In this document: in pieces, positions 1 through 64,000 of the stretch | Layout: every line of letters starts with the position of its first letter | How positions within the stretch are numbered: the first letter of the stretch is position 1 | Origin: an uncultured Candidatus Saccharibacteria bacterium | GTDB lineage: Bacteria > Patescibacteriota > Minisyncoccia > Phycocordibacterales > UBA9973 | Assembly (NCBI GenBank): GCA_964468315.1 | Contig: CAYXTA010000003.1 | Coordinates: 19,000 to 82,999 of the forward strand | Reading direction: 5' to 3' | Length of the DNA stretch: 64,000 nt | Translations under genes and position numbers: made by a program | The notes under the pieces: model-generated | Told to the model about the DNA's origin: nothing | The model's input: only the letters and a program-made list of their open reading frames with translations | The model's database searches: none

Positions 1-125
1 GGCAAGCCGACGATTGTAAAAGAGTTGAGACCTCGAGAGAGATCAGTCTCTATTGTGACGATGCTTCCTTTGAGTAGATTTATTTGTGCTGAATATACTC
101 TTGCGAAACTCATTGTTTTAAAAAA

Positions 126-494
126 TTATTCGTTAATATGTTTTTTGCAGGTCTTTGCTGCTGGGTTTGCTTTCATACGAGCCATCTCGATATCTTTTTT
201 ACAAACTTCACATTTTCCGAAAGAAGTTTTGTTGATGTTTTTTATAGCAGAGAGAATGTTGTCCCATCTTTTTGCTAAATCACGAATCATAGAACTTTTA
301 CTTTCGTAATCTTCAAACCTGTCTGCTTGGTCATTTGAGTCTGCTTCTGGGAAATCCTGTGCTTCAGGTTGGGCTTCCCACTCACCTGTCTCAGGATTCA
401 GTGTTCCCATTCCACTCATTTGATTACTCAACATATCTTTCTCTTTTTCTAATTCCTCTTTAATTTTCTTTTTGTCTATCATTCCATATATCAT
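126..494 (-). CDS. DksA/TraR-family C4-type zinc-finger protein (variant CxxC-17-CxxH)
   Basis: C-terminal CEVCKKDIEMARMKANPAAKTCKKH matches the TraR/DksA CxxC-x17-CxxC finger with the last Cys replaced by His; acidic coiled N-terminus. Confidence 0.65.
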   Translation of the reverse strand: MIYGMIDKKKIKEELEKEKDMLSNQMSGMGTLNPETGEWEAQPEAQDFPEADSNDQADRFEDYESKSSMIRDLAKRWDNILSAIKNINKTSFGKCEVCKKDIEMARMKANPAAKTCKKHINE

Positions 495-552
495 AGCAAA
501 CTAGTTTTTTCTGGCAATGGTACAAAAAAGCCCTTGATTTTAGGTCAAAGGC

Positions 553-753
553 TTAATAGTTATTAAAAGGGTTAAATCGAATTTCCTCCATTTCATGTAA
601 CGGAAAATAGAGGCTTTTTAAAGGTTCTTCTTTTTCTTTACGAAGCCTTTCTGAGTTTTTGGTTGCTTCTTCCGTTGAATAGTCTATCTTATTGAATTGA
701 AAATTTTCACCATTTTTAAATAACTCACTTAGGGGTGCTTTACCTGTTTTCAT
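553..753 (-). CDS. hypothetical protein (66 aa)
   Basis: ORF only; no recognisable motif. Confidence 0.3.
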   Translation of the reverse strand: MKTGKAPLSELFKNGENFQFNKIDYSTEEATKNSERLRKEKEEPLKSLYFPLHEMEEIRFNPFNNY

Positions 754-815
754 AGTTTATAAGTTTAGGTATTTCTATGTTTAACTTATCATACTTTATA
801 AAAAGATACAAAGCA

Positions 816-1706
816 TTAATTAGCAAATTGAGCTGAATATAAACGATCCATGACTTCTTTTATGGCATCACTATTTGAAATAATGATTACTGAAGTTTCA
901 TCTACGAAAACATATTCTAGGATTTTGTTTTTTTCTGTATCATAAAGTACCCTACTGTTTTTGTTATTTGTGATACTGTCTTCGAAATTTTTTGTTAGTA
1001 AGTATTTTGTATCTGCATTGAGTTCCATGTCGAATAGGTCGTGTAAATCACTCCAGATTTTGTTTTCCCATATTTTCATTCCAGGGAAAATGTCTGTAAA
1101 TGATTTTATTTTCATGAGTATGAAAAGTGATTTGTCATTATTGTTGTTGTAAACACCGATCATGAAGTTTTCATTTGTGTACCCTGTTACTTCCTTTGAA
1201 ACATTACTTTTCATTAATTCCATAAACCTTGAGAAATTTACAACATTTTTATTTTCTGTTAGATATATTGCTTCTATACCTCCATTTTTAATTTGTAAAT
1301 TTGCAACTTCGTTTTTTATTGTTTCTATTATTTGGTTTTTAGAAAAACCTTCGATTTCTAGAAATTTATTTTGCTCTACGAAAATCATATTTTTCATTTG
1401 TTTTATTGGTTCTATTGTTGGCACTTTACCTCTTGAGTTGAAAGCAAAGAACAGTGAAACAAAAGCAGAAATCAATAAAATAGAACTGATTAACATCAGC
1501 ATTCTGTTTTTTGTTGATTCTGGTGATACATTTTCTTGTCTTTTTTGGCCTTCTTCTTGGTCTTGTATTATCTGTCTTATCATTCCACCTTCGACATGAT
1601 CAATAGCATTAGCCATATCTTCCGCATATGTTTTTACCAATCCGCTTTTTGGTGTCGGTGTTTCTGGGGCTGTTTCGGTTTTTGGAATTTCTTTTTCATT
1701 TTCCAT
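816..1706 (-). CDS. hypothetical membrane-anchored protein (296 aa)
   Basis: ORF with a single N-proximal hydrophobic helix (LMLISSILLISAFVSLFFAF) and acidic/Pro-rich N-terminus. Confidence 0.55.
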   Translation of the reverse strand: MENEKEIPKTETAPETPTPKSGLVKTYAEDMANAIDHVEGGMIRQIIQDQEEGQKRQENVSPESTKNRMLMLISSILLISAFVSLFFAFNSRGKVPTIEPIKQMKNMIFVEQNKFLEIEGFSKNQIIETIKNEVANLQIKNGGIEAIYLTENKNVVNFSRFMELMKSNVSKEVTGYTNENFMIGVYNNNNDKSLFILMKIKSFTDIFPGMKIWENKIWSDLHDLFDMELNADTKYLLTKNFEDSITNNKNSRVLYDTEKNKILEYVFVDETSVIIISNSDAIKEVMDRLYSAQFAN

Positions 1707-1813
1707 CTGATTAGTATAGCAAAAATAAACTTTTCTTTTTCTTGACTTTGTTGTACAAATATACTATAATCTCTTTGAATATATTTTAGTATAAACTTCT
1801 TAAACAATTTCAG

Positions 1814-2119
1814 ATGAGAAATTTTTTTAATAACACCGTAGTAGGGACGGCCTTAATCATGGCTTTGTGTCTCGTTACCCCCACATGCTTACCGTATATT
1901 TTATACGGTAAGACTCAAAATGGATATGTAATTCTTCGTACACCACACACTACTGAAGTGATTGTTGATGGAAGTAAAATCATTGTTGGTTCAAGTGACT
2001 GCCAGCCTTCCTACACTTTAATTAATAAGTCATGTGGAAAATTTATGATGGGATTCACAAACCCTTCTGTTTCAAAAGAAGATAAAGAGATATGGGATAA
2101 AGCCCTGGTGGTAAAATAG
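1814..2119 (+). CDS. small secreted hypothetical protein
   Basis: ORF with signal-peptide-like N-terminus, 4 Cys; followed by a terminator. Confidence 0.4.
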   Translation: MRNFFNNTVVGTALIMALCLVTPTCLPYILYGKTQNGYVILRTPHTTEVIVDGSKIIVGSSDCQPSYTLINKSCGKFMMGFTNPSVSKEDKEIWDKALVVK

Positions 2120-2133
2120 GGCAAAAAAGATTA

Positions 2134-2160
2134 AAAAAGCGACTAATGGTCGCTTTTTCT
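2134..2160. terminator. bidirectional rho-independent terminator (aaaaagcgac-taatg-gtcgcttttt)
   Basis: 10-bp perfect stem flanked by A-run and T-run between convergent genes. Confidence 0.6.
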
Positions 2161-2171
2161 TTTTGCTTATT

Positions 2172-4292
2172 TTACGCTTTAGGTTGGAAGAAAGTTGGGT
2201 TTGCTTCTTTGATAGAAAGTGAGATCTTTCCTCTTTGTGGATCGATAGCGATGACTTTCACTGGCACGATCATACCTTCTTTTAGTATATCAGTTACTCG
2301 CTCGACACGGAATGGTGCGATTTCAGAAATGTGAACCATTCCGTCTGTGAAGTCATTAAGTCGTACAAATCCGCCGAAGTCTGCAAGCTTCACTATCTCT
2401 CCTTGAAGAATTTCCCCTACTTTAAATTCGTGTGTCATTTCTTCTACGATTTGTTTTGCTTTTCCTGCTGAACCATCACGACCAGTGAAGTACACAGTTC
2501 CGTCGTCTTCGATAGTTATTTCTGCACCAGTCCTTTCTTTAATATCTTTAATTACTTTTCCTCCACTTCCTATAACTCCGCCTATTTGTTCTGGTTTGAT
2601 TTTGATAATTAAAATTTCCGGAGCATTTGGAGAAATCGTCGCACGAGGAGCACTAATTTCTTTTTGTATAGTATCGAGGATTGTGAGTCTAGCTTTTTTA
2701 CTTTGTGCCATAGCTTCACTTAATATTTTTATTGGCACACCATCGACTTTTACATCGAGTTGTATTGCAGTTATTCCTTCTCTTGTTCCTGCGACTTTGA
2801 AATCCATGTCACCATGGTGATCTTCTGGTCCTTGAATGTCAGTTAATATTTTGTATGCATTATCATTTTCATACATGAGCCCCATCGCAATTCCAGCTAC
2901 AGGATTTTTTATTGGAACACCAGCATCCATGAGCGCGAGCGTTGAAGCACAAATACTTGCTTGTGAAGTGGAACCATTTGATGCCATTGATTCAGAAACG
3001 ATACGAATAGTGTAAGGAAAAATTTCTTTTTCTGGAAGAACCATGAGTAATGCTTTTTCTGCGAGTGCTCCGTGTCCTATCTCACGACGATTTGTCATTC
3101 CACTTCTTCCTGGTTCTCCTGCAGAGAATGGAGGAAAATTATAGTGATGCATAAATCTTCTTGAAGTTTGTAAATCCATTCCATTCACTTCTTGTTTATC
3201 TTCAGGACCACCGAGTGTGAGTGCAGAGAGTACATGTGTGCCTCCGCGATAAAATATTCCTGAGCCGTGTAAAATCTTTGAAAGATTTCCTGCTTGCGCA
3301 TAGAGTTCACGAACTTCATCCATCGCTCTTCCGTCTGCTCTGCGATTTTCTTTGATAGCTTTTTCATGAAGCATATCATTTTCTGTTTCATCAAAAATGT
3401 CGTCTTCTAGTTGAAAATCTTTTTTATCTGTTCCTACATATTTTTCTTTTACTAAGTTATTCCACTCACTGTGAAGTTCATCTATTTTCTTTTTCCCTGC
3501 TCCAGCAAAAATAGCACTTTCCATTTTTGGTAAAATATTTTCTTTGAAAAGGTTCAAACTTTCTTCACTTATTTTTTCGTGTTCGATAACTCTTTTTTCA
3601 TGACCGATTTCTTTTTGAATATTTTTTTGGAATTCTTCGAGTTTGGTGATTTCTTTACTTGCGAGTTCTAATGCTTCTGTGAGCTCTTCTTCTTTTGCTT
3701 GACGAGCTGCTGCTTCGATCATGTTTATTGTTCCTTCTCTTCCACAGACAGTGAGATCAAATTTGTATGGATACTCTTCTTGTCTTTTTGTTGTAGGAAT
3801 ATTTATTGCTAAATTTTCATCATCGTATTTTCCAACACGTACACAACCTATTGGTCCCTTCCATGGAATATTTGAAACGACGAGTGCGAGTGATGCAGCA
3901 TTCACTGCGAGCATCGCTGGATCATTGTCGTCACATGCGATTACAGTTACGATGACTTGTACTGCATGTCGCATTTTTTGGTCAAAGAGTGGGCGGATAG
4001 TTCTGTCGATTACGCGTGATGCGAGTATCGCTTCATTAGATGGTTTACCTTCACGACGTACATATTGTGAACCTAATATTTTTCCTGATGCATAAAATTT
4101 TTCTGCGTAGTCTACGGTAAGATTAAAAAATCCTAAACCTGCTTGCTTATCTTTACTCATACATGCAGTTGCCAAGACTATTGTTTCACCGTATTTCAAC
4201 ATCACTGATCCATGCGCTTGGTCAGTTAAATCTGAAAAAATAGCGGTCATGACCTTCCCACCGATTTCTACTTGATACTCTTTTTTATTCAT
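2172..4292 (-). CDS. pnp: polyribonucleotide nucleotidyltransferase (PNPase)
   Basis: 706 aa; two RNase PH domains, KH and S1 domains (GGVIGSGGKVIKDI..., FKVGEILQGEIVKLADFGGFVRL). Confidence 0.95.
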   Translation of the reverse strand: MNKKEYQVEIGGKVMTAIFSDLTDQAHGSVMLKYGETIVLATACMSKDKQAGLGFFNLTVDYAEKFYASGKILGSQYVRREGKPSNEAILASRVIDRTIRPLFDQKMRHAVQVIVTVIACDDNDPAMLAVNAASLALVVSNIPWKGPIGCVRVGKYDDENLAINIPTTKRQEEYPYKFDLTVCGREGTINMIEAAARQAKEEELTEALELASKEITKLEEFQKNIQKEIGHEKRVIEHEKISEESLNLFKENILPKMESAIFAGAGKKKIDELHSEWNNLVKEKYVGTDKKDFQLEDDIFDETENDMLHEKAIKENRRADGRAMDEVRELYAQAGNLSKILHGSGIFYRGGTHVLSALTLGGPEDKQEVNGMDLQTSRRFMHHYNFPPFSAGEPGRSGMTNRREIGHGALAEKALLMVLPEKEIFPYTIRIVSESMASNGSTSQASICASTLALMDAGVPIKNPVAGIAMGLMYENDNAYKILTDIQGPEDHHGDMDFKVAGTREGITAIQLDVKVDGVPIKILSEAMAQSKKARLTILDTIQKEISAPRATISPNAPEILIIKIKPEQIGGVIGSGGKVIKDIKERTGAEITIEDDGTVYFTGRDGSAGKAKQIVEEMTHEFKVGEILQGEIVKLADFGGFVRLNDFTDGMVHISEIAPFRVERVTDILKEGMIVPVKVIAIDPQRGKISLSIKEANPTFFQPKA

Positions 4293-4425
4293 ATTATTTT
4301 TTTAGCTTATCTTTAGAATAAAGTATTGTTTCACAAAAGCTTGTGCCACAAGATCTCTATCTAAAGACAAACTGATTAACTATTAAATATACTGGTTATA
4401 CTAGCATTTTTTCCCAAAAATGGAA

Positions 4426-4460
4426 ATAAAAAAATTCCACACTGTGTGGAATTTTTTTTG
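4426..4460 (-). terminator. terminator downstream of NYN gene (attccacac-t-gtgtggaat)
   Basis: 9-bp perfect stem with flanking A/T runs. Confidence 0.5.
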
Positions 4461-4468
4461 TGAAACGT

Positions 4469-4984
4469 TTATTTATTACTTCCTCCTATAAGATACTTTC
4501 TTGGATTCGCAGAGAGGTCGACGAATTCGTCGACGACTTCGCGGAGTTTTGATGAAGTAGATTTTCCAAATGATGCGACTTCGACTTGTGTACCAGAGAC
4601 TTGTAAGTATTCAACTAGTGGAATAAAATCTCCGTCACCTGAAATGATGATAACAGCGTCGAGCTTCGGTGCCATTTTGATAGCATCCATAGCGAGGCCG
4701 ACATCCCAATCCGCTTTCTTTGCACCACCAGCAAAAACTTGCAAATCTTTTGTTTTGGTTTCAATACCGATTTTATTTAATGCTTCGAAAAAGTTTTTCT
4801 CATCCCCTGCTTCTGTAGTGATGACATATGCGACAGCACGCACGAGTTTGCGACCTGCGACAACATCTTTCAAAATATTTCCGAAGTTCACGCGAGCGTG
4901 ATATAAATTGCGAGCACTGTGATAAACGTTTTGTGTGTCGATGAATACAGCGACTCTTTGTTCTTTGTGTTTTATGATTGACAT
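4469..4984 (-). CDS. NYN-domain (LabA-like) protein
   Basis: VAVFIDTQNVYHSARNLY ... IIISGDGDFIPLVEYL pattern typical of NYN/PIN-like nucleases. Confidence 0.75.
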   Translation of the reverse strand: MSIIKHKEQRVAVFIDTQNVYHSARNLYHARVNFGNILKDVVAGRKLVRAVAYVITTEAGDEKNFFEALNKIGIETKTKDLQVFAGGAKKADWDVGLAMDAIKMAPKLDAVIIISGDGDFIPLVEYLQVSGTQVEVASFGKSTSSKLREVVDEFVDLSANPRKYLIGGSNK

Positions 4985-5016
4985 ATATTTAAATTATACT
5001 CTTTTGAGTTACAAAT

Positions 5017-5050
5017 TAAAATCCCCTGCTAGGCAGAGGATTTTAATTTT
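5017..5050 (-). terminator. terminator downstream of rpsO
   Basis: atcccctgc-tag-gcagaggat hairpin plus T-run. Confidence 0.5.
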
Positions 5051-5314
5051 TTATGCTAAGTCCATTTGTTTCATTATAGCTTCGTACGCAGTTTTGTTTT
5101 TTCTTTGTAAATATTTTAAGTGAGTTCTGCGATCTGCAACCATTTTGATAAGTCCGCGACGAGAGTGATTGTCCTTCTTGTGCTTCTTTAGGTGCTTTGC
5201 GAGTTCGTCTATTTGTGTAGACAAAATAGCCACTTGGACTTGAGATGAACCTGTGTCCTTCTCATGAGCTTGGTGTTTTTTAATAACTGCTTGTTTTTTC
5301 TTTGTTGCTAACAT
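5051..5314 (-). CDS. rpsO: 30S ribosomal protein S15
   Basis: 87 aa; HEKDTGSSQVQVAILSTQI...HLKKHKKDNHSRRGL signature. Confidence 0.95.
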   Translation of the reverse strand: MLATKKKQAVIKKHQAHEKDTGSSQVQVAILSTQIDELAKHLKKHKKDNHSRRGLIKMVADRRTHLKYLQRKNKTAYEAIMKQMDLA

Positions 5315-5399
5315 GCTTAGATAGTAGCATAAAGCTAAAAAAATTGCAAGTACCCGTGTCGCACAATATTTTGAGTCTTTTTTGATATACTATATATGT

Positions 5400-6317
5400 A
5401 TGGCTTCAAAGATAGAACAACTCAAAAGACAATTTTTGGAATATTTAGAAATTGAAAAAGGTTCAAGTTTGAAAACTGTCAGAAATTACGAGCACTACTT
5501 GAGTAGGTTTTTTGATTTTACAAAAATCACAGAACCAAAAGAAATCACAGATGAAAATATTCGTGAATTCAGACTTTTTTTAAATAGACAAAGTGGTGTG
5601 AAAGTCCGCGGGCAAGTGTCTGCGACGATGAAAAAAAATACTCAAAATTATTATCTCATAGCTCTTCGTGTGTTTCTAAAATATATGATGAAAAGAGATA
5701 TCAGTGCCCTCTCCCCTGATCGTATAGAACTAGCAAAAATAAAAGAGAGAAGCTTGGACTTGATAACTGAAAATGAACTCGAAAGACTTCTCTCTGGGCC
5801 AAATGGAAATGATTTGAAAAATCTTCGCGATAAAGCAATACTCGAACTTTTCTTTTCTACTGGTCTTCGTGTCTCAGAGCTCGCATCTATAAATAGAGAT
5901 TTGGATATTTCAAAAGAAGAATTTTCTATCCGAGGAAAAGGTGAAAAAGTACGCGTAGTTTTTCTTTCTGAGAGTGCTCGTAATGCAGTGAAAGAATATT
6001 TAAAAAAGAGAGATGATATGGAAGAAGCGATGTTTGTGAAAATAACAAATAATAAAAAAGACACAGCAAGCAGACTCACGACTAGGTCAATAGAAAGAAT
6101 AGTAAAATATTATGCGACGAAAGCTGGTATTTCAAAAAAAGTTACTCCGCACGTTATACGTCACTCTTTTGCTACAGATCTTCTTTCAAATGGAGCAGAT
6201 ATTCGATCTGTGCAGATGATGCTAGGTCATGCAAATATTGCGACTACTCAAATATATACTCACGTCACAGACAAACAACTTCTCGAAGTACACAAAAAAT
6301 TCCACAGTAAAAAATAA
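5400..6317 (+). CDS. tyrosine recombinase, XerC/XerD family
   Basis: C-terminal catalytic HVIRHSFATDLLSNGADIRSVQMMLGHANIATTQIYTHV (R..HxxR...Y); ATG at 5400 preferred over TTG at 5382. Confidence 0.9.
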   Translation: MASKIEQLKRQFLEYLEIEKGSSLKTVRNYEHYLSRFFDFTKITEPKEITDENIREFRLFLNRQSGVKVRGQVSATMKKNTQNYYLIALRVFLKYMMKRDISALSPDRIELAKIKERSLDLITENELERLLSGPNGNDLKNLRDKAILELFFSTGLRVSELASINRDLDISKEEFSIRGKGEKVRVVFLSESARNAVKEYLKKRDDMEEAMFVKITNNKKDTASRLTTRSIERIVKYYATKAGISKKVTPHVIRHSFATDLLSNGADIRSVQMMLGHANIATTQIYTHVTDKQLLEVHKKFHSKK

Positions 6318-6444
6318 AAAAACGGCCTGCATAGTAGCAGACCGTCTTACTCGAGTTACAAAATATCCGTGGTTTACTTTTTGTACGATCAGAAAATCAT
6401 ACATGTATTGAGGGATGCGAAAATCGCCCGAGTCGTTTTTTAAA

Positions 6445-6609
6445 TTAGATAAAAGTACTAATTTCTTCTTTCTTTACATGTTTGGGTTCTACATGCTTGT
6501 AATGTTTTTGTAATTCTTTTTCTTTTTTTGTTTGCTTCTTTTTTGGGTTAAAAATAAATGAAAACAAACCCTCAATTAATGATTCTTTTTTTTCTTTTTT
6601 TTCCGACAT
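6445..6609 (-). CDS. possible small lysine-rich protein (54 aa)
   Basis: MSEKKEKKESLIEGLFSFIFNPKKKQTKKEKELQKHYKHVEPKHVKKEEISTFI read by hand from minus strand; below ORF-track size cutoff. Confidence 0.25.
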   Translation of the reverse strand: MSEKKEKKESLIEGLFSFIFNPKKKQTKKEKELQKHYKHVEPKHVKKEEISTFI

Positions 6610-6724
6610 AATTTCTTGTTTTTAAGGATCTATAAATATTTAAAATTTCATTTATATAATAACCTATTTTCTATAAAAAAGCAAGTTTTGTGATAGGGCT
6701 TTTGTTTTGTGTTATTATTCCTAT

Positions 6725-7498
6725 ATGACAAAAATAATTTCTTGGAATACAAACGGTTTGCGTGCGACAGCAAAACAAGGATTTTTTACTCCCATTTTTA
6801 AAAAATATAAACCCGACATTTTGTGTTTACAAGAAACGAAAGTAGAACCCGATCAGTTACCCGATGATGTACGAAATATAAAAGGTTATGAAAGTTTTTT
6901 CTCATATTCAAAATTAAGAAAAGGATACAGTGGTGTTGCTTTATATACAAAACAAAAACCACTAGAAGTTTTTTATGGAATGGGAATAAAGAAATTCGAT
7001 GATGAAGGTAGAATAGTCGGAGCAAAGTTCAAAGATTACACTATTATATGTGGTTACTATCCAAATGGTGGTTCTGGTCCACATCGTCTTGAATATAAAC
7101 TTGAATTTTATGATGCATTTTTGAAATTCATCCTGAATTTACGAAAAAAAGGTGAGAATGTTATATTTTGTGGTGATATAAACACTGCACACGAAGCAGT
7201 CGACCTCGCTCGCCCTAAAGCAAATGAAGAAAATACAGGTTTCCTCCCTATCGAGCGCGCATGGATTACCAAAGTTATAAAAAATAATTTTATCGATATT
7301 TTTCGAAAAATGAATCCAAATAAAAAAGATATCTATACATATTGGGACCAGAAGACAGCTTCTCGTACTCGCAATGTTGGTTGGCGTATTGATTATTTTT
7401 TTGTTGATGAAAAAATAGTACCAAAAGTAAAAAATACAGGTATGATTACAGACTATATGGGTTCAGACCACTGCCCTATTTTTCTTGATTTAAAATAA
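6725..7498 (+). CDS. xth: exodeoxyribonuclease III (AP endonuclease, Xth family)
   Basis: MTKIISWNTNGLRA...ILCLQETK...GDINTAHEAVDLA...WDQ...SDHCPI motifs. Confidence 0.9.
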   Translation: MTKIISWNTNGLRATAKQGFFTPIFKKYKPDILCLQETKVEPDQLPDDVRNIKGYESFFSYSKLRKGYSGVALYTKQKPLEVFYGMGIKKFDDEGRIVGAKFKDYTIICGYYPNGGSGPHRLEYKLEFYDAFLKFILNLRKKGENVIFCGDINTAHEAVDLARPKANEENTGFLPIERAWITKVIKNNFIDIFRKMNPNKKDIYTYWDQKTASRTRNVGWRIDYFFVDEKIVPKVKNTGMITDYMGSDHCPIFLDLK

Positions 7499-7594
7499 AG
7501 ATAAGTATTGACTTAGTTCCTTTTAAAATGTAGTCTTAAGCCAGAAATTAAACTCCTACCTTAACAATTAAAACCTTAAATTAAACCTGAAGTC

Positions 7595-9229
7595 ATGATC
7601 TTAGTACCTGAGAAAGAACTCGTCAATAAATCTGAAGAGTTTCTCAGGAACCTGAAAGACTCTCTGCCCCCACTTCTTGATGTAATCCATAAAAAGATTA
7701 CCATTGGAAATGTTATAAGATCTCCAATAGGAGCGCCTTACTTCTTTATTTATCTTCCACAAAGCATACAAGCAGATGGTATTGCGATTGCTGAAATAGA
7801 ACAATCTATAATTAATTTTGGAGGAAAGTTTACCATGAGTACTCCTTTAGGAAATGTAGATGCAATCCAAGTCACTCTTGCGCTCAAAGATGTAAGTGAA
7901 TTCAGATTCAAAAAAACAAAAAATACGTACGAAACAACAAATAAAAACAATATAGAAATCATGAAAAAAGTAGCTATTAAAGACTTCCAAGACTTAAAAA
8001 AAGAAATTAAAAATTTCTTAAAAATGCTCTGTTTTACAGATACACATTATTCACAGATAATTCCTGAAGCAGATCTTAATATGGAGTACGGACCTGTATT
8101 CTTAAAAGAGAAAGCTTATGCAGATTATGTAATTGCTCAAGCCGAAAAATACAAGAAACTCAATGGATATGTTGTTGCTCGGGTTGGGGAAATAAAAAAC
8201 GTTTACTTTAAGATTGGGTTTATTAACCCATTGACTGAAGAACAACCGTTACCACCGGAATTCACTGTTGTTCCTACTACTACAAAGGAAGAGGCTCCCA
8301 AACCACTGCTTGTTCAAGCCCCTGTTCCTCTTTCTAAAGAAAAAGTTGAAACTAATAATAACGAAGATCCACGTTCTGGTTTAATTGCACTCTTGAAAGC
8401 TAACAATTTCAAAATGGGACCAGATTTCAGTTCTATCACATTGAACGCTACTAAAACTCGTGCTTCGATAAATAGTATTCAGACGAAACGTCAGGAAATG
8501 ATTGAAATGTTCACAAAGGATGGCTCATTCGATTCTCTGGGATTAGAAAGTCCTAAATCTATCCAGGTGAATTTGGAGCTTTTCAAAAAACTTTCAAATA
8601 TTTCTGGTGTTGAATCCAAAGTTCCTGTAGAGAAAAAAGCGTCTAAAGATACTAGTACAAAGAACGATAAAAGTGAGGATAAACAGAACAGAAGTATCCT
8701 TAGTAACTTTTTACGCTCTAATGGTTTAAAACCTGGTATTCATTATGAAAGGATTATACCTAGTACAAAACAAGGTTTTGCAATACTAAAAAAGGTACCT
8801 GTTGATGGAGGTCAGCGTGAAGAACTTTTAGCTGTATTTAAAAACAGTAATGCGTTTGAATGCTTGGATTTTTCCAATGAGAAATCAATCACGGTGAATC
8901 TGGTTGTATTAAAAAACTCTTTGATTGGAAAAACTAAAGCAACACAAAGCCAGGATAAAAAAGTAGTTAAAGTCAAAGAAGACAAGGTTCCTAAAAAAGT
9001 TGAACAAACTATTGATTTTTCTGAGCCGTTACATAAGCTTGAAGAGATCTCTAATAGGTTAGATCTAATGACAAAAAAGATTCAATTTGACCCCGCAACT
9101 ATTTGGGACTTTATAAAATCTAATTTTTCAAAAGATTATGAATTTGAACTTTTAGTAAGGAGAAAAACTCCCGAAGGAGAAATATCAAAAGTAATTTCAC
9201 AAGAAGAATTACTTAAAATATTTCTCTAG
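7595..9229 (+). CDS. hypothetical protein (544 aa, Lys-rich)
   Basis: long ORF, no recognisable domain. Confidence 0.55.
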   Translation: MILVPEKELVNKSEEFLRNLKDSLPPLLDVIHKKITIGNVIRSPIGAPYFFIYLPQSIQADGIAIAEIEQSIINFGGKFTMSTPLGNVDAIQVTLALKDVSEFRFKKTKNTYETTNKNNIEIMKKVAIKDFQDLKKEIKNFLKMLCFTDTHYSQIIPEADLNMEYGPVFLKEKAYADYVIAQAEKYKKLNGYVVARVGEIKNVYFKIGFINPLTEEQPLPPEFTVVPTTTKEEAPKPLLVQAPVPLSKEKVETNNNEDPRSGLIALLKANNFKMGPDFSSITLNATKTRASINSIQTKRQEMIEMFTKDGSFDSLGLESPKSIQVNLELFKKLSNISGVESKVPVEKKASKDTSTKNDKSEDKQNRSILSNFLRSNGLKPGIHYERIIPSTKQGFAILKKVPVDGGQREELLAVFKNSNAFECLDFSNEKSITVNLVVLKNSLIGKTKATQSQDKKVVKVKEDKVPKKVEQTIDFSEPLHKLEEISNRLDLMTKKIQFDPATIWDFIKSNFSKDYEFELLVRRKTPEGEISKVISQEELLKIFL

Positions 9230-9248
9230 TAGATTGTAATTAATAATA

Positions 9249-9288
9249 AAAACCAGTTTAGAAAAAAGTTTCTAAACTGGTTTTTTAT
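9249..9288 (+). terminator. rho-independent terminator (ccagtttagaaa/tttctaaactgg)
   Basis: 12-bp perfect stem + T6. Confidence 0.65.
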
Positions 9289-9293
9289 TTTTC

Positions 9294-9322
9294 TTGCAAA
9301 ACTTAATATTTTGTTGTAATGT
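9294..9322 (+). promoter_or_regulatory. sigma70-like promoter TTGCAA-17-TAATGT
   Basis: immediately after terminator, 55 nt upstream of the 9378 ORF. Confidence 0.45.
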
Positions 9323-9377
9323 TTGGTTAAACAAATTCAGTACTCACCGAGCAAAAGCTCATTAAAAACTATATAAA

Positions 9378-9782
9378 ATGAAATCAAATACAGTAATCAA
9401 TTCAAAAGAATTGATGCTTCTATGCATCATTCGCAATAATATTGTTAGAGCTAAAAACCTAAAAATATTCGTTTGGACTATACGCCACGGGTTCTATGTT
9501 CATGATAAACTTAGAGACTTACCAGTATTTTATGAAGGTAATGATCTCAAGCTCATGAAAGATAACTTTTGCAAGGAAGCTAATGAAAAAATACCTGTGC
9601 AAGAGTCTATTTTTCGAAATTTTATTGTTAATGAAGCTAATTTCGTATCTTTATCAGATAAAGATGAAGATATGAGTTGGTATGGACCTTTCATGGATGA
9701 GGTTACTTATGATGGTGACTTTGAGCTTGAGATTGAATTGTCTTCAAGAGAAAAACAAATAATCAATCAATACTGTAATTAA
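9378..9782 (+). CDS. hypothetical protein (134 aa)
   Basis: ORF only. Confidence 0.45.
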   Translation: MKSNTVINSKELMLLCIIRNNIVRAKNLKIFVWTIRHGFYVHDKLRDLPVFYEGNDLKLMKDNFCKEANEKIPVQESIFRNFIVNEANFVSLSDKDEDMSWYGPFMDEVTYDGDFELEIELSSREKQIINQYCN

Positions 9783-9794
9783 AAAATAAAGAAA

Positions 9795-10007
9795 ATGAAA
9801 ATGGTAAGATTTTTAATCGGCAGTGTTCTGTTGGGTTTATTCGACAGAGTATGTATTATATTTTTTACAATCGTTTGCTTGATTGTTTCGCTCCTAGTCT
9901 TGTGTGTTTATTGCACTATTAATTTTGTTGAATTTTTTAGAAAAAACAAAATTCAATTTCGACCTAAAATTGAAACCATGGATTCACTTACATATCCTAA
10001 ACAATAG
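9795..10007 (+). CDS. small hydrophobic protein (70 aa, 2 predicted TM)
   Basis: ORF with two hydrophobic stretches. Confidence 0.3.
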   Translation: MKMVRFLIGSVLLGLFDRVCIIFFTIVCLIVSLLVLCVYCTINFVEFFRKNKIQFRPKIETMDSLTYPKQ

Positions 10008-10020
10008 TATTAAAATCATT

Positions 10021-10058
10021 CAAAAAACCTGTTCACAGATGTGCTCAGGTTTTTTTAT
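10021..10058. terminator. bidirectional terminator (aacctg...caggtt + T7)
   Basis: hairpin between convergent genes. Confidence 0.45.
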
Positions 10059-11584
10059 TTCTGTACTCCATGCTTTGCGTGGAGTTTTTTTATTTCTTCT
10101 TCTTCAGTTAATTCTTTCTTTTCTTTCGCTTTCTGTCCCAGAGCTTTGAGTTCTATGTCCGATAGAGTATTTAGTTCTTTCACACGGACATCAAGATATT
10201 CACGGACATTTTTACTAGGCTCATCAAGGACTTCTTCTAATAAAGCATTTAAAATAAAGCCCATTTTTGGTCCGGGTGTTATTCCTAGTTCTTTCATAAG
10301 TACATTACCATCTATTTTAAGTTGTGAGACGGATATAGGATCACGCAAACATTCTTCGATCATTGCATGATATTTTCGAAGACGATATGGAGCTTCTTTC
10401 TTTTTCATACCGACTCTGTCGCATTCACGCACTTGCATCAAATCCCAAATATTTTCTTTCCCAACATTCACGATCACCCTACGCACAGCAGAGAGTGTGA
10501 TAGTTTCCGTATCAGAAAAAAACATATGATAGCGTACAAGTTTTTCTACTTTTTCTGAAATATCTTTCGGGAATTTTAATCGTTCCATTATTTTTTTTAC
10601 CATGCGTGCACCGATAACTTCGTGACCATAGAAAGTATACTTCCCTTTTCCTCCTGCTTTTGTTCCATCCCATCTGCGTGTACGAGGTTTCCCTATATCA
10701 TGAAAAAGCGCAGAAAGCCTTATATCTAAAGGTAAATTTTTCTCTGCAGCATGTCCTAATGCATGGAGGATATGATCAAAAACATCATAGATGTGTTCAC
10801 CTTTTTGTTCACAATGTATTCCCTCTTCGAGTTCTGGAATAATATTTTTTAAAATTCCAAATCGTGAAAGCATACTTATACCTATCATCGGATTTTCTGA
10901 CATAATTATTTTTATAAATTCATCACGAATTCTTTCTGTGGATATCTTTTTTATTAGTTCTGAATTTTTTAAAATACTTTCTGTTGTTTCATGCGAGATA
11001 CTGAAATTTAATTGTGTAGAAAATCGTACTGCACGCACGAGACGAAGTGCATCTTCAGTAAATCTTTCATCTGCTTCCCCTACTGTACGAATCACTTTAT
11101 TTTGTATGTCCTTTAAACCTTCGAACATGTCTGTTAAATGTCCTTTTGAATCTAAAGCCAGTGTATTTATAGTAAAATCACGTCTTTTAAGGTCATCTTC
11201 TAGCTTTGTACTGAATTTTATTTCATCCGGATGTCTAAAATCACTATATCCAGCTTCAATTCTGTACGGTGTAACCTCAATTATCTCATATTCTGGTTCT
11301 TTGTTTTCATCTTCAGTTATAGTTTCACGTGTAACTTCTTTTGGAATACAAACACCAACTGTTCCAAAGTTATTCTCATAAACAGTTTTTTCGAATAAAG
11401 CTATTATTTGTTCTGGATTAGCATTTGTTGTTACATCCCAATCGTTCGGTTCCCTATTCATTATAAGATCACGAACACATCCACCGACTAGGTATGCTTC
11501 AAAACCAGCTTTTTCTAGAGCTTGTGTTACATGTGAAACTTCTTTAGGTATTTTACTTATTAAATTTTTTGTAAGTGTTTCCAC
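10055..11584 (-). CDS. cca: CCA-adding tRNA nucleotidyltransferase with C-terminal HD domain
   Basis: LVGGCVRDLIMNREPNDWDVTT (class II NT), RRDFTINTLA, HD motif HDIGK. The ORF-track start at 11662 overlaps tRNA-Gly, so the start is placed at in-frame GTG 11584. Confidence 0.85.
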   Translation of the reverse strand: METLTKNLISKIPKEVSHVTQALEKAGFEAYLVGGCVRDLIMNREPNDWDVTTNANPEQIIALFEKTVYENNFGTVGVCIPKEVTRETITEDENKEPEYEIIEVTPYRIEAGYSDFRHPDEIKFSTKLEDDLKRRDFTINTLALDSKGHLTDMFEGLKDIQNKVIRTVGEADERFTEDALRLVRAVRFSTQLNFSISHETTESILKNSELIKKISTERIRDEFIKIIMSENPMIGISMLSRFGILKNIIPELEEGIHCEQKGEHIYDVFDHILHALGHAAEKNLPLDIRLSALFHDIGKPRTRRWDGTKAGGKGKYTFYGHEVIGARMVKKIMERLKFPKDISEKVEKLVRYHMFFSDTETITLSAVRRVIVNVGKENIWDLMQVRECDRVGMKKKEAPYRLRKYHAMIEECLRDPISVSQLKIDGNVLMKELGITPGPKMGFILNALLEEVLDEPSKNVREYLDVRVKELNTLSDIELKALGQKAKEKKELTEEEEIKKLHAKHGVQK

Positions 11585-11605
11585 TCCAATAATTCTTTTT
11601 ATCTG

Positions 11606-11676
11606 TGCGGCGTAGGAGAATCGAACTCCTGTCTCATCCTTGGCAAGGACGTGTTCTACCACTAAACCAACACCGC
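11606..11676 (-). tRNA. tRNA-Gly (anticodon GCC), no encoded CCA
   Basis: folded by hand: acceptor GCGGTGT/ACGCCGC (one G-U), D stem GTTT/GAAC loop AGTGGTA, anticodon stem CGTCC/GGATG loop TTGCCAA, T arm AGGAG-TTCGATT-CTCCT; 3' is A-CA, not CCA. Confidence 0.85.
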
Positions 11677-11855
11677 GCTTTAACTAACTTTTAAATTTTA
11701 CTTATCAAACATGACTATTATGACATGAAAAACCACTAAACCAACACCGCAAGTGTTGTTATTTTTAATAATTCAATTATATCAGTTTTTTATTGTATTG
11801 CAATTTTTTAATTTACTTACTTAGCTATTTAGCTTATACTTATAAAGAGCATTTC

Positions 11856-11930
11856 GCACCCGTGGTGAAATGGATATCACAACGGTCTTCGGAACCGTTA
11901 TTGGGGGTTCGAATCCCTCCGGGTGCACCA
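11856..11930 (+). tRNA. tRNA-Arg (anticodon TCG), CCA encoded
   Basis: acceptor GCACCCG/CGGGTGC, D stem GTGA/TCAC, anticodon stem ACGGT/ACCGT loop CTTCGGA, T loop TTCGAAT, 3' ACCA. Confidence 0.9.
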
Positions 11931-12009
11931 GCAGGCGAGAAAGCAAATTTATTTGCTTTTGTGAGGGTATTCGAAAGGCTTTTCTATGCGAGCCTGGCGA
12001 GACAGAAAA

Positions 12010-12049
12010 GCACCTGGCTACGTAGTAGCCGAATCCTTCCGGGTGCACA
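12010..12049 (+). pseudogene. internally deleted tRNA-Arg-like remnant (acceptor + T-arm minihelix)
   Basis: GCACCTGG...CGAATCCTTCCGGGTGCAC copies the 5' 8 nt and 3' 20 nt (18/20) of the adjacent tRNA-Arg, with the D and anticodon arms replaced by a GGCTAC-GTA-GTAGCC hairpin. Confidence 0.45.
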
Positions 12050-12247
12050 TTAAAGACAGTAGTAGATTTGTCCTTTTATTTCATGTTAAATTATAAGGAT
12101 TTTACACAAAACTGTGGATAAGTCTGTTAGTAATGTTTATAAAGGACAAATATTTTTATGTCTTTTAAAGACATGTTTTGTCTAATAGCTTGTAATATAA
12201 GGGTTTTTTAGAAAAAGAAGAAAAATAGCTTAATTTATATAAAAAGT

Positions 12248-12270
12248 GTTTCACGTGAAACGTTTCACGA
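12248..12270. promoter_or_regulatory. candidate operator: GTTTCAC GTGAAAC GTTTCAC (perfect 14-bp palindrome plus third half-site)
   Basis: read directly; sits 15 nt upstream of the yraN ATG. Confidence 0.35.
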
Positions 12271-12284
12271 GTAACATAACAAAT

Positions 12285-12737
12285 ATGCCTAAGGTTTTTA
12301 CTTCAGAAAAACAAAAAATAGGGGAAATTGGCGAGAATGTCGCTTGTAAGTTTCTCGTGAAACACGGCTTTACTATTCTAGAAAGAAATTACACTAAAAA
12401 GTGGGGAGAAATAGATATTGTCGCACAACGACAAGAAAATAGGGCCCGCCTGCTCCCGAACCAGCGTGAGGGCGGGCAGGGATTAAAGCTATATTTTATT
12501 GAAGTTAAGGCTGTTACACGAGATTTGAATGTTATTCGTGAAACATTAGATAGTTATAGACCAGAAGATAATATGCATCCCTGGAAGCTTAAAAGGCTCT
12601 CAAGGACAATCCAAACATATTTAGTGTCCAAACATGTCTCTGAGAGTACAGAATGGCAATTTGACCTATTGGTGGTCTTTTTAGATATGAATAATAAGAA
12701 AGCGAGAGTCAAAAGGGTAGAGGATGTTATTTTATAA
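12285..12737 (+). CDS. yraN: UPF0102/YraN-family endonuclease-like protein
   Basis: IGEIGENVACKFLVKHGFTILERNYTKKWGEIDIVA...LYFIEVKA; contains an in-frame GC-rich insertion; ATG 12285 preferred over GTG 12246. Confidence 0.7.
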   Translation: MPKVFTSEKQKIGEIGENVACKFLVKHGFTILERNYTKKWGEIDIVAQRQENRARLLPNQREGGQGLKLYFIEVKAVTRDLNVIRETLDSYRPEDNMHPWKLKRLSRTIQTYLVSKHVSESTEWQFDLLVVFLDMNNKKARVKRVEDVIL

Positions 12738-12760
12738 GGATTAAGTGTTATAATTTCTCT

Positions 12761-13744
12761 ATGGAAAACTTTTTCAAAAAATCTATAAAAAAACTTGCCA
12801 CTGGTGCGGCTTTTGTAGGTGCTCTTGCTGGTTCGCCCGAAAAAGCTTATGGGCAGGTTATAGGTGTTGATAAAAATAAAACAAAAGAAAAAACAGAAGT
12901 ACCTGCTTACCATACAACTGATCCGCATGATCCGAGGATACAGGCATATAAAGATAGTATGAATAAGTATAGTACATATGAACGTTTTGCTAAAAATTGG
13001 AGGAATGATACTATTGGGTTTTTTGGCTCCAAAACAAAAATTACAACAACAAAAAAGCCTTTAGAGAAAGGTGCTGGAGATTTTTATAAGAAAGATAAAA
13101 TACAACCCTCTGAATGGTTAAATAAAGAAAGTTATAATAAGAATTATCTTGGGCCAACATATACTTATAATCCAGATAATGGATTGTATACTGATCCCAG
13201 CACTCCTTTTATTGAAGAAGACATTGATAGAAGTAAGATAAAGAAAATATTTCCTAAAATTACAGACGAAAATATTAATGAGGAAATTAAAAGGTCTCGA
13301 CAGGATTTAGAGAAACCAGTAACTTCCTATGACCAACCCTTCCTAATTAAGGGTTCTGTAGTGGGTGGTCCTTCTAATTTTACAAATGATCCAAGTAAAG
13401 GATATAAGGCAGAAAGTATAACAAATACGAAAATCACTAAAGGGTCCTCTTCCTTGCCCATGTATAAAAAACCAGTTCAAGAAGTTGTTTTAGATAAAAC
13501 CGATAACAAAATAGAAAACATAAAAAGAGAAATTGAACAAAAAATCTCAGAAAAAGAAATGGTTTTACCTAAAGGCCCGCTTAAATACGCTACAGTAGAC
13601 AAAGCTGGACAGAAATATTTCTTTATGACAGACAGCGTTGGTGGTACAGTTAGGTCTGTGACAGAGCGGGCTTATCAAAATGATTATAAAGATCTTCCTG
13701 AAGTGAAATACGAGGATCTAAAGAAGTTTCAAGAAGGGAAGTAA
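12761..13744 (+). CDS. secreted hypothetical protein (327 aa)
   Basis: signal peptide MENFFKKSIKKLATGAAFVGALAGSPEKAYGQ; Lys/Asp-rich. Confidence 0.55.
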   Translation: MENFFKKSIKKLATGAAFVGALAGSPEKAYGQVIGVDKNKTKEKTEVPAYHTTDPHDPRIQAYKDSMNKYSTYERFAKNWRNDTIGFFGSKTKITTTKKPLEKGAGDFYKKDKIQPSEWLNKESYNKNYLGPTYTYNPDNGLYTDPSTPFIEEDIDRSKIKKIFPKITDENINEEIKRSRQDLEKPVTSYDQPFLIKGSVVGGPSNFTNDPSKGYKAESITNTKITKGSSSLPMYKKPVQEVVLDKTDNKIENIKREIEQKISEKEMVLPKGPLKYATVDKAGQKYFFMTDSVGGTVRSVTERAYQNDYKDLPEVKYEDLKKFQEGK

Positions 13745-13791
13745 GATTTGAGAAAAAGCTTTTTTGTGATATAGTCTTATCTGTTATGTAA

Positions 13792-13862
13792 CGGGCTGTC
13801 GTATACCGGTAGTACACGTGTTTTGGGAACACGTTGACTGGGTTCGATTCCCAGCAGCCCGA
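13792..13862 (+). tRNA. tRNA-Pro (anticodon TGG), no encoded CCA
   Basis: acceptor CGGGCTG/CAGCCCG, anticodon stem CGTGT/ACACG loop TTTGGGA (G37), T arm CTGGG-TTCGATT-CCCAG. Confidence 0.85.
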
Positions 13863-13900
13863 AAGAATTTAGATAAATTTAATTATTTACTATTTGGTTT

Positions 13901-14197
13901 ATGTTTTTGTATAATATATATATGTTTAAATTTGAACCATTTTTTAAAAAAACACCCAAAGAGGAAAATATTCCAGAGAATGTCTCTAATTTAATAAGAC
14001 AGAAAGTTATAGATGAATTGGGTTCTAATTATGGTCAAGAGGCACAAAAATTAGGTAAAGATTCTAATTATAAATTTCTTTCAGAACAAGAAGAAATTTT
14101 ATTTGAAAAGAGAATAAAGGATCCTGAATATGTTAGAAAAATAACTGAAGAAATTCAAAGAAAAGAAATAATTAATAAAAAAGCCCAGAAGAACTAG
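13901..14197 (+). CDS. hypothetical protein (98 aa); possibly frameshifted, ORF continues in another frame to 14330
   Basis: ORF; downstream 45-codon open frame without a start codon begins at an A6 run (14176-14182). Confidence 0.4.
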   Translation: MFLYNIYMFKFEPFFKKTPKEENIPENVSNLIRQKVIDELGSNYGQEAQKLGKDSNYKFLSEQEEILFEKRIKDPEYVRKITEEIQRKEIINKKAQKN

Positions 14198-14340
14198 CGA
14201 TAGAAGCTGAAAGGATAAAGGAACATAATTTAAGAAAAGATCAAAGATTTACGCACGGTGATAATATTAGAAAAGCTTTAAAATCACATATTGAAGAGAA
14301 ATATTCTAACGAAGATAAAAATATATAACTTTTAATACAA

Positions 14341-14374
14341 AAAAACACCTAGAATTTTCTAGGTGTTTTTTTTG
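14341..14374 (+). terminator. rho-independent terminator (acacctag-aatttt-ctaggtgt + T9)
   Basis: 8-bp stem, long T-run. Confidence 0.6.
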
Positions 14375-14381
14375 TTTATTT

Positions 14382-14455
14382 TGGTGCGGGATAAGGGAGT
14401 CGAACCCTTCACCACAGTTTGGAAAACTGTTATTTTACCGATAAACTAATCCCGC
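14382..14455 (-). tRNA. tRNA-Gly (anticodon TCC), CCA encoded
   Basis: acceptor GCGGGAT/ATCCCGC, anticodon stem ACAGT/ACTGT loop TTTCCAA, T arm AAGGG-TTCGACT-CCCTT, 3' ACCA. Confidence 0.9.
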
Positions 14456-14559
14456 AATGTTTTTATATTAACATTTTTATTATAAAAAGCGAGTTTTTAT
14501 TTTATTGCTCAATATTTATTTGTATGTTAAAAATAAAGGGAACTTAAAACCTTAAAAAC

Positions 14560-15114
14560 ATGAATACATATATAGTAGATCAGAAACTCTGGCATTCAAG
14601 CAGTTATCCATCAATGAACCGTTTTTTGCTTGTATTGGAAATTATTGTAAAAAAATTACATCCTTCTCATCTGGATCCAGGTTTCATTATTTCCTTTTAT
14701 AATAAGCATGAAAAGAAACTTATTTCAGAACCTATCGGACATATTCCAATGGGTAAAGATAAAAAACACATACATGAATCAACTATTGGTGTTCTAGAGT
14801 TGCTAATGAACGAAAAGCTTATTTTTTCTTCAGACGTAAGAGCGATAAATATAGATCATCATCTTGCGAGCACTTCTGGTTATGGAAAATTGTATGAACA
14901 ACAAAATCTTTGTGTAGCTATAAGCGCTCTCTGGATTATTGTTTATGATTTATATCACCATAATAGTACTCATTCGAAACCAATATCGGATGAAATTTTT
15001 TTACAAACTTTTAATAGTCGCGCTATTTTCGTAAGTCAAAATTTAATTAAATATAATTCTTATTTTTTAAAAATTGTCCGTGAAACAAAGATCTTGTGGC
15101 ATAGTGTTAAATGA
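14560..15114 (+). CDS. hypothetical protein (184 aa)
   Basis: ORF only. Confidence 0.45.
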   Translation: MNTYIVDQKLWHSSSYPSMNRFLLVLEIIVKKLHPSHLDPGFIISFYNKHEKKLISEPIGHIPMGKDKKHIHESTIGVLELLMNEKLIFSSDVRAINIDHHLASTSGYGKLYEQQNLCVAISALWIIVYDLYHHNSTHSKPISDEIFLQTFNSRAIFVSQNLIKYNSYFLKIVRETKILWHSVK

Positions 15115-15243
15115 AGAACCCCCCAACCATAATCGTGGTGGGGGATTTTTATTTAGGTAAGTTGTATTTGACTTTTAGTAATTTATATGTTAATCTGTAT
15201 TTAGAACTAAAAATAAATGTTAAATCTTTAAAAACAAAAAATA

Positions 15244-15837
15244 TTGAAAACACTAATTTTAATTGCATTTGTTCTCCTTTTTGGATCGAGCTTTGCGCAA
15301 ATCAATGAATCAAACCTTGTAAAAGATACCGTAATTATCGGAAATCAAGCAATGGTAAGAGTTAGTAAATGTAATTACACTTATGTTGATTCTGTGACAC
15401 TTCCTTTTAAAGGTGCTTCACCTTCGGAAGTATATAGGATTGCAAAAACAACAAAAGTCTTAGAGGTATATAAAAATATAGTTTTTTTTAGAACAACCAC
15501 TATTAAGTATTATGATGTTTATAGATACAATACAATTGATCATAAGTGGGAGAAAGATAAAGACCAAAAAACAGTTACAAGTCCGAGTATTATGGATGTT
15601 TATAGCTTTTATTTTTTACTTTGGATTATTCTAATTGTTTTATATGTATTTTTTTCTAGACTTACTAAAAGGATTTTTGGCAAAATGTTTATTGCAATTT
15701 TAATTTTTGTAATTATTATTGGTATTTTTATTTTATTTTCACATGCTTTTGTTTTTGGTTGGGAGTTCTATATTCCTAGCATTTTAATTTTATTAGTAAT
15801 CTTTTTTATAGAAAGGAAAAAAATTAAAAAATCTTAA
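15244..15837 (+). CDS. hypothetical secreted/membrane protein (197 aa)
   Basis: signal peptide MKTLILIAFVLLFGSSFAQ and three C-terminal hydrophobic helices. Confidence 0.5.
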   Translation: MKTLILIAFVLLFGSSFAQINESNLVKDTVIIGNQAMVRVSKCNYTYVDSVTLPFKGASPSEVYRIAKTTKVLEVYKNIVFFRTTTIKYYDVYRYNTIDHKWEKDKDQKTVTSPSIMDVYSFYFLLWIILIVLYVFFSRLTKRIFGKMFIAILIFVIIIGIFILFSHAFVFGWEFYIPSILILLVIFFIERKKIKKS

Positions 15838-15840
15838 TTA

Positions 15841-15878
15841 AAAAATCCCCTCGCTCATTGAGCAGGGGATTTTGTTTT
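15841..15878. terminator. bidirectional terminator (aaaatcccctcgctc-attg-agcaggggatttt)
   Basis: hairpin between convergent genes. Confidence 0.6.
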
Positions 15879-16953
15879 ATGGTTTTGTACCGAGAGTTTC
15901 TAGATAATTCACATGAGAAACTATTGCGTCCAAAAAGGTAGATTTTTCGTTGTAAGTAATTCCAAACTCTTTGCAGTGTTCTTTTACTATTGGTTTTATT
16001 TTTGGATAGTGAATATGGTTTATCTCAGGAAATAAATGATGTTCAGTTTGAAAATTGAGACCACCAGTAAACAATGTTACAAACCAATTGCTAGTAGCAA
16101 AATTTGAAGTAGACTGTATTTGATGAACAGCCCATTCTTGCTTAATTTGATTATCTTGATCTGTGATAGGGTTATCAACTCCTTCCACTACATGCGCAAG
16201 CTGGAAAATAACACTAATAAAAAGTCCACATGTTGCGCAAAGCAATAAATAACCAAAGAAAAATTTCCAGAATCCTAAAAAATAAATTGGAACAACTATA
16301 ATGTAAAAGATGTAAAAAAATTTACTTAACCAAAAAATGAAATGCTCACTTAAAGGTATTTCTCCTATATCTTGCCCATGTATTTTTCCAGAGAAGTATT
16401 TTTTAAAATCTGCATACCAAACCCACAAAAAATAAGTAACTGTGTAAAGAGGGAAGGCATAAATGTATTGGTATTTATGGTATTTTTCCCATTTTTGGTT
16501 TGTGTGAACACGCATAAATGGAATATCTATGTCTTCATCTATTCCATCTAAGTTTGTAAATCTGTGGTGGAGCCAGTTATGTTTTGTTTCCCACAGGAAA
16601 GCATTTGCTCCTACAAGGTTTAGTGAGAGAAAAAGAAAATAATTTACCTTTTCATGTTTTGAATAACTTCCATGACCTGCATCGTGCATAATATTAAAAC
16701 CAATACATGCAAATACAATTCCTAGGAACATCCAAAGGGTCAGTGTAAAAAAAGTAGATTGATTTCCTAGAATAATAAGAAAATAAGTTGATACATAAGC
16801 AAAAATCAAAATGAATGCTTTGGCATATGTATATAAATTTGCTGTTTTGTTTTTTCTATTTCTATCAAAATAGAAATCAATTTTTCTTTTTAGTTCAGGG
16901 AAAAACAATTTTCCCTCTCGAGCTTTAAATTTTGGGAGTTTGATTGTTTCCAT
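15877..16953 (-). CDS. membrane fatty-acid desaturase (di-iron, three His boxes)
   Basis: HDAGH, HNWLHH and QTEHHLFP histidine boxes with 4-6 TM helices (PF00487-like). Confidence 0.85.
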   Translation of the reverse strand: METIKLPKFKAREGKLFFPELKRKIDFYFDRNRKNKTANLYTYAKAFILIFAYVSTYFLIILGNQSTFFTLTLWMFLGIVFACIGFNIMHDAGHGSYSKHEKVNYFLFLSLNLVGANAFLWETKHNWLHHRFTNLDGIDEDIDIPFMRVHTNQKWEKYHKYQYIYAFPLYTVTYFLWVWYADFKKYFSGKIHGQDIGEIPLSEHFIFWLSKFFYIFYIIVVPIYFLGFWKFFFGYLLLCATCGLFISVIFQLAHVVEGVDNPITDQDNQIKQEWAVHQIQSTSNFATSNWFVTLFTGGLNFQTEHHLFPEINHIHYPKIKPIVKEHCKEFGITYNEKSTFLDAIVSHVNYLETLGTKP

Positions 16954-17029
16954 TTTATTTTTTTTATTTAGTTTACAAAGGTAATGACTTTCATTACCTT
17001 AACTTGTTTAAATATATTGTATCACAAAC

Positions 17030-17060
17030 ACAAAACCCGCCATAGGCGGGTTTTGTGTTT
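17030..17060. terminator. terminator (aaacccgcc-atag-ggcgggttt)
   Basis: 9-bp perfect GC-rich stem. Confidence 0.6.
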
Positions 17061-17077
17061 TATCTCGAGATAAAATA

Positions 17078-17350
17078 TTATTCAACTGCATCCTTCAAAC
17101 CTTTTGCTGGTCTGAATTTTGGAACTTTCTTAGCAGCAACTTTAACTTGCTCTCCAGTTTTTGGATTGCGAGCCATACGAGCAGCTCTTCCTTTTACAGA
17201 AAAGATACCAAAGCCTGCGATTGATACTTCACCCCCTTTTTTCATTGTAGAAACGATAGTATCAAAAACTCCGTCAACGATTTCTTCAGCTTGTACTTTT
17301 GTACCGCCGAGTTTTCCTTGAACCATTTCAACTAATCCTTGTTTGTTCAT
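17078..17350 (-). CDS. hup: DNA-binding protein HU
   Basis: 90 aa; GFGIFSVKGRAARMARNPKTGEQVKV arm motif. Confidence 0.92.
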   Translation of the reverse strand: MNKQGLVEMVQGKLGGTKVQAEEIVDGVFDTIVSTMKKGGEVSIAGFGIFSVKGRAARMARNPKTGEQVKVAAKKVPKFRPAKGLKDAVE

Positions 17351-17456
17351 AGTATAATTTTTTTTAAAATTTGTAATACTTCGACCATTTAACCCTTTGA
17401 TTACTTACCTATACATTATATAGTAAGGGTTTTTTTAGGCAATAGTACGAATATTA

Positions 17457-17484
17457 TTGACTTTTATATATATTATAGTATAAT
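17457..17484 (+). promoter_or_regulatory. sigma70 promoter TTGACT-16-TATAAT
   Basis: consensus -10, 65 nt upstream of the 17550 ORF. Confidence 0.55.
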
Positions 17485-17549
17485 AGATACAGAATATTAC
17501 AGGCCTTGGAAAGTCCATCGCTCTTTTAAAAAACCTAAAATCATTTTTT

Positions 17550-18161
17550 ATGAAAAAACCAGTAGCTTGCCTATTAAAAAGAGGTGAAATGATTGTTCCT
17601 TTTGCAGGAAATTATATCAGGGTTGACCAAAATTTTACTTACTTACCAAGTAAATCTGAAGAAGAAACTCTTGTTCCTATTGATAATAAATATTGGAATG
17701 TTGAATCGAGAAAAAAATCGGGAGAAATTACCTTAAATGAAGATCAGCAAAAGCTTATTTTACAAGCTTTTGCTGATAGAGATAAACATTTTGAAGTTGT
17801 GAAAGACAAAATTAATAAAATGTCTATAAAGGACATAAGTCCTTTATTTGCAACAAAAGACAAAGAAAAAATGTTTTTTCAGCTTATGCTTTGTTTGACT
17901 TATTTTAAGGCTTTGCCGGAAAATCAAGAATTTCGCAATGAACTTGGTTTTGCTTTGTTCGACAATCAGATGTGTTTAATAAAAAAGTTCGAACCTTCTA
18001 GACAAGAAGAAATTATTAAACTTTTTAGAAGCAGATTTATTCAAGGTGTTCCGGAAGAGTTAAAAAAAATGATTCGTATTTGCCTAATTGGTTCTTATGA
18101 AAATCAAAGCAAAAAATTATTGGCTTTAGGAAAAACTAAAACCAATTTAGTTTTTAATTAG
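17550..18161 (+). CDS. hypothetical protein (203 aa)
   Basis: ORF only. Confidence 0.45.
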   Translation: MKKPVACLLKRGEMIVPFAGNYIRVDQNFTYLPSKSEEETLVPIDNKYWNVESRKKSGEITLNEDQQKLILQAFADRDKHFEVVKDKINKMSIKDISPLFATKDKEKMFFQLMLCLTYFKALPENQEFRNELGFALFDNQMCLIKKFEPSRQEEIIKLFRSRFIQGVPEELKKMIRICLIGSYENQSKKLLALGKTKTNLVFN

Positions 18162-18178
18162 TCTTTTTGTTTGAAACC

Positions 18179-18211
18179 AAAAGACCCGCAACTATGTTGC
18201 GGGTCTTTTTA
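18179..18211. terminator. bidirectional terminator (aagacccgcaac-tatg-ttgcgggtctt)
   Basis: 11-bp stem + T5. Confidence 0.65.
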
Positions 18212-18221
18212 AATTCATGTT

Positions 18222-19751
18222 CTATCTTGCGTATTCTATGACTCTTGATTCTCGTATGACTGTGACTTTGATTTCACCTGGATATTTTAATTCTTGTTCT
18301 ATCTTTGTAGCAATGTCACGAGCCATAAGTTTACTTTCTGCATCAGTTACTTTTTCTGGAGTTACGAATATACGTATCTCACGTCCTGCTTGAAGAGCAT
18401 AAGATTTATCAACTCCTTCAAAAGCATTTACCAGTGCTTCGAGTTCTTGTAAACGTTTCAAGTAATTTTCTACACTATCACGGCGAGCACCAGGACGTCC
18501 ACCAGAGATAGCGTCGGCTGTTTGTACGATGACTGATTCGATAGTTTCGTAAGGGTAGTCTTCGTGGTGAGATTTCATTGCAGTTATGATACGTTCATCT
18601 GCCCCGAATTTTTGAAGTATTCTCATACCGATCTCTATATGTGTACCTTGTACTTCATGATCTAGGGCTTTACCTATGTCGTGTACAAGTGCCCCGGCTT
18701 TTGCTATCGCAACATCTGCACCGAGTTCTTCCGCGAGCATTCCTGCGATGTGAGCCATTTCGATAGAGTGTTGAAGAACATTTTGCCCATAACTTGTACG
18801 GAAATAAAGTCTTCCGATAATTGCTACTATGCGTGGATCGAAGTTGAATATCCCACATTCATATACTGCTTGTTCTCCTTTTTCTTTTATAATTTTATTT
18901 ATTTCTTCTTTTGCTTTATCTACAAGTTCTTCTATTTTTGCTGGTTGTATACGTCCATCGAGTATCAAGTTTTCAAGTGCTACACGAGCAACCTGTCTAC
19001 GTACAGGATCGAAAGACGAAATAAGGATTGTTCCTGGTGTATCGTCTACAACAAGTTCAACTCCAGAAGCACGTTCGAATGCACGGATATTTCTACCTTC
19101 TTTTCCGATTATTTTACCTTTGATATCGTTGTTTGGTATTGCGACTGCTGTCGTCATCATTTCTGATGCAGTACTTGAAGCAAGACGTTGGATAGAAGTA
19201 GAAAGAATATCTTTTGCACGACGATCAAGCTTCTCACTGTTTGCATTTTCAAGTTTTTGCATACGAACAAGAATATCTTCTTCGTATTTTTTCTCGATAT
19301 CTTTCAAAAGTTCTTCTTTGGCTTCTTCTTGAGTTAGTTTTGCAACTTTTTCTAATGCTTGAATTTTTTCATTTTCTGCATTTTCAACTCTTTCTTGAAT
19401 CTTTTTTATGTCTTCGACTTTTAATTTTATATTTTCTATTTCTTTGTCGATTTCAAGTTGGCGTGCGTCTAAAAGCTCATCTTTTTTGATAAGTCTTTTT
19501 TCTGTTTCTCTAAAATCTTCTGTTTTCTTTTTCTCTTCCTCTTTTAATTCAGCAAGTTTTTCTTCTGATTTTGCTTTTGCTTCATCAGTGATCTTCTGTG
19601 CTTCAGCTTTTGCTGACACCATCATGTCCTTGATATCTATCTCGATAGATCTTTTTTTACCAAGAGCTATGATGAGTCGCAAATAGTAACCAATTGCAAC
19701 ACCTAAAGAGAGCGATAGTGCTCCCATTAAAATTATTAGTTTTAAACTCAT
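18222..19751 (-). CDS. rny: ribonuclease Y
   Basis: N-terminal TM, coiled-coil, KH domain (IIGKEGRNIRAFE) and HD domain (LVHDIGKALDHE...MKSHHED). Confidence 0.92.
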   Translation of the reverse strand: MSLKLIILMGALSLSLGVAIGYYLRLIIALGKKRSIEIDIKDMMVSAKAEAQKITDEAKAKSEEKLAELKEEEKKKTEDFRETEKRLIKKDELLDARQLEIDKEIENIKLKVEDIKKIQERVENAENEKIQALEKVAKLTQEEAKEELLKDIEKKYEEDILVRMQKLENANSEKLDRRAKDILSTSIQRLASSTASEMMTTAVAIPNNDIKGKIIGKEGRNIRAFERASGVELVVDDTPGTILISSFDPVRRQVARVALENLILDGRIQPAKIEELVDKAKEEINKIIKEKGEQAVYECGIFNFDPRIVAIIGRLYFRTSYGQNVLQHSIEMAHIAGMLAEELGADVAIAKAGALVHDIGKALDHEVQGTHIEIGMRILQKFGADERIITAMKSHHEDYPYETIESVIVQTADAISGGRPGARRDSVENYLKRLQELEALVNAFEGVDKSYALQAGREIRIFVTPEKVTDAESKLMARDIATKIEQELKYPGEIKVTVIRESRVIEYAR

Positions 19752-20034
19752 AAGCCTTATACTGGCTTACAAAAACACACCATTATATTGGTATTTCGAT
19801 TTTATTTCGCAGAAAATTTTTTAAAACTTTAAAACCTTTCATAATATAAGATATATTCCTATAAACCAATTTCAAAATAAATTTGTAAATCTCACTTCTT
19901 CAATATACCAAATATAAAAAATATTGTCTATGAAGGTTTTTGTGAGTATTGCCACATCATATTTTTTGTGTTAAATTAAGACAAATTGATTTTTTGACAA
20001 TAAAAATAGTAATAACTTAAAAAATAGACAGAAA

Positions 20035-20874
20035 ATGGAAATAACTAAAATTCGCTTGCAAAATGCACTAAGTGATGAAAACGTTGAAGAGCTTTTTCAC
20101 ATAGATTTAATGAATTTCTTTAAAGAATTAGGAATCGATTACCCAAAAGAATGTAAATCTTTAACTGATTATGTTTTGTTTGAGCTAAAAAATACAACAA
20201 ACTTAGGAAATTTTGAAGAAACAATACATTCAATGTTTCAAACTTACAAAGTTTTGGGAAAAGATTTATTGAAAGTAATTTTTGAAAAAAATGACCTTTA
20301 TAAAAAAGCTTTGTTTTCCGAGATTAAAGAATCGATGAAATCTGATTTAGAAGAATCTTTACCTAAAAATATTCCTGATTTTATTGATGAGGGATGTATT
20401 CATTATAGTGAAAATTCCGATTTTGCTTTTGTTGTAAATATTTTGTCTCACTTTGCTGATTTAAATGGATCTTTAGAAAATATTACGAAAAGAACAAATA
20501 AAAGAATCGTGATTATTGAAACCATACCTTTTGATACAAAAATCAAAGAACACGAAATAAATAAAAGAGTTGCTCTTAGTGAAACCATACCCTTGGATAC
20601 AAAAATCAAACAAGATGAAATTAACAGATTAAGAACTTTATTGAATGATTATTTTTATCATTGTATCTTTTGTTATAAAAAAGATAAGCCTTTTTTGGGA
20701 GATTATAAAATCCGACATGCATGGGACTTACTTTTTCATCAAAAGGGTTTCGAAGTTAAGCCTTTTTTGTCTAAAATTTTTGATTTTGATAATTCTCCTG
20801 TACCTGTAAAAACAAGACATTACATTGGCGTTTACGAGAAAACTTCTGATGCTATTGATGCTGATTGTAAATAA
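20035..20874 (+). CDS. hypothetical protein (279 aa) with internal 21-aa tandem repeat
   Basis: ORF; ETIPFDTKIKEHEINKRVALS / ETIPLDTKIKQDEINRLRTLL. Confidence 0.5.
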   Translation: MEITKIRLQNALSDENVEELFHIDLMNFFKELGIDYPKECKSLTDYVLFELKNTTNLGNFEETIHSMFQTYKVLGKDLLKVIFEKNDLYKKALFSEIKESMKSDLEESLPKNIPDFIDEGCIHYSENSDFAFVVNILSHFADLNGSLENITKRTNKRIVIIETIPFDTKIKEHEINKRVALSETIPLDTKIKQDEINRLRTLLNDYFYHCIFCYKKDKPFLGDYKIRHAWDLLFHQKGFEVKPFLSKIFDFDNSPVPVKTRHYIGVYEKTSDAIDADCK

Positions 20875-20877
20875 GAT

Positions 20878-20918
20878 AAAAGCCGTTCGTGTACAAAATG
20901 TACACGAACGGCTTTTTT
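20878..20918. terminator. bidirectional terminator (gccgttcgtgtaca-aaa-tgtacacgaacggc + T6)
   Basis: 14-bp perfect stem. Confidence 0.7.
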
Positions 20919-20925
20919 ATTTGTT

Positions 20926-21519
20926 TTATTTAGGAGTAGCTTTGGATTTTGTGACGATTTCGTCGATGATGCCATATTTTTTAGCTTCTTCTGCGTCCAT
21001 AAAGAAATCTCTATCCGCATCTTTTTCAATACGTGAGAGTGTTTGGCCAGTATTTTTTGCGAGTATTTTATTTAAAACTTCACGATTTCTTATTATTCTT
21101 TTAGCACTTATTTCTATATCAGTTGCTTGACCTTCTGCTCCACCTGAAGGTTGATGAATCATTATTTCTGAGTTCGGTAAAGCATATCTTTTTCCTTTTT
21201 TACCAGAAGATAATATAACTGCACCCATTGAAGCAGCCATTCCTACACCTACCGTAGCAATATCTGGTCTTACATGGTTCATTGCATCAACGATTGCAAG
21301 ACCTGCAGTTACTGATCCGCCAGGGGAATTTACATAAAGAAAAATATCTTTCTTCGAATCTTCTGACTCAAGAAATAATAATTGGGCAATAATAATATTT
21401 GCTGTGTGATCATCTATTGGGCCACCGAGGAATATAATACGGTCGCGAAGTAGGCGAGAGTATATGTCATAAGCTCTTTCGCCGAATTGTGATTTTTCTA
21501 TAACTGTTGGTATTAACAT
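20926..21519 (-). CDS. clpP: ATP-dependent Clp protease proteolytic subunit
   Basis: [14 protein letters not shown]...[11 protein letters not shown]...MIHQPSGG (Ser-His-Asp triad context). Confidence 0.95.
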
Positions 21520-21639
21520 ATTTCTATCATAGCATTTTTGTTGATATTTTCAAGATTTAGCTTTATTGCACTTTTGTGTGTAAGTTGTAGACTTAATAGT
21601 GAAACTAGTAATTGAAATATTTACCTAAAACTCTTTGTC

Positions 21640-22137
21640 ATGAAAATAAAAATGAGTAAACCTATTAGAATTTTTATTCTTTGTATCTTTGTAAGCGGAA
21701 TTGCTCTTGCTATAAGTACACATGAAGTGAACCCTGAAAACAATCCTATTGGAGTGAACTATTACAATGATGTTGTAAAAGGTGAAAATATTCCGGATGT
21801 TATTCCTTATGCTGATTTGATTGACTACTCAAGTTTGATCGATGTGTACCGGCCGTATCATCATGCGAGTATGTTTGTGATCGTATTGAATTTATTTCAG
21901 GATCAGAATCTGATCTTCCAGATTCATAAAAGGGATTCTGTACGAGAATGGGTTCAAATAAAACTTCCGATAAAGGAGAAATATTTTATTTCAGATTTTG
22001 AGCTTTTCACAGACACAGCTTCATCAAATGAAAGTTATAGAATAACTTGCGAAATTGATAGAAAAGATACAACTAAAAATAGGAAATTTGAATTTATCAT
22101 TGATACTCAAGAATTAAAAGAAATTACAAAAAAGTAA
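21640..22137 (+). CDS. secreted hypothetical protein (165 aa)
   Basis: signal-anchor MSKPIRIFILCIFVSGIALAIS. Confidence 0.45.
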   Translation: MKIKMSKPIRIFILCIFVSGIALAISTHEVNPENNPIGVNYYNDVVKGENIPDVIPYADLIDYSSLIDVYRPYHHASMFVIVLNLFQDQNLIFQIHKRDSVREWVQIKLPIKEKYFISDFELFTDTASSNESYRITCEIDRKDTTKNRKFEFIIDTQELKEITKK

Positions 22138-22145
22138 TTTATTTA

Positions 22146-22182
22146 AAAAAAATCCCATACTCATCGTACGGGATTTTTTCTT
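22146..22182. terminator. bidirectional terminator (A8-atccc...gggat-T6)
   Basis: hairpin with flanking runs. Confidence 0.5.
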
Positions 22183-22183
22183 T

Positions 22184-23224
22184 TTATTGAGTTTCTAAGA
22201 ATTTAAATACTTTGTCGTTAGTGAGAACATTTTCTGTATGCATTCTAGCTCTTTCCGGATCGGCATCTTTGTAGTGCTCTAGGATATGAGCGACTTCGTG
22301 TTCGATGTCAGCTTCTTCTGGTTTGATATTTTCTAATTTTGCAATTTCAGCGAGGACAAGCGCGAGCTTTGCTCTTTGTAATGCGTCTTTTTCAAAATCT
22401 TTTCTCAAATCTTCTTCACTTTTTTGTAAATGTTTTAAATAATCTTCAAATTTGAGACCCATTTGAGCAATATCGTCTTTCATTCTACCGATTATTTTAT
22501 TTGTTTCTACATCTACTAGAATATTAGGAACTTCAACTTCAGTTTTTTCTATTATAGCCTCGATCATTTTGATACGAGTTTTTTCTTTGACCATATTTTC
22601 TTTTTCCAATTTCATATTCTCTTCCAACTTCTTTTTGAAATCTTCTACACTTTCAAATGGACCCATTGATTGAACGAATTCATCGTTGAGTTCTGGTAAG
22701 ATAGGTTCTAATTCTTTTTCTTCTTCACCTCCTTTTGTTTCTATTTTTGGTGCGCGAGATTTGCGTATATCTAAAATAACTTTCTCCATTTCTTCTACTG
22801 TGACTTTGTTGTCTTTTTCTTCATCAGTTAGATTTGATTGTATATCTTTTGCTATTTTTTTATAATCAGGAAGTTTTAGAGTAGGTATTACTGCTGTTTT
22901 TATTTTAAAACCTAAATCATTGTTGCGAGCGAGTTTTGTGATTACTATTTCTGGTCGGCCGATAGCATCTATTTTGTGTTCTTCTAAAATTTTTGGATAT
23001 GTATCGCCTAGAGCCATCTCAGCCATTTCTTCTAAAATTTTTGATTCAGGAAGCTTTGAAAGAAGCACACTTTCTGGTGCTTTACCTTTACGAAAACCAT
23101 CGAGTTCTACATTTTCACCTAAGTATTTTAAGGCTTTAGGGAAATAGCTTTCGAATTCTGAAGCAGGTATTTCTCCTGTTATTTCTATTTCACTGTTTGG
23201 TAAATTGTTTGTTTTTATTTGCAT
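22184..23224 (-). CDS. tig: trigger factor (short form, 346 aa)
   Basis: N-terminal ribosome-binding domain with GFRKGKAP motif; lacks a clear PPIase segment. Confidence 0.75.
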   Translation of the reverse strand: MQIKTNNLPNSEIEITGEIPASEFESYFPKALKYLGENVELDGFRKGKAPESVLLSKLPESKILEEMAEMALGDTYPKILEEHKIDAIGRPEIVITKLARNNDLGFKIKTAVIPTLKLPDYKKIAKDIQSNLTDEEKDNKVTVEEMEKVILDIRKSRAPKIETKGGEEEKELEPILPELNDEFVQSMGPFESVEDFKKKLEENMKLEKENMVKEKTRIKMIEAIIEKTEVEVPNILVDVETNKIIGRMKDDIAQMGLKFEDYLKHLQKSEEDLRKDFEKDALQRAKLALVLAEIAKLENIKPEEADIEHEVAHILEHYKDADPERARMHTENVLTNDKVFKFLETQ

Positions 23225-23261
23225 TTTTTTATATTACATTAAAAAATAATATTTTTCAAAT

Positions 23262-23300
23262 TAAAAGCCCCGCGAGCATGCTCGCGGGGCTTTTAATTTT
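23262..23300. terminator. terminator: perfect 24-bp palindrome gccccgcgagcatgctcgcggggc + T-run
   Basis: read directly. Confidence 0.65.
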
Positions 23301-23311
23301 TACTTACAATT

Positions 23312-23551
23312 TTATTGTAAGTTTGTGTCTAAAGCATCCATATCCGCATTGTTATTAAGATCTGCTTCAATGTCTACTGTTTCGTCTGAAGAAGAAAGTA
23401 CATTAGCTGTATTTATTTGTTCATTAGCCTTTTGTATATCTTTAGCTTTTTGTATATTCATTTTGAAAACATATATACCACCAACTACTAGAATAATGAT
23501 AACAATGATTGAACCTATTAATGCACCATTTGATTTTTTATTTTGATCCAT
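23312..23551 (-). CDS. small membrane protein (79 aa)
   Basis: single TM IGSIIVIIILVVGGIYVF; the overlapping + ORF is judged a shadow. Confidence 0.4.
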   Translation of the reverse strand: MDQNKKSNGALIGSIIVIIILVVGGIYVFKMNIQKAKDIQKANEQINTANVLSSSDETVDIEADLNNNADMDALDTNLQ

Positions 23552-23579
23552 TTGAATATATTTTATTATTTATAATAAT

Positions 23580-24317
23580 TTAATTTCTTGAAGAGTCTTC
23601 TGCTTTGGGAGTTTTTGCTTCGACCTTTGATTTTATTTCTTTAACTGATTGTTCTAAGTAAGTATGTGCTTGTTTCAATGCATCTTTAACAGCTTTAATA
23701 TTTGCTTTTATTTCTTCTTTACTTGCTCCTGAATCTATTGAAGCTTTTACTTTTAGAGATAATTCTTTTGCTTGAGCTATTGAAACTTCAGCTTTTGCTT
23801 CTAAGTCTGCAGCAATAGTCATATCGATACCCCTTGCTTTTACTTTTGCAATTCTTACCTTCACTCTTTCTGCTATCTTTGTAAGATTTTCAGTTCTTTG
23901 TACTAAATTCATTTCTATGTTTTGACGGATTTCTTTTTTCGCTTCTTCTTTCTTGTCTTTTATTTCATCTCTTTTGTCTTCTATATCTTGCTTTAATAAT
24001 CCTTTCTCTGATCCACTTGCGTCTTTCATTTCTTGTCTGTCTTCTTTTATATCATCTCTTAATTCTTTTCTATCATCTTTGAAATCTTCACGAATTTTTT
24101 TATTTTCGTCTTTTCTTAATTTTATTTGTCCTTTGATTGGCATTACTCCTCCTGTCGCTGGATTTGCTATACCGTCTACATTTACTGTAGTTGTACCATC
24201 ATTTCCAACTTGGGCACTTACATTTCCAGAAAAACCATATTCAGCTTTTGCTTGAGAAATGTTTATAGCAAATACCATTAATAATATACCTAATAAACTT
24301 ATATATTTTTTGTTCAT
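23580..24317 (-). CDS. secreted coiled-coil protein (245 aa)
   Basis: signal peptide MNKKYISLLGILLMVFAINISQAKA; Lys/Glu-rich heptad-like C-terminal half. Confidence 0.55.
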   Translation of the reverse strand: MNKKYISLLGILLMVFAINISQAKAEYGFSGNVSAQVGNDGTTTVNVDGIANPATGGVMPIKGQIKLRKDENKKIREDFKDDRKELRDDIKEDRQEMKDASGSEKGLLKQDIEDKRDEIKDKKEEAKKEIRQNIEMNLVQRTENLTKIAERVKVRIAKVKARGIDMTIAADLEAKAEVSIAQAKELSLKVKASIDSGASKEEIKANIKAVKDALKQAHTYLEQSVKEIKSKVEAKTPKAEDSSRN

Positions 24318-24423
24318 AATTTTTTAATTAAACTTAATAAATTGACCCTATTACATTATACCTTATATGTTGTTTTTCCAAAGTTTTAATAAAAAAACCC
24401 ACTAAATAGTGGGTTTTTTTATT

Positions 24424-25011
24424 TTATGCTTCTAGTTTTGGAGCGTAATCTTTTTGATATCTTTCAACACAATCCTTAATCACTTTGACTGCTTCTGCTG
24501 TATCATGGAAGGTCTCTACTACTCCTGTGCCTGGTTTTTTCAGAGCTTTGTAGTTTTCCCAGTAGTATTTTGTCTCTTTCTCCCAATATTCACCGAGGTC
24601 TTTGTAACTTTTTATGTGGTCTGAACGCTTGTCGTCATTTAAGACTGCAATGATTTTATCATCTACTTCGCCTCCATCGATGAATTTCATTACACCGATA
24701 ACGCGAGCTTCAACAAGAGATCCAGGAACTAATGGTTCAGTGATGTTTACGATTTCTACATCGAGAGGGTCGCCATCTTCATCCCATGTTGTTGGAATTG
24801 CTCCGTATGTGAAAGGATAAGCGAGTGAAGAATAGCCAACGCGATCGAGCTTGAGCTGTCCGCTTTCTGTGATGAGTTCGTATTTATTTATACTTCCTGC
24901 AGAAACTTCAACTATCACATTGATAACATTTTCTTCTTCTTTCACAAATGCTGGAAGCACGTGCAAGAGGTTGTACATGTACTTCGAAGGTTTTTGATTT
25001 ATATTTGCCAT
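24424..25011 (-). CDS. ppa: inorganic pyrophosphatase (family I)
   Basis: NVIVEVSAGS..KYE...DGDPLDV, typical soluble PPase motifs. Confidence 0.92.
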   Translation of the reverse strand: MANINQKPSKYMYNLLHVLPAFVKEEENVINVIVEVSAGSINKYELITESGQLKLDRVGYSSLAYPFTYGAIPTTWDEDGDPLDVEIVNITEPLVPGSLVEARVIGVMKFIDGGEVDDKIIAVLNDDKRSDHIKSYKDLGEYWEKETKYYWENYKALKKPGTGVVETFHDTAEAVKVIKDCVERYQKDYAPKLEA

Positions 25012-25273
25012 AGGATTTCAGTATAGCTGTGTTTTTTACTGATTACAAGATATTGACAAAAATAATTAAAGTTATATTATATATTAAAATCTTGATAAAA
25101 AATGAAAACAAAAAATAAAATAACCCTTAGGATGATAGGGTATACATCTGTTTTCTTGTGTGATTGTGTTGGTATATATTTACTCATCATGTATGCATCT
25201 TGGGAATTCTTTTGGGTGCTAACCACACTTATAGCAGGTATCATTTGTTTTAAGCCAAGGTAAAAATTAAAAC

Positions 25274-25317
25274 AAAAGCACAGTTTTCTCTTAAGAGAAA
25301 ACTGTGCTTTTTTATTT
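25274..25317. terminator. terminator (aaagcacagttttctc-ttaa-gagaaaactgtgcttt + T6)
   Basis: 16-bp perfect stem. Confidence 0.7.
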
Positions 25318-25329
25318 CCGTATTTATTT

Positions 25330-26532
25330 TTATTCTGTGTCTTCTGTCTTTTCAATAATTTCTTCTGCTTCTTCTGCGATTTCTACTTTTTCTCCGTCAG
25401 TTGAAGCGACTTCACCACCCTTACCTTTGATATCGATTCTCCAACCAGTGAGCTTTGCAGCGAGGCGGACATTTTGTCCTCCTTTACCGATAGCGAGTGA
25501 TAGTTGATCTTCAGCAACTTCAATGACTGCTTTGTGTTCTTTTTCATCTACTTCGATAGTCAAAACTTTCGCAGGAGAGATAGCATTTGATACATATTCT
25601 TTCGGATCAGTAGACCAAGGGATGATATCTATTTTTTCATTTGAAAGTTCACTTGTAATAGTATTTACACGAGTACCTTTTTGTCCGACACAAGATCCGA
25701 CTGGGTCGATGTGTTCATCGTTTGAGAAGACAGCAATCTTTGAACGACTACCTGCTTCACGAGCAATACTTTTTATTTCTACAACTCCATTTGTAACTTC
25801 AGGAGCTTCAAGTGCAAAAAGTTTTTCCAAGAATTTAGGATGTGTACGTGAAAGGCGGAGGTTGATTCCACGAGGAGATTCTTCTACAGAATACAAATAT
25901 GCACGGATTCTTTGTCCTTGTCGGAAAAATTCTCCAGGGATTTGTTCTTCTGTTGGAAGCACACCTGTTGCTCTGTTGAAATCTATGTATAGATTTCCTC
26001 TTTCTATTTTTTGTACAACACCAGAAATAATTTCTCCTTCTTTTGTGCCGTATTCATCCATGATAGATGTACGTTCTGCTTCGCGAATACGTTGAATAAT
26101 AACTTGCTTTGCAGTTTGTGCAGCGATACGTCCGTAATCATCTTTTTGTTCAAGCATAAAAACCATTTCATCATTGAGTTCAACTTCCTTTTTCATTTTT
26201 TTAGCATCCTCAACCAAGATATGATGTTCAGGATTAAATCTTGGTCTTTCGTCACCATCTTCTTGTACATCGTATTCTTCCTCACTTTCTTCTTCACCCT
26301 CTTTTGGAATTTTTACTATTGATTCATCTACTACAATTTTGACTTGATAGAAATCAGTCTGACCAGTTTCCATATCAAATTTTGCACGGATGATTTGTCC
26401 TTTCTTTCCGTAATCTTTTTTATATGCAGCAGCCATAGCTTGTTCTATAGCCTCGATTATTTTTTCTTTTGGTATTTTGCGCTCTTCTTCTAATTGCTCA
26501 AGAGCTGACTTCATTGTTTTTAGGTCTAACAT
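25330..26532 (-). CDS. nusA: transcription termination/antitermination factor NusA
   Basis: N-terminal domain, S1 (GEIISGVVQKIERGNLYIDF), two KH (GSCVGQKGTRV; AIGKGGQNVRLAAKLTGW). Confidence 0.93.
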   Translation of the reverse strand: MLDLKTMKSALEQLEEERKIPKEKIIEAIEQAMAAAYKKDYGKKGQIIRAKFDMETGQTDFYQVKIVVDESIVKIPKEGEEESEEEYDVQEDGDERPRFNPEHHILVEDAKKMKKEVELNDEMVFMLEQKDDYGRIAAQTAKQVIIQRIREAERTSIMDEYGTKEGEIISGVVQKIERGNLYIDFNRATGVLPTEEQIPGEFFRQGQRIRAYLYSVEESPRGINLRLSRTHPKFLEKLFALEAPEVTNGVVEIKSIAREAGSRSKIAVFSNDEHIDPVGSCVGQKGTRVNTITSELSNEKIDIIPWSTDPKEYVSNAISPAKVLTIEVDEKEHKAVIEVAEDQLSLAIGKGGQNVRLAAKLTGWRIDIKGKGGEVASTDGEKVEIAEEAEEIIEKTEDTE

Positions 26533-26622
26533 TTTTTAATTCTTTTATTATTATCGCTATTAAATTTTTTACTAAAAAAGCCCGTTTTATGACGGACTTA
26601 CATTTTTTATATTATCGCAAAA

Positions 26623-27015
26623 ATGCAAATAAGTCAATTTGAAGAAAAAGTACAAAAAGTTTTCCACAAAAAAATACTTTTTAATTTTAGTTGGTGTATA
26701 ATGTTATATATGTTTCAAAATAATAAGAAAATGGGTGTATTTTTATTTCTTCTCGTAATAATCATTTTGTCTGGTCTCTCATATTATTATTACTCTACTG
26801 TTATAAATAAAAAACAAGAACCAGCTGTACTTCCAAATATATCTCTCGAAGAAAGAACTGCAATTTTGAATGAATTGAATGCAACACCTAGTACTATAAA
26901 AGTATCAGCAGAAGAGAGAGCTCAAATTTTAAATGAATTAAAGGTACAAGAGGTAAATCAACCAAAAAATTTAACAGCACAAGATAAAAAAGCAATTTTA
27001 GATAGTTTTAATTAA
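26623..27015 (+). CDS. hypothetical membrane-anchored protein (130 aa; start may be internal)
   Basis: TM VFLFLLVIIILSGLSYYYY; internal repeat EERTAILNELN / EERAQILNELK. Confidence 0.4.
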   Translation: MQISQFEEKVQKVFHKKILFNFSWCIMLYMFQNNKKMGVFLFLLVIIILSGLSYYYYSTVINKKQEPAVLPNISLEERTAILNELNATPSTIKVSAEERAQILNELKVQEVNQPKNLTAQDKKAILDSFN

Positions 27016-27021
27016 TAAAAC

Positions 27022-29388
27022 ATGAAAAAAAATCTTTTAACCTACTTTTTAGCAATATTCGTTATAATTACAGGTTTTTTTGTTTCTGTTCATACAGCTC
27101 AAGCTTCAAGTACTGACAATATATATGGTTGGGGATGGTCAGATACTATAGGATGGATAAGTTTCAATAATTGTAGTGATCCTGCTGTTGCTTCTACTTG
27201 TCTTGGACAAAGTTATGGTGTTAAGTACGATACTACTGGAGATGTTACGGGTTATGCTTGGTCAGATACTATAGGATGGATACAGTTTGGAGGTTTAGGA
27301 GGTTTCCCTGGTGTTGGAGGACAAGCACATATAGATACAACAACAGGACAAATGACTGGTTGGGCTAAAGCTATTTCTTTAGAGAATCCAAATGATAATG
27401 AATTTTCTTCAGATTGGGCAGATGGATGGATAAGTCTTTCTGGTCTTGCTTCAAATGGAGCAAAATCTCCTTATGGAATAAGTTTTAATATGACTTCTGG
27501 CTTACCAAATGCCAATTCTTTTGCTTGGGGTTCAAATGTTTTGGGTTGGATAACTTTCGGGCAAGTTAAATTAAAAACTACACTTGTAACTACTTTAGAT
27601 CCAAAGATTATATTAACAGTCACAGAGCTTAATGCTTCAAATGTCCCTGTAAATGTCACAGGAGGAACAACTCCACCACCTAACAAGGCTTCTGCTACAT
27701 CTACTACAACAGTTAGTGGTTCTGATGGCACTGCTATTATAAATGGTCATAAATTAAAGATAGAATGGGGAGCTCAAGATGTAGATTATGCTACTTGTGA
27801 AGGTAGAAATACTTATTCAGATACTAATTGGGATTGGAATCCACCTAGTTATTTTGCACCATTTACTCCTGCTACAAGTTGGGGAAGTGCTATTACAAAT
27901 ATTTTATCACCTGCTCAAGAAACAAATATAGACTTTACTCTTAGATGTAAAGCAAAAAATGCAAACAAACCACTTGATCCTTATATAACAGCAACTATAA
28001 ATATAGATGTGAAAGCCCCAGCCCCTTCTGTGACTCTTTATGCAAATGGTCAAACAAATGCAAATGGAAATATTATTTATGTGCAATTAGGTGGAAATGT
28101 TACACTTTCTTCAAAAGGAAATAATCTAGACTTGGGTACATCTGGTAGTGGTGATTGGCCTACAGCTGATCCTGTTAAGGGTGTATTATGTCCAAAAGCT
28201 TTAAATATTTTTACAAATTATATTCCTTTTTCTCTAGATACTATAGGTGTTTATACATATAACATTTCTTGTTTCTCAGATACAGGTAATAGAATAGATG
28301 GTTCAGTTACAGTAAATGTTGTTACAACAATACCAAATACTCAAAAACTTTTACTTAGAATTACAGACTTAACTGACCCAACTAATATAAAAGATGCTTT
28401 GTCTGATGCAAATAACAAAGAAGTTTCATCAACTCTTTCAGGGGATATATTAGAGGGTCGTGACATAAAAATAGAGTGGGGAACGGATAATATCCCCCCA
28501 GATGAAAGACAATCAAAATGTTTTGCTTCATCTTCTGTGGCATCAAATTGGAATTGGTTAAATAATCCTTATGATGCAACAATAAATCCATCCCACCTAG
28601 GAAGTGCAACAAGTACTCCTTCCATCTTTGTATCACCACTCCCTGGTTCTATTACTTACCAAGTTGCTTGCCCAAAATTAAACTCCGGTATAAGTTTGAC
28701 GTCAAGTATTACTGTAAATATAAAACCATCTATTGTTACTGGAGGTGATTCTTTGACTATTAATCCTATTAGTCCTTTAGATTGTAGAGCTGATAGTTTC
28801 TTTCCTGAAGTAAAAGTTTCACCTAAGGATTTAGATTTATCAAGCGAAAAATGTGTATTTAGAATAACTGGACCAAACGGATTTTTACTTAATACTTCTG
28901 CCACACCTTCACCTAGTGCTCCTTCAACTTCATATAGTATTGGAGGTTTACCTGGTAATAGTTCTACGTCTTTGCAAAATTATGACGTTACCTTGATATG
29001 TTCTACTATTTCTTCAAATACAGAAACATTCGGTATCAATAGTTGTGTACAAACATCTTCACTTACTTCAAATATGAGAGATATGTGTCTTAAATCAGGA
29101 GACCAATTTACTTTCACTTGGAGTTCAACAAATATGGTTAATGATAGTTGTGTTGTAACAGAAACAGATCAAAATGGAAAAGAAATTAAAAGTTACAATG
29201 TTGCTACTAGCGATACACAATCATTCCCAGTAAATTCTCCACTTTCTTCATTTAAACTTTCTTGTCAAAGTAGTCTCGATGGAGCATTCTGGAGCGCAGG
29301 TCCTGCTTTAGTTGAAACTGCTGATAAAAATGGAGTTTGTCATACCGTAAAAGCAAAAAGGAAAGCCCCAATATACAAAGAAATTTAG
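27022..29388 (+). CDS. large secreted surface protein (788 aa): Trp-rich repeat module, Thr-rich linker, Cys-paired beta-sandwich-like repeats
   Basis: signal peptide MKKNLLTYFLAIFVIITGFFVSVHTAQA; five GWxWSDTIGWIxF-type repeats; about 9 Cys pairs at 50-70 aa spacing. Confidence 0.8.
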   Translation: MKKNLLTYFLAIFVIITGFFVSVHTAQASSTDNIYGWGWSDTIGWISFNNCSDPAVASTCLGQSYGVKYDTTGDVTGYAWSDTIGWIQFGGLGGFPGVGGQAHIDTTTGQMTGWAKAISLENPNDNEFSSDWADGWISLSGLASNGAKSPYGISFNMTSGLPNANSFAWGSNVLGWITFGQVKLKTTLVTTLDPKIILTVTELNASNVPVNVTGGTTPPPNKASATSTTTVSGSDGTAIINGHKLKIEWGAQDVDYATCEGRNTYSDTNWDWNPPSYFAPFTPATSWGSAITNILSPAQETNIDFTLRCKAKNANKPLDPYITATINIDVKAPAPSVTLYANGQTNANGNIIYVQLGGNVTLSSKGNNLDLGTSGSGDWPTADPVKGVLCPKALNIFTNYIPFSLDTIGVYTYNISCFSDTGNRIDGSVTVNVVTTIPNTQKLLLRITDLTDPTNIKDALSDANNKEVSSTLSGDILEGRDIKIEWGTDNIPPDERQSKCFASSSVASNWNWLNNPYDATINPSHLGSATSTPSIFVSPLPGSITYQVACPKLNSGISLTSSITVNIKPSIVTGGDSLTINPISPLDCRADSFFPEVKVSPKDLDLSSEKCVFRITGPNGFLLNTSATPSPSAPSTSYSIGGLPGNSSTSLQNYDVTLICSTISSNTETFGINSCVQTSSLTSNMRDMCLKSGDQFTFTWSSTNMVNDSCVVTETDQNGKEIKSYNVATSDTQSFPVNSPLSSFKLSCQSSLDGAFWSAGPALVETADKNGVCHTVKAKRKAPIYKEI

Positions 29389-29456
29389 TAAGTGTTATAA
29401 TTAAAAGATTAAATTTAAAAAATTATTAGTAAATTATTAGGATAGATAAAAATATT

Positions 29457-30473
29457 ATGAAAAAAGAATTTATACAATCAATAAAGTTTCTACTTCTCAG
29501 TATTGTTGTTGGCGTGAGTGTTTCATATGCATCTGCTGCTGGAGTTGCTGGTAGTTGGGTTGGGCCTACAGCAACAGCTCCAAATGGAAATGTATACGGA
29601 CCGATAAATGTTGGCCCAAGTAATCAAACAAAACAAGGTATTCTTGCTGCAGGAAACTTATATTCAAATAATAATATTTTTGCTGGCTCAGCTTCTTTCT
29701 CACAAAACTACCCTGGTACTTTGACTGGTGGATCTGTTTCTGCAAATTGGTTTTGTTTACCTCCAGTATCTGGAGCTAACGCCGACTGTATAACCAAATG
29801 GGCTGACATTCTAGCAAATAACAATATTCTTTCTCTTCCAACAGGTACTATCTTAGGTCAAACATTATACTGGGACACAACAGCACCTGCTAAATGGAAA
29901 GTAAATAATATTTTTAAAATAAATCCTACTACTAACGTAGCTAGTGTTACAGGTAAATTAGATGTATCAAGCGATGTTACATTAAACGGAAACATTATAG
30001 CTCCAACTCTTGCAAGTAAAACACTTTGTACAGATGCTACAGGTAAATTCATAGCTTGTGCAGGAGGTACAGCAAACCCAGGAGGAGTATTACCTCTTGG
30101 TACTTCTGAAGGACAAACATTATATTGGAGCAATACTACTCCTGTGCAGTGGAAGGCTAATAGTATACTAACTGTTGATACAGCTACACCAAGTGTAAAA
30201 GTCAACAATGCTACAGTAGTTATCGATCTTACTGGTAACAATGGTTCTCTTGGTAGAGATGGAGTTTATATTCAATCAAGTCTTGATAATACAAACAGCA
30301 CCATTAGTACCAATAGAAATGCTTTTCAATTTTGGAGTACTCAAAATAATGCAAATGCAGATATTATTGGTCGTGATTATGTTGGAAGAGGTGGAACATT
30401 TTCTTCTTTAGTTGGAGGTAACTCAAGTAATGTTTGTGCAGACAATACTGGTAAATTAATCGTTTGTCCATAA
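29457..30473 (+). CDS. secreted protein, paralog A (338 aa) of the downstream gene
   Basis: signal peptide; shares SQNYPGTLTGGSV and a 128-aa identical block with 30488..32836. Confidence 0.75.
   Translation: MKKEFIQSIKFLLLSIVVGVSVSYASAAGVAGSWVGPTATAPNGNVYGPINVGPSNQTKQGILAAGNLYSNNNIFAGSASFSQNYPGTLTGGSVSANWFCLPPVSGANADCITKWADILANNNILSLPTGTILGQTLYWDTTAPAKWKVNNIFKINPTTNVASVTGKLDVSSDVTLNGNIIAPTLASKTLCTDATGKFIACAGGTANPGGVLPLGTSEGQTLYWSNTTPVQWKANSILTVDTATPSVKVNNATVVIDLTGNNGSLGRDGVYIQSSLDNTNSTISTNRNAFQFWSTQNNANADIIGRDYVGRGGTFSSLVGGNSSNVCADNTGKLIVCP
29774..30159 (+). repeat. 386-bp segment identical to 30877..31262
   Basis: compared base by base; also mirrored by identical antisense ORF translations in the ORF track. 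Confidence 0.9.
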
Positions 30474-30487
30474 AATAATTTTTTAAA

Positions 30488-32836
30488 ATGCAAAAACAAA
30501 TAATTAAAATATTAAAAGGTGTTATATTCTCTGTATTTTTAAGTATGAGTTTTGTTTCTGTTTATGCTTCTTGGACTGCACCTACAAATTCTGCCCCAAA
30601 TAATAATGCTACTGGTTATATTGATACTAGTTCAAGTAATCAAACAAAATCGGGACTTTTAGGAGCAGGTAATTTGTATTCAAATAATAATATATATGCT
30701 GGTCCAAATTCTTTTTCACAAAACTACCCTGGTACTTTGACTGGTGGATCTGTGGCGACAACATGGTTTTGTTTACCAATAGACACTACTGGTGGTTCTG
30801 GTGGTACAGGAGCTATTACTTTTATAAAGAAAATAATCTCTACAAATTTTGTAAACGCTGCAACAACAAATCCTTCAGCTAACGCCGACTGTATAACCAA
30901 ATGGGCTGACATTCTAGCAAATAACAATATTCTTTCTCTTCCAACAGGTACTATCTTAGGTCAAACATTATACTGGGACACAACAGCACCTGCTAAATGG
31001 AAAGTAAATAATATTTTTAAAATAAATCCTACTACTAACGTAGCTAGTGTTACAGGTAAATTAGATGTATCAAGCGATGTTACATTAAACGGAAACATTA
31101 TAGCTCCAACTCTTGCAAGTAAAACACTTTGTACAGATGCTACAGGTAAATTCATAGCTTGTGCAGGAGGTACAGCAAACCCAGGAGGAGTATTACCTCT
31201 TGGTACTTCTGAAGGACAAACATTATATTGGAGCAATACTACTCCTGTGCAGTGGAAGGCTACAGATGTATTGAAAGTACTTTCTTCTAACGGAAGAATT
31301 GTTACAAAAAATGCAAAATTAGATATAAATCTTTTAACTAAGAGTGGGGTTGCTGGCCGTAATGCTCTTTTTATAAATTCGAGTGCTGATAATGTAAATA
31401 GTACATTTATAACAAATACACCAACTTTTACACTTTTCGCAAACAGAATACAATATTCCGGTAATCCAGCTGGGCCAGCAGATATAATTGCTCGTGATTA
31501 TACTGGAAGAAATGGAACTTTCTCAACTTTAGATTCAACAACTAACCCAGGAGTTCTTTATCCAGCATTAGTTTGTAAACAAGCAACGGGTAAATTATTT
31601 CTTTGTCCAAGTCAATGTTATGACCATGTAGATAATGATTCTGATGGTTTTATTGATTTTCCTGCTGATCCTGGCTGTACATCTAGAACAGACAACAATG
31701 AAAGTGATCCTGTTCCACCACCTCCTATTCCTCAATGTTCTGATGGTATAGACAATGATGGAGATGGGCTTACTGATTACGTTGGTGGTGATTTCGGTTG
31801 TACATCTGTAAATGACAACGATGAAATTCATGCTCCAATTGTTCAATTGCTCGTCTCAGGTTTAGCTCCTGTTCCTAGTACTCCAATAACATATACTTCA
31901 ACATTTGGTCCTGGTGGCACAACAAATGCAATGGCTCTTTCATACCCAGCTAATATAATGAACATTTCATATGGAGGTATAATTATTAATGGAGTATTAC
32001 ACCCAGCTGGACCAGGGTATCCAGTACCTATATATCCAAATGTTACTAATTTGTCACCAAATACTATTTGTACGGCATCTGCAAAAGAATTAGGAAGCAA
32101 TAATGATGTGAGTGTTCTTTCAGGATGGACTGGTGTAAAAAATCCCTCAAATCCGTTTTTTGATTCTAGAATTTATCATTTTGGAATAACACAACTTACA
32201 CTTTCTTGTGATGCTGATGGAAATACTGCAACTACTGGTGATATAGGTTCTGGTTCTGCTACTGTTGAAATAAATGGAAGTGTTACTATTGGTTCGAGTG
32301 ATCCTACTAATGATGTTACTGGTTCATTTACTGTTCCTGGTAATATCCCAACCTTCAGTGTTACGTTGATTGGATCAGGAGGTGCTGGTGCCGCATATCC
32401 TAATAACGGACAGGACGGTACAAACACTAATCTTATGATCGGTACAACGACGATCGCTAGTGCACACGGTGGTTCCGGTGGAGGAAATAGCGCATCTTGT
32501 GGAATTAGCCCTAGTGCTCCTTGTGGAGGTGCTGGTTCGTCTGGTTCTGGTGCCGGAAGCTCTGGTGGTACTACAACAAAAGGTTGTGGAGGTAAACCTG
32601 GTGGAGGAGCACCACTTTGTGCTGGTGTATCATTAAATACATCAGGAACAAAAAACCCAGGTTATGGAGGTAATGGCCAAATAAATCATTCAGGAGGAGG
32701 TGGTGCAGGTGCTATATACTTTAATGGAGCTATTTCTAACCCAGGTACTGCTATTAACTATATAATTGGACGTGCTGGTATTGGTTTTGGAAATGTAAAT
32801 GATGGAGGACCTGGAGATATAAAAATTTCTTGGTAA
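30488..32836 (+). CDS. secreted protein, paralog B (782 aa) with Cys-flanked DxDxDG loops and Gly-rich C-terminal domain
   Basis: signal peptide; CYDHVDNDSDGFIDFPADPGC and CSDGIDNDGDGLTDYVGGDFGC; 150-aa Gly/Ser-rich tail. Confidence 0.8.
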   Translation: MQKQIIKILKGVIFSVFLSMSFVSVYASWTAPTNSAPNNNATGYIDTSSSNQTKSGLLGAGNLYSNNNIYAGPNSFSQNYPGTLTGGSVATTWFCLPIDTTGGSGGTGAITFIKKIISTNFVNAATTNPSANADCITKWADILANNNILSLPTGTILGQTLYWDTTAPAKWKVNNIFKINPTTNVASVTGKLDVSSDVTLNGNIIAPTLASKTLCTDATGKFIACAGGTANPGGVLPLGTSEGQTLYWSNTTPVQWKATDVLKVLSSNGRIVTKNAKLDINLLTKSGVAGRNALFINSSADNVNSTFITNTPTFTLFANRIQYSGNPAGPADIIARDYTGRNGTFSTLDSTTNPGVLYPALVCKQATGKLFLCPSQCYDHVDNDSDGFIDFPADPGCTSRTDNNESDPVPPPPIPQCSDGIDNDGDGLTDYVGGDFGCTSVNDNDEIHAPIVQLLVSGLAPVPSTPITYTSTFGPGGTTNAMALSYPANIMNISYGGIIINGVLHPAGPGYPVPIYPNVTNLSPNTICTASAKELGSNNDVSVLSGWTGVKNPSNPFFDSRIYHFGITQLTLSCDADGNTATTGDIGSGSATVEINGSVTIGSSDPTNDVTGSFTVPGNIPTFSVTLIGSGGAGAAYPNNGQDGTNTNLMIGTTTIASAHGGSGGGNSASCGISPSAPCGGAGSSGSGAGSSGGTTTKGCGGKPGGGAPLCAGVSLNTSGTKNPGYGGNGQINHSGGGGAGAIYFNGAISNPGTAINYIIGRAGIGFGNVNDGGPGDIKISW
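30877..31262 (+). repeat. 386-bp segment identical to 29774..30159
   Basis: see the paired repeat. Confidence 0.9.
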
Positions 32837-32844
32837 TAAATACA

Positions 32845-32876
32845 AAAAACACCCTACTAAAACAGGGTGTTTTTTG
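32845..32876 (+). terminator. terminator (caccct-actaaaac-agggtg + T6)
   Basis: hairpin right after the paralog B stop. Confidence 0.6.
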
Positions 32877-32889
32877 TTATACTGGAAAT

Positions 32890-33645
32890 ATGCAAAATAA
32901 AAAGATAACAAAAAAATTAATTGTTGCTAATTGGAAAATGAACCCTTCTTCTTTAAAAGAAGCTACAAAAATAGCTAAAGCCTCTGATATAAATGGTGTA
33001 GTAATTTGTGTTCCTTCTGTTTTTATCAATCCTTTAAAAAAAATTGTTAAAAAAGCAAAAATCGGTGCGCAAAATATTTCAACTGAAGAGAGTGGTGCGT
33101 TTACCGGTGAAATTTCAGGAGATATGATTTATGACTTAGGTGCAAGATATGTAGTAGTTGGCCATTCAGAAAGACGTGAAATGGGAGAAAATAATGTTGA
33201 TATAAATAAAAAAATAAAAATCTCTTTAACTAAAGGGCTTTCACCCATACTTTGTGTTGGTGAAAAAGAAAGAGATGTTAATGATATTAATCATGAATAT
33301 TTTAATATTGTAAAAAAACAAATTGAAGAAGCATTTTTTGGTATTTCTAAAAATCTTGTTTCAAAAATAATTATTGCTTATGAACCTGTTTGGGCTTTAT
33401 CTACGACTGTAGGCCGACATGACACCACTTCAACAGATTGCCAAGAAATGGTTTTGTTTATCAAAAAGATTTTGTCAGATATATTTTCTCAACAGATAGC
33501 TCAAAATATAAAAATACTTTATGGTGGTTCTGTGAATGAAAAAAATATTGATGATTTTGTTACAAACGGTGGAATAGATGGAGTTCTTGTTGGTAAAGCT
33601 AGTCTCGATCTTAAAAAATTTAAATTAATTACATATTATGCATAG
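32890..33645 (+). CDS. tpiA: triosephosphate isomerase
   Basis: IVANWKMN...VGHSERR...AYEPVWA...GGSV; ATG 32890 preferred over the upstream in-frame start overlapping the terminator. Confidence 0.92.
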   Translation: MQNKKITKKLIVANWKMNPSSLKEATKIAKASDINGVVICVPSVFINPLKKIVKKAKIGAQNISTEESGAFTGEISGDMIYDLGARYVVVGHSERREMGENNVDINKKIKISLTKGLSPILCVGEKERDVNDINHEYFNIVKKQIEEAFFGISKNLVSKIIIAYEPVWALSTTVGRHDTTSTDCQEMVLFIKKILSDIFSQQIAQNIKILYGGSVNEKNIDDFVTNGGIDGVLVGKASLDLKKFKLITYYA

Positions 33646-34756
33646 TATAAAAGAATTAAAAAATATAAAAGGGAAAGTTGTTATTGTTCGTGTTGATTTT
33701 AATGTTCCCATGAAAGACGGAAAAGTAGAAGATGATTTCCGTGTAAAAAAAGCTTTACCAACTATAAATTTTTTACAAAAAAAGGGAGCGAAGATTATTT
33801 TGATAGCTCATCTTGGTAAAGGAGGGGAGACATTAGCACCAGTTTCAAAAGTTTTAAACAAATATGTTAAAACAAAATTCGTACCAGAAATAATAAGTGA
33901 AAACGTTTCAAAAGTAATTTTAGAAATGAAAAATAGTGAAATTGTAATGTTGGAAAATTTACGCAATGATGCTGGCGAGCAAAGTAATAATAAATTTTTC
34001 GCTATGAATTTAGCGAAACTCGCAGATATCTATGTAAACGAAGCCTTTTCTGTGTCTCATCGATCAGATGCATCCATAACAATACTTCCTAAAATAATGC
34101 CTTCATACGCAGGGTTTCAAATTCAAGAAGAAATAAAAAATCTTTCTAAGGCTACACAAAACCCAAAGCATCCATTTTTATTTATTTTAGGTGGTGCAAA
34201 GTTTTCTACAAAAATACCTCTTATTAAAAAATATTTAAAACTCGCTGATTATATTTTTATAGGCGGAGCTCTTTTGAATGATTTTATAAAAGCTAAAGGT
34301 TTTGAAATTGGTAAATCTTTAGTCGATGAAAATAATTATGGTATAGATAAAATACTTAAAAATAAAAAAATAATTATCCCTGATTATGTTGTTGTGCGAA
34401 ATATAGAAGGAAAATTAATTCAAAAAACTATAGCTGATATTTATAAAGACGATATTATTTTAGATGTAGGAAATGAATCAATAAAATTATTGGAACCAAT
34501 AATAAATAAATCAAAATTAATTCTTTGGAATGGACCACTTGGAAAATATGAAGATGGCGGATCAAAAGCTACAAAAGAAGTTTTGAAAATTATATCTAAA
34601 ACTAAAGCTGAAAGTATTATCGGAGGAGGTGACACTGTTGAGCTTATTAATGAAATGAAAATGGAAAAAGAATTTTCATTTGTTTCTACTGGGGGAGGAG
34701 CTACACTAGATTTTCTTGCCAATGGCACTTTGCCTGGCATTAAAGCTTTGAAGTAA
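33638..34756 (+). CDS. pgk: phosphoglycerate kinase
   Basis: VRVDFNVP...ILIAHLG...; overlaps the tpiA stop by 8 nt. Confidence 0.95.
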   Translation: MHSIKELKNIKGKVVIVRVDFNVPMKDGKVEDDFRVKKALPTINFLQKKGAKIILIAHLGKGGETLAPVSKVLNKYVKTKFVPEIISENVSKVILEMKNSEIVMLENLRNDAGEQSNNKFFAMNLAKLADIYVNEAFSVSHRSDASITILPKIMPSYAGFQIQEEIKNLSKATQNPKHPFLFILGGAKFSTKIPLIKKYLKLADYIFIGGALLNDFIKAKGFEIGKSLVDENNYGIDKILKNKKIIIPDYVVVRNIEGKLIQKTIADIYKDDIILDVGNESIKLLEPIINKSKLILWNGPLGKYEDGGSKATKEVLKIISKTKAESIIGGGDTVELINEMKMEKEFSFVSTGGGATLDFLANGTLPGIKALK

Positions 34757-34840
34757 ATTAATTTTATTGTTTGCTATATTTTTTTATGTGTTATATAGTT
34801 TAGTTAAATAACTATAAATTAACCTTAAAAAATAAAGAAA

Positions 34841-35650
34841 ATGGGTATGCCAAAAAATTTATTCCTTGTTAGACATGGACAGTCTGAAGGAAATCTCGTT
34901 AGAAAACAGTTTGAAGAAAGTGGTGAAGAATCATTTTTTTCAGATGAATTTTTGGGACTTCACGAATCCCAATATGCACTTACACCTTTAGGTGCTGAAC
35001 AAGCTAAAAAAGCTGGTTGTTGGTTTTCAGAAAATGATTTTTTAAAATTTGATAGAATGCTTGTATCAAACAACGTTCGAGCAATGCAAACAGCTGCTTG
35101 CTTAGGAATAAATAATCCACAATGGATGCAAGATTTTAATTTAAGAGAAAGAGACGGTGGTCTCTTTAATGTAATTAAACCTTCAAAAAGAGACAAGCAG
35201 TATGCTGACCAGCAAAAATTTTATGATACTCAGCCATTTTTATTTCGCCCGCCACAAGGCGAGAGTATAGCCGATGTGTGTCAAAGAATTAAAATTGTTT
35301 TGGATACATTGGCTCGTGAATGTGATGGAAAAAATGTTGTAATTGTTTGCCATGGACATGTTATTAGAACTTTCATGATAATCTTAAATAGATTATCACT
35401 TAAAAAAACTAATGAATTTTTAATGACAACTGAAGAGTGGGGACGAGTTCCTAATTGTTCGATAGTTCATTACACAAGAGAAAATCCACACGATAAACAA
35501 CTAGGTTTATCTGACCGGTTTGATTGGTACAGAATGATTCGCCCGTCTGGTGGTGGTGAAAAAGAAGATAAATTTAGCGATATTGTTCGTACTAAATTTT
35601 CTAACGAAGATTTGCTTTTAGAAGCAGAACATAATAGAGATAAAAAATAA
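34841..35650 (+). CDS. histidine-phosphatase superfamily protein (phosphoglycerate-mutase-like)
   Basis: LVRHGQSEGN catalytic motif and C-terminal VCHGHVIRT. Confidence 0.8.
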   Translation: MGMPKNLFLVRHGQSEGNLVRKQFEESGEESFFSDEFLGLHESQYALTPLGAEQAKKAGCWFSENDFLKFDRMLVSNNVRAMQTAACLGINNPQWMQDFNLRERDGGLFNVIKPSKRDKQYADQQKFYDTQPFLFRPPQGESIADVCQRIKIVLDTLARECDGKNVVIVCHGHVIRTFMIILNRLSLKKTNEFLMTTEEWGRVPNCSIVHYTRENPHDKQLGLSDRFDWYRMIRPSGGGEKEDKFSDIVRTKFSNEDLLLEAEHNRDKK

Positions 35651-35682
35651 AATGCTTTCGTTATTAATTTGAAACGTTACTA

Positions 35683-35711
35683 TGGTAAACCATAGTAACG
35701 TTTTTTTTTAT
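35683..35711. terminator. bidirectional terminator (cgttactatgg-taaa-ccatagtaacg + T9)
   Basis: 11-bp perfect stem. Confidence 0.65.
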
Positions 35712-36064
35712 AAATTATTTTTTATTCTATTTGCATTTTCTAAAAAATTGTCTGCTACTCCAGGAACTTCAGGCCAAATCCAAATATGTGCATGATGTAC
35801 TTCTTCTCCATATATCTGACTTCTGATAATATCAGCATTAAATGCTTTCTTTTGAGCTAATGCTATTTTTTTTACTATTTCAAAATATTCTCCAATGTTC
35901 GGAACATCCCAAACAAAACGATAATGTTCTTTCGGGATAATTTGTACGTGACCCGGACTAAGTGGTTGTATATCCATAAAAGCTAAAAACTTATCATCTT
36001 CATAAACTTTTGTACTTGGTATTTCATTTTTTACTATTTTGCAGAAAATGCAGTCATTATTCAT
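35708..36064 (-). CDS. HIT-family (histidine triad) hydrolase
   Basis: HxHxHxx motif (HHAHIWIW), CIFCKI N-terminus. Confidence 0.85.
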   Translation of the reverse strand: MNNDCIFCKIVKNEIPSTKVYEDDKFLAFMDIQPLSPGHVQIIPKEHYRFVWDVPNIGEYFEIVKKIALAQKKAFNADIIRSQIYGEEVHHAHIWIWPEVPGVADNFLENANRIKNNL

Positions 36065-36093
36065 AGTTACTATTATATGATAAAATCAGTCCT

Positions 36094-37728
36094 ATGACTA
36101 ACACAGAATTACTAGAAAAATTACTTGAAAAAAGGGGGATACAAGGTAAAGAAGCGATAGAAAATTTTTTAAATCCTAACTATGAACGTGATATTTTAGA
36201 TCCATTTTTGATGCGCGATATGCAGAAATCATGTGAGCGTATACTCGAAGCTATAAAAAATAACGAAAAGATTTTGATTTATGCTGATTATGATTGTGAT
36301 GGTATACCAGGAGCAGTTATTTTAAATGATTTATTTGAAAAACTTGAATATAAAAATGTTGAAGTATATATTCCACAAAGAAATTCTGAAGGTTATGGTT
36401 TGAATACTGAATCAGTAGAAAGAATGAAAGAAGATGGGGTAAAAGTTTTGATAACTATCGACCTCGGCATAACTGCTGTCAAAGAAGTTGCCGATGCACA
36501 AAAGCATGGTATTGATGTAATTATTACTGATCACCATTTACCTCATGCAGAAATTCCAAAAGCTTTCGCAATACTAAATCCTAAATGTGATGATTATCCT
36601 GAGAAAATGCTTTGTGGTGCTGGCGTCGCATTCAAATTTGCACAAGGAATTTTAAAATATCAGGAAATTTCAGGTGGCTGGGAAAAATGGCTTCTTGATA
36701 TGGCAGGACTTGCGACTCTTTCAGATATGGTGCCACTACTTGGAGAAAATAGAGCGTTGGCATATTTTGGAATGAAGGTATTAAGAAAATCTCCACGTCC
36801 AGGATTAAAAGCACTTCTTCGTAAAACAAAAATTACACAAGAATATCTCACTGAAGATGATATTGGTTTTATGATTACTCCAAGACTCAATGCTGCATCA
36901 CGTATGGATGATCCGAGGAGAGCTTTTGAATTACTTGCAACGAAAGATGTGACTGAAGGTGAGAAGCTTGCTAATCATCTTTCAAATATAAACGATGATA
37001 GAAAAAATCTCGTAAAAAGTATCATGCGAGATATAAATAAAAAATTTGAAAAAAGAGAACATACAGAAGTTATTGTTATAGGTAATCCAGAATGGAAAGT
37101 TGGTGTGCTCGGGCTAATCGCAGGGAAGATTACGGATGAATACAAAAAGCCGTCATTCGTCTGGGGGCGTGATGAAAATGATGTTATAAAAGGATCTTGT
37201 CGTTCTGATGGTTCTGTATCAGTCGTAGAGCTTATGACAGAAACAAAAGAATATTTTGCAGAGTTCGGTGGGCATGAAGGTGCTGGAGGATTTTCTGTAC
37301 ATAATGAAAAAATACATTCTTTAGAAGAAGCACTTTGCAATTCTTTTATAAAAGTTAAAAAAGAAACTTCTACTAATATTGAATATAATTATGATTTGAA
37401 ATTAAGTCTCGATGATATAAATATGCAAAACTGGAAGGAATTGGAAAAATTAGCTCCTTTTGGGCTCGCTAACCCAAAACCATTATTTCTTTTTGAAAAT
37501 ATTCCTGTGAATGCTATTAAAACTTTCGGTAAAGCAAGCGAGCATTTAGAGTTCTCCTTTATGAATTCTCGTGGACAAAATATAAAAGCGATTTCTTTTT
37601 TCTCTTCTCCAGAATCTTTTACAAAAATCCCAGCAGTTGGTGAGCCGATATCACTTCTTGCTACTTTTGACCTATCTCGTTTCGCTGGTCGCGTCGAACT
37701 TCGTCTCCGTGTAGAAGATTTGATATAA
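36094..37728 (+). CDS. recJ: single-stranded-DNA-specific exonuclease RecJ
   Basis: DHH domain (YADYDCDGIPGAVIL...ITIDLG...ITDHH) and DHHA1 (GGHEGAGGF). Confidence 0.92.
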   Translation: MTNTELLEKLLEKRGIQGKEAIENFLNPNYERDILDPFLMRDMQKSCERILEAIKNNEKILIYADYDCDGIPGAVILNDLFEKLEYKNVEVYIPQRNSEGYGLNTESVERMKEDGVKVLITIDLGITAVKEVADAQKHGIDVIITDHHLPHAEIPKAFAILNPKCDDYPEKMLCGAGVAFKFAQGILKYQEISGGWEKWLLDMAGLATLSDMVPLLGENRALAYFGMKVLRKSPRPGLKALLRKTKITQEYLTEDDIGFMITPRLNAASRMDDPRRAFELLATKDVTEGEKLANHLSNINDDRKNLVKSIMRDINKKFEKREHTEVIVIGNPEWKVGVLGLIAGKITDEYKKPSFVWGRDENDVIKGSCRSDGSVSVVELMTETKEYFAEFGGHEGAGGFSVHNEKIHSLEEALCNSFIKVKKETSTNIEYNYDLKLSLDDINMQNWKELEKLAPFGLANPKPLFLFENIPVNAIKTFGKASEHLEFSFMNSRGQNIKAISFFSSPESFTKIPAVGEPISLLATFDLSRFAGRVELRLRVEDLI

Positions 37729-37735
37729 TAAAGCA

Positions 37736-38200
37736 ATGTCAGACAAAATAATTATTTATACAGATGGGGCGGCGAGAGGAAACCCTGGTAAAGCTGGTTG
37801 GGGGGCTATTGTTATTGATGGAAAGAAAATTCATGAAATTGGTGGAAGGGAAGATAATGCTACAAATAATCAAATGGAACTTTCAGCACCTATCGAAGCT
37901 TTGAAACATTTGAAAAAAATAAAATACACAGGAGATGTGGAAATTTTTTCTGATTCAAAATACGTAATACATGGTATTACAGACTGGATTTTTAATTGGC
38001 AGAAAAACAATTGGAGAAATGCTGCAAAAAAACCAGTATTAAATAAAGAGTTTTGGGTAGAACTTTATGATTTAGTAAAAGATTTTAAAATAAAATGGAC
38101 TTATGTAGAAGGTCACGCAGGACATAAATGGAATGAAAGAGCAGATGTCATAGCCACAAGTTTCGCAGATGATGAAATTATTGAATTAATTAAAGATTAA
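37736..38200 (+). CDS. rnhA: ribonuclease HI
   Basis: IYTDGAARGNPGKAGWGAI...ELSAPIEAL...DSKYVI...W..NNW...H motifs. Confidence 0.9.
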   Translation: MSDKIIIYTDGAARGNPGKAGWGAIVIDGKKIHEIGGREDNATNNQMELSAPIEALKHLKKIKYTGDVEIFSDSKYVIHGITDWIFNWQKNNWRNAAKKPVLNKEFWVELYDLVKDFKIKWTYVEGHAGHKWNERADVIATSFADDEIIELIKD

Positions 38201-38201
38201 A

Positions 38202-39518
38202 ATGAAAGATAAATTTTTTTATTTCACGTGCCTCGTCCTGATACTCGTATCGGTGGCGAGGTTTTTCTTTTTCTTAGATAAAACAGGACCAGAAATATTT
38301 GAAAGTAATGTAGGACAGAAAGTTTTATTTAAAGGAGAAATAATAGATGAACCAGACATAAGAGAGAAAAACCAAAAACTTACTTTAGAAGTGAAAGCAG
38401 GTAATGAAGAAACTAAAATACTTGTGACGACTTCCTTAGATCAAGATTTTAAATATGGAGATGAAGTGTCTGTAACGGGAGTTTTAGAAAAACCAGAGAA
38501 TTTTCTTACCGATCAAGGTAAAACTTTTGATTATATACATTATCTTAAAAAAGATGGGATTTATTATGTTATGAGTTTTGTAGATATAAAAATACTTTCT
38601 CAGAATCATGGTAATTTTATAAAAAGTTTATTGTTTTCAGCTAAAGAAAAATTCATTTTTACAATGAATCGCGCAATACCCGCACCTGAATCTTTGCTTA
38701 TGGGCGGACTTATTCTTGGTGAGAAGTCGAGTTTTTCTCAAGCTCTCAGGCAGAGTTTTGTGAATACTGGGACGATACATATAGTTGCACTCTCTGGGTA
38801 TAACGTCACAATAGTCGCTGAATGGATTATGAAGATATTTTCTTTTTTACCGAAGAATTTCGGTATTGGTGTCGGAATATTTTCTATCTTACTTTTCGTA
38901 CTTATGACAGGTGCATCTTCGACGGCTATTCGTGCTGGTATTATGGCTATTCTTGCGCTTGTTGCGCGGGCGACAGGGAGGAATTATGATGTCGCCCGCG
39001 CACTTATCATCGCCGGAGTTTTAATGGTATTACTTAATCCATTTATTTTGATTTATGATGTTTCTTTTCAGCTTTCTTTTCTCGCTACTATTGCTGTTAT
39101 TTTCTTGTCTCCTAGAATGGAAAAATATTTTATGTGGATTCCTTGGCATTGGTTACGTGATATTGTAACAGTCACATTTTCTGCTTATATATTCGTCACA
39201 CCATTTATTATTTATAATATGGGCAACTTTTCACTCGTCGCATTGCCGGCAAATATCGCAGTGCTTCCATTTATTCCTTTCACAATGTTGATTGGTTTTA
39301 TTACTGGATTTGTCGGACTTATTTTCTTTCCACTTTCTATTCCTTTCGGATATATTTCGTATTTTTTACTTCATTATGAATTAGGAGCGATAGCATTCTT
39401 TTCAAATCTCCCTTTTGCTTCTTTTACGATACCGAGTTTTCCATTATGGATAACAATTTTAATATATTTATTTTTCTTTTATAAACTTTTTTGGAAAAAT
39501 ATAAAAAAAGTACTTTAA
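38202..39518 (+). CDS. comEC: ComEC/Rec2 competence protein, N-terminal part (DUF4131 OB-fold + competence TM channel); no MBL domain in this ORF
   Basis: N-terminal TM, OB-like KVLFKGEIIDEPDIREKNQKLTLEV, multi-TM competence domain; 2-nt gap after the rnhA stop. Confidence 0.8.
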   Translation: MKDKFFYFTCLVLILVSVARFFFFLDKTGPEIFESNVGQKVLFKGEIIDEPDIREKNQKLTLEVKAGNEETKILVTTSLDQDFKYGDEVSVTGVLEKPENFLTDQGKTFDYIHYLKKDGIYYVMSFVDIKILSQNHGNFIKSLLFSAKEKFIFTMNRAIPAPESLLMGGLILGEKSSFSQALRQSFVNTGTIHIVALSGYNVTIVAEWIMKIFSFLPKNFGIGVGIFSILLFVLMTGASSTAIRAGIMAILALVARATGRNYDVARALIIAGVLMVLLNPFILIYDVSFQLSFLATIAVIFLSPRMEKYFMWIPWHWLRDIVTVTFSAYIFVTPFIIYNMGNFSLVALPANIAVLPFIPFTMLIGFITGFVGLIFFPLSIPFGYISYFLLHYELGAIAFFSNLPFASFTIPSFPLWITILIYLFFFYKLFWKNIKKVL

Positions 39519-39762
39519 AAAGAAAATTGATATTTTTAAGCATATCTGTTATATTTGTTTTAGTTAAATTGTTTTTTATTAACACTAGCTTAAATGCTAT
39601 ACAAATTTCAGAAGGAGGTGTAAACATGAAAAAGTTATTTTTATTATCAAGTGGTGGACATAGTCCGACTTGTGGCAATGACGCCAAATTGAACGCAGCA
39701 AATTAAGAAGCCGGAAAAAAAGAAGACAGCTATGAAGCTAAAAAATTTAGACTTAGTTGTCA

Positions 39763-39792
39763 AAAAAGCGAACCAAACGGTTCGCTTTTTTA
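39763..39792. terminator. bidirectional terminator (aaaagcgaacc-aaa-cggttcgctttt + T-run)
   Basis: 11-bp stem. Confidence 0.6.
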
Positions 39793-39796
39793 TTTT

Positions 39797-40405
39797 TTAC
39801 AATATAGCTTTTTTAAAATTTTCTTCGATTACTTCCCAGTTCAAGTTTTCAAAAAATGCATCTATGTATTTTTTCTTTTCAGAAGTTGGATAATCATAGA
39901 CATATGCATGTTCCCACATATCGATAGCGAGAATCATTTGAGCTCCATTGAGCTGTCCTAAATGTTGCTCATCTACCCATGAAGCTATAAGGCGATCATC
40001 TTTTTTATCATACCAAAGTATAGCCCAACCTATTCCTCGAGTCATCGCTATGTTTTTGAAACCCATCATAAATATTTCTACAGACATACAGTCAGCCGTT
40101 ATTTTTTTTGCCAACTCACTTTCAGGATTGATTGCTTTTGGTCCATCAGAAAGAGAAGAAAAATAAATTTCATGATTTCTCATTCCGTTGTATTCGAAAG
40201 AAAAACGACGGAATAATTCCGCTATAAGATAACCATTATCTTCACCATTCTTAAACATTCCTTCACTCAAAGAACTTATTTTTTCTACATTACTATTAGC
40301 ATTTTTTACGTAGCCAGAATAAAGTTTCAAATGTTCCTCAACATTTTTTGCTGAAATTCCTTTCAATTCACCGATATTAAATTTCATTTCTTCAAATTTT
40401 TGCAT
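39797..40405 (-). CDS. sodA: Fe/Mn superoxide dismutase
   Basis: HHxxHH..., DMWEHAYY signature, 202 aa. Confidence 0.93.
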   Translation of the reverse strand: MQKFEEMKFNIGELKGISAKNVEEHLKLYSGYVKNANSNVEKISSLSEGMFKNGEDNGYLIAELFRRFSFEYNGMRNHEIYFSSLSDGPKAINPESELAKKITADCMSVEIFMMGFKNIAMTRGIGWAILWYDKKDDRLIASWVDEQHLGQLNGAQMILAIDMWEHAYVYDYPTSEKKKYIDAFFENLNWEVIEENFKKAIL

Positions 40406-40421
40406 ATGCTAAAATTATAGC

Positions 40422-41273
40422 ATGATTAAGAAGTATTTTTTACTTTTTTGTACTATCTTTCTTTTAGCTATTGTTGTCTTTCTTTTTTATACAGATTGGC
40501 AAAATTCACATAGAAAAATGACCTTTGCAATGTTGGACATTGGGCAAGGAGACGCTCTTTTTGTTGAATCTCCTTCAGGAACACAGATGCTCGTCGATGG
40601 TGGGCCGATACACTCAATACTTGCTCCACTTTCGAAGGTTATGCCTCTGTATGATAAAAAAATAGATGTTTTGATGATTACGAATCCTGACGCAGATCAT
40701 ATTGGTGGATTTATAGATATTTTAAAAAATTATGAAGTTTCATATATTATCGAGCCGGGGACTTTTAATAAATCAAAAACATACGCGACAATAGAACAAC
40801 TTGTAAAAGAGAAAAATGTGAAAAAAATAATTGCGACCAAGGGAATGATATTGGACTTAGGGTCTGGAGTAAAAGACACAATTCTTTTTCCTGATCGTGA
40901 TGTTTCGAAATGGTCTACAAATGATGGTTCAATAGTAAGTAAACTGACTTATGGGAATTATTCTATAATGCTTACTGGTGATGCTACGAAGATGACGGAA
41001 GCGATAGTGCTTTCTGAAAACTCTGCCCAATTTTTAAAATCGGATATTTTAAAAATTGGGCATCACGGCTCGCACACTTCGACCTCCCGGGCTTTCGTTC
41101 AAGCTGTTTCTCCGATGTACGCACTTATCTCCGACGCCAAAGGCAACAGCTACGGACATCCGCATCAGGAAACCCTCGATACCCTAAATTCTTTCGGTAT
41201 CAAAATCCTCCGTACTGATCTTCTTGGCACAATCATTTTCAAGAGTGACGGGATTGACATAAAAGAAAAATAG
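40422..41273 (+). CDS. membrane-anchored metallo-beta-lactamase-fold protein = ComEC C-terminal nuclease-like domain as a separate gene
   Basis: N-terminal TM then NPDADHIGG and GHHGSHTS motifs, typical of the ComEC MBL domain. Confidence 0.8.
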   Translation: MIKKYFLLFCTIFLLAIVVFLFYTDWQNSHRKMTFAMLDIGQGDALFVESPSGTQMLVDGGPIHSILAPLSKVMPLYDKKIDVLMITNPDADHIGGFIDILKNYEVSYIIEPGTFNKSKTYATIEQLVKEKNVKKIIATKGMILDLGSGVKDTILFPDRDVSKWSTNDGSIVSKLTYGNYSIMLTGDATKMTEAIVLSENSAQFLKSDILKIGHHGSHTSTSRAFVQAVSPMYALISDAKGNSYGHPHQETLDTLNSFGIKILRTDLLGTIIFKSDGIDIKEK

Positions 41274-41529
41274 GTATTTAATTCAATTAAAGACCTAAGA
41301 AATTTAGTATTAACTAGAAAGAACTAAAAGCCCTTTCACAAATTAAATAAAATATGAAATCATGGATTTTTTTATTAACTGTATGGCTTTTCCTTCTTGA
41401 GTCTCAGTTGTTTTTTGGACATAAAATCCAATATTGGTGGATTTATTCCGGTGGTACTGCTATTGTGTTTTTAACATGGGCATTTGTTTACGCGAAAAAA
41501 AGGAAATCATTATGAGTATTTCAGATTCA

Positions 41530-41560
41530 AAAAAACCTCTCAGGATTGAGAGGTTTTTTA
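41530..41560 (-). terminator. terminator downstream of rpmB (acctctc-aggat-tgagaggt)
   Basis: hairpin + flanking A/T runs. Confidence 0.55.
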
Positions 41561-41803
41561 TTTGATTACTCCAGCTTTTTTGAGAGTTGCGTATGGGCCG
41601 TTTTTGGCTAGTGTACGCATTCCTTGAGTTGAGATTTCTAGGTTGAAAGTTTTACCAAGTTCAGGAACAAAAACCTTCTTCTTTTGAAGATTTGGGTATT
41701 TTCGCACCTTTCCTGTAGGGTTGAATTTTGTTGCACGAGTACGGTTGGAGTATCCTCCAGCTACAAGTGAACCTTTTTTAGTTATAACGCAGATTTTTGC
41801 CAT
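41558..41803 (-). CDS. rpmB: 50S ribosomal protein L28
   Basis: MAKICVITKKG...GGYSNRTRATKFNP. Confidence 0.93.
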   Translation of the reverse strand: MAKICVITKKGSLVAGGYSNRTRATKFNPTGKVRKYPNLQKKKVFVPELGKTFNLEISTQGMRTLAKNGPYATLKKAGVIK

Positions 41804-41870
41804 TTGTTTATCGATTTATATTTCTATAAAAGTATTTTTATGTTATCATAACAATACATTAAATGCAAAT

Positions 41871-42503
41871 ATGGATACAATAAATACAATTTTTTATATA
41901 GTTATACTTATTCTTTCGGTTATCATTCACGAAGTCTCACACGGCTTCATGGCAGAGAAATTTGGCGACAAAACAGCTCGTTTCGCTGGAAGACTCACAA
42001 TGAATCCGCTCAAACATCTCGACCTTTTTGGTTCTGTTATTTTGCCACTCATGCTCATACTCACAAAAGCTGGTTTTCTCATTGGTTGGGCGAAACCTGT
42101 ACCATACAATCCAAACAACTTAACCAATCGTAAATGGGGCACTGTGGCTGTAGCAGGGGCAGGTATTTTAGCAAACCTCATTATCGCTATAGTGTTTAGT
42201 ATTTTTATAAGACTCGGAATGTATTTCGGTTTTGTTTCCGAAGGATTTTATTTTATAGCTGGATTGATAGTATTCGTAAATTTACTTTTGGCTTTTTTTA
42301 ACCTTATGCCTTTTCCTCCTCTCGATGGTTCAAAAATACTTTTCGCTTTTCTTCCTGCACGATACGCACACTTTGAAGAAATTTTTGAAAAATATGCGAT
42401 AGTGCTTTTCTTGTTTTTTATATTCTTTATTTGGCAACATATTTTCCCAGCTATTTTCTATATATATCATCTTCTAGTCGGATCTATCCCAGGATTTTTC
42501 TAA
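41871..42503 (+). CDS. site-2 protease-family zinc metalloprotease (M50-like)
   Basis: HEVSHG (HExxH) in TM1, later LNLLPFPPLDG motif; ATG 41871 used because the TTG-start ORF overlaps rpmB. Confidence 0.8.
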   Translation: MDTINTIFYIVILILSVIIHEVSHGFMAEKFGDKTARFAGRLTMNPLKHLDLFGSVILPLMLILTKAGFLIGWAKPVPYNPNNLTNRKWGTVAVAGAGILANLIIAIVFSIFIRLGMYFGFVSEGFYFIAGLIVFVNLLLAFFNLMPFPPLDGSKILFAFLPARYAHFEEIFEKYAIVLFLFFIFFIWQHIFPAIFYIYHLLVGSIPGFF

Positions 42504-42564
42504 GTATTTACATTTAAGTAAAAAAATTGTACTCTCAAGCTAGTATAAACTAACTTCTTTAACA

Positions 42565-43539
42565 ATGAAAAAAAATATTATTTACAGTCCATTACTGGAT
42601 ATTGAAATCATGCGACTTTTACTGGATTATGTAAAAGAGTATGACCAAAAAGCTAATTTGGAATTTAAATCATCATCACCACTACAAGACATTTTGAAAG
42701 ACATTCCTATTGATCTTTATCAATCTGTGCAGGATTTAAAAGGTGAACCTTTTTTGTTTGAAAGTATTATTGGAGACCACTCCTCAAAGAAATTATTTGA
42801 TGCTTTTAAAGAAAGAAACAATTTTAGTCTTAATATTCCATTACCACCCAAACCTTTTGAAAATACTATTTTTGTTACGGCAGCAGCCATTATGGAATTC
42901 ATCCAGACATGGCCAGGTTTTTGTAGATCTAAAAAACAAAATTACAATATTGTAAAAGAGGATTCATTTTCTGGTACAGAAATAGAAGTTGCGGGTTTTT
43001 GTTTGCATAATGTGAATGTCGCGATTAAGACTGGAACACAAAGCACCGAAACAGTTTCAGCTACCCTTGAATTGGGTAATAATTTTTCTTTGAACTTTTG
43101 TGATTTATCTGCTTTTGAAAATGGAAAAAGCTTACGTGATGAAAAAGCCGATTTTGCAACACTGCTTAATTTGATAGATGTAAAAACAATTTCTTCACAC
43201 AAGAAGTCATACTTGTATTGTCCATGCATTGAAGTAAGTGAGAATGTAAAAAATCATTTAAAAGGATTGTCTTATAAAAACACAGTTTTAAATCCATTTT
43301 TGGAAAAAGTTGAAATTACTTTTTCTGAAACCTTTGGAAAATTAAAATTATCAGAGAAAGGTGTTGAAATGCGAGTTGAAACAGTTGCTTCTGCAAGAAT
43401 GGTTTTTAGTGCTAGGGCTACTCAGGAAACAACTCCACCACCTCTGGTTATTAAGAATGGTTTAGTTCTTCGTCTGTATCATGACGAAACACTTATTTTT
43501 ATTGCGTATATTCCGCAGGAAAATTTTCAAATAATTTAA
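42565..43539 (+). CDS. hypothetical protein (324 aa)
   Basis: ORF only. Confidence 0.5.
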   Translation: MKKNIIYSPLLDIEIMRLLLDYVKEYDQKANLEFKSSSPLQDILKDIPIDLYQSVQDLKGEPFLFESIIGDHSSKKLFDAFKERNNFSLNIPLPPKPFENTIFVTAAAIMEFIQTWPGFCRSKKQNYNIVKEDSFSGTEIEVAGFCLHNVNVAIKTGTQSTETVSATLELGNNFSLNFCDLSAFENGKSLRDEKADFATLLNLIDVKTISSHKKSYLYCPCIEVSENVKNHLKGLSYKNTVLNPFLEKVEITFSETFGKLKLSEKGVEMRVETVASARMVFSARATQETTPPPLVIKNGLVLRLYHDETLIFIAYIPQENFQII

Positions 43540-43544
43540 GTTAA

Positions 43545-43578
43545 AAGATCCGTTCCACACATTTGGGACGGATTTTTC
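43545..43578 (+). terminator. terminator (atccgttcc...ggacggat + T5)
   Basis: hairpin after stop. Confidence 0.5.
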
Positions 43579-43663
43579 TTTTGCCTATTTAACCCTCTTG
43601 CATTTTGTTTTTAAATATAGTATCTTACCCTTATAGCCGGAATGGCTATTTTATTTCATATAA

Positions 43664-44089
43664 ATGCCTACAATAAATCAATTAATTAAAAAGAGCCGAG
43701 TAATTACTCACAAAAAGTCAAAAGCTGTTGCTTTGGCTCGTGGTTTTAATACTTTAAAGAATAAACCAGTTTTCTACCCAGCTCCTTTCAAAAGAGGTGT
43801 ATGTACAAAAGTAACTACAACTACTCCAAAGAAACCAAACTCAGCTTTACGTAAAATCGCTCGTGTACGTCTTACAAATGGTATGGAAGTTACAGCTTAT
43901 ATCCCTGGAGAAGGACACAACCTACAAGAACACTCAGTTGTTATGCTTCGTGGTGGCCGTGTTAAAGACTTGATCGGAGTACGTTATCACATAGTTCGTG
44001 GTGTTCTCGATACACAAGGTGTTGAGAAACGAAGACAAGGTCGTTCACTTTACGGAAACAAGAAGCCTAAGAAGGATGCAAAGAAATAA
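43664..44089 (+). CDS. rpsL: 30S ribosomal protein S12
   Basis: [10 protein letters not shown]...[10 protein letters not shown]... Confidence 0.97.
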
Positions 44090-44105
44090 TTTTTAAATAA
44101 TATAT

Positions 44106-44576
44106 ATGCGAAGAAAAGTAAAAAATAGAAATATAGTAGGTCCTGATTTTATCTACAACTCTCAAAAGCTCGAGAAGTTTATTAACTATACTATGTGGTC
44201 TGGAAAGAAAGAGACTGCTCGTAAGATAATGTACAAAGCTTTTGATACTATCAAAGAAAAAACAGGTAACCCAAACCCTCTTGAAGTTTTTGATTTAGCT
44301 ATGAAAAACGCAGGCCCTCTTACAGAAGTACGTTCAAAGAGAATCGGTGGTGCAAACTACCAAGTCCCTCGTGAAGTAAAGCCTGATCGTAGACTCGCTC
44401 TCGCTATGAGATGGATTCGTGATGCAGCTCGCGCAAAGAAAGGTTCACCAATGCATTTGAAACTAGCCGATGAATTAATCGCAGCTTCAAAAAACGAAGG
44501 TTCAGCTATTAAGAAAAGAGACGATACTCACAAAATGGCAGAATCAAACAAAGCCTTCGCTCACTTCGCTTGGTAA
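44106..44576 (+). CDS. rpsG: 30S ribosomal protein S7
   Basis: canonical S7 sequence. Confidence 0.97.
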   Translation: MRRKVKNRNIVGPDFIYNSQKLEKFINYTMWSGKKETARKIMYKAFDTIKEKTGNPNPLEVFDLAMKNAGPLTEVRSKRIGGANYQVPREVKPDRRLALAMRWIRDAARAKKGSPMHLKLADELIAASKNEGSAIKKRDDTHKMAESNKAFAHFAW

Positions 44577-44590
44577 TACATTAAATTTTA

Positions 44591-44617
44591 AAAAATCCCC
44601 GAAAGGGGATTTTTGTT
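44591..44617 (+). terminator. terminator aaaaatccccgaaaggggatttttgtt (copy 1 of 2 identical)
   Basis: identical 27-mer recurs at 54614..54640. Confidence 0.7.
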
Positions 44618-44645
44618 TGACTATTTTAATTTTATTTGGTATTGT
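44617..44645 (+). promoter_or_regulatory. promoter TTGACT-17-TATTGT
   Basis: overlaps the terminator T-run; precedes leader repeat copy 1. Confidence 0.5.
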
Positions 44646-44648
44646 TTT

Positions 44649-44683
44649 TTTGAAATTAAAATAGTATAAACGTTATTTAAAAA
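44649..44683 (+). repeat. 35-bp leader repeat copy 1 (tttgaaattaaaatagtataaacgttatttaaaaa)
   Basis: identical to 45683..45717; ends 8 nt before the ATG. Confidence 0.9.
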
Positions 44684-44691
44684 TAGAAAAA

Positions 44692-45597
44692 ATGGAAAGA
44701 AAAAAAATAATGATGAAAGACATTGCCAACAATCCTCAATGTCGAGAATTGGTTAATGTGCACAACATGATTCAGATGCATTTTGAAAAATGCTTTAAGG
44801 AAGTGGGAATACCGATTCTTTCTTTTAGTACTGGTACAGCAAATTGCTTTAAAGAAATTTCGGAAATGACCGGTGTGTCTTTGGTTAAAACCTGTAGTTA
44901 TGATCAATTAAATATACCTGTTCCTTCTGTCGAAGGTCATGCGGGTAAACTTCATTTGGTACTTATTTTAGAAACACCAGTTTTCTTTTGTGAAGGTAGA
45001 GTTCAGCTTTCTGATGGATTTACTCCTGCAGAAGTAGTGCTCCTTACTCGTGCATTAGGATTGCTTGGTGTTAAAAAATCAATTTTTATCAATGCTTCTG
45101 GAACTGTAAACCTTGAAAAATATCAATCCGGTGATTTTGTACTTGTTTCGGATCATATTAATTTTTCTGGACAAAGTCCTTTGTGTGGTAGAGGCGCACC
45201 ATTTTTTGATAGCTTTACTGATTTATCAAAAGTTCACAATGTGTGTCTCCAAAAAGTTTTTATGGAAGTTGCTAAAACAATAAATATAAAAATTAAAAGT
45301 GGAGCGATATATGGTCTGACAAAAACAGCAAAAGAGTTTGAAACTCCCGCAGAAGTTAGAATGTTTAAAATGCTTGGTGTAGATTTGCTCGGCATGTCTT
45401 CAGTACTTGAATCGATAGCTTGTGTAAATATGGGTATTGAAGCAATGATTCTTTCTGTTGTGACTAATGAAGGTGTTGGGCTTGGTCCTTCAGTGAGTCA
45501 TGAGGAAAATCTTAAAATTGTTGAAACTTGTGGCAAACAACTTGCAAGACTTATTTATGGATTTGTAGATAAACTTGAGATTGTTGCTGAATCATAG
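44692..45597 (+). CDS. purine nucleoside phosphorylase (PunA/MTAP-type PNP family)
   Basis: GHAGKLHLV...LLGVKK.I.TNASG...DHINFSG.SPL.G...GP.FET.AE...LGVDLLGMSSVLESIAC pattern. Confidence 0.85.
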   Translation: MERKKIMMKDIANNPQCRELVNVHNMIQMHFEKCFKEVGIPILSFSTGTANCFKEISEMTGVSLVKTCSYDQLNIPVPSVEGHAGKLHLVLILETPVFFCEGRVQLSDGFTPAEVVLLTRALGLLGVKKSIFINASGTVNLEKYQSGDFVLVSDHINFSGQSPLCGRGAPFFDSFTDLSKVHNVCLQKVFMEVAKTINIKIKSGAIYGLTKTAKEFETPAEVRMFKMLGVDLLGMSSVLESIACVNMGIEAMILSVVTNEGVGLGPSVSHEENLKIVETCGKQLARLIYGFVDKLEIVAES

Positions 45598-45616
45598 TTT
45601 TAATATTTTTTTTTAC

Positions 45617-45648
45617 AAAACTCTGTCGTTTTTAGACAGAGTTTTTTT
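45617..45648 (+). terminator. terminator (aaaactctgtc-gtttttag-acagagtttt + T-run)
   Basis: 11-bp stem. Confidence 0.6.
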
Positions 45649-45650
45649 GT

Positions 45651-45679
45651 TTGACTTTTTATGACATATTTAGTATTGT
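45651..45679 (+). promoter_or_regulatory. promoter TTGACT-17-TATTGT
   Basis: same -35/-10 hexamers as 44617..44645, followed by leader repeat copy 2. Confidence 0.5.
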
Positions 45680-45682
45680 TCA

Positions 45683-45717
45683 TTTGAAATTAAAATAGTA
45701 TAAACGTTATTTAAAAA
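45683..45717 (+). repeat. 35-bp leader repeat copy 2
   Basis: identical to 44649..44683; ends 9 nt before the ATG. Confidence 0.9.
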
Positions 45718-45726
45718 CAAAAGACA

Positions 45727-46077
45727 ATGGAACAAAAACCAAAATTACCAATACCTAAGGATGTTATGTCTATTATTTTAAACCTTGAAGATTGTATTCA
45801 AAGGTTAGCAAGAGCAGAAATACCTTTTGAGTTGATTCACTTACTCACAACTCCTGTAAAAGAATTAGATGGTTTATCAGAAATTGCAAAAAACGCAGTT
45901 TATAAAACAACTGGTAAAAAAAATGAAAGCAATGAAGATATTTCTTTGTTTGACATTATCAAAAAAACCAAAAAAGATTTTTTAAAAACCATTAGGGTTG
46001 GTGAAGCTAGAGTAAAAGAAATTGAAGATTTTTTACGCTCACATGGCCTTGATTTCAAGCCAGAAAGAGCAGAATAA
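45727..46077 (+). CDS. stand-alone RNA polymerase alpha-subunit C-terminal-domain-like protein (116 aa)
   Basis: ELIHLLTTPVKELDGLSEIAKNAV and DFLKTIRVGEARVKEIEDFLRSHGL align to E. coli alpha-CTD [21 protein letters not shown] and [24 protein letters not shown]. Confidence 0.55.
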   Translation: MEQKPKLPIPKDVMSIILNLEDCIQRLARAEIPFELIHLLTTPVKELDGLSEIAKNAVYKTTGKKNESNEDISLFDIIKKTKKDFLKTIRVGEARVKEIEDFLRSHGLDFKPERAE

Positions 46078-46150
46078 ATTAAAAAATTAGGTGATAGTTT
46101 AGTTAAATTTGGTTAAGTTAAATTTAGTTGATTAAAAATCACCTATAAAC

Positions 46151-46180
46151 TCCCCTAGTTGCGTTAGGGGAGTTTTTTAT
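46151..46180 (+). terminator. terminator (ctcccct-agttgcgtt-aggggag + T6)
   Basis: 7-bp GC stem. Confidence 0.55.
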
Positions 46181-46181
46181 T

Positions 46182-46209
46182 TGACAAAATCTCCCAAAAG
46201 CGTAGAGTG
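46182..46209 (+). promoter_or_regulatory. promoter TTGACA-16-TAGAGT
   Basis: adjacent to the terminator. Confidence 0.45.
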
Positions 46210-46240
46210 AAATTAAACTAACCTTTTAAAACTTAAGAAA

Positions 46241-47113
46241 ATGAATAAAAATATGGACAATACAGTTGCTGAGTTTCTATCTCTAGAACCAGTTAAACGC
46301 AATGAATTATTTGCAAGAGAATATGATGTTTACCCAAATTTAAAATCACGAGCCAAACTCTTTTTATCTTTGCCGGTAGAAGAATCAGCTCGGATATTGT
46401 CTGAAGTTGATACTATTACGATGAATCAGTTTTTATTTGATCATATTTTTAAAATGCCAAATAAAAAACTTTTTGTTTTCAGTGAATTATTGCCGAAAGT
46501 TTTACCAATTGGTCGTTTAGTAGATTTAACTTTGGATTTAAATGGAACTATTCCTAGCGTTCAAGATTCTTTCTGCCTTATGCCTATTGAAACGATAACT
46601 GCAATTATTGATGAAGGTGTTTATGAAAATGAATTTCATGAAGAAAAAATAGGTGAAATTGCAAAAAAAATCGAATTTATTGAAATTGAAAAATTAAACA
46701 CAATACTTTTGAAAATAAAAGTAGAAAGTTTTAAGAAAATTGTTGAAGATACTTTTTTTTCTGGCTACGGCTTAGAGGGGAAGAAAAGAATATTGAACCA
46801 TGTTTCAATTCTTGAAGACAATAAAAGAATTGCAAAACTTTGCTTAGGAGTTAAAAAAGAAATTGCTCTGCGTATTGTTAAAGGAATCAAAGACAAACAA
46901 AAACAAAAACAAGTTTTAAAATTGCTTCCGCAAACTTACAAAGATTCATTTTTTAATAAAACTTCAAATTCAAAGAAAACTGTTTTAAGGGAATCTGAAA
47001 TTGATGTAACTAAGCTAAATATGAAAGCGAAAAAGAATTTCTTTAGAAGATTCCCTAAAAGTAAGCAAGTTTCAAAACTTTCAATTGTTGAAAAGATTGA
47101 AATATTTGCTTGA
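46241..47113 (+). CDS. hypothetical protein (290 aa)
   Basis: ORF only. Confidence 0.5.
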   Translation: MNKNMDNTVAEFLSLEPVKRNELFAREYDVYPNLKSRAKLFLSLPVEESARILSEVDTITMNQFLFDHIFKMPNKKLFVFSELLPKVLPIGRLVDLTLDLNGTIPSVQDSFCLMPIETITAIIDEGVYENEFHEEKIGEIAKKIEFIEIEKLNTILLKIKVESFKKIVEDTFFSGYGLEGKKRILNHVSILEDNKRIAKLCLGVKKEIALRIVKGIKDKQKQKQVLKLLPQTYKDSFFNKTSNSKKTVLRESEIDVTKLNMKAKKNFFRRFPKSKQVSKLSIVEKIEIFA

Positions 47114-47121
47114 TCTTGTTT

Positions 47122-47153
47122 AAAAGCCTGTCGCACATCTGACAGGCTTTTTT
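47122..47153 (+). terminator. terminator (agcctgtc-gcacatct-gacaggct + T6)
   Basis: 8-bp stem. Confidence 0.6.
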
Positions 47154-47155
47154 AT

Positions 47156-47184
47156 TTGCAAAAAAGCCTTAAATGTTTTATATT
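47156..47184 (+). promoter_or_regulatory. promoter TTGCAA-17-TATATT upstream of fusA
   Basis: read directly. Confidence 0.45.
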
Positions 47185-47255
47185 GTAAGTATTAGAGCTT
47201 TATCTTTTTAAGGCTTTTTATTTTGTTTATTTATCATTAATTATTAAAAATATAT

Positions 47256-49403
47256 ATGGAAAGAGACTATCCACTAGAGAAAGTTAGAAATATCGGAATT
47301 ATTGCCCACATTGATGCGGGTAAGACAACGACAACAGAGCGTGTGCTTTATTATACAGGTGTTTCACATAAAATAGGTGAAGTTCACGACGGAGAAACAA
47401 CTACAGACTGGATGGAACAAGAGCGTGAAAGAGGTATCACTATTACTTCTGCTGCTGTTACTTGTTTCTGGACGCCTACATATGCAGGAACTGATAAAAC
47501 AAAGAAACATCGTTTCAATATTATCGACACACCTGGACACATCGACTTCACAGTGGAAGTAAAAAGATCTCTCCGTGTTCTCGACGGTGCTGTCGTCGTT
47601 TTCGACGGTGTTGCTGGTGTAGAACCTCAATCAGAAACAAACTGGCGTTATGCTGATGAAGCAAAAGTTCCACGTATTTGTTTCGTAAACAAACTTGATC
47701 GTACAGGTGCAAGTTTCGAGCATTCATTTGCTACTATTCTTGACCGTTTAAATAAAAATGCTGTGCGTTACCAAATCCCTATTGGTTTAGAAGATCAACA
47801 CGAAGGTGTTATCGATCTTTTGAAAATGAAAGCTTACTATTTCGAAGGTGAAATGGGTAATAAAGTTATCGAAAAAGAAATTCCTGAAAATATGAAAGCT
47901 GATGCAGAAAAATATCATGCTGAACTTGTTGAAAAAATAGTTGAGACAGATGATGTAATGATGACAGAATACTTGGATGGAAAAATACCAAGTATCGATG
48001 TTCTTAAAAAAACACTTCGTAAAGCTGTTATTAATAATGACATTTTCCCAGTTTTCGCTGGATCAGCATTGAAAAATAAGGGTGTACAACTCGTGCTCGA
48101 CGCTGTCATTGACTATTTACCAGCTCCTACAGACATTCCTCCTATCGGTGGAATAAACCCTGATACAGAAGAAGCGATGGTTCGCCATGCTTCTGATATA
48201 GAACCTTTCTCAGCCCTTGCATTCAAGATCGCAACTGATCCATTCGTAGGACAAATTATTTTCTTCCGTGTATATTCTGGAACTCTTTCAGCTGGAAGTT
48301 ATGTTTACAATCCTAGAACTCGCAACAAAGAAAGAATCGGCCGTATCTTGCGTATGCATGCCAACGACCGTGAAGAAGTGAAACAAGTTTTCGCGGGAGA
48401 AATCGCAGCTGCTGTGGGACTTAAAGATACAATTACTTCAGATACTATATGTGATGAAGCAAATCCAATTATCTTAGATCGTATCGTTTTTCCTGAACCA
48501 GTTATTTCTCTACGTATTGAACCAAAAACAAAAGCTGACCAAGAAAAAATGGGTATGGCACTAAACCGTCTCGCTCAAGAAGATCCAACTTTCAAAGTTT
48601 CAACTGATCAAGAAACAGGAGAAACAATTATTGCGGGAATGGGAGAACTTCATCTTGAAATCATTGTTGATCGTATGAAACGTGAATTTTCTGTTGAAGC
48701 AAATGTTGGTAAACCACAAGTTGCATACAGAGAAACTATCACTGGTTCTTCAGAAGTTGAAGGTAAATATATCAAACAATCTGGAGGTCGTGGAAACTAC
48801 GGTCACGTAAAAATCAAAATCAAACCTATGGCACCAATGACAAAAGAGGAAGTTGCAGATCTACCTAAAAACGTAAAGAGAACAGGAGAATTTGAATTCA
48901 TAAACACAATCAAAGGAGGTGCTATTCCACAAGAATACATTCCTGCTTGTGAAAAAGGATTCAAAGAAGGTCTCGATCGTGGAATTCTTGCTGGTTTCAA
49001 AATGGTGAATGTTTCTGTTGATCTTTGGGACGGATCTTTCCACGAAGTCGACTCAAACGAAATGGCTTTCAAAATCGCTGCTTCGATGGCAATACAAGAT
49101 GCTTGTAAAATGGCTCGTCCTGTTATTCTTGAACCTATGATGAAAGTAGAAGTTGTTACTCCAGATAAATTCATGGGAGACGTTACAGGGTCACTTTCAG
49201 CAAAACGTGGAATCATCGAAGGTATGGAAGATCGTGGTATGAACAAAGTTGTAAAAGGCGTTGTTCCACTTTCTGAAATGTTCGGTTATATGACAAACCT
49301 TCGTTCTATGACAGAAGGTCGTGCAGGATTCACTATGGAATTCCTACGTTACGACATCGTGCCACAAAACGTAGCCGATACAATCATCGCTTCTAGAAAA
49401 TAA
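47256..49403 (+). CDS. fusA: elongation factor G
   Basis: [14 protein letters not shown]-domain and full EF-G length and motifs. Confidence 0.97.
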
Positions 49404-49424
49404 TTTTATAAAATTAAATTCACA

Positions 49425-49461
49425 AAAGCCCTGCCGGACATGTCCGGCAGGGCTTTTGCTT
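49425..49461 (+). terminator. terminator: perfect 28-bp palindrome agccctgccggacatgtccggcagggct + T-run
   Basis: read directly. Confidence 0.7.
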
Positions 49462-49463
49462 TA

Positions 49464-49492
49464 TTGACAAAAAACCATTTTAGCTCAATACT
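49464..49492 (+). promoter_or_regulatory. promoter TTGACA-17-AATACT
   Basis: adjacent to the terminator. Confidence 0.4.
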
Positions 49493-49552
49493 AGTGTTTA
49501 GATAGCAAATAGTGCTGTAATTTTTCTTTAATAACATTAAATAATTTAAAAA

Positions 49553-49711
49553 ATGAAAATATTGTTAATAATAAATATTTTTGAAAAAACTCTAGGACCT
49601 TTATGGTTTCTAATTATTTTTTTCAGTGTTCTAGCTTTGTTTATAGTCATTTTATTTAAACCTTGGCAAAAAAATAAAAAGCTTAAGCAACCAAAAAACG
49701 AAAGAAATTAA
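49553..49711 (+). CDS. possible small membrane protein (52 aa)
   Basis: MKILLIINIFEKTLGPLWFLIIFFSVLALFIVILFKPWQKNKKLKQPKNERN, one TM; below ORF-track cutoff. Confidence 0.3.
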   Translation: MKILLIINIFEKTLGPLWFLIIFFSVLALFIVILFKPWQKNKKLKQPKNERN

Positions 49712-49758
49712 AACTCACAAAAATTCACTAAATACTAAACAAAAAAACGCAAAAACGT

Positions 49759-50079
49759 ATGAAACACTTAGAGATTTTTACTAGATTGAAAAACGGAGAG
49801 ATTATTTTTATTGAAAGTTGTAACATTGAAAAGAAAAAATTCTTTGGTTCTACTCTTCATTCTAGAATTTTAAAATTAAAACATTACAAATTCGATGAAA
49901 TAGACGATTCTTGGAGTTTACTTGGTGATAATGAAAAATTAGAAATTCTAAAAAAGCATTATAAATCTTTAGATTATTATGATGTTAATTTAACAAGTAC
50001 AAAAACAAGACATAGTCTCCTTACGGATTCTATTCTAATACAACCTTTCTTAAACTCTCGTTCTAAAAAAGTTGCTTAA
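49759..50079 (+). CDS. hypothetical protein (106 aa)
   Basis: ORF only; sits between fusA and tuf. Confidence 0.4.
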   Translation: MKHLEIFTRLKNGEIIFIESCNIEKKKFFGSTLHSRILKLKHYKFDEIDDSWSLLGDNEKLEILKKHYKSLDYYDVNLTSTKTRHSLLTDSILIQPFLNSRSKKVA

Positions 50080-50096
50080 AATCTAAAACCAAAAAA

Positions 50097-50345
50097 ATGG
50101 AACCAAATGTATATGATCTTTCAAAAAGTTTTGTGAATAAAGAAAAGTCCTGTGTACATGTACCTGTTCAAATTTTTGGTCCCAGATCAAATTGGGTGGA
50201 CATTCCACTTGTTTTTGAGCTTTCTATTCTTTTGGAAAATCATTACAAGGATTTAATGTTTACTGGTAAGTATGCTGTACCACAAGAAAAAAAAATAAAA
50301 GAGTATCTTTTTTATTTTAAACAAAATAAAGCCGACCCGAAATAA
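50097..50345 (+). CDS. hypothetical protein (82 aa)
   Basis: ORF only; stop overlaps the terminator hairpin. Confidence 0.4.
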   Translation: MEPNVYDLSKSFVNKEKSCVHVPVQIFGPRSNWVDIPLVFELSILLENHYKDLMFTGKYAVPQEKKIKEYLFYFKQNKADPK

Positions 50346-50361
50346 AGGGCCGGCTTTTTTA
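50331..50361 (+). terminator. terminator (gccgaccc-gaaataaa-gggccggc + T6)
   Basis: 8-bp stem with one mismatch. Confidence 0.55.
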
Positions 50362-50362
50362 T

Positions 50363-50390
50363 TTGACAATGTTTTTTAATTTGCTATTAT
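50363..50390 (+). promoter_or_regulatory. promoter TTGACA-16-TATTAT, about 150 nt upstream of tuf
   Basis: read directly. Confidence 0.5.
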
Positions 50391-50539
50391 AGACCTAACT
50401 GCACTTTTGGCAGTTTTTATATTGCCGAAAGAGTAAAATTGTTTATAAAAATTTATTATTAGTTTTAATTAAGTTAGTAGTTAAGCCTTAGCGACTGGTT
50501 CTCGTACGTTAAGTTTTACTTATTAGCTAAAATAATCAT

Positions 50540-51736
50540 ATGGCATCAGAAGAATTTAAAAGAGACAAGCCACACGTAAACGTTGGTACTATCGGTCACG
50601 TTGACCACGGAAAGACTACTTTAACAGCAGCTATTTTGAACGTTCTTAATCTTAACGGTAAGACTGTTAAAATGAAGGGTGTTGGAGATATCGACAATGC
50701 TCCTGAAGAAAAAGCTCGTGGAATCACTATTAATATTTCACACAACGAGTATTCTACAGATACTCGTCACTATGCTCACATTGATGCTCCAGGTCACGCT
50801 GACTACATCAAAAACATGATCACTGGTGCTGCTCAAATGGACGGTGCTATCCTCGTAGTTGCTGCTACAGACGGTGCTATGCCACAAACACGTGAACACG
50901 TTCTCCTTGCAAAACAAGTTGGTGTTCCAAAAATCATCGTTTTCCTTAACAAATGTGACATGGTTGATGATAAAGATATGATCGACCTCGTTGAAGAAGA
51001 AATACGTGAACTCCTTACAAAACAAGGCTTTGATGGCGCAGGTGCTCCAGTTATCCGTGGATCAGCTCTAAAAGGTCTTGAAGCTACATCAGCTGATGAC
51101 GAATGGGCAAAGAAGATCATGGATCTTGCAAACGCTCTTGATACATATATCCCAGTTCCAGAACGAGATACAGCAAAACCTTTCCTTATGGCTATAGAAG
51201 ACATCTTTTCTATCGAAGGACGTGGAACAGTTGTAACTGGAAAAATCGAAAGAGGTATCGTAAAAGTTGGTGAAGACGTTGAAGTTGTTGGTATTAAAGC
51301 AACACAAAAGACTACAGTTACTGGTATTGAAATGTTCAACAAGAACCTTCAAGAAGGTATGGCTGGAGACAACGCTGGAATCCTTCTACGTGGACTTAAG
51401 AAAGATGATATAACTCGTGGACAAGTTCTTTCAAAACCAGGAACTGTTACTCCACATGATAACTTTACTTGTGAAGTTTACATCTTGAAAAAAGAAGAAG
51501 GTGGACGTCATACTCCATTCTTCAAAGGTTACAAGCCTCAATTCTACATCCGTACTACAGACGTTACAGGAGAAGTTGAACTAGCAGAAGGAGTAGAAAT
51601 GGTTATGCCTGGAGATACTGCAAAATTCACAGTTAAATTGGTTACACCAGTAGCTCTCGAAGAACAACAACGTTTTGCTATCCGTGAAGGAGGTAAGACA
51701 GTTGGTGCCGGAGTTGTTACTAAAATTATTGCTTAA
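50540..51736 (+). CDS. tuf: elongation factor Tu
   Basis: [14 protein letters not shown]...DAPGHADY...NKCD canonical. Confidence 0.97.
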
Positions 51737-51763
51737 TTAAATTAAAAAAGTCTATTAGCTCTT

Positions 51764-52159
51764 ATGACAACAGCAGAAACAAAAACAAAAAAGCCTAAAA
51801 CAGCATCTTCAGTGAAAGCTTCCAAAATGAAAGAAAAGAAGGAAGAAGGAAAAGAAGTGGTATTACGAATCCGAGTTCGTGCTTACGAGAGCAAGATTTT
51901 GGATGCGTCTGTAAAACAGATTATCGATACAGCTATGCGTTACGATGCAAAAGTTGTCGGTCCTGTACCACTTCCTACTGAGATCAAAAAATATACAGTA
52001 AACCGTGCTTCTTTTGTTTACAAAAATGCTCGCGAGCAATTTGAAATGAGAGTACATAAGAGAGTGATTGATATTTTAAATCCATCACCAAAGACTATCG
52101 AAGCGTTGACGAGTTTATCTCTTCCTTCAGGAGTCGATATAGATGTAAAAATGATATAA
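51764..52159 (+). CDS. rpsJ: 30S ribosomal protein S10 with about 30-aa Lys-rich N-terminal extension
   Basis: core RIRVRAYESKILD...GPVPLPT matches S10. Confidence 0.95.
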   Translation: MTTAETKTKKPKTASSVKASKMKEKKEEGKEVVLRIRVRAYESKILDASVKQIIDTAMRYDAKVVGPVPLPTEIKKYTVNRASFVYKNAREQFEMRVHKRVIDILNPSPKTIEALTSLSLPSGVDIDVKMI

Positions 52160-52172
52160 AAGAGATAAATTT

Positions 52173-52787
52173 ATGAAATTCATTCTTGGAACAAAAGTTA
52201 ATATGACAGAGTATTTTTCTCCAGACGGACGCGTTGTTCCTGTAACAGTTATTTCAACTGGTCCAGTCAAAGTTGTCACTCTAAAATCAAAAGAAACAGA
52301 TGGTTATAATGCTGTACAAGTTGGTTATGGAGAGCAGAAAAAAGAAAGAGTAAACAAAGCTCAAATCGGACAAATGAAAGGAGATACTTTTAAAGTTCTC
52401 AAAGAATTTCGCCTAAAAGCTGGAGATACTTTCGAAGGTGCTGTCGGTGATACTATTGATTCTTCTATTTTTGAAGTTGGTGATAGTTTACAAGTATCAG
52501 GAATTTCAAAAGGTAAAGGTTTTCAAGGTGTCGTCAAAAGACACGGTTTCCATGGAGGCCCTAGAAGTCACGGTCAGAAACACTCAGAACGTGAGCCAGG
52601 ATCTATTGGTGGAGGTCTTCGTACACACGTACCAAAAGGTATGCGTATGGCAGGAAGAATGGGATCAGATAGAATTACTTACAAAAATTTAAAAGTAGTT
52701 TTTGTTGATAAAGAAAATAACACAATGCTTATCAAAGGAGCAATACCAGGCAAGCGTGGTGACGTTATTGAAATAACAGCAAGATAA
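52173..52787 (+). CDS. rplC: 50S ribosomal protein L3
   Basis: canonical. Confidence 0.95.
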   Translation: MKFILGTKVNMTEYFSPDGRVVPVTVISTGPVKVVTLKSKETDGYNAVQVGYGEQKKERVNKAQIGQMKGDTFKVLKEFRLKAGDTFEGAVGDTIDSSIFEVGDSLQVSGISKGKGFQGVVKRHGFHGGPRSHGQKHSEREPGSIGGGLRTHVPKGMRMAGRMGSDRITYKNLKVVFVDKENNTMLIKGAIPGKRGDVIEITAR

Positions 52788-52801
52788 TAAATATTAAAGT
52801 C

Positions 52802-53467
52802 ATGAAAGCAACAATCTACAATCAAAAAGGAACAAGTGCAGGTACTATCGATCTACCAGAGAGTGTATTCGGCTTGAAATGGAAAACTGACCTTGTGCAC
52901 CAAGTTGTAGAAGGTATCCGTAGTAACAAACGTGCTGGTACAGCTGACACAAAAGGCCGTGGAGAAGTGCGTGGAGGAGGTAAGAAGCCTTGGAAACAAA
53001 AAGGAACAGGACGTGCTCGTCACGGATCATCTCGCTCACCTATATGGGTTGGTGGAGGAGTCACACACGGACCACTTGCAGAAAAGAACTACAAGAAAAA
53101 GATCAACAAGAAAATGCGTATTGCCGCACTCTTCACAGTACTTTCAAAGAAATTCAAAGATGAAGAAATAATTTTTGTTGATTCACTTGCTCAATCAGCT
53201 ATCAAAACAAAGACTGCTATGGACGCTATAACAAATATTTCAAAAGGTGCTGGTATCAAAGACCTTGCAAGTGCAAAGAAAGCTCGTGCATTGGTTGCTC
53301 TATCAGAAAAAAATACAAATATACAAAAGAGTTTCAGAAATATTCCTTCTCTTGAAATGGCTGTTATACAAAATATAAACCCAATGCAATTATTGAATCA
53401 AAAATATTTGATAATAGAAAATCCAGAAGTCGCTATTGCATTTTTAACATCAAAATTAGAGAAATAA
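52802..53467 (+). CDS. rplD: 50S ribosomal protein L4
   Basis: canonical. Confidence 0.95.
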   Translation: MKATIYNQKGTSAGTIDLPESVFGLKWKTDLVHQVVEGIRSNKRAGTADTKGRGEVRGGGKKPWKQKGTGRARHGSSRSPIWVGGGVTHGPLAEKNYKKKINKKMRIAALFTVLSKKFKDEEIIFVDSLAQSAIKTKTAMDAITNISKGAGIKDLASAKKARALVALSEKNTNIQKSFRNIPSLEMAVIQNINPMQLLNQKYLIIENPEVAIAFLTSKLEK

Positions 53468-53471
53468 TTTT

Positions 53472-53747
53472 ATGGCAGATATAAAAATAATCAAAAAACC
53501 AAGAATCACAGAAAAAGCAGCAATCTTTGCAGAAAAGGGTGTATATACTTTCGAAGTTTCTCCGCGCGCTACAAAAAATGAAGTAGCAAAAGAAATCGAA
53601 AAGATATACAAAGTAAAACCTGTGAAAGTAAATATGTTGAAAATTCCAGTAAAGAAGACTTTTGTCCGTGGTAAAGAAGGTACAAAAAATGGTGGAAAGA
53701 AAGCGGTCGTGTATTTAAAAAAGGGCGACAAAATAGAATTGATTTAA
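53472..53747 (+). CDS. rplW: 50S ribosomal protein L23
   Basis: canonical. Confidence 0.93.
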   Translation: MADIKIIKKPRITEKAAIFAEKGVYTFEVSPRATKNEVAKEIEKIYKVKPVKVNMLKIPVKKTFVRGKEGTKNGGKKAVVYLKKGDKIELI

Positions 53748-53760
53748 TTTTTTAAAATAA

Positions 53761-54600
53761 ATGAAAACATACAAACCGACAAGTAAATCAAGAAGACAAA
53801 TGACAAACATCAAATACCGTGATGTTTTGACTAAGACTACACCTGAGAAATCTCTTACTTATGGCTTCAAAAGAAGTGTAGGAAGAAATAATCTCGGACG
53901 TATTACTACTCGTCACAAAGGTGCTGGACACAAGCGCTTATTTAGAGATGTTGATTTCTTGTATAACAAAAAAGATATTCCTGCAAAAATAACAAGTATA
54001 GAATATGATCCAAACCGTTCATCATTCATAGGACTTGTTGTTTACAAAGATGGAGAGAAGAGATATGTCATATTGCCTCAAACGGTAAAACCAGGAGACA
54101 CTTTTGTTGTTTCAGAAAATGCTGAACTCAAAGTAGGTAATCGTTTAATGCTTAAGAATATACCTGTTGGTACTTTTGTATACAACATAGAAATGAAAGC
54201 AGGATCTGGTGCAAAGATAGCTCGTTCTGCGGGAATATTTGCTCAAGTTGTTGCTAACGCTGATGGATATACAAATATAAAAATGCCTTCATCTGAAGTT
54301 CGTAAAGTTTCTGAACTCGCTTGGGCATCTGTCGGTTCTGTTTCAAACGAAGAGCATCACTTAGAGAACTATGGTAAAGCAGGACGTTCACGTTGGAAGG
54401 GTATAAGACCAACAGTTCGTGGTACTGCTATGAACCCAGTAGACCACCCATACGGAGGAGGAGAAGGACGCCAAGGACGCGGAACACGTCGACCAAAGAC
54501 TATGTGGGGTAAGGTTACAGGAGGAAGAAAGACAAGAACTCCAAAGAAATACTCAAACGTATTCATCGTATCACGCAGAAAGACAGGAAAGAACAAATAA
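53761..54600 (+). CDS. rplB: 50S ribosomal protein L2
   Basis: canonical (GRNN.GRIT.RH.GGGHK...). Confidence 0.97.
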   Translation: MKTYKPTSKSRRQMTNIKYRDVLTKTTPEKSLTYGFKRSVGRNNLGRITTRHKGAGHKRLFRDVDFLYNKKDIPAKITSIEYDPNRSSFIGLVVYKDGEKRYVILPQTVKPGDTFVVSENAELKVGNRLMLKNIPVGTFVYNIEMKAGSGAKIARSAGIFAQVVANADGYTNIKMPSSEVRKVSELAWASVGSVSNEEHHLENYGKAGRSRWKGIRPTVRGTAMNPVDHPYGGGEGRQGRGTRRPKTMWGKVTGGRKTRTPKKYSNVFIVSRRKTGKNK

Positions 54601-54613
54601 TATTAAAACTAAC

Positions 54614-54640
54614 AAAAATCCCCGAAAGGGGATTTTTGTT
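54614..54640 (+). terminator. terminator aaaaatccccgaaaggggatttttgtt (copy 2 of 2 identical)
   Basis: identical to 44591..44617. Confidence 0.7.
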
Positions 54641-54736
54641 ATTACTATTGACTTTTTATTTTGTTTATGCTATTTTGTATTTAAATACTGCGAATGCCGA
54701 AAGCAGAGAAAAATCGGTTCATTTAAAAAATATATA

Positions 54737-55324
54737 GTGGAAACAACAACAATTCTTGGTATGTTGGGAGGATTGCTGTCTTTGATAGCATATTTTCCTT
54801 ACTGGTATTCGATTTTTACTGGACATACCCGCCCGCAACGCGCAAGTTGGCTTATTTGGATCTTTTCTGATTCTTTGGTACTAGCAACATCAGGTGCTCT
54901 TGGTGCAAGAGATAGTTTATGGGTTCCTGTTGCTTATGTTATTGGAACAATAATTACTTTTATTTTTTCAATTAAAAAAGGACAAGGAGGAACACATTGG
55001 TTCGATATAGTCTGTCTTGGTATAACTTTTATGTCTGGTGTGCTTTGGTACATCACAGGAAACCCTTTTCAGTCTCTTTTGATTAATTTAACCATAGTAG
55101 CAATTGGAACAATTCCAACCCTATTAAAGGTATCAAAAGATCCATATTCAGAAAATATGACAGGTTTTATTTTCTGGACATCTGGAAGTTTCTGTAGCTT
55201 TTTAGCGGTAATGCTTGGAAATCGAATAACCATAGAGTTATGGTTGCAACCTTTGTGGTTTCTTGGACTTCAATTTCTTATGATGATGTTTATTATCATA
55301 TATCGAAGTTTTAAACGGAACTAA
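54737..55324 (+). CDS. polytopic membrane protein (195 aa, about 6 TM)
   Basis: hydrophobic helices throughout; inserted between rplB and rpsS. Confidence 0.55.
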   Translation: METTTILGMLGGLLSLIAYFPYWYSIFTGHTRPQRASWLIWIFSDSLVLATSGALGARDSLWVPVAYVIGTIITFIFSIKKGQGGTHWFDIVCLGITFMSGVLWYITGNPFQSLLINLTIVAIGTIPTLLKVSKDPYSENMTGFIFWTSGSFCSFLAVMLGNRITIELWLQPLWFLGLQFLMMMFIIIYRSFKRN

Positions 55325-55369
55325 ATAGATTAAAATCCTCGGACTGATACAGTTCGGGGATTTTTTATT

Positions 55370-55780
55370 TTGTTATATAATGGTTGTATGGAAAAAATGT
55401 CAGAAAAGAAAAGGTTTTCATTGGTAGCTCGGGCGAAGAGTTTTACTCATGCGGTGCGAGGTGTTTTTGTTTTTTTGAGGAGTACACACAATGCATGGGT
55501 GCATTTATTTGTTACTTTTATTGTTTTATTTTTAGGATTCTTTTTTAATATTTCTGCGACAGAATGGATAGAGTTAATCTTCGCAATAGGTTTTGTTTTT
55601 GTAGCTGAGGCCTTCAATACAGCCATAGAAATAGACATGGATCTCACAAGTCCAGAATATCATCCTTATGCTCGTGATACGAAGGACGTAGCTGCTGGGG
55701 CAGTGCTTATAGCTGTGAAAGTTGCAGTACTCGTTGGTCTCATTATTTTTGTTCCAAAATTTATTTCTTTTTTTAGTTAA
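55370..55780 (+). CDS. dgkA: prokaryotic diacylglycerol kinase/undecaprenol kinase family (DgkA)
   Basis: RSTHNAWVH...VAEAFNTAIEIDMDL...RDTKDVAAGAVL pattern, 3 TM. Confidence 0.8.
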   Translation: MLYNGCMEKMSEKKRFSLVARAKSFTHAVRGVFVFLRSTHNAWVHLFVTFIVLFLGFFFNISATEWIELIFAIGFVFVAEAFNTAIEIDMDLTSPEYHPYARDTKDVAAGAVLIAVKVAVLVGLIIFVPKFISFFS

Positions 55781-55872
55781 AACTCATTTTTATTTTTGAC
55801 ATTTTTTTTGTTTAGGTGTATAAATGTATTGAAAAATAATTCTTTTATAAACCTTCTAAAAATGAAAAACCT

Positions 55873-56379
55873 ATGGGAAATTTCACCGGAACAATGAATC
55901 CTGTTGCAGACAATTTATTACTTAAAAGAACTCCTGATTTTGAACCTAAAAAACTAATTGATTTTGTTGAAAACAGGAATCAAAGACATGTAATTTTACC
56001 TAAAAAAAGGTTACGTAATAATATTTTAAAAAACCATGTAGACGCAAGGTTTAAAAAAAATTACGTTGATCAATCCACAAATGAAAAAACACGAAAAATC
56101 ATTTTAGAATCTGAAGAACTTGCTGAAAAGAAAAGTTACAAGTTTTTAAAAGAAATGAATAAGTGTTTTGATCAGTTATCAAAAAATGAGATTTTAGAAA
56201 TAACATCTCAAATCAAACTCCTTACCTCTAATAATTGGACTTATTTTTGTTACAAAAAAGACTTTATTTCTATTGCTCCTAAAAATAGAAAGATATATCT
56301 TCGTTCAAAGAAAAGAGAAATGGGTCCTGGTTCTCGTGTTTTTATAATTAAAGATATCGGTAAAAAGAAATTAAAATAA
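55873..56379 (+). CDS. basic hypothetical protein (168 aa)
   Basis: ORF only. Confidence 0.45.
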   Translation: MGNFTGTMNPVADNLLLKRTPDFEPKKLIDFVENRNQRHVILPKKRLRNNILKNHVDARFKKNYVDQSTNEKTRKIILESEELAEKKSYKFLKEMNKCFDQLSKNEILEITSQIKLLTSNNWTYFCYKKDFISIAPKNRKIYLRSKKREMGPGSRVFIIKDIGKKKLK

Positions 56380-56383
56380 ACTA

Positions 56384-56414
56384 AAAAGACCCTAAAAATA
56401 AAGGGTCTTTTTTA
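56384..56414 (+). terminator. terminator (gaccct-aaaaataa-agggtc + T6)
   Basis: read directly. Confidence 0.55.
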
Positions 56415-56415
56415 T

Positions 56416-56444
56416 TTGACATAGTCATTTTGATATGCTAATAT
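56416..56444 (+). promoter_or_regulatory. promoter TTGACA-17-TAATAT
   Basis: consensus-like hexamers. Confidence 0.55.
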
Positions 56445-56489
56445 ATATACGAAATAGTTATTTAATATAAACCATAAAACAAAAGACTT

Positions 56490-56960
56490 ATGAACATTAC
56501 GACTGCCGAAGTAAAAGAAAAAACATTTACAAAAGAAAATGGAATATGGACAATCCATCCGTACCAAAAACAATCAGAAATAATTAAGAGTTACAAAGAA
56601 TTAAAGGTTTTTGAAACAAAAGGTAATTTCTCAAAAGATTTTGTAGTGAATTCCAGTTACATTGGAATGAGCCCAATTTCCTTTGAAGAAACGAAAACAA
56701 GATCTCTTGTTTCTAAAAAAATAATTGAACGGCTTTATAATTTTGGATTTTATCCAGAAATTGAAATCGTAAAAATTGTAAATCATATTTTTATTAAAGG
56801 TGAAAGTAACATGTCATATTATTTTCGTTACCAAAGTTGTTTGTTTGGTTTATTAAAAACCAATCAAACAAACCGTAATTTTTTAAGAAAAGAAGAAATT
56901 ACAAAAAAGACTATCGTTCCGGATGGTGGAATTATTTTGGATTTAGTAAACAAAAATTAA
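56490..56960 (+). CDS. hypothetical protein (156 aa)
   Basis: ORF only. Confidence 0.45.
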   Translation: MNITTAEVKEKTFTKENGIWTIHPYQKQSEIIKSYKELKVFETKGNFSKDFVVNSSYIGMSPISFEETKTRSLVSKKIIERLYNFGFYPEIEIVKIVNHIFIKGESNMSYYFRYQSCLFGLLKTNQTNRNFLRKEEITKKTIVPDGGIILDLVNKN

Positions 56961-56965
56961 AAACA

Positions 56966-57100
56966 ATGGAAAATAATCAATTGTCTACTAAAGAAAAATC
57001 AAAAGAAATAAAACCGAAATTGATAACAGATTTGTATAATTTGGCTAATCAGCTAAATGAAACAAAGAAGATAACCAAAGTTTGTTTTGATTGGAATTAA
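56966..57100 (+). CDS. possible small protein (44 aa)
   Basis: MENNQLSTKEKSKEIKPKLITDLYNLANQLNETKKITKVCFDWN; followed by a terminator. Confidence 0.3.
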   Translation: MENNQLSTKEKSKEIKPKLITDLYNLANQLNETKKITKVCFDWN

Positions 57101-57110
57101 TGTTCAAGTG

Positions 57111-57142
57111 AAAAGCCCCACACATTTAGTGGGGCTTTTTTA
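57111..57142 (+). terminator. terminator (gcccc-acacatttagt-ggggc + T6)
   Basis: read directly. Confidence 0.6.
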
Positions 57143-57159
57143 TTTACCTTAAGTAGAAT

Positions 57160-57187
57160 TTGACTTTATTTTGTATTTTGCTATTAT
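57160..57187 (+). promoter_or_regulatory. promoter TTGACT-16-TATTAT restarting the S10-spc operon at rpsS
   Basis: lies inside the ORF-track N-terminal extension of rpsS, which supports the internal ATG start. Confidence 0.55.
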
Positions 57188-57227
57188 GTATCTGAGCTCA
57201 GAAGGGCTCGTTTTATTATTATTTTTT

Positions 57228-57572
57228 ATGACAAGATCACTCAAAAAAGGAATATTCGTAGATGAAAAGCTTCTTGCAAAGATTGCAGGCAAGAGTCCTT
57301 TGCAGACTCCAATGATCAAGACTTGGAAAAGAGCTTCAACTATCTCACCAGAAATGGTTGGTTTCACTTTTGGTGTTCATAATGGTAAAACACACGTAGA
57401 AGTCCTTGTTACAGAAGATATGGTTGGCCATAGACTTGGTGAATTCTCTCCTACAAAGAAATTCAACAAACACGGAGGTAAAATGCAGAAAGAATTAGAG
57501 CAAAAGAAGAAAGAAACTGAAATAGCTCAAGCTAAATCAGCAAATGCTGCTGCTGATGCGAAAAAGAAATAA
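57228..57572 (+). CDS. rpsS: 30S ribosomal protein S19 with Lys/Ala-rich C-terminal tail
   Basis: [16 protein letters not shown]...GHRLGEF; start at ATG 57228. Confidence 0.93.
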
Positions 57573-57590
57573 TTTTAAATATAAACTACA

Positions 57591-58058
57591 ATGAAAGCAT
57601 TTTTAAAAAACTACAGACAATCACCACGTAAAGTTCGCCTCGTTGCGAATCTAATCAAAGGTAAAAGTGTTCCTCAAGCTATAGTAGAGCTTGATTATTT
57701 GGCGAAACGCGCAGGCGAGCCAATAGCAAAACTTTTAATGTCTGCTGTTTCAAATGCAAAAACAAATTTTAATATTGAAAAAGAAGATTTGATGGTTAAA
57801 GAACTCCGCGTAGACAAAGGTATTGTTATGAAAAGAATGATGCCAGCTGCGATGGGTACTGGTCACCGTATAAACAAGCGTACAAGTCACATCACAATAC
57901 TTCTATCAGAAAAGGGTGCAATGAAAGACAAGTCTGAAAACGAAAAGAATAATAAGGCAAATAAATCAAAGAATACAGAAGAAAAGAAAGAAGTAAAAGA
58001 AAAAACAGTTAAAAAAGCTCCCGCAAAAAAGGCCGTAGCTAAAAAAGCAAAAAAATAA
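57591..58058 (+). CDS. rplV: 50S ribosomal protein L22 with about 45-aa Lys-rich C-terminal extension
   Basis: core matches L22; tail KKAPAKKAVAKKAKK. Confidence 0.93.
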   Translation: MKAFLKNYRQSPRKVRLVANLIKGKSVPQAIVELDYLAKRAGEPIAKLLMSAVSNAKTNFNIEKEDLMVKELRVDKGIVMKRMMPAAMGTGHRINKRTSHITILLSEKGAMKDKSENEKNNKANKSKNTEEKKEVKEKTVKKAPAKKAVAKKAKK

Positions 58059-58062
58059 TTTT

Positions 58063-58740
58063 ATGTCAAAAATAGTACACCCATATGCACATAGATTGAT
58101 AATCCTCCGAGACTGGAAATCTCGCTGGTTTGCTGATGACAAAAAATATGTAGAATTCCTAAAAGGGGATGTACTTTTGCGTGAATTCTTAGAAAAGAAA
58201 CTTCGTGGTTTTTATGTTTCTTCTATCGAAATAGAAAGAAGTCAAAAATCTACACGTTTCATAATCCGTACATCACGCCCAGGTCTTATTATCGGCCGTA
58301 CAGGTGAAGGTGCAGTAAAGCTAAAAGCTGAAATAGTAAAGAAAATGCAAAAGCTAAATCTTACTAAATCAGAAGAATTGAAACTCGATATAGTAGAAAT
58401 ACCAAACCCAGAAGCTGATGCTGCTATCGTTGCTTATATGATCGCTGAGGGTATGGAAAAGAGAATGCCTTACCGTCGTGTTATCAAACAAGTTATAGAA
58501 AAAGTTATGGGTACAAGAGGAGTAGAAGGAGCACGTGTTGTTCTTTCAGGTAGACTCGGTGGTGCTGAAATCGCTCGTACAGAAGAACTCAAGAAAGGTT
58601 CAATTCCACTTCAAACTTTCCGTGCAGATATCGATTTCAAGAGAGAAAAAGCACATTTACCATACGGAGATGTCGGTATAAAAGTTTGGATTTACCGTGG
58701 AGAAATTTTTAATGATAAAAAGAAAGTAGAAGTTAAATAA
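58063..58740 (+). CDS. rpsC: 30S ribosomal protein S3
   Basis: KH + S3-C domains. Confidence 0.96.
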   Translation: MSKIVHPYAHRLIILRDWKSRWFADDKKYVEFLKGDVLLREFLEKKLRGFYVSSIEIERSQKSTRFIIRTSRPGLIIGRTGEGAVKLKAEIVKKMQKLNLTKSEELKLDIVEIPNPEADAAIVAYMIAEGMEKRMPYRRVIKQVIEKVMGTRGVEGARVVLSGRLGGAEIARTEELKKGSIPLQTFRADIDFKREKAHLPYGDVGIKVWIYRGEIFNDKKKVEVK

Positions 58741-58750
58741 TTTTAAATAT

Positions 58751-59179
58751 ATGTTAGTACCAAAAAAAGTAAAATTTAGAAAGTGGCATACAATGCGCCT
58801 AAACCCAAAGGCGATGACTTCTGATACGCGTGGCACAAAGCTTGCTTTCGGATCTTTTGGTTTGAAATCAGAAACTCAAGGAAGAGTAAAATCAAATCAA
58901 ATCGAATCTGCTCGTAAAGCAATGACTCGTACACTTACTAAAGCTGGAAAATCATGGATTCGTATTTTCCCAGACAGACCTTTCACTGCAAAAGCTGCAG
59001 AAGTAGGTATGGGAAAGGGAAAAGGTGATCCACAAGGTTATTTCTTTGAAGTTTTCCCTGGACGTATTATATTTGAAGTAGATGGAGTAGATGAAAAAAT
59101 AGCCCGTGAAGCACTTCGTAAAGCAGGTACAAAGCTTCCTTTAAAAACAAGAATTATTTCAAGAGTTCACAAAAAATAA
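58751..59179 (+). CDS. rplP: 50S ribosomal protein L16
   Basis: canonical. Confidence 0.96.
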   Translation: MLVPKKVKFRKWHTMRLNPKAMTSDTRGTKLAFGSFGLKSETQGRVKSNQIESARKAMTRTLTKAGKSWIRIFPDRPFTAKAAEVGMGKGKGDPQGYFFEVFPGRIIFEVDGVDEKIAREALRKAGTKLPLKTRIISRVHKK

Positions 59180-59185
59180 AATTTT

Positions 59186-59383
59186 ATGGCAAAAAAGAAA
59201 GAAAATTTAAAAGAAATGAGTGTAGCAGATTTGAACAAAAGTGTATCTGCATTACATGAAGAGCTCCGTACTATACGCTTCAAAGCACAAGGTACAAAAG
59301 CAAAGAATGTAAAACATGAAGCTACAACAAAGAAACAAATCGCTCGTCTTATGACAGAGATAACTGCAAAAAGTAAAAAATAA
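59186..59383 (+). CDS. rpmC: 50S ribosomal protein L29
   Basis: canonical. Confidence 0.9.
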   Translation: MAKKKENLKEMSVADLNKSVSALHEELRTIRFKAQGTKAKNVKHEATTKKQIARLMTEITAKSKK

Positions 59384-59402
59384 TTTTAAATTATAAAGTA
59401 TT

Positions 59403-59663
59403 ATGAAAACAACAAAAAACACAAAAGAAAAAGTAGAGAACGGCAAATCCTTACAAGGGGTGGTTGTTTCTGATAAGATGGACAAGACTGTTGTTGTTTC
59501 TGTTTCACGTTTCGTTAAACACCCAAAATATGGAAAATTCTACAAAGTAAGTAAGAAATACAAAGCACATGATGCAGAAAATGCATTTCATACTGGAGAC
59601 AAAGTAGAAATAATAGAAACAAGACCAATATCAAAAGATAAGAAGTTTAAAGTCGTTAAGTAA
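59403..59663 (+). CDS. rpsQ: 30S ribosomal protein S17
   Basis: canonical. Confidence 0.93.
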
Positions 59664-59685
59664 TATATCGAAGTAAAATAATTTT

Positions 59686-60057
59686 ATGATACAAACAGAA
59701 ACATTAGTAAAAATAACAGATAACGGAGGAGGAACAGTTGGAAAAGTTTTCAAGGTTCTTGGCTCTGCACACAAAAGATACGCACGTCTCGGTGAGATCG
59801 TTATTATTTCTGTGAAAGTAGCAACACCAAGAAAGGCTATAAAGAAGAAAGACGTTCACCAAGCTGTAGTTGTCCGTACTCGTAGTGCTTTCCGTAGAAA
59901 AGATGGTTCATATATTCGCTTTGATGATAACGCTGTTGTTATATTAGAAAAAGGAAAGAAAGATCCAAAAGCAGGACGTGTTTTCGGACCAATACCAAGA
60001 GAGCTTGCTGAGAAAGGTTTCCAAAAGATTATTTCTCTAGCACCGGAAGTTATATAA
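59686..60057 (+). CDS. rplN: 50S ribosomal protein L14
   Basis: canonical. Confidence 0.96.
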   Translation: MIQTETLVKITDNGGGTVGKVFKVLGSAHKRYARLGEIVIISVKVATPRKAIKKKDVHQAVVVRTRSAFRRKDGSYIRFDDNAVVILEKGKKDPKAGRVFGPIPRELAEKGFQKIISLAPEVI

Positions 60058-60075
60058 TATTTTAAATACAAAGAT

Positions 60076-60381
60076 ATGAAATTAAAAAAAGGAGACAATG
60101 TAATAGTTATCGCAGGAAAAGACAAAGGCAAGAAAGGTAAAATTGCTCGTGTTTTGACTGCAGAAAATCGTGTAGTTGTTGAAGGTATCAACATGATGAA
60201 GAAACATCAACGTCCACGAAAGTCTGGAGAAAAAGGACAAGTTATTTCTATTGCATCACCTATCAATGCTTCAAATGTAATGTTTTCTGATCCAAAAAGT
60301 GGAAAGCCTACAAAGATCGGTAAGAAAAAAGTAGGGGACAAGATTGTCCGCATTGCAAAAAAGAGTGGTCAAGAAATTTAA
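60076..60381 (+). CDS. rplX: 50S ribosomal protein L24
   Basis: KOW motif. Confidence 0.93.
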   Translation: MKLKKGDNVIVIAGKDKGKKGKIARVLTAENRVVVEGINMMKKHQRPRKSGEKGQVISIASPINASNVMFSDPKSGKPTKIGKKKVGDKIVRIAKKSGQEI

Positions 60382-60399
60382 TTTTTTAAATAAATATAT

Positions 60400-60969
60400 A
60401 TGAAACACATAACTGTAAAAGAAAAAGACGCTATGGCATTCGAAAAGATGAAAGGTCTTTTTGGCTACAAAAACAAAATGGCTGCTCCAAGACTTCAAAA
60501 AGTTGTTATCAATGTTGGTACTGGTACAGGTATCAAGAAAGATAAGAATCGCAATGAATTCATCTCTGGAAGATTAGAAAAAATCACAGGACAAAAAGCA
60601 GCACTCCGTGGCGCAAAGAAATCTATCGCATCTTTCAAAGTTCGCCAAGGTGACCCTATTGGTGTTATGACTACTCTGCGTGGAAAGAGAATGTTTGCTT
60701 TCGTTGAAAAGCTTATTAATGTTACTCTTCCTCGTACAAAAGACTTCCGTGGTATTTCTCGTAGAGTTGTGGATGATATCGGAAATATGACTATCGGCGT
60801 CAAAGAACACACAATATTTCCTGAAACAGCTGATGAAGATATAAAAGACGTTTTCGGTTTCGCTATCACTATCGTTTCTTCTGCTAAAACTAAAAAAGAA
60901 GGTACTGCATTCTTCGAACTCTTAGGTATTCCATTCAAGACTGAAGAAGATAGTAAAAAGAAGAAATAA
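60400..60969 (+). CDS. rplE: 50S ribosomal protein L5
   Basis: canonical. Confidence 0.96.
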   Translation: MKHITVKEKDAMAFEKMKGLFGYKNKMAAPRLQKVVINVGTGTGIKKDKNRNEFISGRLEKITGQKAALRGAKKSIASFKVRQGDPIGVMTTLRGKRMFAFVEKLINVTLPRTKDFRGISRRVVDDIGNMTIGVKEHTIFPETADEDIKDVFGFAITIVSSAKTKKEGTAFFELLGIPFKTEEDSKKKK

Positions 60970-60984
60970 AAAACTTTAAACTTA

Positions 60985-61016
60985 AAAAACACTCTTAGAA
61001 ATAAGGGTGTTTTTTA
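60985..61016 (+). terminator. terminator (cactctt-agaaat-aagggtg + T6)
   Basis: read directly. Confidence 0.55.
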
Positions 61017-61017
61017 T

Positions 61018-61046
61018 TTGACAATTTTTTATCTATATGATATATT
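61018..61046 (+). promoter_or_regulatory. promoter TTGACA-17-TATATT
   Basis: read directly. Confidence 0.55.
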
Positions 61047-61077
61047 GTATTCAAATAAACCTTAAAAAATTATAGCT

Positions 61078-61782
61078 ATGTTAGTAGAAAAAAGTACCTT
61101 ATTTGTGATTGCCTCAGTGGTATTATTTACCATTTATTGTCTTATTGTTTTTTTAATAAAAAAAGCAAGAAGATTAAAATTGTTCCGAATTGCCATTGAA
61201 AATGGCGTTAATGCTGATGTAAGAAATATCTTTGATCAGCTGGCTGTTGCTTCTGCAAAATTGAATGACCGGGAGTATAAATCACTTTTTAAATGTTTTG
61301 GTAGTATTTACGCAAAATCACTTACAGAATCATTGCAAGACTCTTCAATATTGATTGCTACACGATTAAGTTTCTTGAATAACTTTTTAAGTTATTACCC
61401 AAGAACTTTTATTTCACCCTTTGTTTGTTTAAAATTTGCAGAAGAGCTTCAAAATGATTCAAATAGTCGTTTGTTAGATTTACAAACTCTACATACGATA
61501 ATAAATCGTTTTGCTAATAATCCTGAAGAGAGTAATGAACATGATTATCGTAACGTAAGAGATTTATACATTGTTGTTTTTAATAAAGTCATCAATAAAA
61601 AACTTGAGGATATTTCTTTTAAAGACACGGAATCTTTTCTCTCTATTTTTAATAATTTCTTTTATATTAGTAAAGAAAATGAAATTCTTGCTGAGAATAT
61701 TCGTCAAAAAGCCAAAGAAGTACTTTATTTACGTGTAACCTCACTTGAGATTGAATTATTAAAAGAAAAAAAGGTTAGCTAG
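61078..61782 (+). CDS. membrane-anchored hypothetical protein (234 aa) inserted between rplE and the S14 gene
   Basis: N-terminal TM LFVIASVVLFTIYCLIVFLI; no recognisable domain. Confidence 0.5.
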   Translation: MLVEKSTLFVIASVVLFTIYCLIVFLIKKARRLKLFRIAIENGVNADVRNIFDQLAVASAKLNDREYKSLFKCFGSIYAKSLTESLQDSSILIATRLSFLNNFLSYYPRTFISPFVCLKFAEELQNDSNSRLLDLQTLHTIINRFANNPEESNEHDYRNVRDLYIVVFNKVINKKLEDISFKDTESFLSIFNNFFYISKENEILAENIRQKAKEVLYLRVTSLEIELLKEKKVS

Positions 61783-61803
61783 CTCAAAACACAGACACAT
61801 CTT

Positions 61804-61838
61804 AAAACCCCGCCACAAAAATGTAGCGGGGTTTTTAT
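61804..61838 (+). terminator. terminator (ccccgc-cacaaaaatgta-gcgggg + T5)
   Basis: read directly. Confidence 0.6.
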
Positions 61839-61867
61839 TTGACTATTTTTAGAGCTTCTGCTAGTAT
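61839..61867 (+). promoter_or_regulatory. promoter TTGACT-17-TAGTAT restarting the spc operon
   Basis: read directly. Confidence 0.5.
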
Positions 61868-61973
61868 AGAGGAGTTCCTCATTTAGGTTGATCTGTATTT
61901 CTCCTTAAGGCTTTTTAAAAGGTTTTAAGAAAAAATACAAGATATCACTTAGAAAAAGGACGATATTTTAATT

Positions 61974-62159
61974 ATGGCAAAAACATCAGTCGTCGCGAGA
62001 GCGGCAAAAAAGCAAAAGTTTTCTACACGGGTTAAAAACCGATGTTTTCGTTGTGGTCGTGGAAACGGTTTTATGAGAGATTTCGGTATTTGCCGTATCT
62101 GTTTCAGAGAACTAGCAAACGAAGGTATGCTTCCAGGTATCCGCAAGTCATCTTGGTAA
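61974..62159 (+). CDS. rpsZ: 30S ribosomal protein S14 type Z (zinc-binding)
   Basis: 61 aa; CFRCGR...CRICFRE. Confidence 0.95.
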   Translation: MAKTSVVARAAKKQKFSTRVKNRCFRCGRGNGFMRDFGICRICFRELANEGMLPGIRKSSW

Positions 62160-62174
62160 TATTTAAATAAATTT

Positions 62175-62561
62175 ATGGATCAAATCGCAAACATGATAAT
62201 AATGATGAAGAATGCAAGTTTGGCAAAGCGCCCAACGACTGTATTTCCTCATTCAAAAATGAAACAAGCTATTTTGGAATGTCTTAAGAAAGAGGGATAC
62301 ATCGTAGGATTTTCAAAGAAATCAAGAAAAGGTTTCCCAGTGCTCGAAGTAGAGCTTTTATATGTTGACGGAAAGGCAAAAATCACAGACGTAGACAGAG
62401 TTTCAAAACAATCACGCCGTACATACTTTGGAGTAAAAGATATCAGACCAGTAAGAAATGGTTTCGGTTCTGTAATTCTTTCAACTCCAAAAGGAATAAT
62501 GTCTGGAAAAGAAGCAAAGAAAGAAATGGTCGGAGGTGAAGCATTGTTTAAAATTTGGTAA
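62175..62561 (+). CDS. rpsH: 30S ribosomal protein S8
   Basis: canonical. Confidence 0.95.
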   Translation: MDQIANMIIMMKNASLAKRPTTVFPHSKMKQAILECLKKEGYIVGFSKKSRKGFPVLEVELLYVDGKAKITDVDRVSKQSRRTYFGVKDIRPVRNGFGSVILSTPKGIMSGKEAKKEMVGGEALFKIW

Positions 62562-62570
62562 TAAAATTAT

Positions 62571-63104
62571 ATGAGTAGAATTGGAAAACAAGAAATAATA
62601 ATACCAGCAGGAGTAGAAGTCACAAAGAATGGCCCTGTTTTGACAGTGAAAGGTTCAAAAGGAACTTTGACTAAGAACTTCCGTGACGATGTTACTATAA
62701 ACATTGCAGACAAAATGATCACTCTCTCTATACAAAGAAATGATAAATTTTCAAAATCACTTTGGGGTACTTATGCTTCTCATGTCAAAAATATGATAGC
62801 AGGAGTAGAAACTCCATATGCAAAGAAATTGATTCTTGAAGGAGTTGGTTTCAAATCAGAAGTAAAAGGAAAGGAACTTCACCTTGCACTCGGTTTTTCT
62901 CATCCAGTTATCGTAAAGATTCCAGAAAATCTTACAGTTACAGCAGAAAAGAACAATATTACAGTTACAGGTATCGACAAAGAAGTAGTTGGTAGTTTTA
63001 CAGCAGAACTTCGTTCAATGAAGAAACCAGAACCTTACAAGGGTAAAGGTTTCCGTTATGAAGATGAAGTTATTAGAAGAAAACAAGGTAAGAAAACAGC
63101 ATAA
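62571..63104 (+). CDS. rplF: 50S ribosomal protein L6
   Basis: canonical. Confidence 0.95.
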   Translation: MSRIGKQEIIIPAGVEVTKNGPVLTVKGSKGTLTKNFRDDVTINIADKMITLSIQRNDKFSKSLWGTYASHVKNMIAGVETPYAKKLILEGVGFKSEVKGKELHLALGFSHPVIVKIPENLTVTAEKNNITVTGIDKEVVGSFTAELRSMKKPEPYKGKGFRYEDEVIRRKQGKKTA

Positions 63105-63127
63105 TCCATTAAGATAACTTAAATTTT

Positions 63128-63469
63128 ATGATTAAAAAAACTGAAAAAAGAATACGTTTGAAAGCAAAGATCAGAGCTAAAATCTCAGGTACTAGAGAAC
63201 GCCCACGTCTTTCTATTTTTAGATCAAATAAATTTATCTATGCTCAAATCATAGACGACACTACAGCAAAGACTATAGTTTCTGCAAATGATGTTAAAAT
63301 GACAAAGGGTACAAAAACAGAACACGCAAAGCAAATCGGTGCAGATATAGCAAAACTTGCAATGGATAACAAAATTTCACAAGTTGTTTTTGATAGAAAT
63401 GGTTTTAAATACACAGGACGCATAAAAGTCGTAGCAGATAGTGCTCGTGAAGCTGGATTAAAGCTTTAA
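63128..63469 (+). CDS. rplR: 50S ribosomal protein L18
   Basis: canonical. Confidence 0.93.
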   Translation: MIKKTEKRIRLKAKIRAKISGTRERPRLSIFRSNKFIYAQIIDDTTAKTIVSANDVKMTKGTKTEHAKQIGADIAKLAMDNKISQVVFDRNGFKYTGRIKVVADSAREAGLKL

Positions 63470-63493
63470 TAAAATTTAGCTGAATAAAAAATT

Positions 63494-64000
63494 ATGGATA
63501 AAGATAATCAACAAAAAAATACTAACGACAATAGAGGAGGAGACAGAAGAGGAGGTCGCAGACCAGCTTCTTTCGACAGACCAAAGCCAGAATTCGATCA
63601 AAAGATCATCGACATCCGTCGTGTGACTCGTGTCGTAGCAGGAGGACGTAGATTCTCTTTCTCTGTTGCACTAGTAGCAGGAGACAAAAAAGGTTCTGTT
63701 GGTCTTGGTCTTGGTAAATCAGGAGATACTTCACTTGCTATCACAAAAGCTCTTCGCAATGCAAAGAAAAATATGATCAAGTTGAAACTTACAAAGAATA
63801 ATTCTATTCCTCATGAAGTTGATGCAAAATTCGCAAGTTCAAAAGTATTTATTTCTCCAAACCGTGGACGTGGACTTGTAGCGGGTTCTGCTCTCCGTGA
63901 TATATTGGTTTTAGCTGGAGTAAAAGATGTAACTGCAAAGATACACTCAGGTAGTAAAAATAAATTAAACAATGCAAAAGCTACAATCGAAGCATTATCA
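63494..64000 (+). CDS. rpsE: 30S ribosomal protein S5 (3'-truncated by window end)
   Basis: read by hand: MDKDNQQKNTNDNRGGDRRGG...IDIRRVTRVVAGGRRFSFSVALVAGD...; Arg/Gly-rich N-terminal extension. Confidence 0.9.
   Translation, partial: MDKDNQQKNTNDNRGGDRRGGRRPASFDRPKPEFDQKIIDIRRVTRVVAGGRRFSFSVALVAGDKKGSVGLGLGKSGDTSLAITKALRNAKKNMIKLKLTKNNSIPHEVDAKFASSKVFISPNRGRGLVAGSALRDILVLAGVKDVTAKIHSGSKNKLNNAKATIEALS

Follow-up and report, generated by a model that had tools for sequence, protein, structure and literature searches.

Genes at the locus

A four-gene cassette of a variable surface or secreted type was found on the forward strand of the window, the 64-kb stretch of a Patescibacteria (Paceibacterota-like) chromosome that was analysed as a whole. 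The cassette is headed by a gene for a small protein of 130 aa (26623..27015, +) with a hydrophobic, probably membrane-spanning stretch, followed by the gene for a 788-aa secreted protein (27022..29388, +), which contains GWxWSDTIGWI motifs and ends with KAPIYKEI. Downstream of it lie two further genes, designated A and B. A promoter-like site, TATACA-18-TG-TATAAT, was recognised by consensus match at 29372..29401 (+), 56 nt upstream of the start of gene A, and directly after gene B there is a strong hairpin with T-runs on both sides (32842..32877, strand not assigned), which likely marks the end of an A-B transcription unit.

Gene A (29457-30473, +) encodes a protein of 338 aa with a Sec-type signal peptide, MKKEFIQSIKFLLLSIVVGVSVSYASA, a conserved leader motif, W.GPT..AP.GN..GPINVG..NQTK.G, two Cys-loop-terminated units and the C-terminal end ...VCADNTGKLIVCP. 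Gene B (30488-32836, +) has the same orientation, begins after a spacer of 14 nt and encodes a signal-peptide protein of 782 aa. The N-terminal 374 aa of this protein and the whole of A are paralogous (379 columns, 61% identity); beyond this region lie two acidic double-disulfide repeats and, at the C-terminus, a Gly-rich domain. The signal peptides end in ...SYASA, followed by AG, and in ...SVYA, followed by SW, and neither has a lipobox cysteine.

A and B are members of a rare modular family of signal-peptide proteins. Only 7 homologues of gene A were found among 5.8 billion proteins, and A had no match to any Pfam, NCBIfam or PHROG family. Gene B matched NF033662, the NCBIfam acidic double-disulfide repeat, with 36.7 bits, which is below the cut-off of 41; the match comprised two repeats (E = 2.4e-9) of the form C.D..DND.DG.ID...D.GC at 31619..31830 (+), spaced by 123 nt. 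In a HMMER search of 1.84 billion representatives, 960 matches were obtained, nearly all of them confined to positions 1-70, the N-terminal leader, or to the Cys-loop unit at the C-terminus. In another search, the many matches of low coverage probably also fall on the acidic repeats of B, to judge from their coverage percentages. Distant relatives of B carry PF21722 (Gly_rich_2) at the C-terminus. Neither protein was on record in public assemblies by exact look-up, and a profile search of PDB sequences gave no match. AlphaFold2 models reached a pLDDT of 38 with 7 sequences and of 50 with 14 sequences; when the better model was compared with the PDB by Foldseek, nothing was returned at E <= 0.001.

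Homologues of A and B were used to reach related strains, whose loci and contigs are designated below by L numbers. The cassette sits between nusA and tpiA, and its gene order is conserved. The gene for the 788-aa protein always accompanied A and B (L006, L007, L010, L012), and in L006, L007, L008 and L010 an ORF of 100-104 aa was found at the place of the small-protein gene, the match being one of position. In L012, the cassette has a different genomic context and adjoins type IV pilus genes. Sequence comparison characterises the cassette as hypervariable: between the window and L006, protein identity was 33% for the 788-aa protein, 40% for A and 50% for B, and 97% for NusA and RecJ on either side.

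The identical block and its limits

The initial annotation had reported a 386-bp block shared base for base by the two genes. Direct string comparison established that 29774..30159 (+, inside gene A, codons ~107-234) is identical to 30877..31262 (+, inside gene B, codons ~131-258) over 386 nt, with no additional matching base at either end, and that identity outside the block drops at once to ~60%. Translation likewise bore out the reported product: the block (block frame +2) is in frame in both genes and encodes ANADCITKW...VQWKA, which continues as NSILTVD in A and as TDVLKVLS in B. According to the alignment with distant relatives, from which the unit structure was read, the block comprises a segment that contains Cys, a single short 'LPxGxxGQTLYW...W ... 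CTDATGKFIAC' unit and the beginning of the next unit; neither the acidic repeats of B nor nearly any of the HMMER matches mentioned above fall within it. A unit of 717 nt lies between the block copies (30160..30876, +) and takes in the variable 3' part of A, the spacer of 14 nt and the variable 5' part of B. Together with one block copy, it adds up to the 1103 nt of one repeat period.

Apart from the block, the longest exact repeats in the window measured 38, 35, 27 and 24 nt. Aligning the two genes gave 222 mismatches at 999 shared sites, and the longest identical run was 379 aligned columns. When the string of matches and mismatches was shuffled 20,000 times, as in a GENECONV-type test, the longest run never exceeded 59 columns, and a union bound for such a run gave P <= 2e-44. 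Since bubble popping in de Bruijn graphs can merge near-identical copies, the perfect identity could mask very few true differences between A and B; a few differences collapsed in this way would leave the conclusion drawn below unchanged.

The longest of these shorter repeats belongs to a partly homogenised tract upstream of the block. This tract extends over 29617..29761 (+) in A and is 83% identical to its partner in B, 30633..30777 (+), with an exact core of 38 nt (29700-29737 = 30716-30753). A second, shorter near-identical stretch had been annotated here; its existence stood, while its coordinates proved to be off by one base, the offset between A and B being 1016 and not 1017. In alignments, the upstream tract is followed in B by a linker (30778..30876, +), IDTTGGSGGTGAITFIKKIISTNFVNAATTNPS, which is 87 nt (29 aa) longer than its 12-nt counterpart in A (29762-29773). 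This indel separates the upstream tract from the block and sets the left edge of the block. The linker is distributed differently in other strains: both genes of L006 have it, and gene A of L005 (P0004, 367 aa) has a linker of the B type.

The block and its flanks in related strains

The block and its flanks were found to have different relationships. In the 5' (196 nt) and 3' (~360 nt) segments, identity was 75-95% between A genes, 90-92% between B genes and 58-62% between A and B; the flanks of the 386-nt identity were 55-62% identical. Although homologous, the A and B flanks are saturated (dS 0.6-0.9, dN ~0.5). In the block, A and B were 100% identical in the window as well as in L007 and L008 (over 382 nt in the latter two), whereas the blocks of the window and L007 differed by 9.2% (90.8% identity). 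The synonymous divergence of the block between the window and L007 was 0.42 (29 of 90 synonymous sites); between A and B, none of the 90 synonymous sites differed in either genome. If A and B were merely as diverged as the orthologues, the probability of observing no differences in 379 positions would be 1e-16. Between strains, dN/dS of the block was 0.03-0.05, the lowest of the gene, compared with 0.13-0.27 elsewhere (flanks ~0.2).

Identity of A and B within a genome recurred in three cassette types. In a third strain, L001, A was equal to B across the 106 nt visible before the contig break, and over these 106 nt its B copy differed from the block of the window by ~6% (5-7% by BLAST). The exact tract measured ~795 nt in L006, and in L012 a tract of 642 nt was 100% identical, even though the A proteins of L006 and L012 are only 34-46% identical to that of the window and to each other. 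The C-termini were nevertheless orthologous across the three types, being NPGV(L/I)YPA(L/H)VC in B and (V/I)C(A/V)(D/N)xxGKLI(V/I)CP in A. Because these paralog-specific C-termini and the flanks follow orthology, the duplication must be older than the tracts. A recent segmental duplication was considered as well and was ruled out because A and B are saturated in both their 5' and their 3' parts, and these parts are orthologous across cassette types.

Of the five lineages in which both copies can be seen, four have exact tracts. The exception was L002, which is the closest of the sequenced relatives that show both copies; its two blocks differed at 17 of 194 sites and at 5 amino acids in 64 residues. 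Therefore, homogenisation is not universal, unless the low-coverage short-read contig of L002 mixes strains. The 17 differing sites, used for inference of the donor copy, formed an interleaved pattern without direction. The sister contig of L002, L011, was demonstrably chimeric. A comparison of mosaic breakpoints across related genomes, which had been proposed as a check, revealed that the limits of the tracts differ among strains: the lengths were 386, 642 and 795 nt, L005 had a longer tract, and L007 had an additional tract before the linker, across which its A and B were 99% identical.

Gene conversion as the probable explanation

On the basis of these comparisons, the block is very probably a gene-conversion tract between the old tandem paralogs A and B. 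Because the flanks follow orthology, the block follows the genome and the pattern recurs in two very divergent cassette versions, the sequences are read as a record of recurrent gene conversion, with concerted evolution of a conserved core. The proposal of the initial annotation that adjacent paralogs had undergone very recent recombination by gene conversion is thus supported, as is the idea of mosaic breakpoints, which differ among related genomes.

Homologous recombination between the direct copies would repeatedly copy the central core of one gene onto the other in a non-reciprocal manner, presumably through RecA-dependent repair of breaks or gaps, for which the neighbouring copy or the sister chromosome may serve as the template. 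As a result of this repeated copying, the core would undergo concerted evolution, whereas each paralog would keep its own signal-peptide end and its own version of the C-terminal part of the shared domain. The edges of the tract would be sharp because strand exchange cannot enter heterology, represented on the left by the 87-nt linker indel and on the right by a nucleotide identity of ~60% together with a diverged protein sequence (dN ~0.5). Constraint on the protein is strongest in the core, and this would keep the core similar enough for recombination to continue. If the same intermediate were resolved by crossover, the 1103-nt period would be deleted or duplicated, and deletion would fuse the 5' end of A to the 3' end of B. 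Two recombination-related genes, recJ and comEC, are located inside the window; recA and other recombination genes were not seen within the 64 kb.

The net effect of the exchange is homogenisation of A and B, not diversification. The mechanism is an ordinary one, gene conversion between tandem paralogs having been known in bacteria for decades, and the A/B pair is a new instance of this known process.

Alternative explanations

Gene conversion may be the means by which an identical core is kept under selection, for example, if the short protein A and the long protein B co-assemble or share a docking partner. This reading, which addresses the persistence of the tract and is compatible with gene conversion as its cause, is a possibility of some weight, though considerably less than an even one. 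It is consistent with the core being the most constrained segment (dN/dS 0.03-0.05 against ~0.2 in the flanks), with the exact tracts in four of five lineages and with the maintenance of the A-plus-B pairing and the 788-aa partner across cassette types, including the different context of L012. However, L002 tolerates its five amino-acid differences, tract limits differ widely among lineages, high rates of conversion between tandem repeats suffice for zero differences without selection, and the predicted structures are of low confidence. A more specific version is tentative and somewhat less probable, namely that A and B are obliged to carry the same core, e.g., by co-assembly with the 788-aa partner into a surface fibre, that conversion enforces this and that crossovers in the core yield fused variants such as that of L010. 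If true, a host-contact structure would vary at the population level while the cassette diversifies rapidly between strains.

A different emphasis had been given by the initial annotation, which named cassette exchange beside gene conversion and regarded the identity as a substrate for cassette-like surface variation. Under such a programme, the block would be a recombination 'handle' by which the variable regions at the 5' and 3' ends of the two genes are shuffled, deleted or fused so that a surface structure varies. The description as a substrate has some merit. L010 contains the predicted crossover product, a 759-aa fusion of the A 5' end, the block and the B 3' end, which lacks exactly the 717-nt unit and one block copy, i.e., one period, with a junction that is mosaic over ~9 nt beyond the block. 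Moreover, gene A of L005 has gained the linker of B, the whole cassette is hypervariable, and the Staphylococcus aureus lpl cluster is an analogue from the literature (PMC2568036). Cassette exchange and surface variation themselves were not supported. The window contains two copies only, both within complete genes with start codons and signal peptides, and with A, B and the block as queries, tblastn and sensitive blastn revealed no silent or partial donor cassettes in the 64 kb. The block is the conserved part and not the variable one, and the 5' and 3' variable parts were congruent, A-type with A-type, in every two-gene locus examined. Furthermore, deletion is a one-way event and not a switch, and L010 may be an assembler's collapse of the tandem repeat. 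Selected or programmed variation is therefore considered unlikely. The 9-nt mosaic junction of L010 is also compatible with a strain-specific B allele.

An assembly error that duplicated one locus had been named as what would refute the annotated repeat. One block copy, or two diverged copies, could have been duplicated or homogenised by an assembler or polisher: short-read contigs around the locus are fragmented and sometimes chimeric (L011), L010 presents a single fused gene that looks collapsed, and a repeat is resolved in a de Bruijn graph by writing one unitig at both places, so that perfect identity is partly built in. This explanation was tested indirectly and is disfavoured, to the point of being highly improbable. 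The 3' end of A, the 14-nt spacer and the 5' end of B were physically linked on L001-L005 and L011, and their placement requires a layout with two copies. At least five assemblies, produced independently with different assemblers and k values, are interrupted precisely at the edges of the repeat, as is expected only if the reads contain both continuations on the right and both on the left. Logan contigs (k=31) of the same strain begin at 31233, k-1 = 30 nt before the block end, and the Logan contigs L020 and L021 end at 29729, k-1 = 30 nt into the 38-nt core; the JGI contig L015 begins at 31146, and one MEGAHIT contig ends exactly at 30159. Breaks of this kind in a k=31 graph would not arise from a pair diverged by 5-9%. 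In addition, contigs from four other samples spanning the whole locus (L007, L008, L006, L012) have the same in-frame identical tract in strain-specific sequence.

Finally, constraint at the nucleotide level or an inserted element, i.e., an embedded RNA or antisense gene, a mobile insertion or the repeat pair of a diversity-generating retroelement, can be dismissed with near certainty despite the antisense ORFs of 127 and 91 aa that overlap the two block copies, because synonymous sites vary freely between orthologous blocks (dS 0.42) and the block is coding sequence, read in frame, whose units have homologous counterparts in relatives. Diversity-generating retroelements are said to be common in Patescibacteria; however, no reverse transcriptase was found among the scanned ORFs of the window, a set from which several ORFs of at least 120 aa were left out, the repeat scan showed no terminal repeats at the block ends, 386 nt is far longer than a typical template repeat, and there are no adenine-specific mismatches since the block copies have no mismatches at all. 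The retroelement, the mobile element and the antisense gene were rejected on these grounds.

Significance

The repeat flags the locus as a candidate surface or host-contact cassette, with conserved gene order and hypervariable sequence. To our knowledge, the cell-surface biology of this bacterial group is almost unknown. A host-dependent lifestyle is known from cultivated relatives among the Patescibacteria, and by analogy, the clade of this organism is probably host-dependent as well. The exact tracts of 380-800 nt in four independent lineages point to active homologous recombination in these small genomes. There is also a practical warning: in metagenome assemblies from short reads, the repeat leads to fragmented, chimeric and possibly collapsed versions of the locus.

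Comparison with known systems

In Salmonella, gene conversion takes place between the paralogs tufA and tufB. Concerted evolution by intrachromosomal gene conversion between bacterial paralogs has also been described for, e.g., rRNA operons and prfA/prfB (PMC5485169, PMC8022953, PMC4530459). As in these cases, a segment common to A and B is homogenised, synonymous sites included, the limits of the tract are set by divergence, and paralogs within a genome are closer than orthologues between genomes. Unlike the partners in these cases, A and B are tandem, co-oriented genes for secreted proteins only 14 nt apart, and conversion affects an internal core alone, both ends being strongly diverged. 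The host, an uncultivated Patescibacteria bacterium, also differs from those of the classic cases; a full-text search with two terms found no paper on gene conversion in Patescibacteria, neither term occurring in the titles or abstracts of the matches.

The lpl genes of S. aureus are tandem lipoprotein paralogs with a conserved central region between 5' and 3' variable regions (Tsuru & Kobayashi 2008, PMC2568036). The central region is the site of homologous recombination, and the unit of rearrangement consists of a 3' variable region, the spacer and the next 5' variable region (PMC2568036). A and B share this architecture of tandem ORFs with a conserved centre and variable 5' and 3' regions, and L010 is without exactly such a unit, although its contig may be an assembly collapse. 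However, there are two genes here instead of a multi-gene cluster, the sequence families are unrelated, and no shuffling or incongruence of 5' and 3' parts was seen among the two-gene loci. In contrast to the lpl lipoproteins, A and B have a signal peptide of the ASA type, carry no lipobox cysteine and match no family.

In Neisseria pilE/pilS, Borrelia vlsE and Anaplasma msp2, many silent cassettes feed variable segments into one expression site and thereby create diversity. The A/B pair resembles these systems in that gene conversion acts on genes for surface-exposed proteins, but here two expressed-looking full-length genes exchange a conserved core, by which diversity is removed. The babA and babB genes of Helicobacter pylori are dispersed paralogs for outer-membrane proteins with near-identical 5' or 3' segments and diverged middles or ends, and it was shown experimentally that their chimeras alter adhesin expression. 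Whereas babA and babB are dispersed and A and B are tandem, both pairs combine near-identical segments with diverged parts, and the chimeric bab genes are comparable to the fusion in L010.

Identical block within two tandem secreted-protein genes

Genes A (29457-30473, an ORF of 338 aa) and B (30488-32836, an ORF of 782 aa) are located on the + strand in the same orientation and are separated by a gap of 14 nt. Both products carry Sec-type signal peptides, and residues 1-374 of B are paralogous to the entire A protein (61% identity over 379 columns). Direct comparison of positions 29774-30159 with 30877-31262 demonstrated that 386 of 386 positions were equal, with zero matching bases beyond either end; thus, the perfect block shared by adjacent paralogs that was reported in the initial annotation was confirmed. 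The block is in frame in both genes. The exact repeats ranking after it in the 64-kb window, which has a G+C content of 33%, were 38, 35, 27 and 24 nt long. When the A-B nucleotide alignment was read per 60-nt line, identity was 55-75% before the block, 100% inside it and about 50-65% after it. The gene alignment contained 222 mismatches at 999 aligned sites, and its longest identical run was 379 columns; in 20,000 shuffles of this alignment, the longest run did not exceed 59 (union bound 2e-44).

A second, shorter near-identical stretch had also been described, and it was found at 29617-29761 and 30633-30777 (83% identity, with an exact 38-nt core at 29700-29737 and 30716-30753). The repeat offset was 1016 for this stretch and 1103 for the block. 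The difference of 87 nt was due to a 29-residue linker that is present in B and absent from A. In protein terms, the block runs from a Cys-containing segment through one short unit to residue 23 of the following unit. Within it, an internal duplication of the LPxGxxGQTLYW...W motif was observed (29844-29873 and 30099-30166, likewise in the B copy). The extra short unit (…CTDATGKFIAC) was missing from L006 and L012, two contigs carrying divergent versions of the locus, and is therefore specific to the window lineage.

No family was assigned to A or B in Pfam, NCBIfam or PHROG, the sole exception being an acidic double-disulfide repeat pair in B that scored just under the cut-off. Among 5.8 billion proteins searched, A had only seven relatives. 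When 1.84 billion representatives were scanned in full with HMMER, 960 matches were obtained, nearly all of them confined to either the leader motif at the N-terminus or the Cys-loop unit at the C-terminus. In an alignment with the few full-length distant relatives, the family was modular, comprising a leader, at least one unit and, often, a C-terminal Gly_rich_2 domain; the unit starts with LPxGxxxQTLxxxxxxW and ends with VCxDxxGKLxxC. The predicted structures had pLDDT values of 38 and 50, too low for a fold claim, and a Foldseek search with the predicted model returned nothing significant.

Concerted evolution of the core in related strains

Contigs encoding close homologues were fetched. 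Two of them, L007 and L008, represented one strain from two samples; its DNA was about 87% identical to that of the window, and the entire locus was syntenic. In L007, the A block (9293-9674) and the B block (10394-10775) were 100% identical over 382 nt, and the block of this strain was about 9% different from the window block. In a third strain (L001), A was equal to B over the 106 nt visible before the contig ended inside the repeat, and this part was about 6% different from the window block. The segments located 5' (196 nt) and 3' (about 360 nt) of the block were 75-95% identical for A vs A, 90-92% for B vs B and 58-62% for A vs B. For the block, A vs B identity was 100% within one genome, and all three comparisons between genomes (A vs A, B vs B and A vs B) gave 87-93%.

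Between the window and L007, the block had a dS of 0.42 and a dN of 0.021. Synonymous A/B differences in the block were absent (0/90) in the window and in L007 alike; such identity is therefore beyond what purifying selection at the protein level can account for. With A and B diverged no further than the orthologues are, zero differences in 379 sites would have a probability of 1e-16. The dN/dS ratio was 0.03-0.05 in the block vs about 0.2 in the flanks, that is, the core was the most constrained part of the protein. The pattern across strains is that of concerted evolution: the duplication is older than the strains, and in each of them the core was homogenised, either separately or continuously. 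The gene conversion proposed in the initial annotation was thus supported, since across strains the block followed the genome and the flanks followed orthology.

In the L007/L008 strain, pgk was split into two ORFs in L007 (13159-14278) and recJ in L008 (9032-10667), the contig sequences being otherwise identical. These splits are probably assembly indel errors rather than pseudogenes.

Tract limits and structural variants

The tract is bounded on the left by the 87-nt indel and on the right by the onset of strong divergence (dN about 0.5, 60% nucleotide identity). The right edge (...CA(G/A)TGGAAGGC(T/A)A) was common to the window and L007, and the left edge was shifted by about 4-6 nt between them (386 vs 382 nt). 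In L007, the 110-nt stretch preceding the linker was also homogenised (99% A/B identity vs 84.5% in the window). On another related contig, L005, gene A (367 aa) carried a B-type linker, and therefore one tract there crossed the indel.

L002 is the closest relative in which parts of both copies could be seen; its A and B blocks differed at 17 of 194 sites, with 5 conservative amino-acid changes, and the 17-site pattern showed no donor. Either homogenisation lapsed in this strain or the low-coverage contig mixes strains. L011, a short-read sister contig from the same strain, has 105 nt of unrelated G+C-rich sequence at its start (1-105), joined inside the block; this is a chimeric assembly at the repeat. 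In L010, a 22.7-kb metagenome contig, A and B were replaced by a single 759-aa gene (6001-8280) in which the block joins the 5' end of A to the 3' end of B. Such a fusion is precisely what crossing over between the two blocks would yield; it resulted either from a genuine deletion, by crossover, of one 1103-nt repeat period or from a collapse in which the assembler skipped the loop. The junction is mosaic over the 9 nt past the block (AAT A-type, GAT B-type, ATA A-type, then B-type), which fits both origins.

Proposed mechanism of homogenisation

It was demonstrated that the internal core of two old tandem paralogs was repeatedly made identical. After a break or gap in one copy, RecA would mediate strand exchange with the other, which would serve as the repair template from the same or the sister chromosome. 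Non-crossover resolution would leave a conversion tract, and crossover resolution would delete or duplicate the 1103-nt period, the deletion giving the L010-type arrangement. Strand exchange depends on near-perfect identity over tens of bases and stops at heterology, so tracts would be expected to start and stop within the already similar core and their edges to stay sharp. The strong protein constraint on the core (dN/dS 0.03-0.05) favours its continued recombination. In addition, identity of the core may itself be useful, e.g., by letting short and long subunits assemble together, which is rather unlikely.

Assembly error, which the initial annotation had named as the finding that would overturn its claim, was also considered as the cause of the duplication or homogenisation. 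Independent assemblies of the window strain that were 100% identical to the window broke at the repeat edges, as expected because true repeat ends produce a graph branch. Three Logan (k=31) contigs from different runs started at 31233, at a distance from the block B end of exactly k-1 = 30 nt. Two Logan contigs ended at 29729, having covered exactly the first 30 nt of the short 38-nt repeat, and the end of a MEGAHIT (k127) contig with 99.8% identity to the window coincided with the final base of block A (30159). A JGI contig began 117 nt before the end of block B. Runs found to contain the window strain were ERR4405439, ERR4405440, SRR35185575, SRR25018341 and ERR1193331. Contigs of related strains likewise ended inside repeats. 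Considering these break points and the four locus-spanning contigs from other samples, it may be concluded that an artefact is very unlikely. Bubble popping could nevertheless mask a handful of real A/B differences.

Cassette and its genomic neighbourhood

The window represents ordinary chromosomal DNA of a Patescibacteria bacterium with low G+C content, and the proteins matching its EF-Tu and S7 (identical or near-identical) carry the source label Candidatus Paceibacterota / Patescibacteria. The upstream neighbours of the locus include RNase Y, ClpP, trigger factor, pyrophosphatase and nusA; tpiA, pgk, recJ, RNase H and comEC are located downstream, with rpsL-rpsG-fusA-tuf further along. Among the window ORFs scanned, there were no reverse transcriptase, phage or transposon genes, and the only recombinase seen was of the Xer type (phage-integrase family; 5382-6317).

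A and B are the final two genes of a four-gene + strand cassette, in which they are preceded by genes for a 130-aa protein with a hydrophobic stretch (26623-27015, +) and a 788-aa secreted protein (27022-29388, +). A strong hairpin terminator (32842-32877) is located 3' of B. The start of the 788-aa protein contains repeated GW.WSDTIGWI(S/Q)F motifs (27127-27159 and 27250-27282, 123 nt apart, 88% DNA identity), and no family match was found for this protein. The mechanically called tpiA ORF (32830-33645) begins at a TTG within the end of B. Because TIM has 251 aa in related loci, the true start is probably the ATG at about 32890, past the terminator hairpin.

Two further repeats were observed in the window. 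A 35-nt exact repeat (TTGAAATTAAAATAGTATAAACGTTATTTAAAAA...; 44649-44683 and 45683-45717) lies just 5' of two successive genes, with start codons at 44692 and about 45728, that are inserted between rpsG and fusA; the repeat may be a shared promoter or leader. The same 27-nt terminator-like hairpin (AAAAATCCCCGAAAGGGGATTTTTGT) follows rpsG (44591-44617) and rplB (54614-54640).

Divergent versions of the cassette

In L006, a Patescibacteria MAG contig, the gene order from nusA to tpiA was the same as in the window, and its A and B genes were identical over a tract of about 795 nt, outside which the flanks were saturated. L012 was reached via a distant match of the representative search; it encodes a large protein, A and B, and its tract was 642 nt long with 100% identity. 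In this third lineage (L012 1-8659), the trio is not between nusA and tpiA; it lies directly upstream of type IV pilus genes encoding a PilB-like ATPase (pilB), PilC (T2SSF; pilC) and a pilin-like protein with a G|FSIVE N-terminus. Hence, in each cassette version, A and B share an identical core.

Across the three cassette types, the A proteins were only 34-46% identical. Despite this, the paralog-specific ends are orthologous: every A protein ends with (V/I)C(A/V)(D/N)xxGKLI(V/I)CP, and every B protein contains ...NPGV(L/I)YPA(L/H)VC... ahead of its acidic repeats and Gly-rich end.

The cassette occupies 26623-32836 in the window, 6960-13189 in L006 and 6185-12349 in L007. Between the window and L006, NusA and RecJ were 97% identical at the protein level (82-85% at the DNA level) and PGK 78%; L006 is thus no distant organism. 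In the cassette, identity was 33% for the 788-aa protein, 40% for A and 50% for B. Therefore, with 33-50% identity vs 78-97% in the backbone, the cassette is a hypervariable island in a conserved backbone, which suggests that a surface structure has undergone allelic replacement or diversifying selection.

Comparison with known systems

A diversity-generating retroelement was rejected, because the scanned ORFs did not include a reverse transcriptase and the repeats showed no differences specific to adenines. Cassette-based antigenic variation was also rejected, as silent donors were absent from the window and the exchanged part was the conserved one. The cassette exchange and surface variation suggested in the initial annotation were not supported, apart from hints of structural variants. 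The main value of the block is that it marks a hypervariable secreted-protein cassette in an uncultivated Patescibacteria lineage; it also points to active homologous recombination there.

The nearest layout is that of the S. aureus lpl cluster, in which tandem ORFs recombine at the conserved region in their centre, and a 3' variable region, a spacer and the next 5' variable region together form the natural unit (PMC2568036). A and B do not belong to the lpl protein family, having no lipobox and being two genes only. In the way it works, the A/B pair is similar to classical concerted evolution of bacterial paralogs.

Follow-up and report, generated by a model that had tools for sequence, protein, structure and literature searches.

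Two genes lying between rpsG and fusA in the str cluster of an uncultured bacterium are each preceded by the same 35 nucleotides, and the question raised by this locus is what lies behind the perfect identity: a shared regulatory element, the mobility of gene cassettes or the history of the repeat itself. The window (the whole stretch of DNA analysed) comprises 64,000 nucleotides. Coordinates refer to the window, and the genes, junction elements and repeats of the locus all lie on the + strand. The best matches of rpsG were Nomurabacteria and Paceibacterota MAGs (up to 92% identity), and the organism is placed by sequence as a Nomurabacteria-like member of the Patescibacteria (CPR).

A variable gene islet between rpsG and fusA

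The left flank is formed by rpsL (43664-44089) and rpsG (44106-44576), two open reading frames named from the Pfam labels on the identical genes of assembly L001 and showing 99-100% amino-acid identity in relatives. The two genes are adjacent as in the classical str operon and are probably co-transcribed in the window. The open reading frame of fusA (47256-49403) lies to the right of the islet. The interruption of the cluster described in the sequence-only reading was confirmed, three genes being found between rpsG and fusA. The first (44692-45597) encodes a putative, divergent PunA-type purine nucleoside phosphorylase (PNP) of 301 amino acids, assigned by PF01048 (E = 2.8e-27; 96 bits against a cut-off of 25). 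PNP families also scored best in NCBIfam, at 165 and 161 bits, under the curated cut-offs of 218 and 197; only four close clusters of homologues were found (75-99% identity), the next best match being at 37%. The second (45727-46077) encodes a 116-amino-acid alpha-CTD-like protein (p116) with a predicted helix-hairpin-helix fold. The third (46241-47113) is a 290-amino-acid ORFan found only in the species of the window; its product gave no Pfam or NCBIfam match, and its own cluster was the sole homologue among 5.8 billion proteins.

The premise that rpsL-rpsG-fusA-tuf is normally contiguous fails for this lineage. A gap of at least 300 bp separates rpsG from fusA in 23 of 56 related Patescibacteria genomes and fusA from tuf in 33 of 35, and split str clusters are common in the lineage.

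Each inserted gene appears to form its own terminator-promoter unit, as had been proposed, the units being composed of the terminator-like hairpins T1-T4 and the promoter-like sites P1, P1' and P2. GC-containing hairpins followed by a T-run were present at T2, T3 and T4 and in the 27-mer T1. T1 (44591-44617; AAAAATCCCC-GAAA-GGGGATTTTT plus a T-run) follows rpsG, is conserved in the related loci L008-L013 and L094, and recurs identically after rplB at 54614-54640, where the scan lists a terminator at 54610-54641. T2 (45617-45645; CTCTGTCG..GACAGAG) follows the PNP gene, is shared by L012 and belongs, as a diverged member, to a family of CCTGTCG..CGACAGG terminators seen repeatedly in relatives' islets. 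T3 (46147-46175) opens a terminator and promoter-leader module (46147-46240) in which P2 reads TTGACA-16-TAGAGT and is followed by GAAATTAAACTAACCTTTTAAAACTTAAGAAA; the P2 module was found by blastn also to precede several non-homologous genes in the islets of relatives. T4 (47122-47151) and the fusA promoter and leader (together 47122-47255) form the conserved right border of the islet, which is nearly identical in L008, L009 and L011. The region holds more terminator-like sites than expected (31 versus 8.4).

Sigma-70-type hexamers at a spacing of 16-18 nt occur twice as TTGACT-17-TATTGT, once at P1 (44617-44645), where a TG precedes the -10 box, and once at P1' (45651-45679). Across ten aligned P1 units the -35 box is invariant and the -10 box largely so. 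Since promoter-like sites are not enriched in the region (63 versus 53.7 expected), the P1 promoters are assigned by consensus and conservation only, and promoter activity and transcription starts at the P1 units are presumed.

In close relatives with flanking DNA 91-98% identical, the first slot after rpsG was found in three states. In configuration A (L008-L011 and L013) rpsG is followed by T1, P1, the alpha-CTD-like gene of 111/116 amino acids, a 16 nt spacer and a 63-amino-acid gene. In configuration B (L094-L099) P1 is followed by the PNP gene, with the same 16 nt spacer and 63-amino-acid gene, and no p116 homologue was found in these loci. In configuration C (the window, L001/L002 and L012) the PNP gene and the 111/116-amino-acid gene stand in tandem, each with its own P1 copy. 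P1 is thus present once with either gene and twice with both, and therefore belongs to the slot itself. The swap is near ORF-exact, the leader and the 16 nt downstream spacer being retained; between L012 (C) and L010 (A) the rpsG DNA is 100% identical and similarity stops at T1 and at the -35 box. The commonest state in the genus is the 111/116-amino-acid gene directly after rpsG, and PNP takes that gene's slot either in its place or alongside it. The inserted genes are thus not three equal insertions: one is common, one alternative or additional and one, the 290-amino-acid ORFan, confined to a single species. The PNP and p116 gene trees disagree with the slot configurations, so that the order of events is uncertain.

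The earlier view of the block as an accretion of mobile or duplicated cassettes therefore stands as far as an accreted gene set is concerned, since its content differs among genomes with near-identical flanks; the hallmarks of a mobile element were not found. A mobile element or integron-like cassette array, with the repeats as recombination sites or a target-site duplication, would suit a fixed site with variable gene content and direct repeats flanking the PNP gene, but we regard it as extremely improbable. No integrase, transposase or recombinase domains were detected by Pfam or NCBIfam in any islet gene, whether from the window or from relatives, and beyond the terminator hairpins the inverted-repeat search gave only low-complexity pairs, with no terminal inverted repeats or attC-like sites. 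The repeat is moreover a promoter-leader resident at the site, and genomes carrying just one of the two genes have it once; none of 185,579 reference genomes has the exact pattern.

The 35-mer as a predicted promoter-proximal leader

The 35-mer, TTTGAAATTAAAATAGTATAAACGTTATTTAAAAA, was counted in the window and occurs exactly twice, at 44649-44683 and 45683-45717, both on the + strand. No further match with up to three mismatches was found elsewhere in the window, and the count in shuffled sequence was zero (100 shuffles). Each copy begins 3 nt after TTGACT-17-TATTGT. Copy 1, the core of the predicted PNP gene leader, ends 8 nt before the ATG at 44692, and copy 2, the core of the predicted 116-amino-acid gene leader, ends 9 nt before the ATG at 45727; the positions, promoter spacing and ATG distances reported in the sequence-only reading were all reproduced. 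Both copies recur in assemblies made independently for the same species (L001 from JGI and L002 from NCBI), which excludes an assembly artefact. A longer, imperfect direct repeat of 111 nt (44601-44711 and 45635-45745; 77% identity) has the 35-mer as its perfect core; the arms of this repeat flank the PNP gene and span the terminator T-run, the -35 and -10 boxes, the leader and the first codons. Its description as a duplicated promoter-proximal leader is thereby upheld, and the repeat is a genuine but fairly ordinary feature.

The proposal that this leader is a shared regulatory RNA found no support. The minimum free energies of the window leaders were 0 to -1.4 kcal/mol, with values down to -3.3 kcal/mol in relatives, and none of the six leader variants folded was more stable than shuffled sequence (z from -0.87 to +0.98), the leader being predicted to be unstructured. 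Rfam matches over 43400-47400 were at chance level only (E = 0.44-0.93, far under the gathering scores), with none on the 35-mer, and a scan of the whole window at the gathering threshold returned four tRNAs only.

A start-codon-anchored motif, TAAAC..TTAAA, is represented in the 35-mer by its 3' half, TATAAACGTTATTTAAAAA. TAGTATAAAC occurs four times in the window, each time at -24 to -31 relative to a different start codon. With P1 masked, 16 occurrences of TAAAC-N(1-8)-T[AT]AAA were counted on both strands of the one 64 kb window with its crude ORF calls. A start was no more than 45 nt away for six of them, against 0.43 expected, and each of the six begins between -22 and -27. The motif precedes at least six unrelated genes in the genome of the window and stands anywhere from about 5 to 40 nt away from the -10 box; no enrichment was found in more distant Nomurabacteria loci. 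Upstream of the window starts, Shine-Dalgarno-like tetramers are depleted (11 versus 30.6 expected) and show no peak at -15 to -5. We infer a translational role for the motif, which at -22 to -27 is to our knowledge not familiar from the literature. The alternative that the 35-mer is a generic element found before unrelated genes was therefore borne out in part, its core being a variant of a generic leader motif.

A TAGTAT/TAATAT box within the 35-mer could be the real -10 of a second or sole promoter, in which case the 35-mer would consist mostly of promoter DNA and the true leader would measure only about 18-20 nt. The box fits TAnnnT, and the hexamers most enriched within 40 nt of starts in related Paceibacteria loci include TAGTAT, TATACT and TATAAT, which suggests that short leaders are common. 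Such a promoter is nevertheless unlikely, because most copies lack a TTG-type -35 at 16-18 nt from the box and the upstream TTGACT-17-TGnTATTGT is a much better match. In L010 and L011 the box reads TAATAC, with loss of the invariant final T, and the spacing of the TAAAC..TTAAA motif is fixed relative to the ATG and not to any -10 box.

The alpha-CTD-like character attributed to p116 was corroborated by structural superposition and by weak RpoA matches. The weak RpoA matches (E = 0.002-0.05) were obtained in NCBIfam (E = 0.002) and in every hit to PDB profiles (E about 0.04), with no Pfam match at E < 0.1; the p116 profile reached a protein with 11 PF03118 repeats (E = 1.3e-5). With the AF2 model, which is of moderate confidence (pLDDT 69), the top 36 Foldseek matches in the PDB were all alpha-CTDs (TM to target 0.65-0.84), and superposition on the alpha-CTD of B. 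subtilis gave an rmsd of 1.9 Å over 73 columns (TM to target 0.75-0.84). Only four matches were found among 1.84 billion representatives, the protein with 11 PF03118 repeats being one of these, and the family is restricted to the genus of the window.

This fold bears on a further reading, in which the 35-mer serves as a dedicated site of cis regulation, either as an operator in the DNA or as a protein-binding site in the RNA, and is kept identical by selection for co-regulation of the PNP and alpha-CTD-like genes, possibly through binding of p116. Alpha-CTDs bind AT-rich DNA, and the structural matches of p116 include alpha-CTD/UP-element and AT-rich-DNA complexes. A perfect run of 35 nt within a repeat of only 77% identity, the TAGTATAAAC box common to four window leaders, an AACGTT palindrome in the core and a 13 bp perfect inverted repeat bracketing the -10 of the PNP copy would likewise fit. 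We consider the reading unlikely, however. In L012, which has the same tandem, 5 of 35 positions differ between the copies. Orthologous 35-mers differ from that of the window at 3-5 of 35 positions, including one 1 nt deletion, beside rpsL-rpsG DNA that is 92-96% identical in the same relatives; the leaders thus evolve no more slowly than the coding DNA beside them, and no special constraint on the 35-mer is apparent. The box is retained before PNP in strains without any p116 gene, the 13 bp inverted repeat is present in one copy only and is not conserved, and an RNA form of the site has no predicted structure. In an alignment read by eye, R265 of the E. coli alpha-CTD falls on a variable, non-basic position of the p116 family. 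The analysis gave no evidence of the 35-mer being a dedicated riboregulator or operator.

Origin of the perfect identity

As expected of a segmental duplication, two P1 copies flank the PNP gene, with a single copy in one-gene genomes. Identical copies would be the default expectation, without gene conversion, if the whole unit had been duplicated very recently in the lineage of the window. This was largely refuted and is very improbable: the arms are strongly diverged outside the 35-mer (in the promoter spacers, in the 3 nt after the -10 box and at the 3' ends), and both arms look like their respective orthologues in other genomes. The tandem and T2 are also common to L012, whose PNP and p116 are 76 and 66% identical to those of the window, and the P1 duplication is therefore old.

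The identity of the 35-mers is most likely a short gene-conversion tract, in which a PNP-type leader would have been copied onto a 116-type leader. The five other 111/116-type leaders all read AAAT-TAA at positions 10-16, and three of the four PNP-type leaders have TAG at positions 14-16. The 116 copy of the window reads AAAA-TAG, as does its PNP copy, with which it shares the derived PNP-type A at position 13 and G at position 16. The same copy is still of the 116 type in the promoter spacer, in the 'TCA' after the -10 box and at the 3' end. A block of identity with copy-specific flanks and derived states common to paralogous copies is thus present, and the paralogous copies have diverged in L012, which shares T2 and the tandem order. 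The inference is based on only two informative positions, with L012 as the sole sister lineage, and selection for identical leaders could yield the same pattern. Conversion explains the identity better than the shared operator originally suggested, which was not supported.

We consider it probable that the locus is a strain-variable rpsG-fusA islet of terminator-promoter-leader units, in which P1 was copied for each gene of the slot and the 35 nt core is a likely conversion tract. In this genus the rpsG-fusA junction houses a small islet with different genes in closely related strains; every gene would form a separate expression unit, joined to the next by recurrent junction modules. Such a module would consist of an intrinsic terminator with its T-run fused to a TTGAC -35 box, a -10 box and an A/U-rich leader of about 40 nt, lacking a Shine-Dalgarno sequence and predicted to be unstructured. 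The P1 module would serve the first slot after rpsG and drive the 111/116-amino-acid gene, the PNP gene or both, depending on the strain. In the lineage of the window, PNP with its own T2 would have come to lie upstream of the 116-amino-acid gene, giving the pair of P1 copies seen as the 111 nt repeat, and the conversion tract would have followed once the tandem had arisen. P1 probably just supplies the next ORF with transcription initiation and Shine-Dalgarno-independent translation initiation, and the 3' half of the 35-mer may be the local version of a leader motif used by many unrelated genes. A bolder version, to which we give little credence, holds that the P1 and P2 junctions are plug-and-play expression slots and homology anchors for near ORF-exact swaps in the ribosomal-protein supercluster of these bacteria with tiny genomes, that TAAAC..TTAAA is an undescribed initiation signal replacing the Shine-Dalgarno sequence and that p116 might read the AT-rich unit.

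Implications and comparison with known systems

Read in this way, the locus would show a streamlined uncultured bacterium equipping a newly placed gene by re-using a copy of the promoter and leader of its neighbour. A ribosomal-protein block regarded as rigid here accommodates an islet that varies among strains, with sharp recombination borders where terminator and promoter meet, and the synteny assumptions made for such blocks in binning and phylogenomics are not strictly valid in this lineage. Perfect short leader repeats can be conversion tracts rather than regulatory elements, and the start-codon-anchored motif and the depletion of Shine-Dalgarno-like tetramers provide a modest lead on translation initiation in Patescibacteria.

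With the classical str operon (rpsL-rpsG-fusA-tufA in E. coli and most bacteria) the window shares gene order and orientation. It differs in that the cluster is split into separate terminator-promoter units and that the rpsG-fusA and fusA-tuf intervals hold non-ribosomal genes, an arrangement that is usual in this lineage. Variable islets and replacement islands between core genes likewise hold non-homologous genes in one slot with near-identical flanks, a sharp break of identity at the border and alleles uncoupled from the backbone; unlike these, the present islet lies within a ribosomal-protein supercluster and its border is a terminator-promoter junction. Integron gene-cassette arrays are similar in carrying ordered exchangeable ORFs at one site, whereas the islet has neither integrase, attC sites nor a single common promoter, each gene having its own promoter and terminator.

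Purine riboswitches, ribosomal-protein leaders and PyrR sites resemble the window leader in position, upstream of a nucleoside-salvage gene and beside ribosomal genes, but the leader has no Rfam match or predicted structure. The RNA polymerase alpha-CTD (PF03118) and p116 have the same predicted fold and a weak but consistent sequence similarity; p116 differs in being free-standing, with an extra N-terminal helical part and a similarity below Pfam detection, and the DNA-contact residues are not all conserved. A/U-rich, Shine-Dalgarno-independent initiation regions are known from Bacteroidetes-type initiation and from S1-dependent enhancers. The window likewise has an unstructured A/U-rich leader, a depletion of Shine-Dalgarno-like sequences and a motif set at constant spacing from the ATG, although TAAAC..TTAAA at -22 to -27 seems restricted to its genus. 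Concerted evolution by gene conversion between nearby repeats is exemplified by tufA/tufB and the rRNA operons. The window likewise shows a perfect block, diverged flanks, shared derived bases and divergent copies in a sister lineage; unlike in tufA/tufB-type conversion, the tract is tiny (at most 35 nt), non-coding and placed in a promoter-proximal leader.

Duplicated promoter–leader unit

The 35-mer TTTGAAATTAAAATAGTATAAACGTTATTTAAAAA was located at 44649-44683 and 45683-45717 and, with three mismatches allowed, at no other site in the window; 100 shuffles gave no match. Each copy lies 3 nt 3′ of a promoter-like TTGACT-17-TATTGT site. The first ends 8 nt before the ATG of a PF01048 phosphorylase gene (purine nucleoside phosphorylase, PNP; 44692-45597) and the second 9 nt before that of a 116-aa ORF (45727-46077). 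A longer direct repeat of 111 nt (44601-44711 and 45635-45745, 77% identity), with the 35-mer as its perfectly matching core, spans the terminator T-run, the −35 and −10 elements, the leader and the first codons. The duplicated leader proposed in the sequence-only reading is thus confirmed, and independent assemblies of this species also contain both copies. The promoter–leader units are termed P1 (before PNP) and P1′ (before the 116-aa gene). Terminator-like hairpins (T1–T4) follow rpsG, PNP, the 116-aa gene and a 290-aa gene, respectively.

A degenerate 35-mer pattern gave no match in 185,579 reference genomes, a set without this organism. The JGI metagenome collection, scanned twice, also gave zero matches; these zeros are uninformative because the JGI contig L001, which carries the exact pattern, evidently comes from a sample outside the scanned collection. 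On fetched loci the pattern does find matches.

Two inverted repeats were noted at promoters of this region. In the PNP promoter, a perfect 13-bp inverted repeat (44620-44632 and 44653-44665) surrounds the −10 box; since neither the second copy nor any relative has it, it was rejected as an operator and is probably a chance occurrence in AT-rich sequence. Upstream of fusA, a perfect 13-bp inverted repeat (47161-47173 and 47207-47219; one mismatch in relatives) encloses the predicted fusA −10 box, with a T-run after it, and might act on read-through transcripts as an attenuator-like hairpin.

Elsewhere in the window, the region 29617-31176 contains a perfect 300-nt direct repeat (29774-30073 and 30877-31176) and a second repeat of 145 nt (83% identity), both within a pair of neighbouring large ORFs (29457-30473 and 30488-32836). 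A protein segment seems to have been duplicated or converted here recently.

A variable islet between rpsG and fusA

Contigs of relatives were fetched through homologues of PNP and the 116-aa protein; in the flanks their DNA is 91–98% identical to that of the window, and their islets, the variable genes between rpsG and fusA, fall into three configurations. In configuration A (L008–L011 and L013), rpsG is followed by T1, P1, a 111/116-aa gene and, after 16 nt, a 63-aa gene. Configuration B (L094–L099) has rpsG, P1, PNP and, again after 16 nt, the 63-aa gene, with no homologue of the 116-aa protein. Configuration C, that of the window, L001/L002 and L012, reads rpsG, T1, P1, PNP, T2, P1′ and the 116-aa gene. 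In all three the first gene after rpsG is preceded by the P1 promoter–leader. The unit is thus a feature of the slot; the repeat exists in the window because both alternative occupants stand there in tandem, each with one P1 copy. The remaining islet content varies from genome to genome, in keeping with the earlier view of the block as an accretion. Trees from gene identities conflict on the order in which A, B and C arose.

One study yielded, from consecutive runs (ERR14064713 and ERR14064715), the contigs L012, of configuration C, and L010, of configuration A with the 111-aa gene only. Their rpsG DNA is 100% identical and their islets differ, so that a single population is polymorphic for the islet. 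Similarity between them breaks down at T1 and the −35 element, so that the left border of the islet is the terminator–promoter junction; the right border is a conserved terminator with the fusA promoter.

The predicted PNP is a divergent PunA-type member, scoring above the Pfam threshold (PF01048) and below the NCBIfam cut-offs; only four close clusters were found, the next best match having 37% identity. The 116-aa protein gave weak RpoA matches, and with its AlphaFold2 model (pLDDT 69) the top 36 PDB matches were all alpha-CTD, so the predicted fold is alpha-CTD-like. Its family is confined to this genus, and its profile matches a 1031-aa library protein (P0130) with eleven tandem RNA polymerase alpha-CTD repeats (PF03118). 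The 290-aa protein has no homologue beyond its own species cluster and is an ORFan. Its gene is preceded by a further module, P2 (terminator, TTGACA-16-TAGAGT and GAAATTAAACTAACCTTTTAAAACTTAAGAAA), which in relatives' islets stands before several non-homologous genes.

The terminators of the islet belong to one family, CCTGTCG-N-CGACAGG, in which T2 is a diverged member, and at every islet junction a T-run is fused to TTGAC. Such common junctions may plausibly be hypothesized to act as substrates for islet-shuffling recombination. Domain and inverted-repeat searches of the islet found no recombinase genes, terminal inverted repeats or other mobile-element signatures; the proposal of mobile cassettes has no evidence for it and some against it.

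The best rpsG matches among the 185,579 reference genomes were Candidatus Nomurabacteria / Paceibacterota MAGs (at most 92% identity), and none of the three islet genes was found in 80 fetched GTDB rpsG loci. The rpsG–fusA gap is at least 300 bp in 23 of 56 related genomes and at least 1 kb in 16; for fusA–tuf (35 genomes) the corresponding counts are 33 and 22. The rpsL–rpsG pair remains tight in related genomes (median gap 33 nt). With the str cluster so often split in relatives, the assumption that rpsL-rpsG-fusA-tuf is normally contiguous does not hold as a baseline for this lineage. The S10/spc ribosomal-protein block of the window is also broken, after rplB and after rplE (53761-57171 and 60400-62159). 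A membrane ORF, a diacylglycerol kinase (PF01219) and two hypotheticals lie between rplB and rpsS, and a 234-aa ORF follows rplE. The 27-nt terminator after rpsG is identical to the start of the post-rplB break (54614-54640), and the same is seen at the orthologous places in L094, a configuration B contig.

The fusA–tuf gap of the window (49404-50539) holds small ORFs of 52, 106 and 82 aa that are kept in close relatives. The rpsL product S12 (43664-44089) has 141 residues versus the usual ~124, with about 15 extra residues near the N-terminus as judged by eye. Literature searches on ribosomal-operon synteny and Shine–Dalgarno use in Patescibacteria/CPR, and on PNP in Nomurabacteria, found nothing relevant.

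Identity of the two leader copies

Orthologous 35-mers differ from that of the window at 3–5 of 35 positions, including a 1-nt deletion, versus 92–96% identity in the adjoining rpsL–rpsG DNA of the same relatives; the 35-mer is therefore not unusually constrained. In L012, which has the tandem and T2 in common with the window, the two copies differ from each other at 5 of 35 positions. By a rough estimate, a perfect 35-nt run in a 77% repeat is improbable by chance (0.77^35, about 1e-4 per position).

Ten P1 units were aligned. All five other 111/116-type leaders read ...AAAT-TAATATAAAC..., and three of the four PNP-type leaders have TAG at the matching position. The 116-aa copy of the window reads AAAA-TAG, as does the window PNP copy, and stays 116-type in the promoter spacer, in the three bases after the −10 element and at its 3′ end. 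This pattern, with two informative sites, makes a short gene-conversion tract from the PNP copy to the 116-aa copy in the window lineage the probable origin of the identity.

A start-codon-anchored motif in the leader

The sequence-only reading had taken the 35-mer for a candidate shared regulatory RNA element or operator. In the RNA-folding check it had proposed, six leader variants were predicted to fold no better than shuffled sequence, and no relevant match came from Rfam, searched in E-value mode over 43400-47400 and in gathering mode over the whole window.

The window contains the decamer TAGTATAAAC, a part of the 35-mer, at four sites, always 24–31 nt 5′ of a start codon: those of PNP, the 116-aa gene, a 324-aa gene at 42565 and a 101-aa gene at 1814. 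The 324-aa ORF (42565-43539) lies between an M50 peptidase gene and rpsL, has no family match, is missing from L008–L010, L094 and L097, and carries its TAGTATAAAC box 24 nt 5′ of the ATG.

With both P1 units masked, TAAAC-N(1-8)-T[AT]AAA was found 16 times on both strands of the window. Six of the 16, against 0.43 expected, are no more than 45 nt from a start, and each of the six begins between −22 and −27. Their distance to the nearest −10 box varies from about 5 to about 40 nt, so the anchor of the motif is the ATG and not the promoter. The top enriched upstream hexamers (ACCTTA, CCTTAA, CTTAAA, GTATAA, ATAAAC and AACCTT) jointly spell this TAAAC..TTAAA motif. No enrichment was found in more distant Nomurabacteria loci; it seems that the motif is genus-specific or that the distant sample was too small. 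Shine–Dalgarno-like tetramers in the 50 nt before starts number 11 versus 30.6 expected, with no peak at −15 to −5, and in the ribosomal-protein operons the junctions between cistrons have the sequence TAATTTTAAATA..ATG. The depletion and these junctions suggest Shine–Dalgarno-independent initiation in this genome.

From the motif distribution we infer that this genus has a generic motif in its translation-initiation regions, of which the 35-mer carries a local version in its 3′ half. On this reading P1 would serve expression in general and would not be a regulator of particular genes. A shared regulatory RNA or operator has no evidence in its favour and some against it; what is supported of the earlier interpretation is that the leader is duplicated and that the block is variable and built up by accretion.

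The locus is a modest curiosity, a strain-variable islet within the ribosomal-protein supercluster of a CPR bacterium, in which swaps are near ORF-exact behind a conserved leader without a Shine–Dalgarno sequence. The processes involved, promoter–leader duplication, gene conversion and a replacement islet, are all of known kinds.

Follow-up and report, generated by a model that had tools for sequence, protein, structure and literature searches.

A free-standing protein with a predicted, highly divergent RNA polymerase alphaCTD-type fold in the str operon of a Patescibacteria lineage

We describe a small protein, X, of which residues 33-111 or thereabouts very probably adopt a highly divergent version of the fold of the RNA polymerase alpha subunit C-terminal domain (alphaCTD), as judged from structure prediction, and which may act in trans as an untethered transcription adaptor. 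The gene lies in a 64,000-nucleotide stretch of DNA (the window), where it sits in the str operon, after rpsG and before fusA. The host is an ultra-small Nomurabacteria/Paceibacterota (Patescibacteria) bacterium with a GC content of 30-37%, and its SecY is closest, at 79% identity, to those of MAGs from this group. As the earlier note on this DNA had stated, the alpha N-terminal domain (NTD) is absent: the whole of X is 116 amino acids long and has no PF01193 or PF01000 match in Pfam, and without that domain X has no tether to RNA polymerase. The features of the locus are collected in Table 1.

Table 1. Features of the X locus, in window coordinates
Feature	Position	Strand	Remarks
Purine-nucleoside-phosphorylase (PNP)-like gene, variable upstream neighbour	44692-45597	+	PF01048, E 2.8e-27; NF006054, E 2.6e-48, below curated cutoff
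Intrinsic-terminator-like hairpin and T-run, 11-bp stem	45617-45645	+	Predicted to end the upstream PNP-like gene and insulate X from rpsL-rpsG read-through
Sigma-70-type promoter-like site, TTGACT-17-TATTGT	45651-45679	+	Consensus match
A-rich leader of X	45680-45726	+	Unstructured, MFE 0 kcal/mol
ORF X, 116 aa, free-standing alphaCTD-like protein (predicted)	45727-46077	+	ATG start; identical protein on seven contigs; dN/dS 0.15-0.58
N-terminal extension, aa 1-32	45727-45822	+	Two short predicted helices, low confidence (pLDDT 47-63); most variable part of X
AlphaCTD-like double helix-hairpin-helix domain (predicted), aa 33-111	45823-46059	+	Corresponds to E. coli alpha, about 249-315
Lineage-specific loop insertion in hairpin 1, K65-E70 (KNESNE)	45919-45936	+	pLDDT <50 at residues 65-68
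Intrinsic-terminator-like hairpin and T-run, 13-bp stem	46147-46175	+	Predicted to end the X transcription unit
Variable downstream neighbour: promoter-like site (46181-46208) and 290-aa ORF (46241-47113)	46181-47113	+	

X is a genuine gene and no assembly quirk. The open reading frame was recovered at the coordinates, strand and ATG start given before, and the contigs that encode the identical protein come from independent metagenomic sources (JGI 3300043411, NCBI GCA_020050275.1 and several SRA runs). Six homologs with 56-99% identity were found, and every full-length homolog and context that we looked at preserves the frame, P0007 being a 59-residue fragment. Pairwise Nei-Gojobori comparison of five alleles gave the dN/dS range listed in Table 1, and on this ground X codes for protein and is subject to purifying selection, albeit relaxed. 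The small size of the family and its want of a Pfam domain would suit a non-functional or spurious reading frame, but such a reading is highly improbable, given the preserved frame, the dN/dS values, the conserved promoter and terminators and a coherent fold prediction from two models. X is net neutral (pI 6.8) and its 111-residue alleles are basic (pI about 9). Residues 1-32 matched no family in Pfam, and DNA identity between allele groups is 90-97% over the last 20 codons.

Consensus sites predict that X forms its own, monocistronic transcription unit. The promoter that had been ascribed to it is borne out by a promoter-like site directly upstream of the leader and by terminator-like hairpins on either side, all of them consensus matches. 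The same layout of terminator, TTTGAC promoter and A-rich leader precedes X in other strains, and the 81-bp promoter and leader are 81-86% identical across allele groups, compared with 70-79% for the coding region. The surrounding 4 kb hold 8 terminator-like sites where 1.7 would be expected. Rfam and tRNA scans returned nothing near the locus.

We compared an AF2 model of X (mean pLDDT 69, and 74-80 over most of the domain) with the PDB using Foldseek. The top 36 matches are all RNA polymerase alpha chains, with E-values of 0.01-1 and a probability of 1.00. Against isolated CTDs the model gives TM-scores of 0.65-0.84, and it superposes on the B. subtilis domains 1z3e_B and 3gfk_B with an rmsd of 1.9 Å over 73 columns, the highest TM-score being that for 1z3e_B. 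Helix-hairpin-helix (HhH) domains of the Mag2, XPF/Hef, ERCC1 and ComEA types appear in the same list at E 2.7-6.9 with probabilities of at most 0.15; the ComEA-related structure 2duy ranks 46th (E 6.9, probability 0.08). P0008, a distant homolog, was modelled with AF2 from the 7-sequence family alignment that also served for X; its model reaches a pLDDT of 82-90 in the C-terminal domain and produces the same Foldseek ranking. A generic ComEA/XPF-type HhH identity was considered and rejected on its far poorer structural match (E 4.7-6.9, probability 0.08-0.15) and on the lack of any HHH match in Pfam.

Sequence comparison points to a remote homology with the PF03118 domain that is modest but consistent over the whole domain. 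A match to PF03118 had been named in the earlier note as a check, and X does not give one: hmmscan against Pfam found no PF03118 match at E <= 10 for X, P0003, P0004, P0006 or P0008 (gathering score 23.8 bits; the positive control, P0009, scored 452 bits), and a Pfam scan of X and its homologs found no HhH family (HHH, HHH_3 or HHH_5) either. When X was searched against the PDB with phmmer, the top 20 matches were nonetheless all RpoA (E 0.03-0.4), placing X 74-110 onto E. coli alpha 279-315, and the 7-sequence family profile again found RpoA, with X 16-109 lying on alpha 225-313. The only NCBIfam matches of X are two RpoA equivalog models, NF003513 and NF003519, the former at E 0.0021 and aligning X 12-110 to model positions 225-315. 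All single-sequence E-values are marginal (0.002-0.4).

Profile comparisons gave clearer values. Using hhalign, the close family alone matched an alphaCTD alignment (the E. coli CTD and 10 repeats of P0009) at P 1.6e-5 with a probability of 79%, and the family with P0008 added matched it at P 7.2e-6 with a probability of 84% over 65 columns. The aligned region is X 38-111 and alpha 252-315, so both HhH motifs are covered. Both of the similarity segments quoted in the earlier note are therefore real, being recovered by phmmer and by the family profile and hhalign. Scored with an HMM of the same alphaCTD alignment, X reaches 20.2 bits, a value attained by none of 2000 shuffled sequences (maximum 16.0), and by these sequence scores the similarity of X to alphaCTD exceeds chance. 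The description of X as a detached alphaCTD-like protein is thus upheld by the predicted fold, by remote homology and by the fact that all near-significant matches are alphaCTD, and qualified by the unmatched PF03118 HMM. With the family profile as query, an exhaustive HMMER run over 1.84 billion representatives returned four proteins only: P0006, the fragment P0007, P0008 and, as the sole protein outside the family, P0009 (E 1.3e-5). Because no RpoA was found at E <= 0.001 in this profile search, we reject a recent origin of X by copying of any rpoA 3' end, that of its host included.

We next compared X with E. coli alpha residue by residue, in the register of the hhalign alignment and using what we take to be the standard E. 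coli numbering and determinant lists (265 determinant: R265, N268, C269, G296, K298, S299). The opening segment of the domain, PFELIHLLTTPVKELDGLS, aligns with a 16-residue stretch of alpha, and helix 1 (LSEIAKNAV) aligns with alpha LTVRSANCL. N56 corresponds to N268 and is invariant in the family. The position of R265 is I53 in X and I, N, V or M across the family; that of A267 is an invariant Lys (K55), that of C269 an Ala, and that of S299 an invariant Arg (R95), while the position of K298 varies (A/K/M/V). G92 corresponds to G296 in all members but P0001, a near-identical natural allele that carries G92D at this hairpin glycine. X therefore departs from the 265 determinant at R265, C269, K298 and S299 and keeps N268 and G296.

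Residues I72-F85 correspond to alpha H276-L289 (helices 2 and 3), with D76 equivalent to D280 and T81 to T285, and where alpha has the 287-determinant residues E286, V287 and E288, X has K, K and D. The earlier note had described a roughly 20-residue Lys-rich insertion between the two similarity segments; most of this is in fact helices 2 and 3 (alpha 275-288), and the true insertion in hairpin 1 is about 6 residues, 4 residues shorter in the 111-residue alleles and even shorter in P0008. X matches alpha best in hairpin 2 and helix 4, where the two share the LKT motif, G92 (G296), E98-I99 (E302-I303), D101, L103, S105 and G107-L108. Within the family the blocks LS..AKNA and EIEDFL.SHGLDF are invariant, and the most conserved blocks overall are TPVK.L.GLS..AKNA.Y.T.GK and R.KEIEDFL.SHGLDFKPERAE. 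On the domain, these blocks lie at the N-terminal end of helix 1 and in hairpin 2 and helix 4; in alpha, the corresponding parts make up the side that faces DNA and sigma-4.

In overall architecture, X is predicted to have the fold of RpoA alphaCTD (PF03118; PDB 1z3e_B, 3gfk_B, 1lb2, 3n97 and 3k4g), with an N-terminal non-standard helix followed by four helices that make up two HhH motifs. The residues common to the two, in alpha numbering, are P256, V257, L262, N268, D280, T285, L290-K291-T292, G296, E302-I303, D305, L307, S309 and G311-L312. In RpoA the domain is fused to the alpha NTD through a linker, whereas X is free-standing, falls below the PF03118 detection threshold and evolves far faster than any RpoA. 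It also differs in its hairpin-1 insertion, its 32-residue N-terminal extension, a conserved KPERAE tail and the substitutions at the 265 determinant.

Detached alphaCTD proteins are already known from phages, and the concept is not new. The top structural matches of X in BFVD are proteins of 108-139 residues annotated "RNA polymerase, alpha subunit, C-terminal" (A0A6J5QDR9 and others; E 0.023-0.8, the best at probability 1.00). Like X, these proteins and others from Bacillus phage vB_BmeM-Goe8 (gp005, 210 residues), Ruegeria phage vB_RpoS-V16 (gp23) and Rhodococcus phage Finch (240 residues) have no alpha NTD, and they share with X the detached fold, small size and a short N-terminal extension. 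A tblastn search with the E. coli CTD recognises the alphaCTD in Goe8 gp005 and V16 gp23, and the BFVD proteins bear that annotation, whereas X is not recognisable in this way; moreover, they are phage-borne, and the gene for X has a chromosomal, syntenic place in a CPR bacterium. No significant sequence relative of X was found in phage GenBank, IMG/VR or PHROGs, and PADLOC returned nothing significant. We know of no detached alphaCTD protein of phages with a tested function, and a limited literature search on detached alphaCTD proteins or CPR rpoA found nothing relevant. X is set apart from them by its position below Pfam detection, the absence of R265, its chromosomal and syntenic setting in a CPR bacterium and its quick evolution.

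The metagenomic protein P0009 (1031 residues, 12 tandem PF03118 repeats) resembles X in using the alphaCTD module outside RpoA. It differs in being multi-repeat and probably secreted or membrane-anchored, and its repeats are canonical PF03118, most with Arg at the R265 position. Together with its strong PF03118 score it has a hydrophobic N-terminus, an unusual architecture for an alphaCTD domain. The (HhH)2 domains of ComEA and of XPF/ERCC1 type are, like X, small DNA-binding modules with paired HhH motifs, and differ from it by the poorer structural match and the missing Pfam HHH match given above. P0008 (L087 3737-4327; 196 residues, 31% identity to X) has about 70 extra N-terminal residues that look HTH-like by eye, with low AF2 confidence. 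This segment has no PDB or Pfam match and only a weak NCBIfam match to a Csa3-HTH model (E 0.042).

The X family has about 8 members, all in one narrow Nomurabacteria clade, and tblastn and family-pattern searches of GTDB genomes and representatives, IMG/VR, JGI metagenome contigs and phage GenBank found no further ones. It occupies the rpsG-fusA junction in all 8 readable contexts (L001, L002, L088, L089, L090, L174 and L175, plus L087, which encodes P0008); L176 and L177 show the fusA side only, and L173 reaches neither gene. X follows rpsG directly or follows rpsG and the PNP-like gene. The latter is confined to the 116-residue allele group, being present in L088, L174 and L175 and not in L001, L002, L089, L090 or L087. 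On the other side of X, L001, L002 and L173 have unrelated ORFs in place of the 290-residue one. Of the earlier view that X belongs to an inserted cassette, the variable neighbours stand; X itself is present at the junction in every readable context of its clade. The PNP-like gene scores 165 bits against an NCBIfam cut-off of 218 and has an N-terminal extension of about 65 residues. An OMP-decarboxylase gene lies between fusA and tuf in L087, and nucleotide-salvage genes thus recur among str-operon inserts.

A module of about 73 bp, made up of a terminator tail, a promoter (TTGACA-16-TAGAGT) and a leader, was found at window 46173-46245, at L001 9050-9121 and at L002 8622-8694 and 9781-9862, with 77-89% identity between strains. 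It occurs once in the window. Because it precedes unrelated coding sequences and the likeness stops at about the start codon, its sequence suggests that cassettes have been swapped behind a conserved promoter.

X evolves much faster than its surroundings. Between close strains, S12, S7, L28, an M50 protease and EF-G are 97.5-100% identical in protein sequence and X is 58-66% identical; in the more distant L087, EF-G is 90% and the M50 protease 75% identical, against 31% for P0008. Synonymous divergence (dS) between allele groups is 0.06-0.27 for the flanking genes and 0.48-0.87 for X, and this raised dS suggests old alleles exchanged by recombination, together with relaxed constraint.

The rpsG-fusA junction is an accessory-gene hotspot across the phylum. 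Among 65 related metagenomic loci with both genes, about 39 carry inserts of at least 150 bp and about 30 carry inserts of at least 450 bp, and 54 of the 67 insert ORFs of at least 60 residues are singletons. The inserts in related Paceibacteria loci (L093-L172; window 44577-47255) span 150-3000 bp, and by eye their cargo includes toxin-antitoxin-pair-like (L123/L169) and four-helix-bundle-like (L144/L167) ORFs. No diverged relatives of X or alphaCTD were found among the inserts of 39 other relatives. A translation-related role suggested by the str operon was rejected because unrelated genes are inserted at this junction generally, and the place of X in this operon therefore says little about a link to translation.

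Elsewhere in the window, the ribosomal-protein super-operon is repeatedly broken by orphan ORFs, with no Pfam match where tested. These are a 324-residue ORF before rpsL (42565-43539; absent in L001 and L002), three small ORFs between fusA and tuf (49553-50345), four ORFs between rplB and rpsS (54737-56960) and a 234-residue ORF between rplE and rpsN (61078-61782). In L087, rpsG is apparently split into ORFs of 89 and 56 residues (3053-3519; a frameshift or assembly error), and one metagenomic contig, L097, apparently has two tandem S7 (rpsG) copies (1636-2103 and 2212-2682).

The host rpoA does not lie within the window, nor was rpoA found within 10 kb downstream of secY in any of 80 related Paceibacteria loci; the contigs that carry the L18 gene of the window end too soon to show it. 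In L009 (11290-21269) and other secY loci (L007-L086), secY is followed by adk, map and unrelated genes, and the usual infA-rpsM-rpsK-rpsD-rpoA-rplQ block is missing there. A PG_binding_1 protein follows secY in the organism of the window (L004). NusA (25330-26532, minus strand; 399 residues with NTD, S1 and KH domains) is without the C-terminal acidic-repeat HhH domains, which in E. coli bind alphaCTD.

Our leading, still tentative, reading is that X is a divergent relative of the PF03118 domain acting as a small untethered adaptor in trans. From its sequence and model, the N-terminal end of helix 1 (LS..AKNA), hairpin 2 and helix 4 of X would together form an alphaCTD-type face. With this face X would contact AT-rich DNA or the DNA backbone, a partner in the transcription machinery, or both, and would thereby modulate transcription. 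We propose this face because the most conserved blocks correspond to the DNA- and sigma-4-facing side of alpha. The DNA contact would be non-canonical and probably of low specificity (K55, R95), or binding would be mainly to protein; such a contact, rather than reading of UP elements, is expected because the equivalent of R265 is missing. Canonical reading of UP elements by X is unlikely on sequence grounds, since it lacks R265 and one allele has Asp at the hairpin glycine, and competition for them in the canonical way is doubtful, as neither R265 nor K298 is kept. Mimicry of alpha by X, or competition with it, as put forward in the earlier note, is purely inferred. The fast divergence of X against its near-identical flanks and its place in an accessory hotspot are as compatible with a conflict or accessory role as with a regulatory one.

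Three other readings are unlikely, though each accounts for some of the evidence. As an alphaCTD decoy, the least unlikely of them, X would compete with the alphaCTD of the polymerase itself for sigma region 4, an activator or upstream DNA, which would damp promoters that depend on activators or UP elements. It is predicted to have the alphaCTD fold, could not assemble into RNA polymerase without an NTD, retains T285 as T81, and has acidic residues (E46, D48) where D259 and E261 sit in our own reading of the PV.ELD-L / PVDDLE-L register, D259 and E261 being what we take to be the sigma-4 contact of alpha. Against this, R265 is lost, neither K298 nor the 287-determinant residues are kept, D48 is Gln in the 111-residue alleles, and the absence of RpoA at E <= 0.001 from the exhaustive family-profile search speaks against a recent CTD copy. 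Slightly less probable is a generic HhH DNA binder outside transcription, such as a nucleoid-associated protein or a DNA-uptake or repair accessory that shares only the ancient HhH scaffold. HhH domains bind the DNA backbone non-specifically, which together with the AT-rich host and the partial retention of the alpha determinants would suit this role, but the ComEA, XPF/Hef and ERCC1 matches are far behind those to alphaCTD, Pfam gave no HhH family, and the alphaCTD matches cover the whole domain including its N-terminal non-HhH helix.

A gene derived from a phage or mobile element and lodged in a chromosomal hotspot, serving in host take-over, anti-defence or defence, is a little less probable again. 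The best BFVD matches are free-standing phage proteins, phages carry alphaCTD in non-alpha proteins such as Goe8 gp005 and V16 gp23, and the frequent, largely singleton inserts at the junction, the variable neighbours and the fast divergence of X are all in keeping with such an origin. Neither an integrase nor a tRNA nor repeats lie near the gene, however, and phage GenBank, IMG/VR, PHROGs and PADLOC yielded no relative by sequence. The gene also evolves with dN/dS below 1 and keeps the same site even in the relative with 90% EF-G and 75% M50 identity, so that it looks vertical. We regard as improbable a further reading in which X is a trans-acting alphaCTD surrogate (a "split alpha", with the CTD of the host alpha lost or degraded) or an antagonist or regulator that hijacks alphaCTD contact sites and reprograms the few promoters of its host; the narrow clade, fast evolution and loss of R265 all weaken it.

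At present X, as a candidate adaptor, is of value chiefly for annotation and as a lead, in that about 8 sequences of an orphan family now have a well-supported predicted fold. If X does engage alphaCTD partners or upstream DNA off the polymerase, it would be a simple natural case of transcription regulation by domain mimicry, set in the CPR/Patescibacteria, where transcription control is almost unknown, and it would represent a cellular counterpart of the uncharacterised detached alphaCTD proteins of phages.
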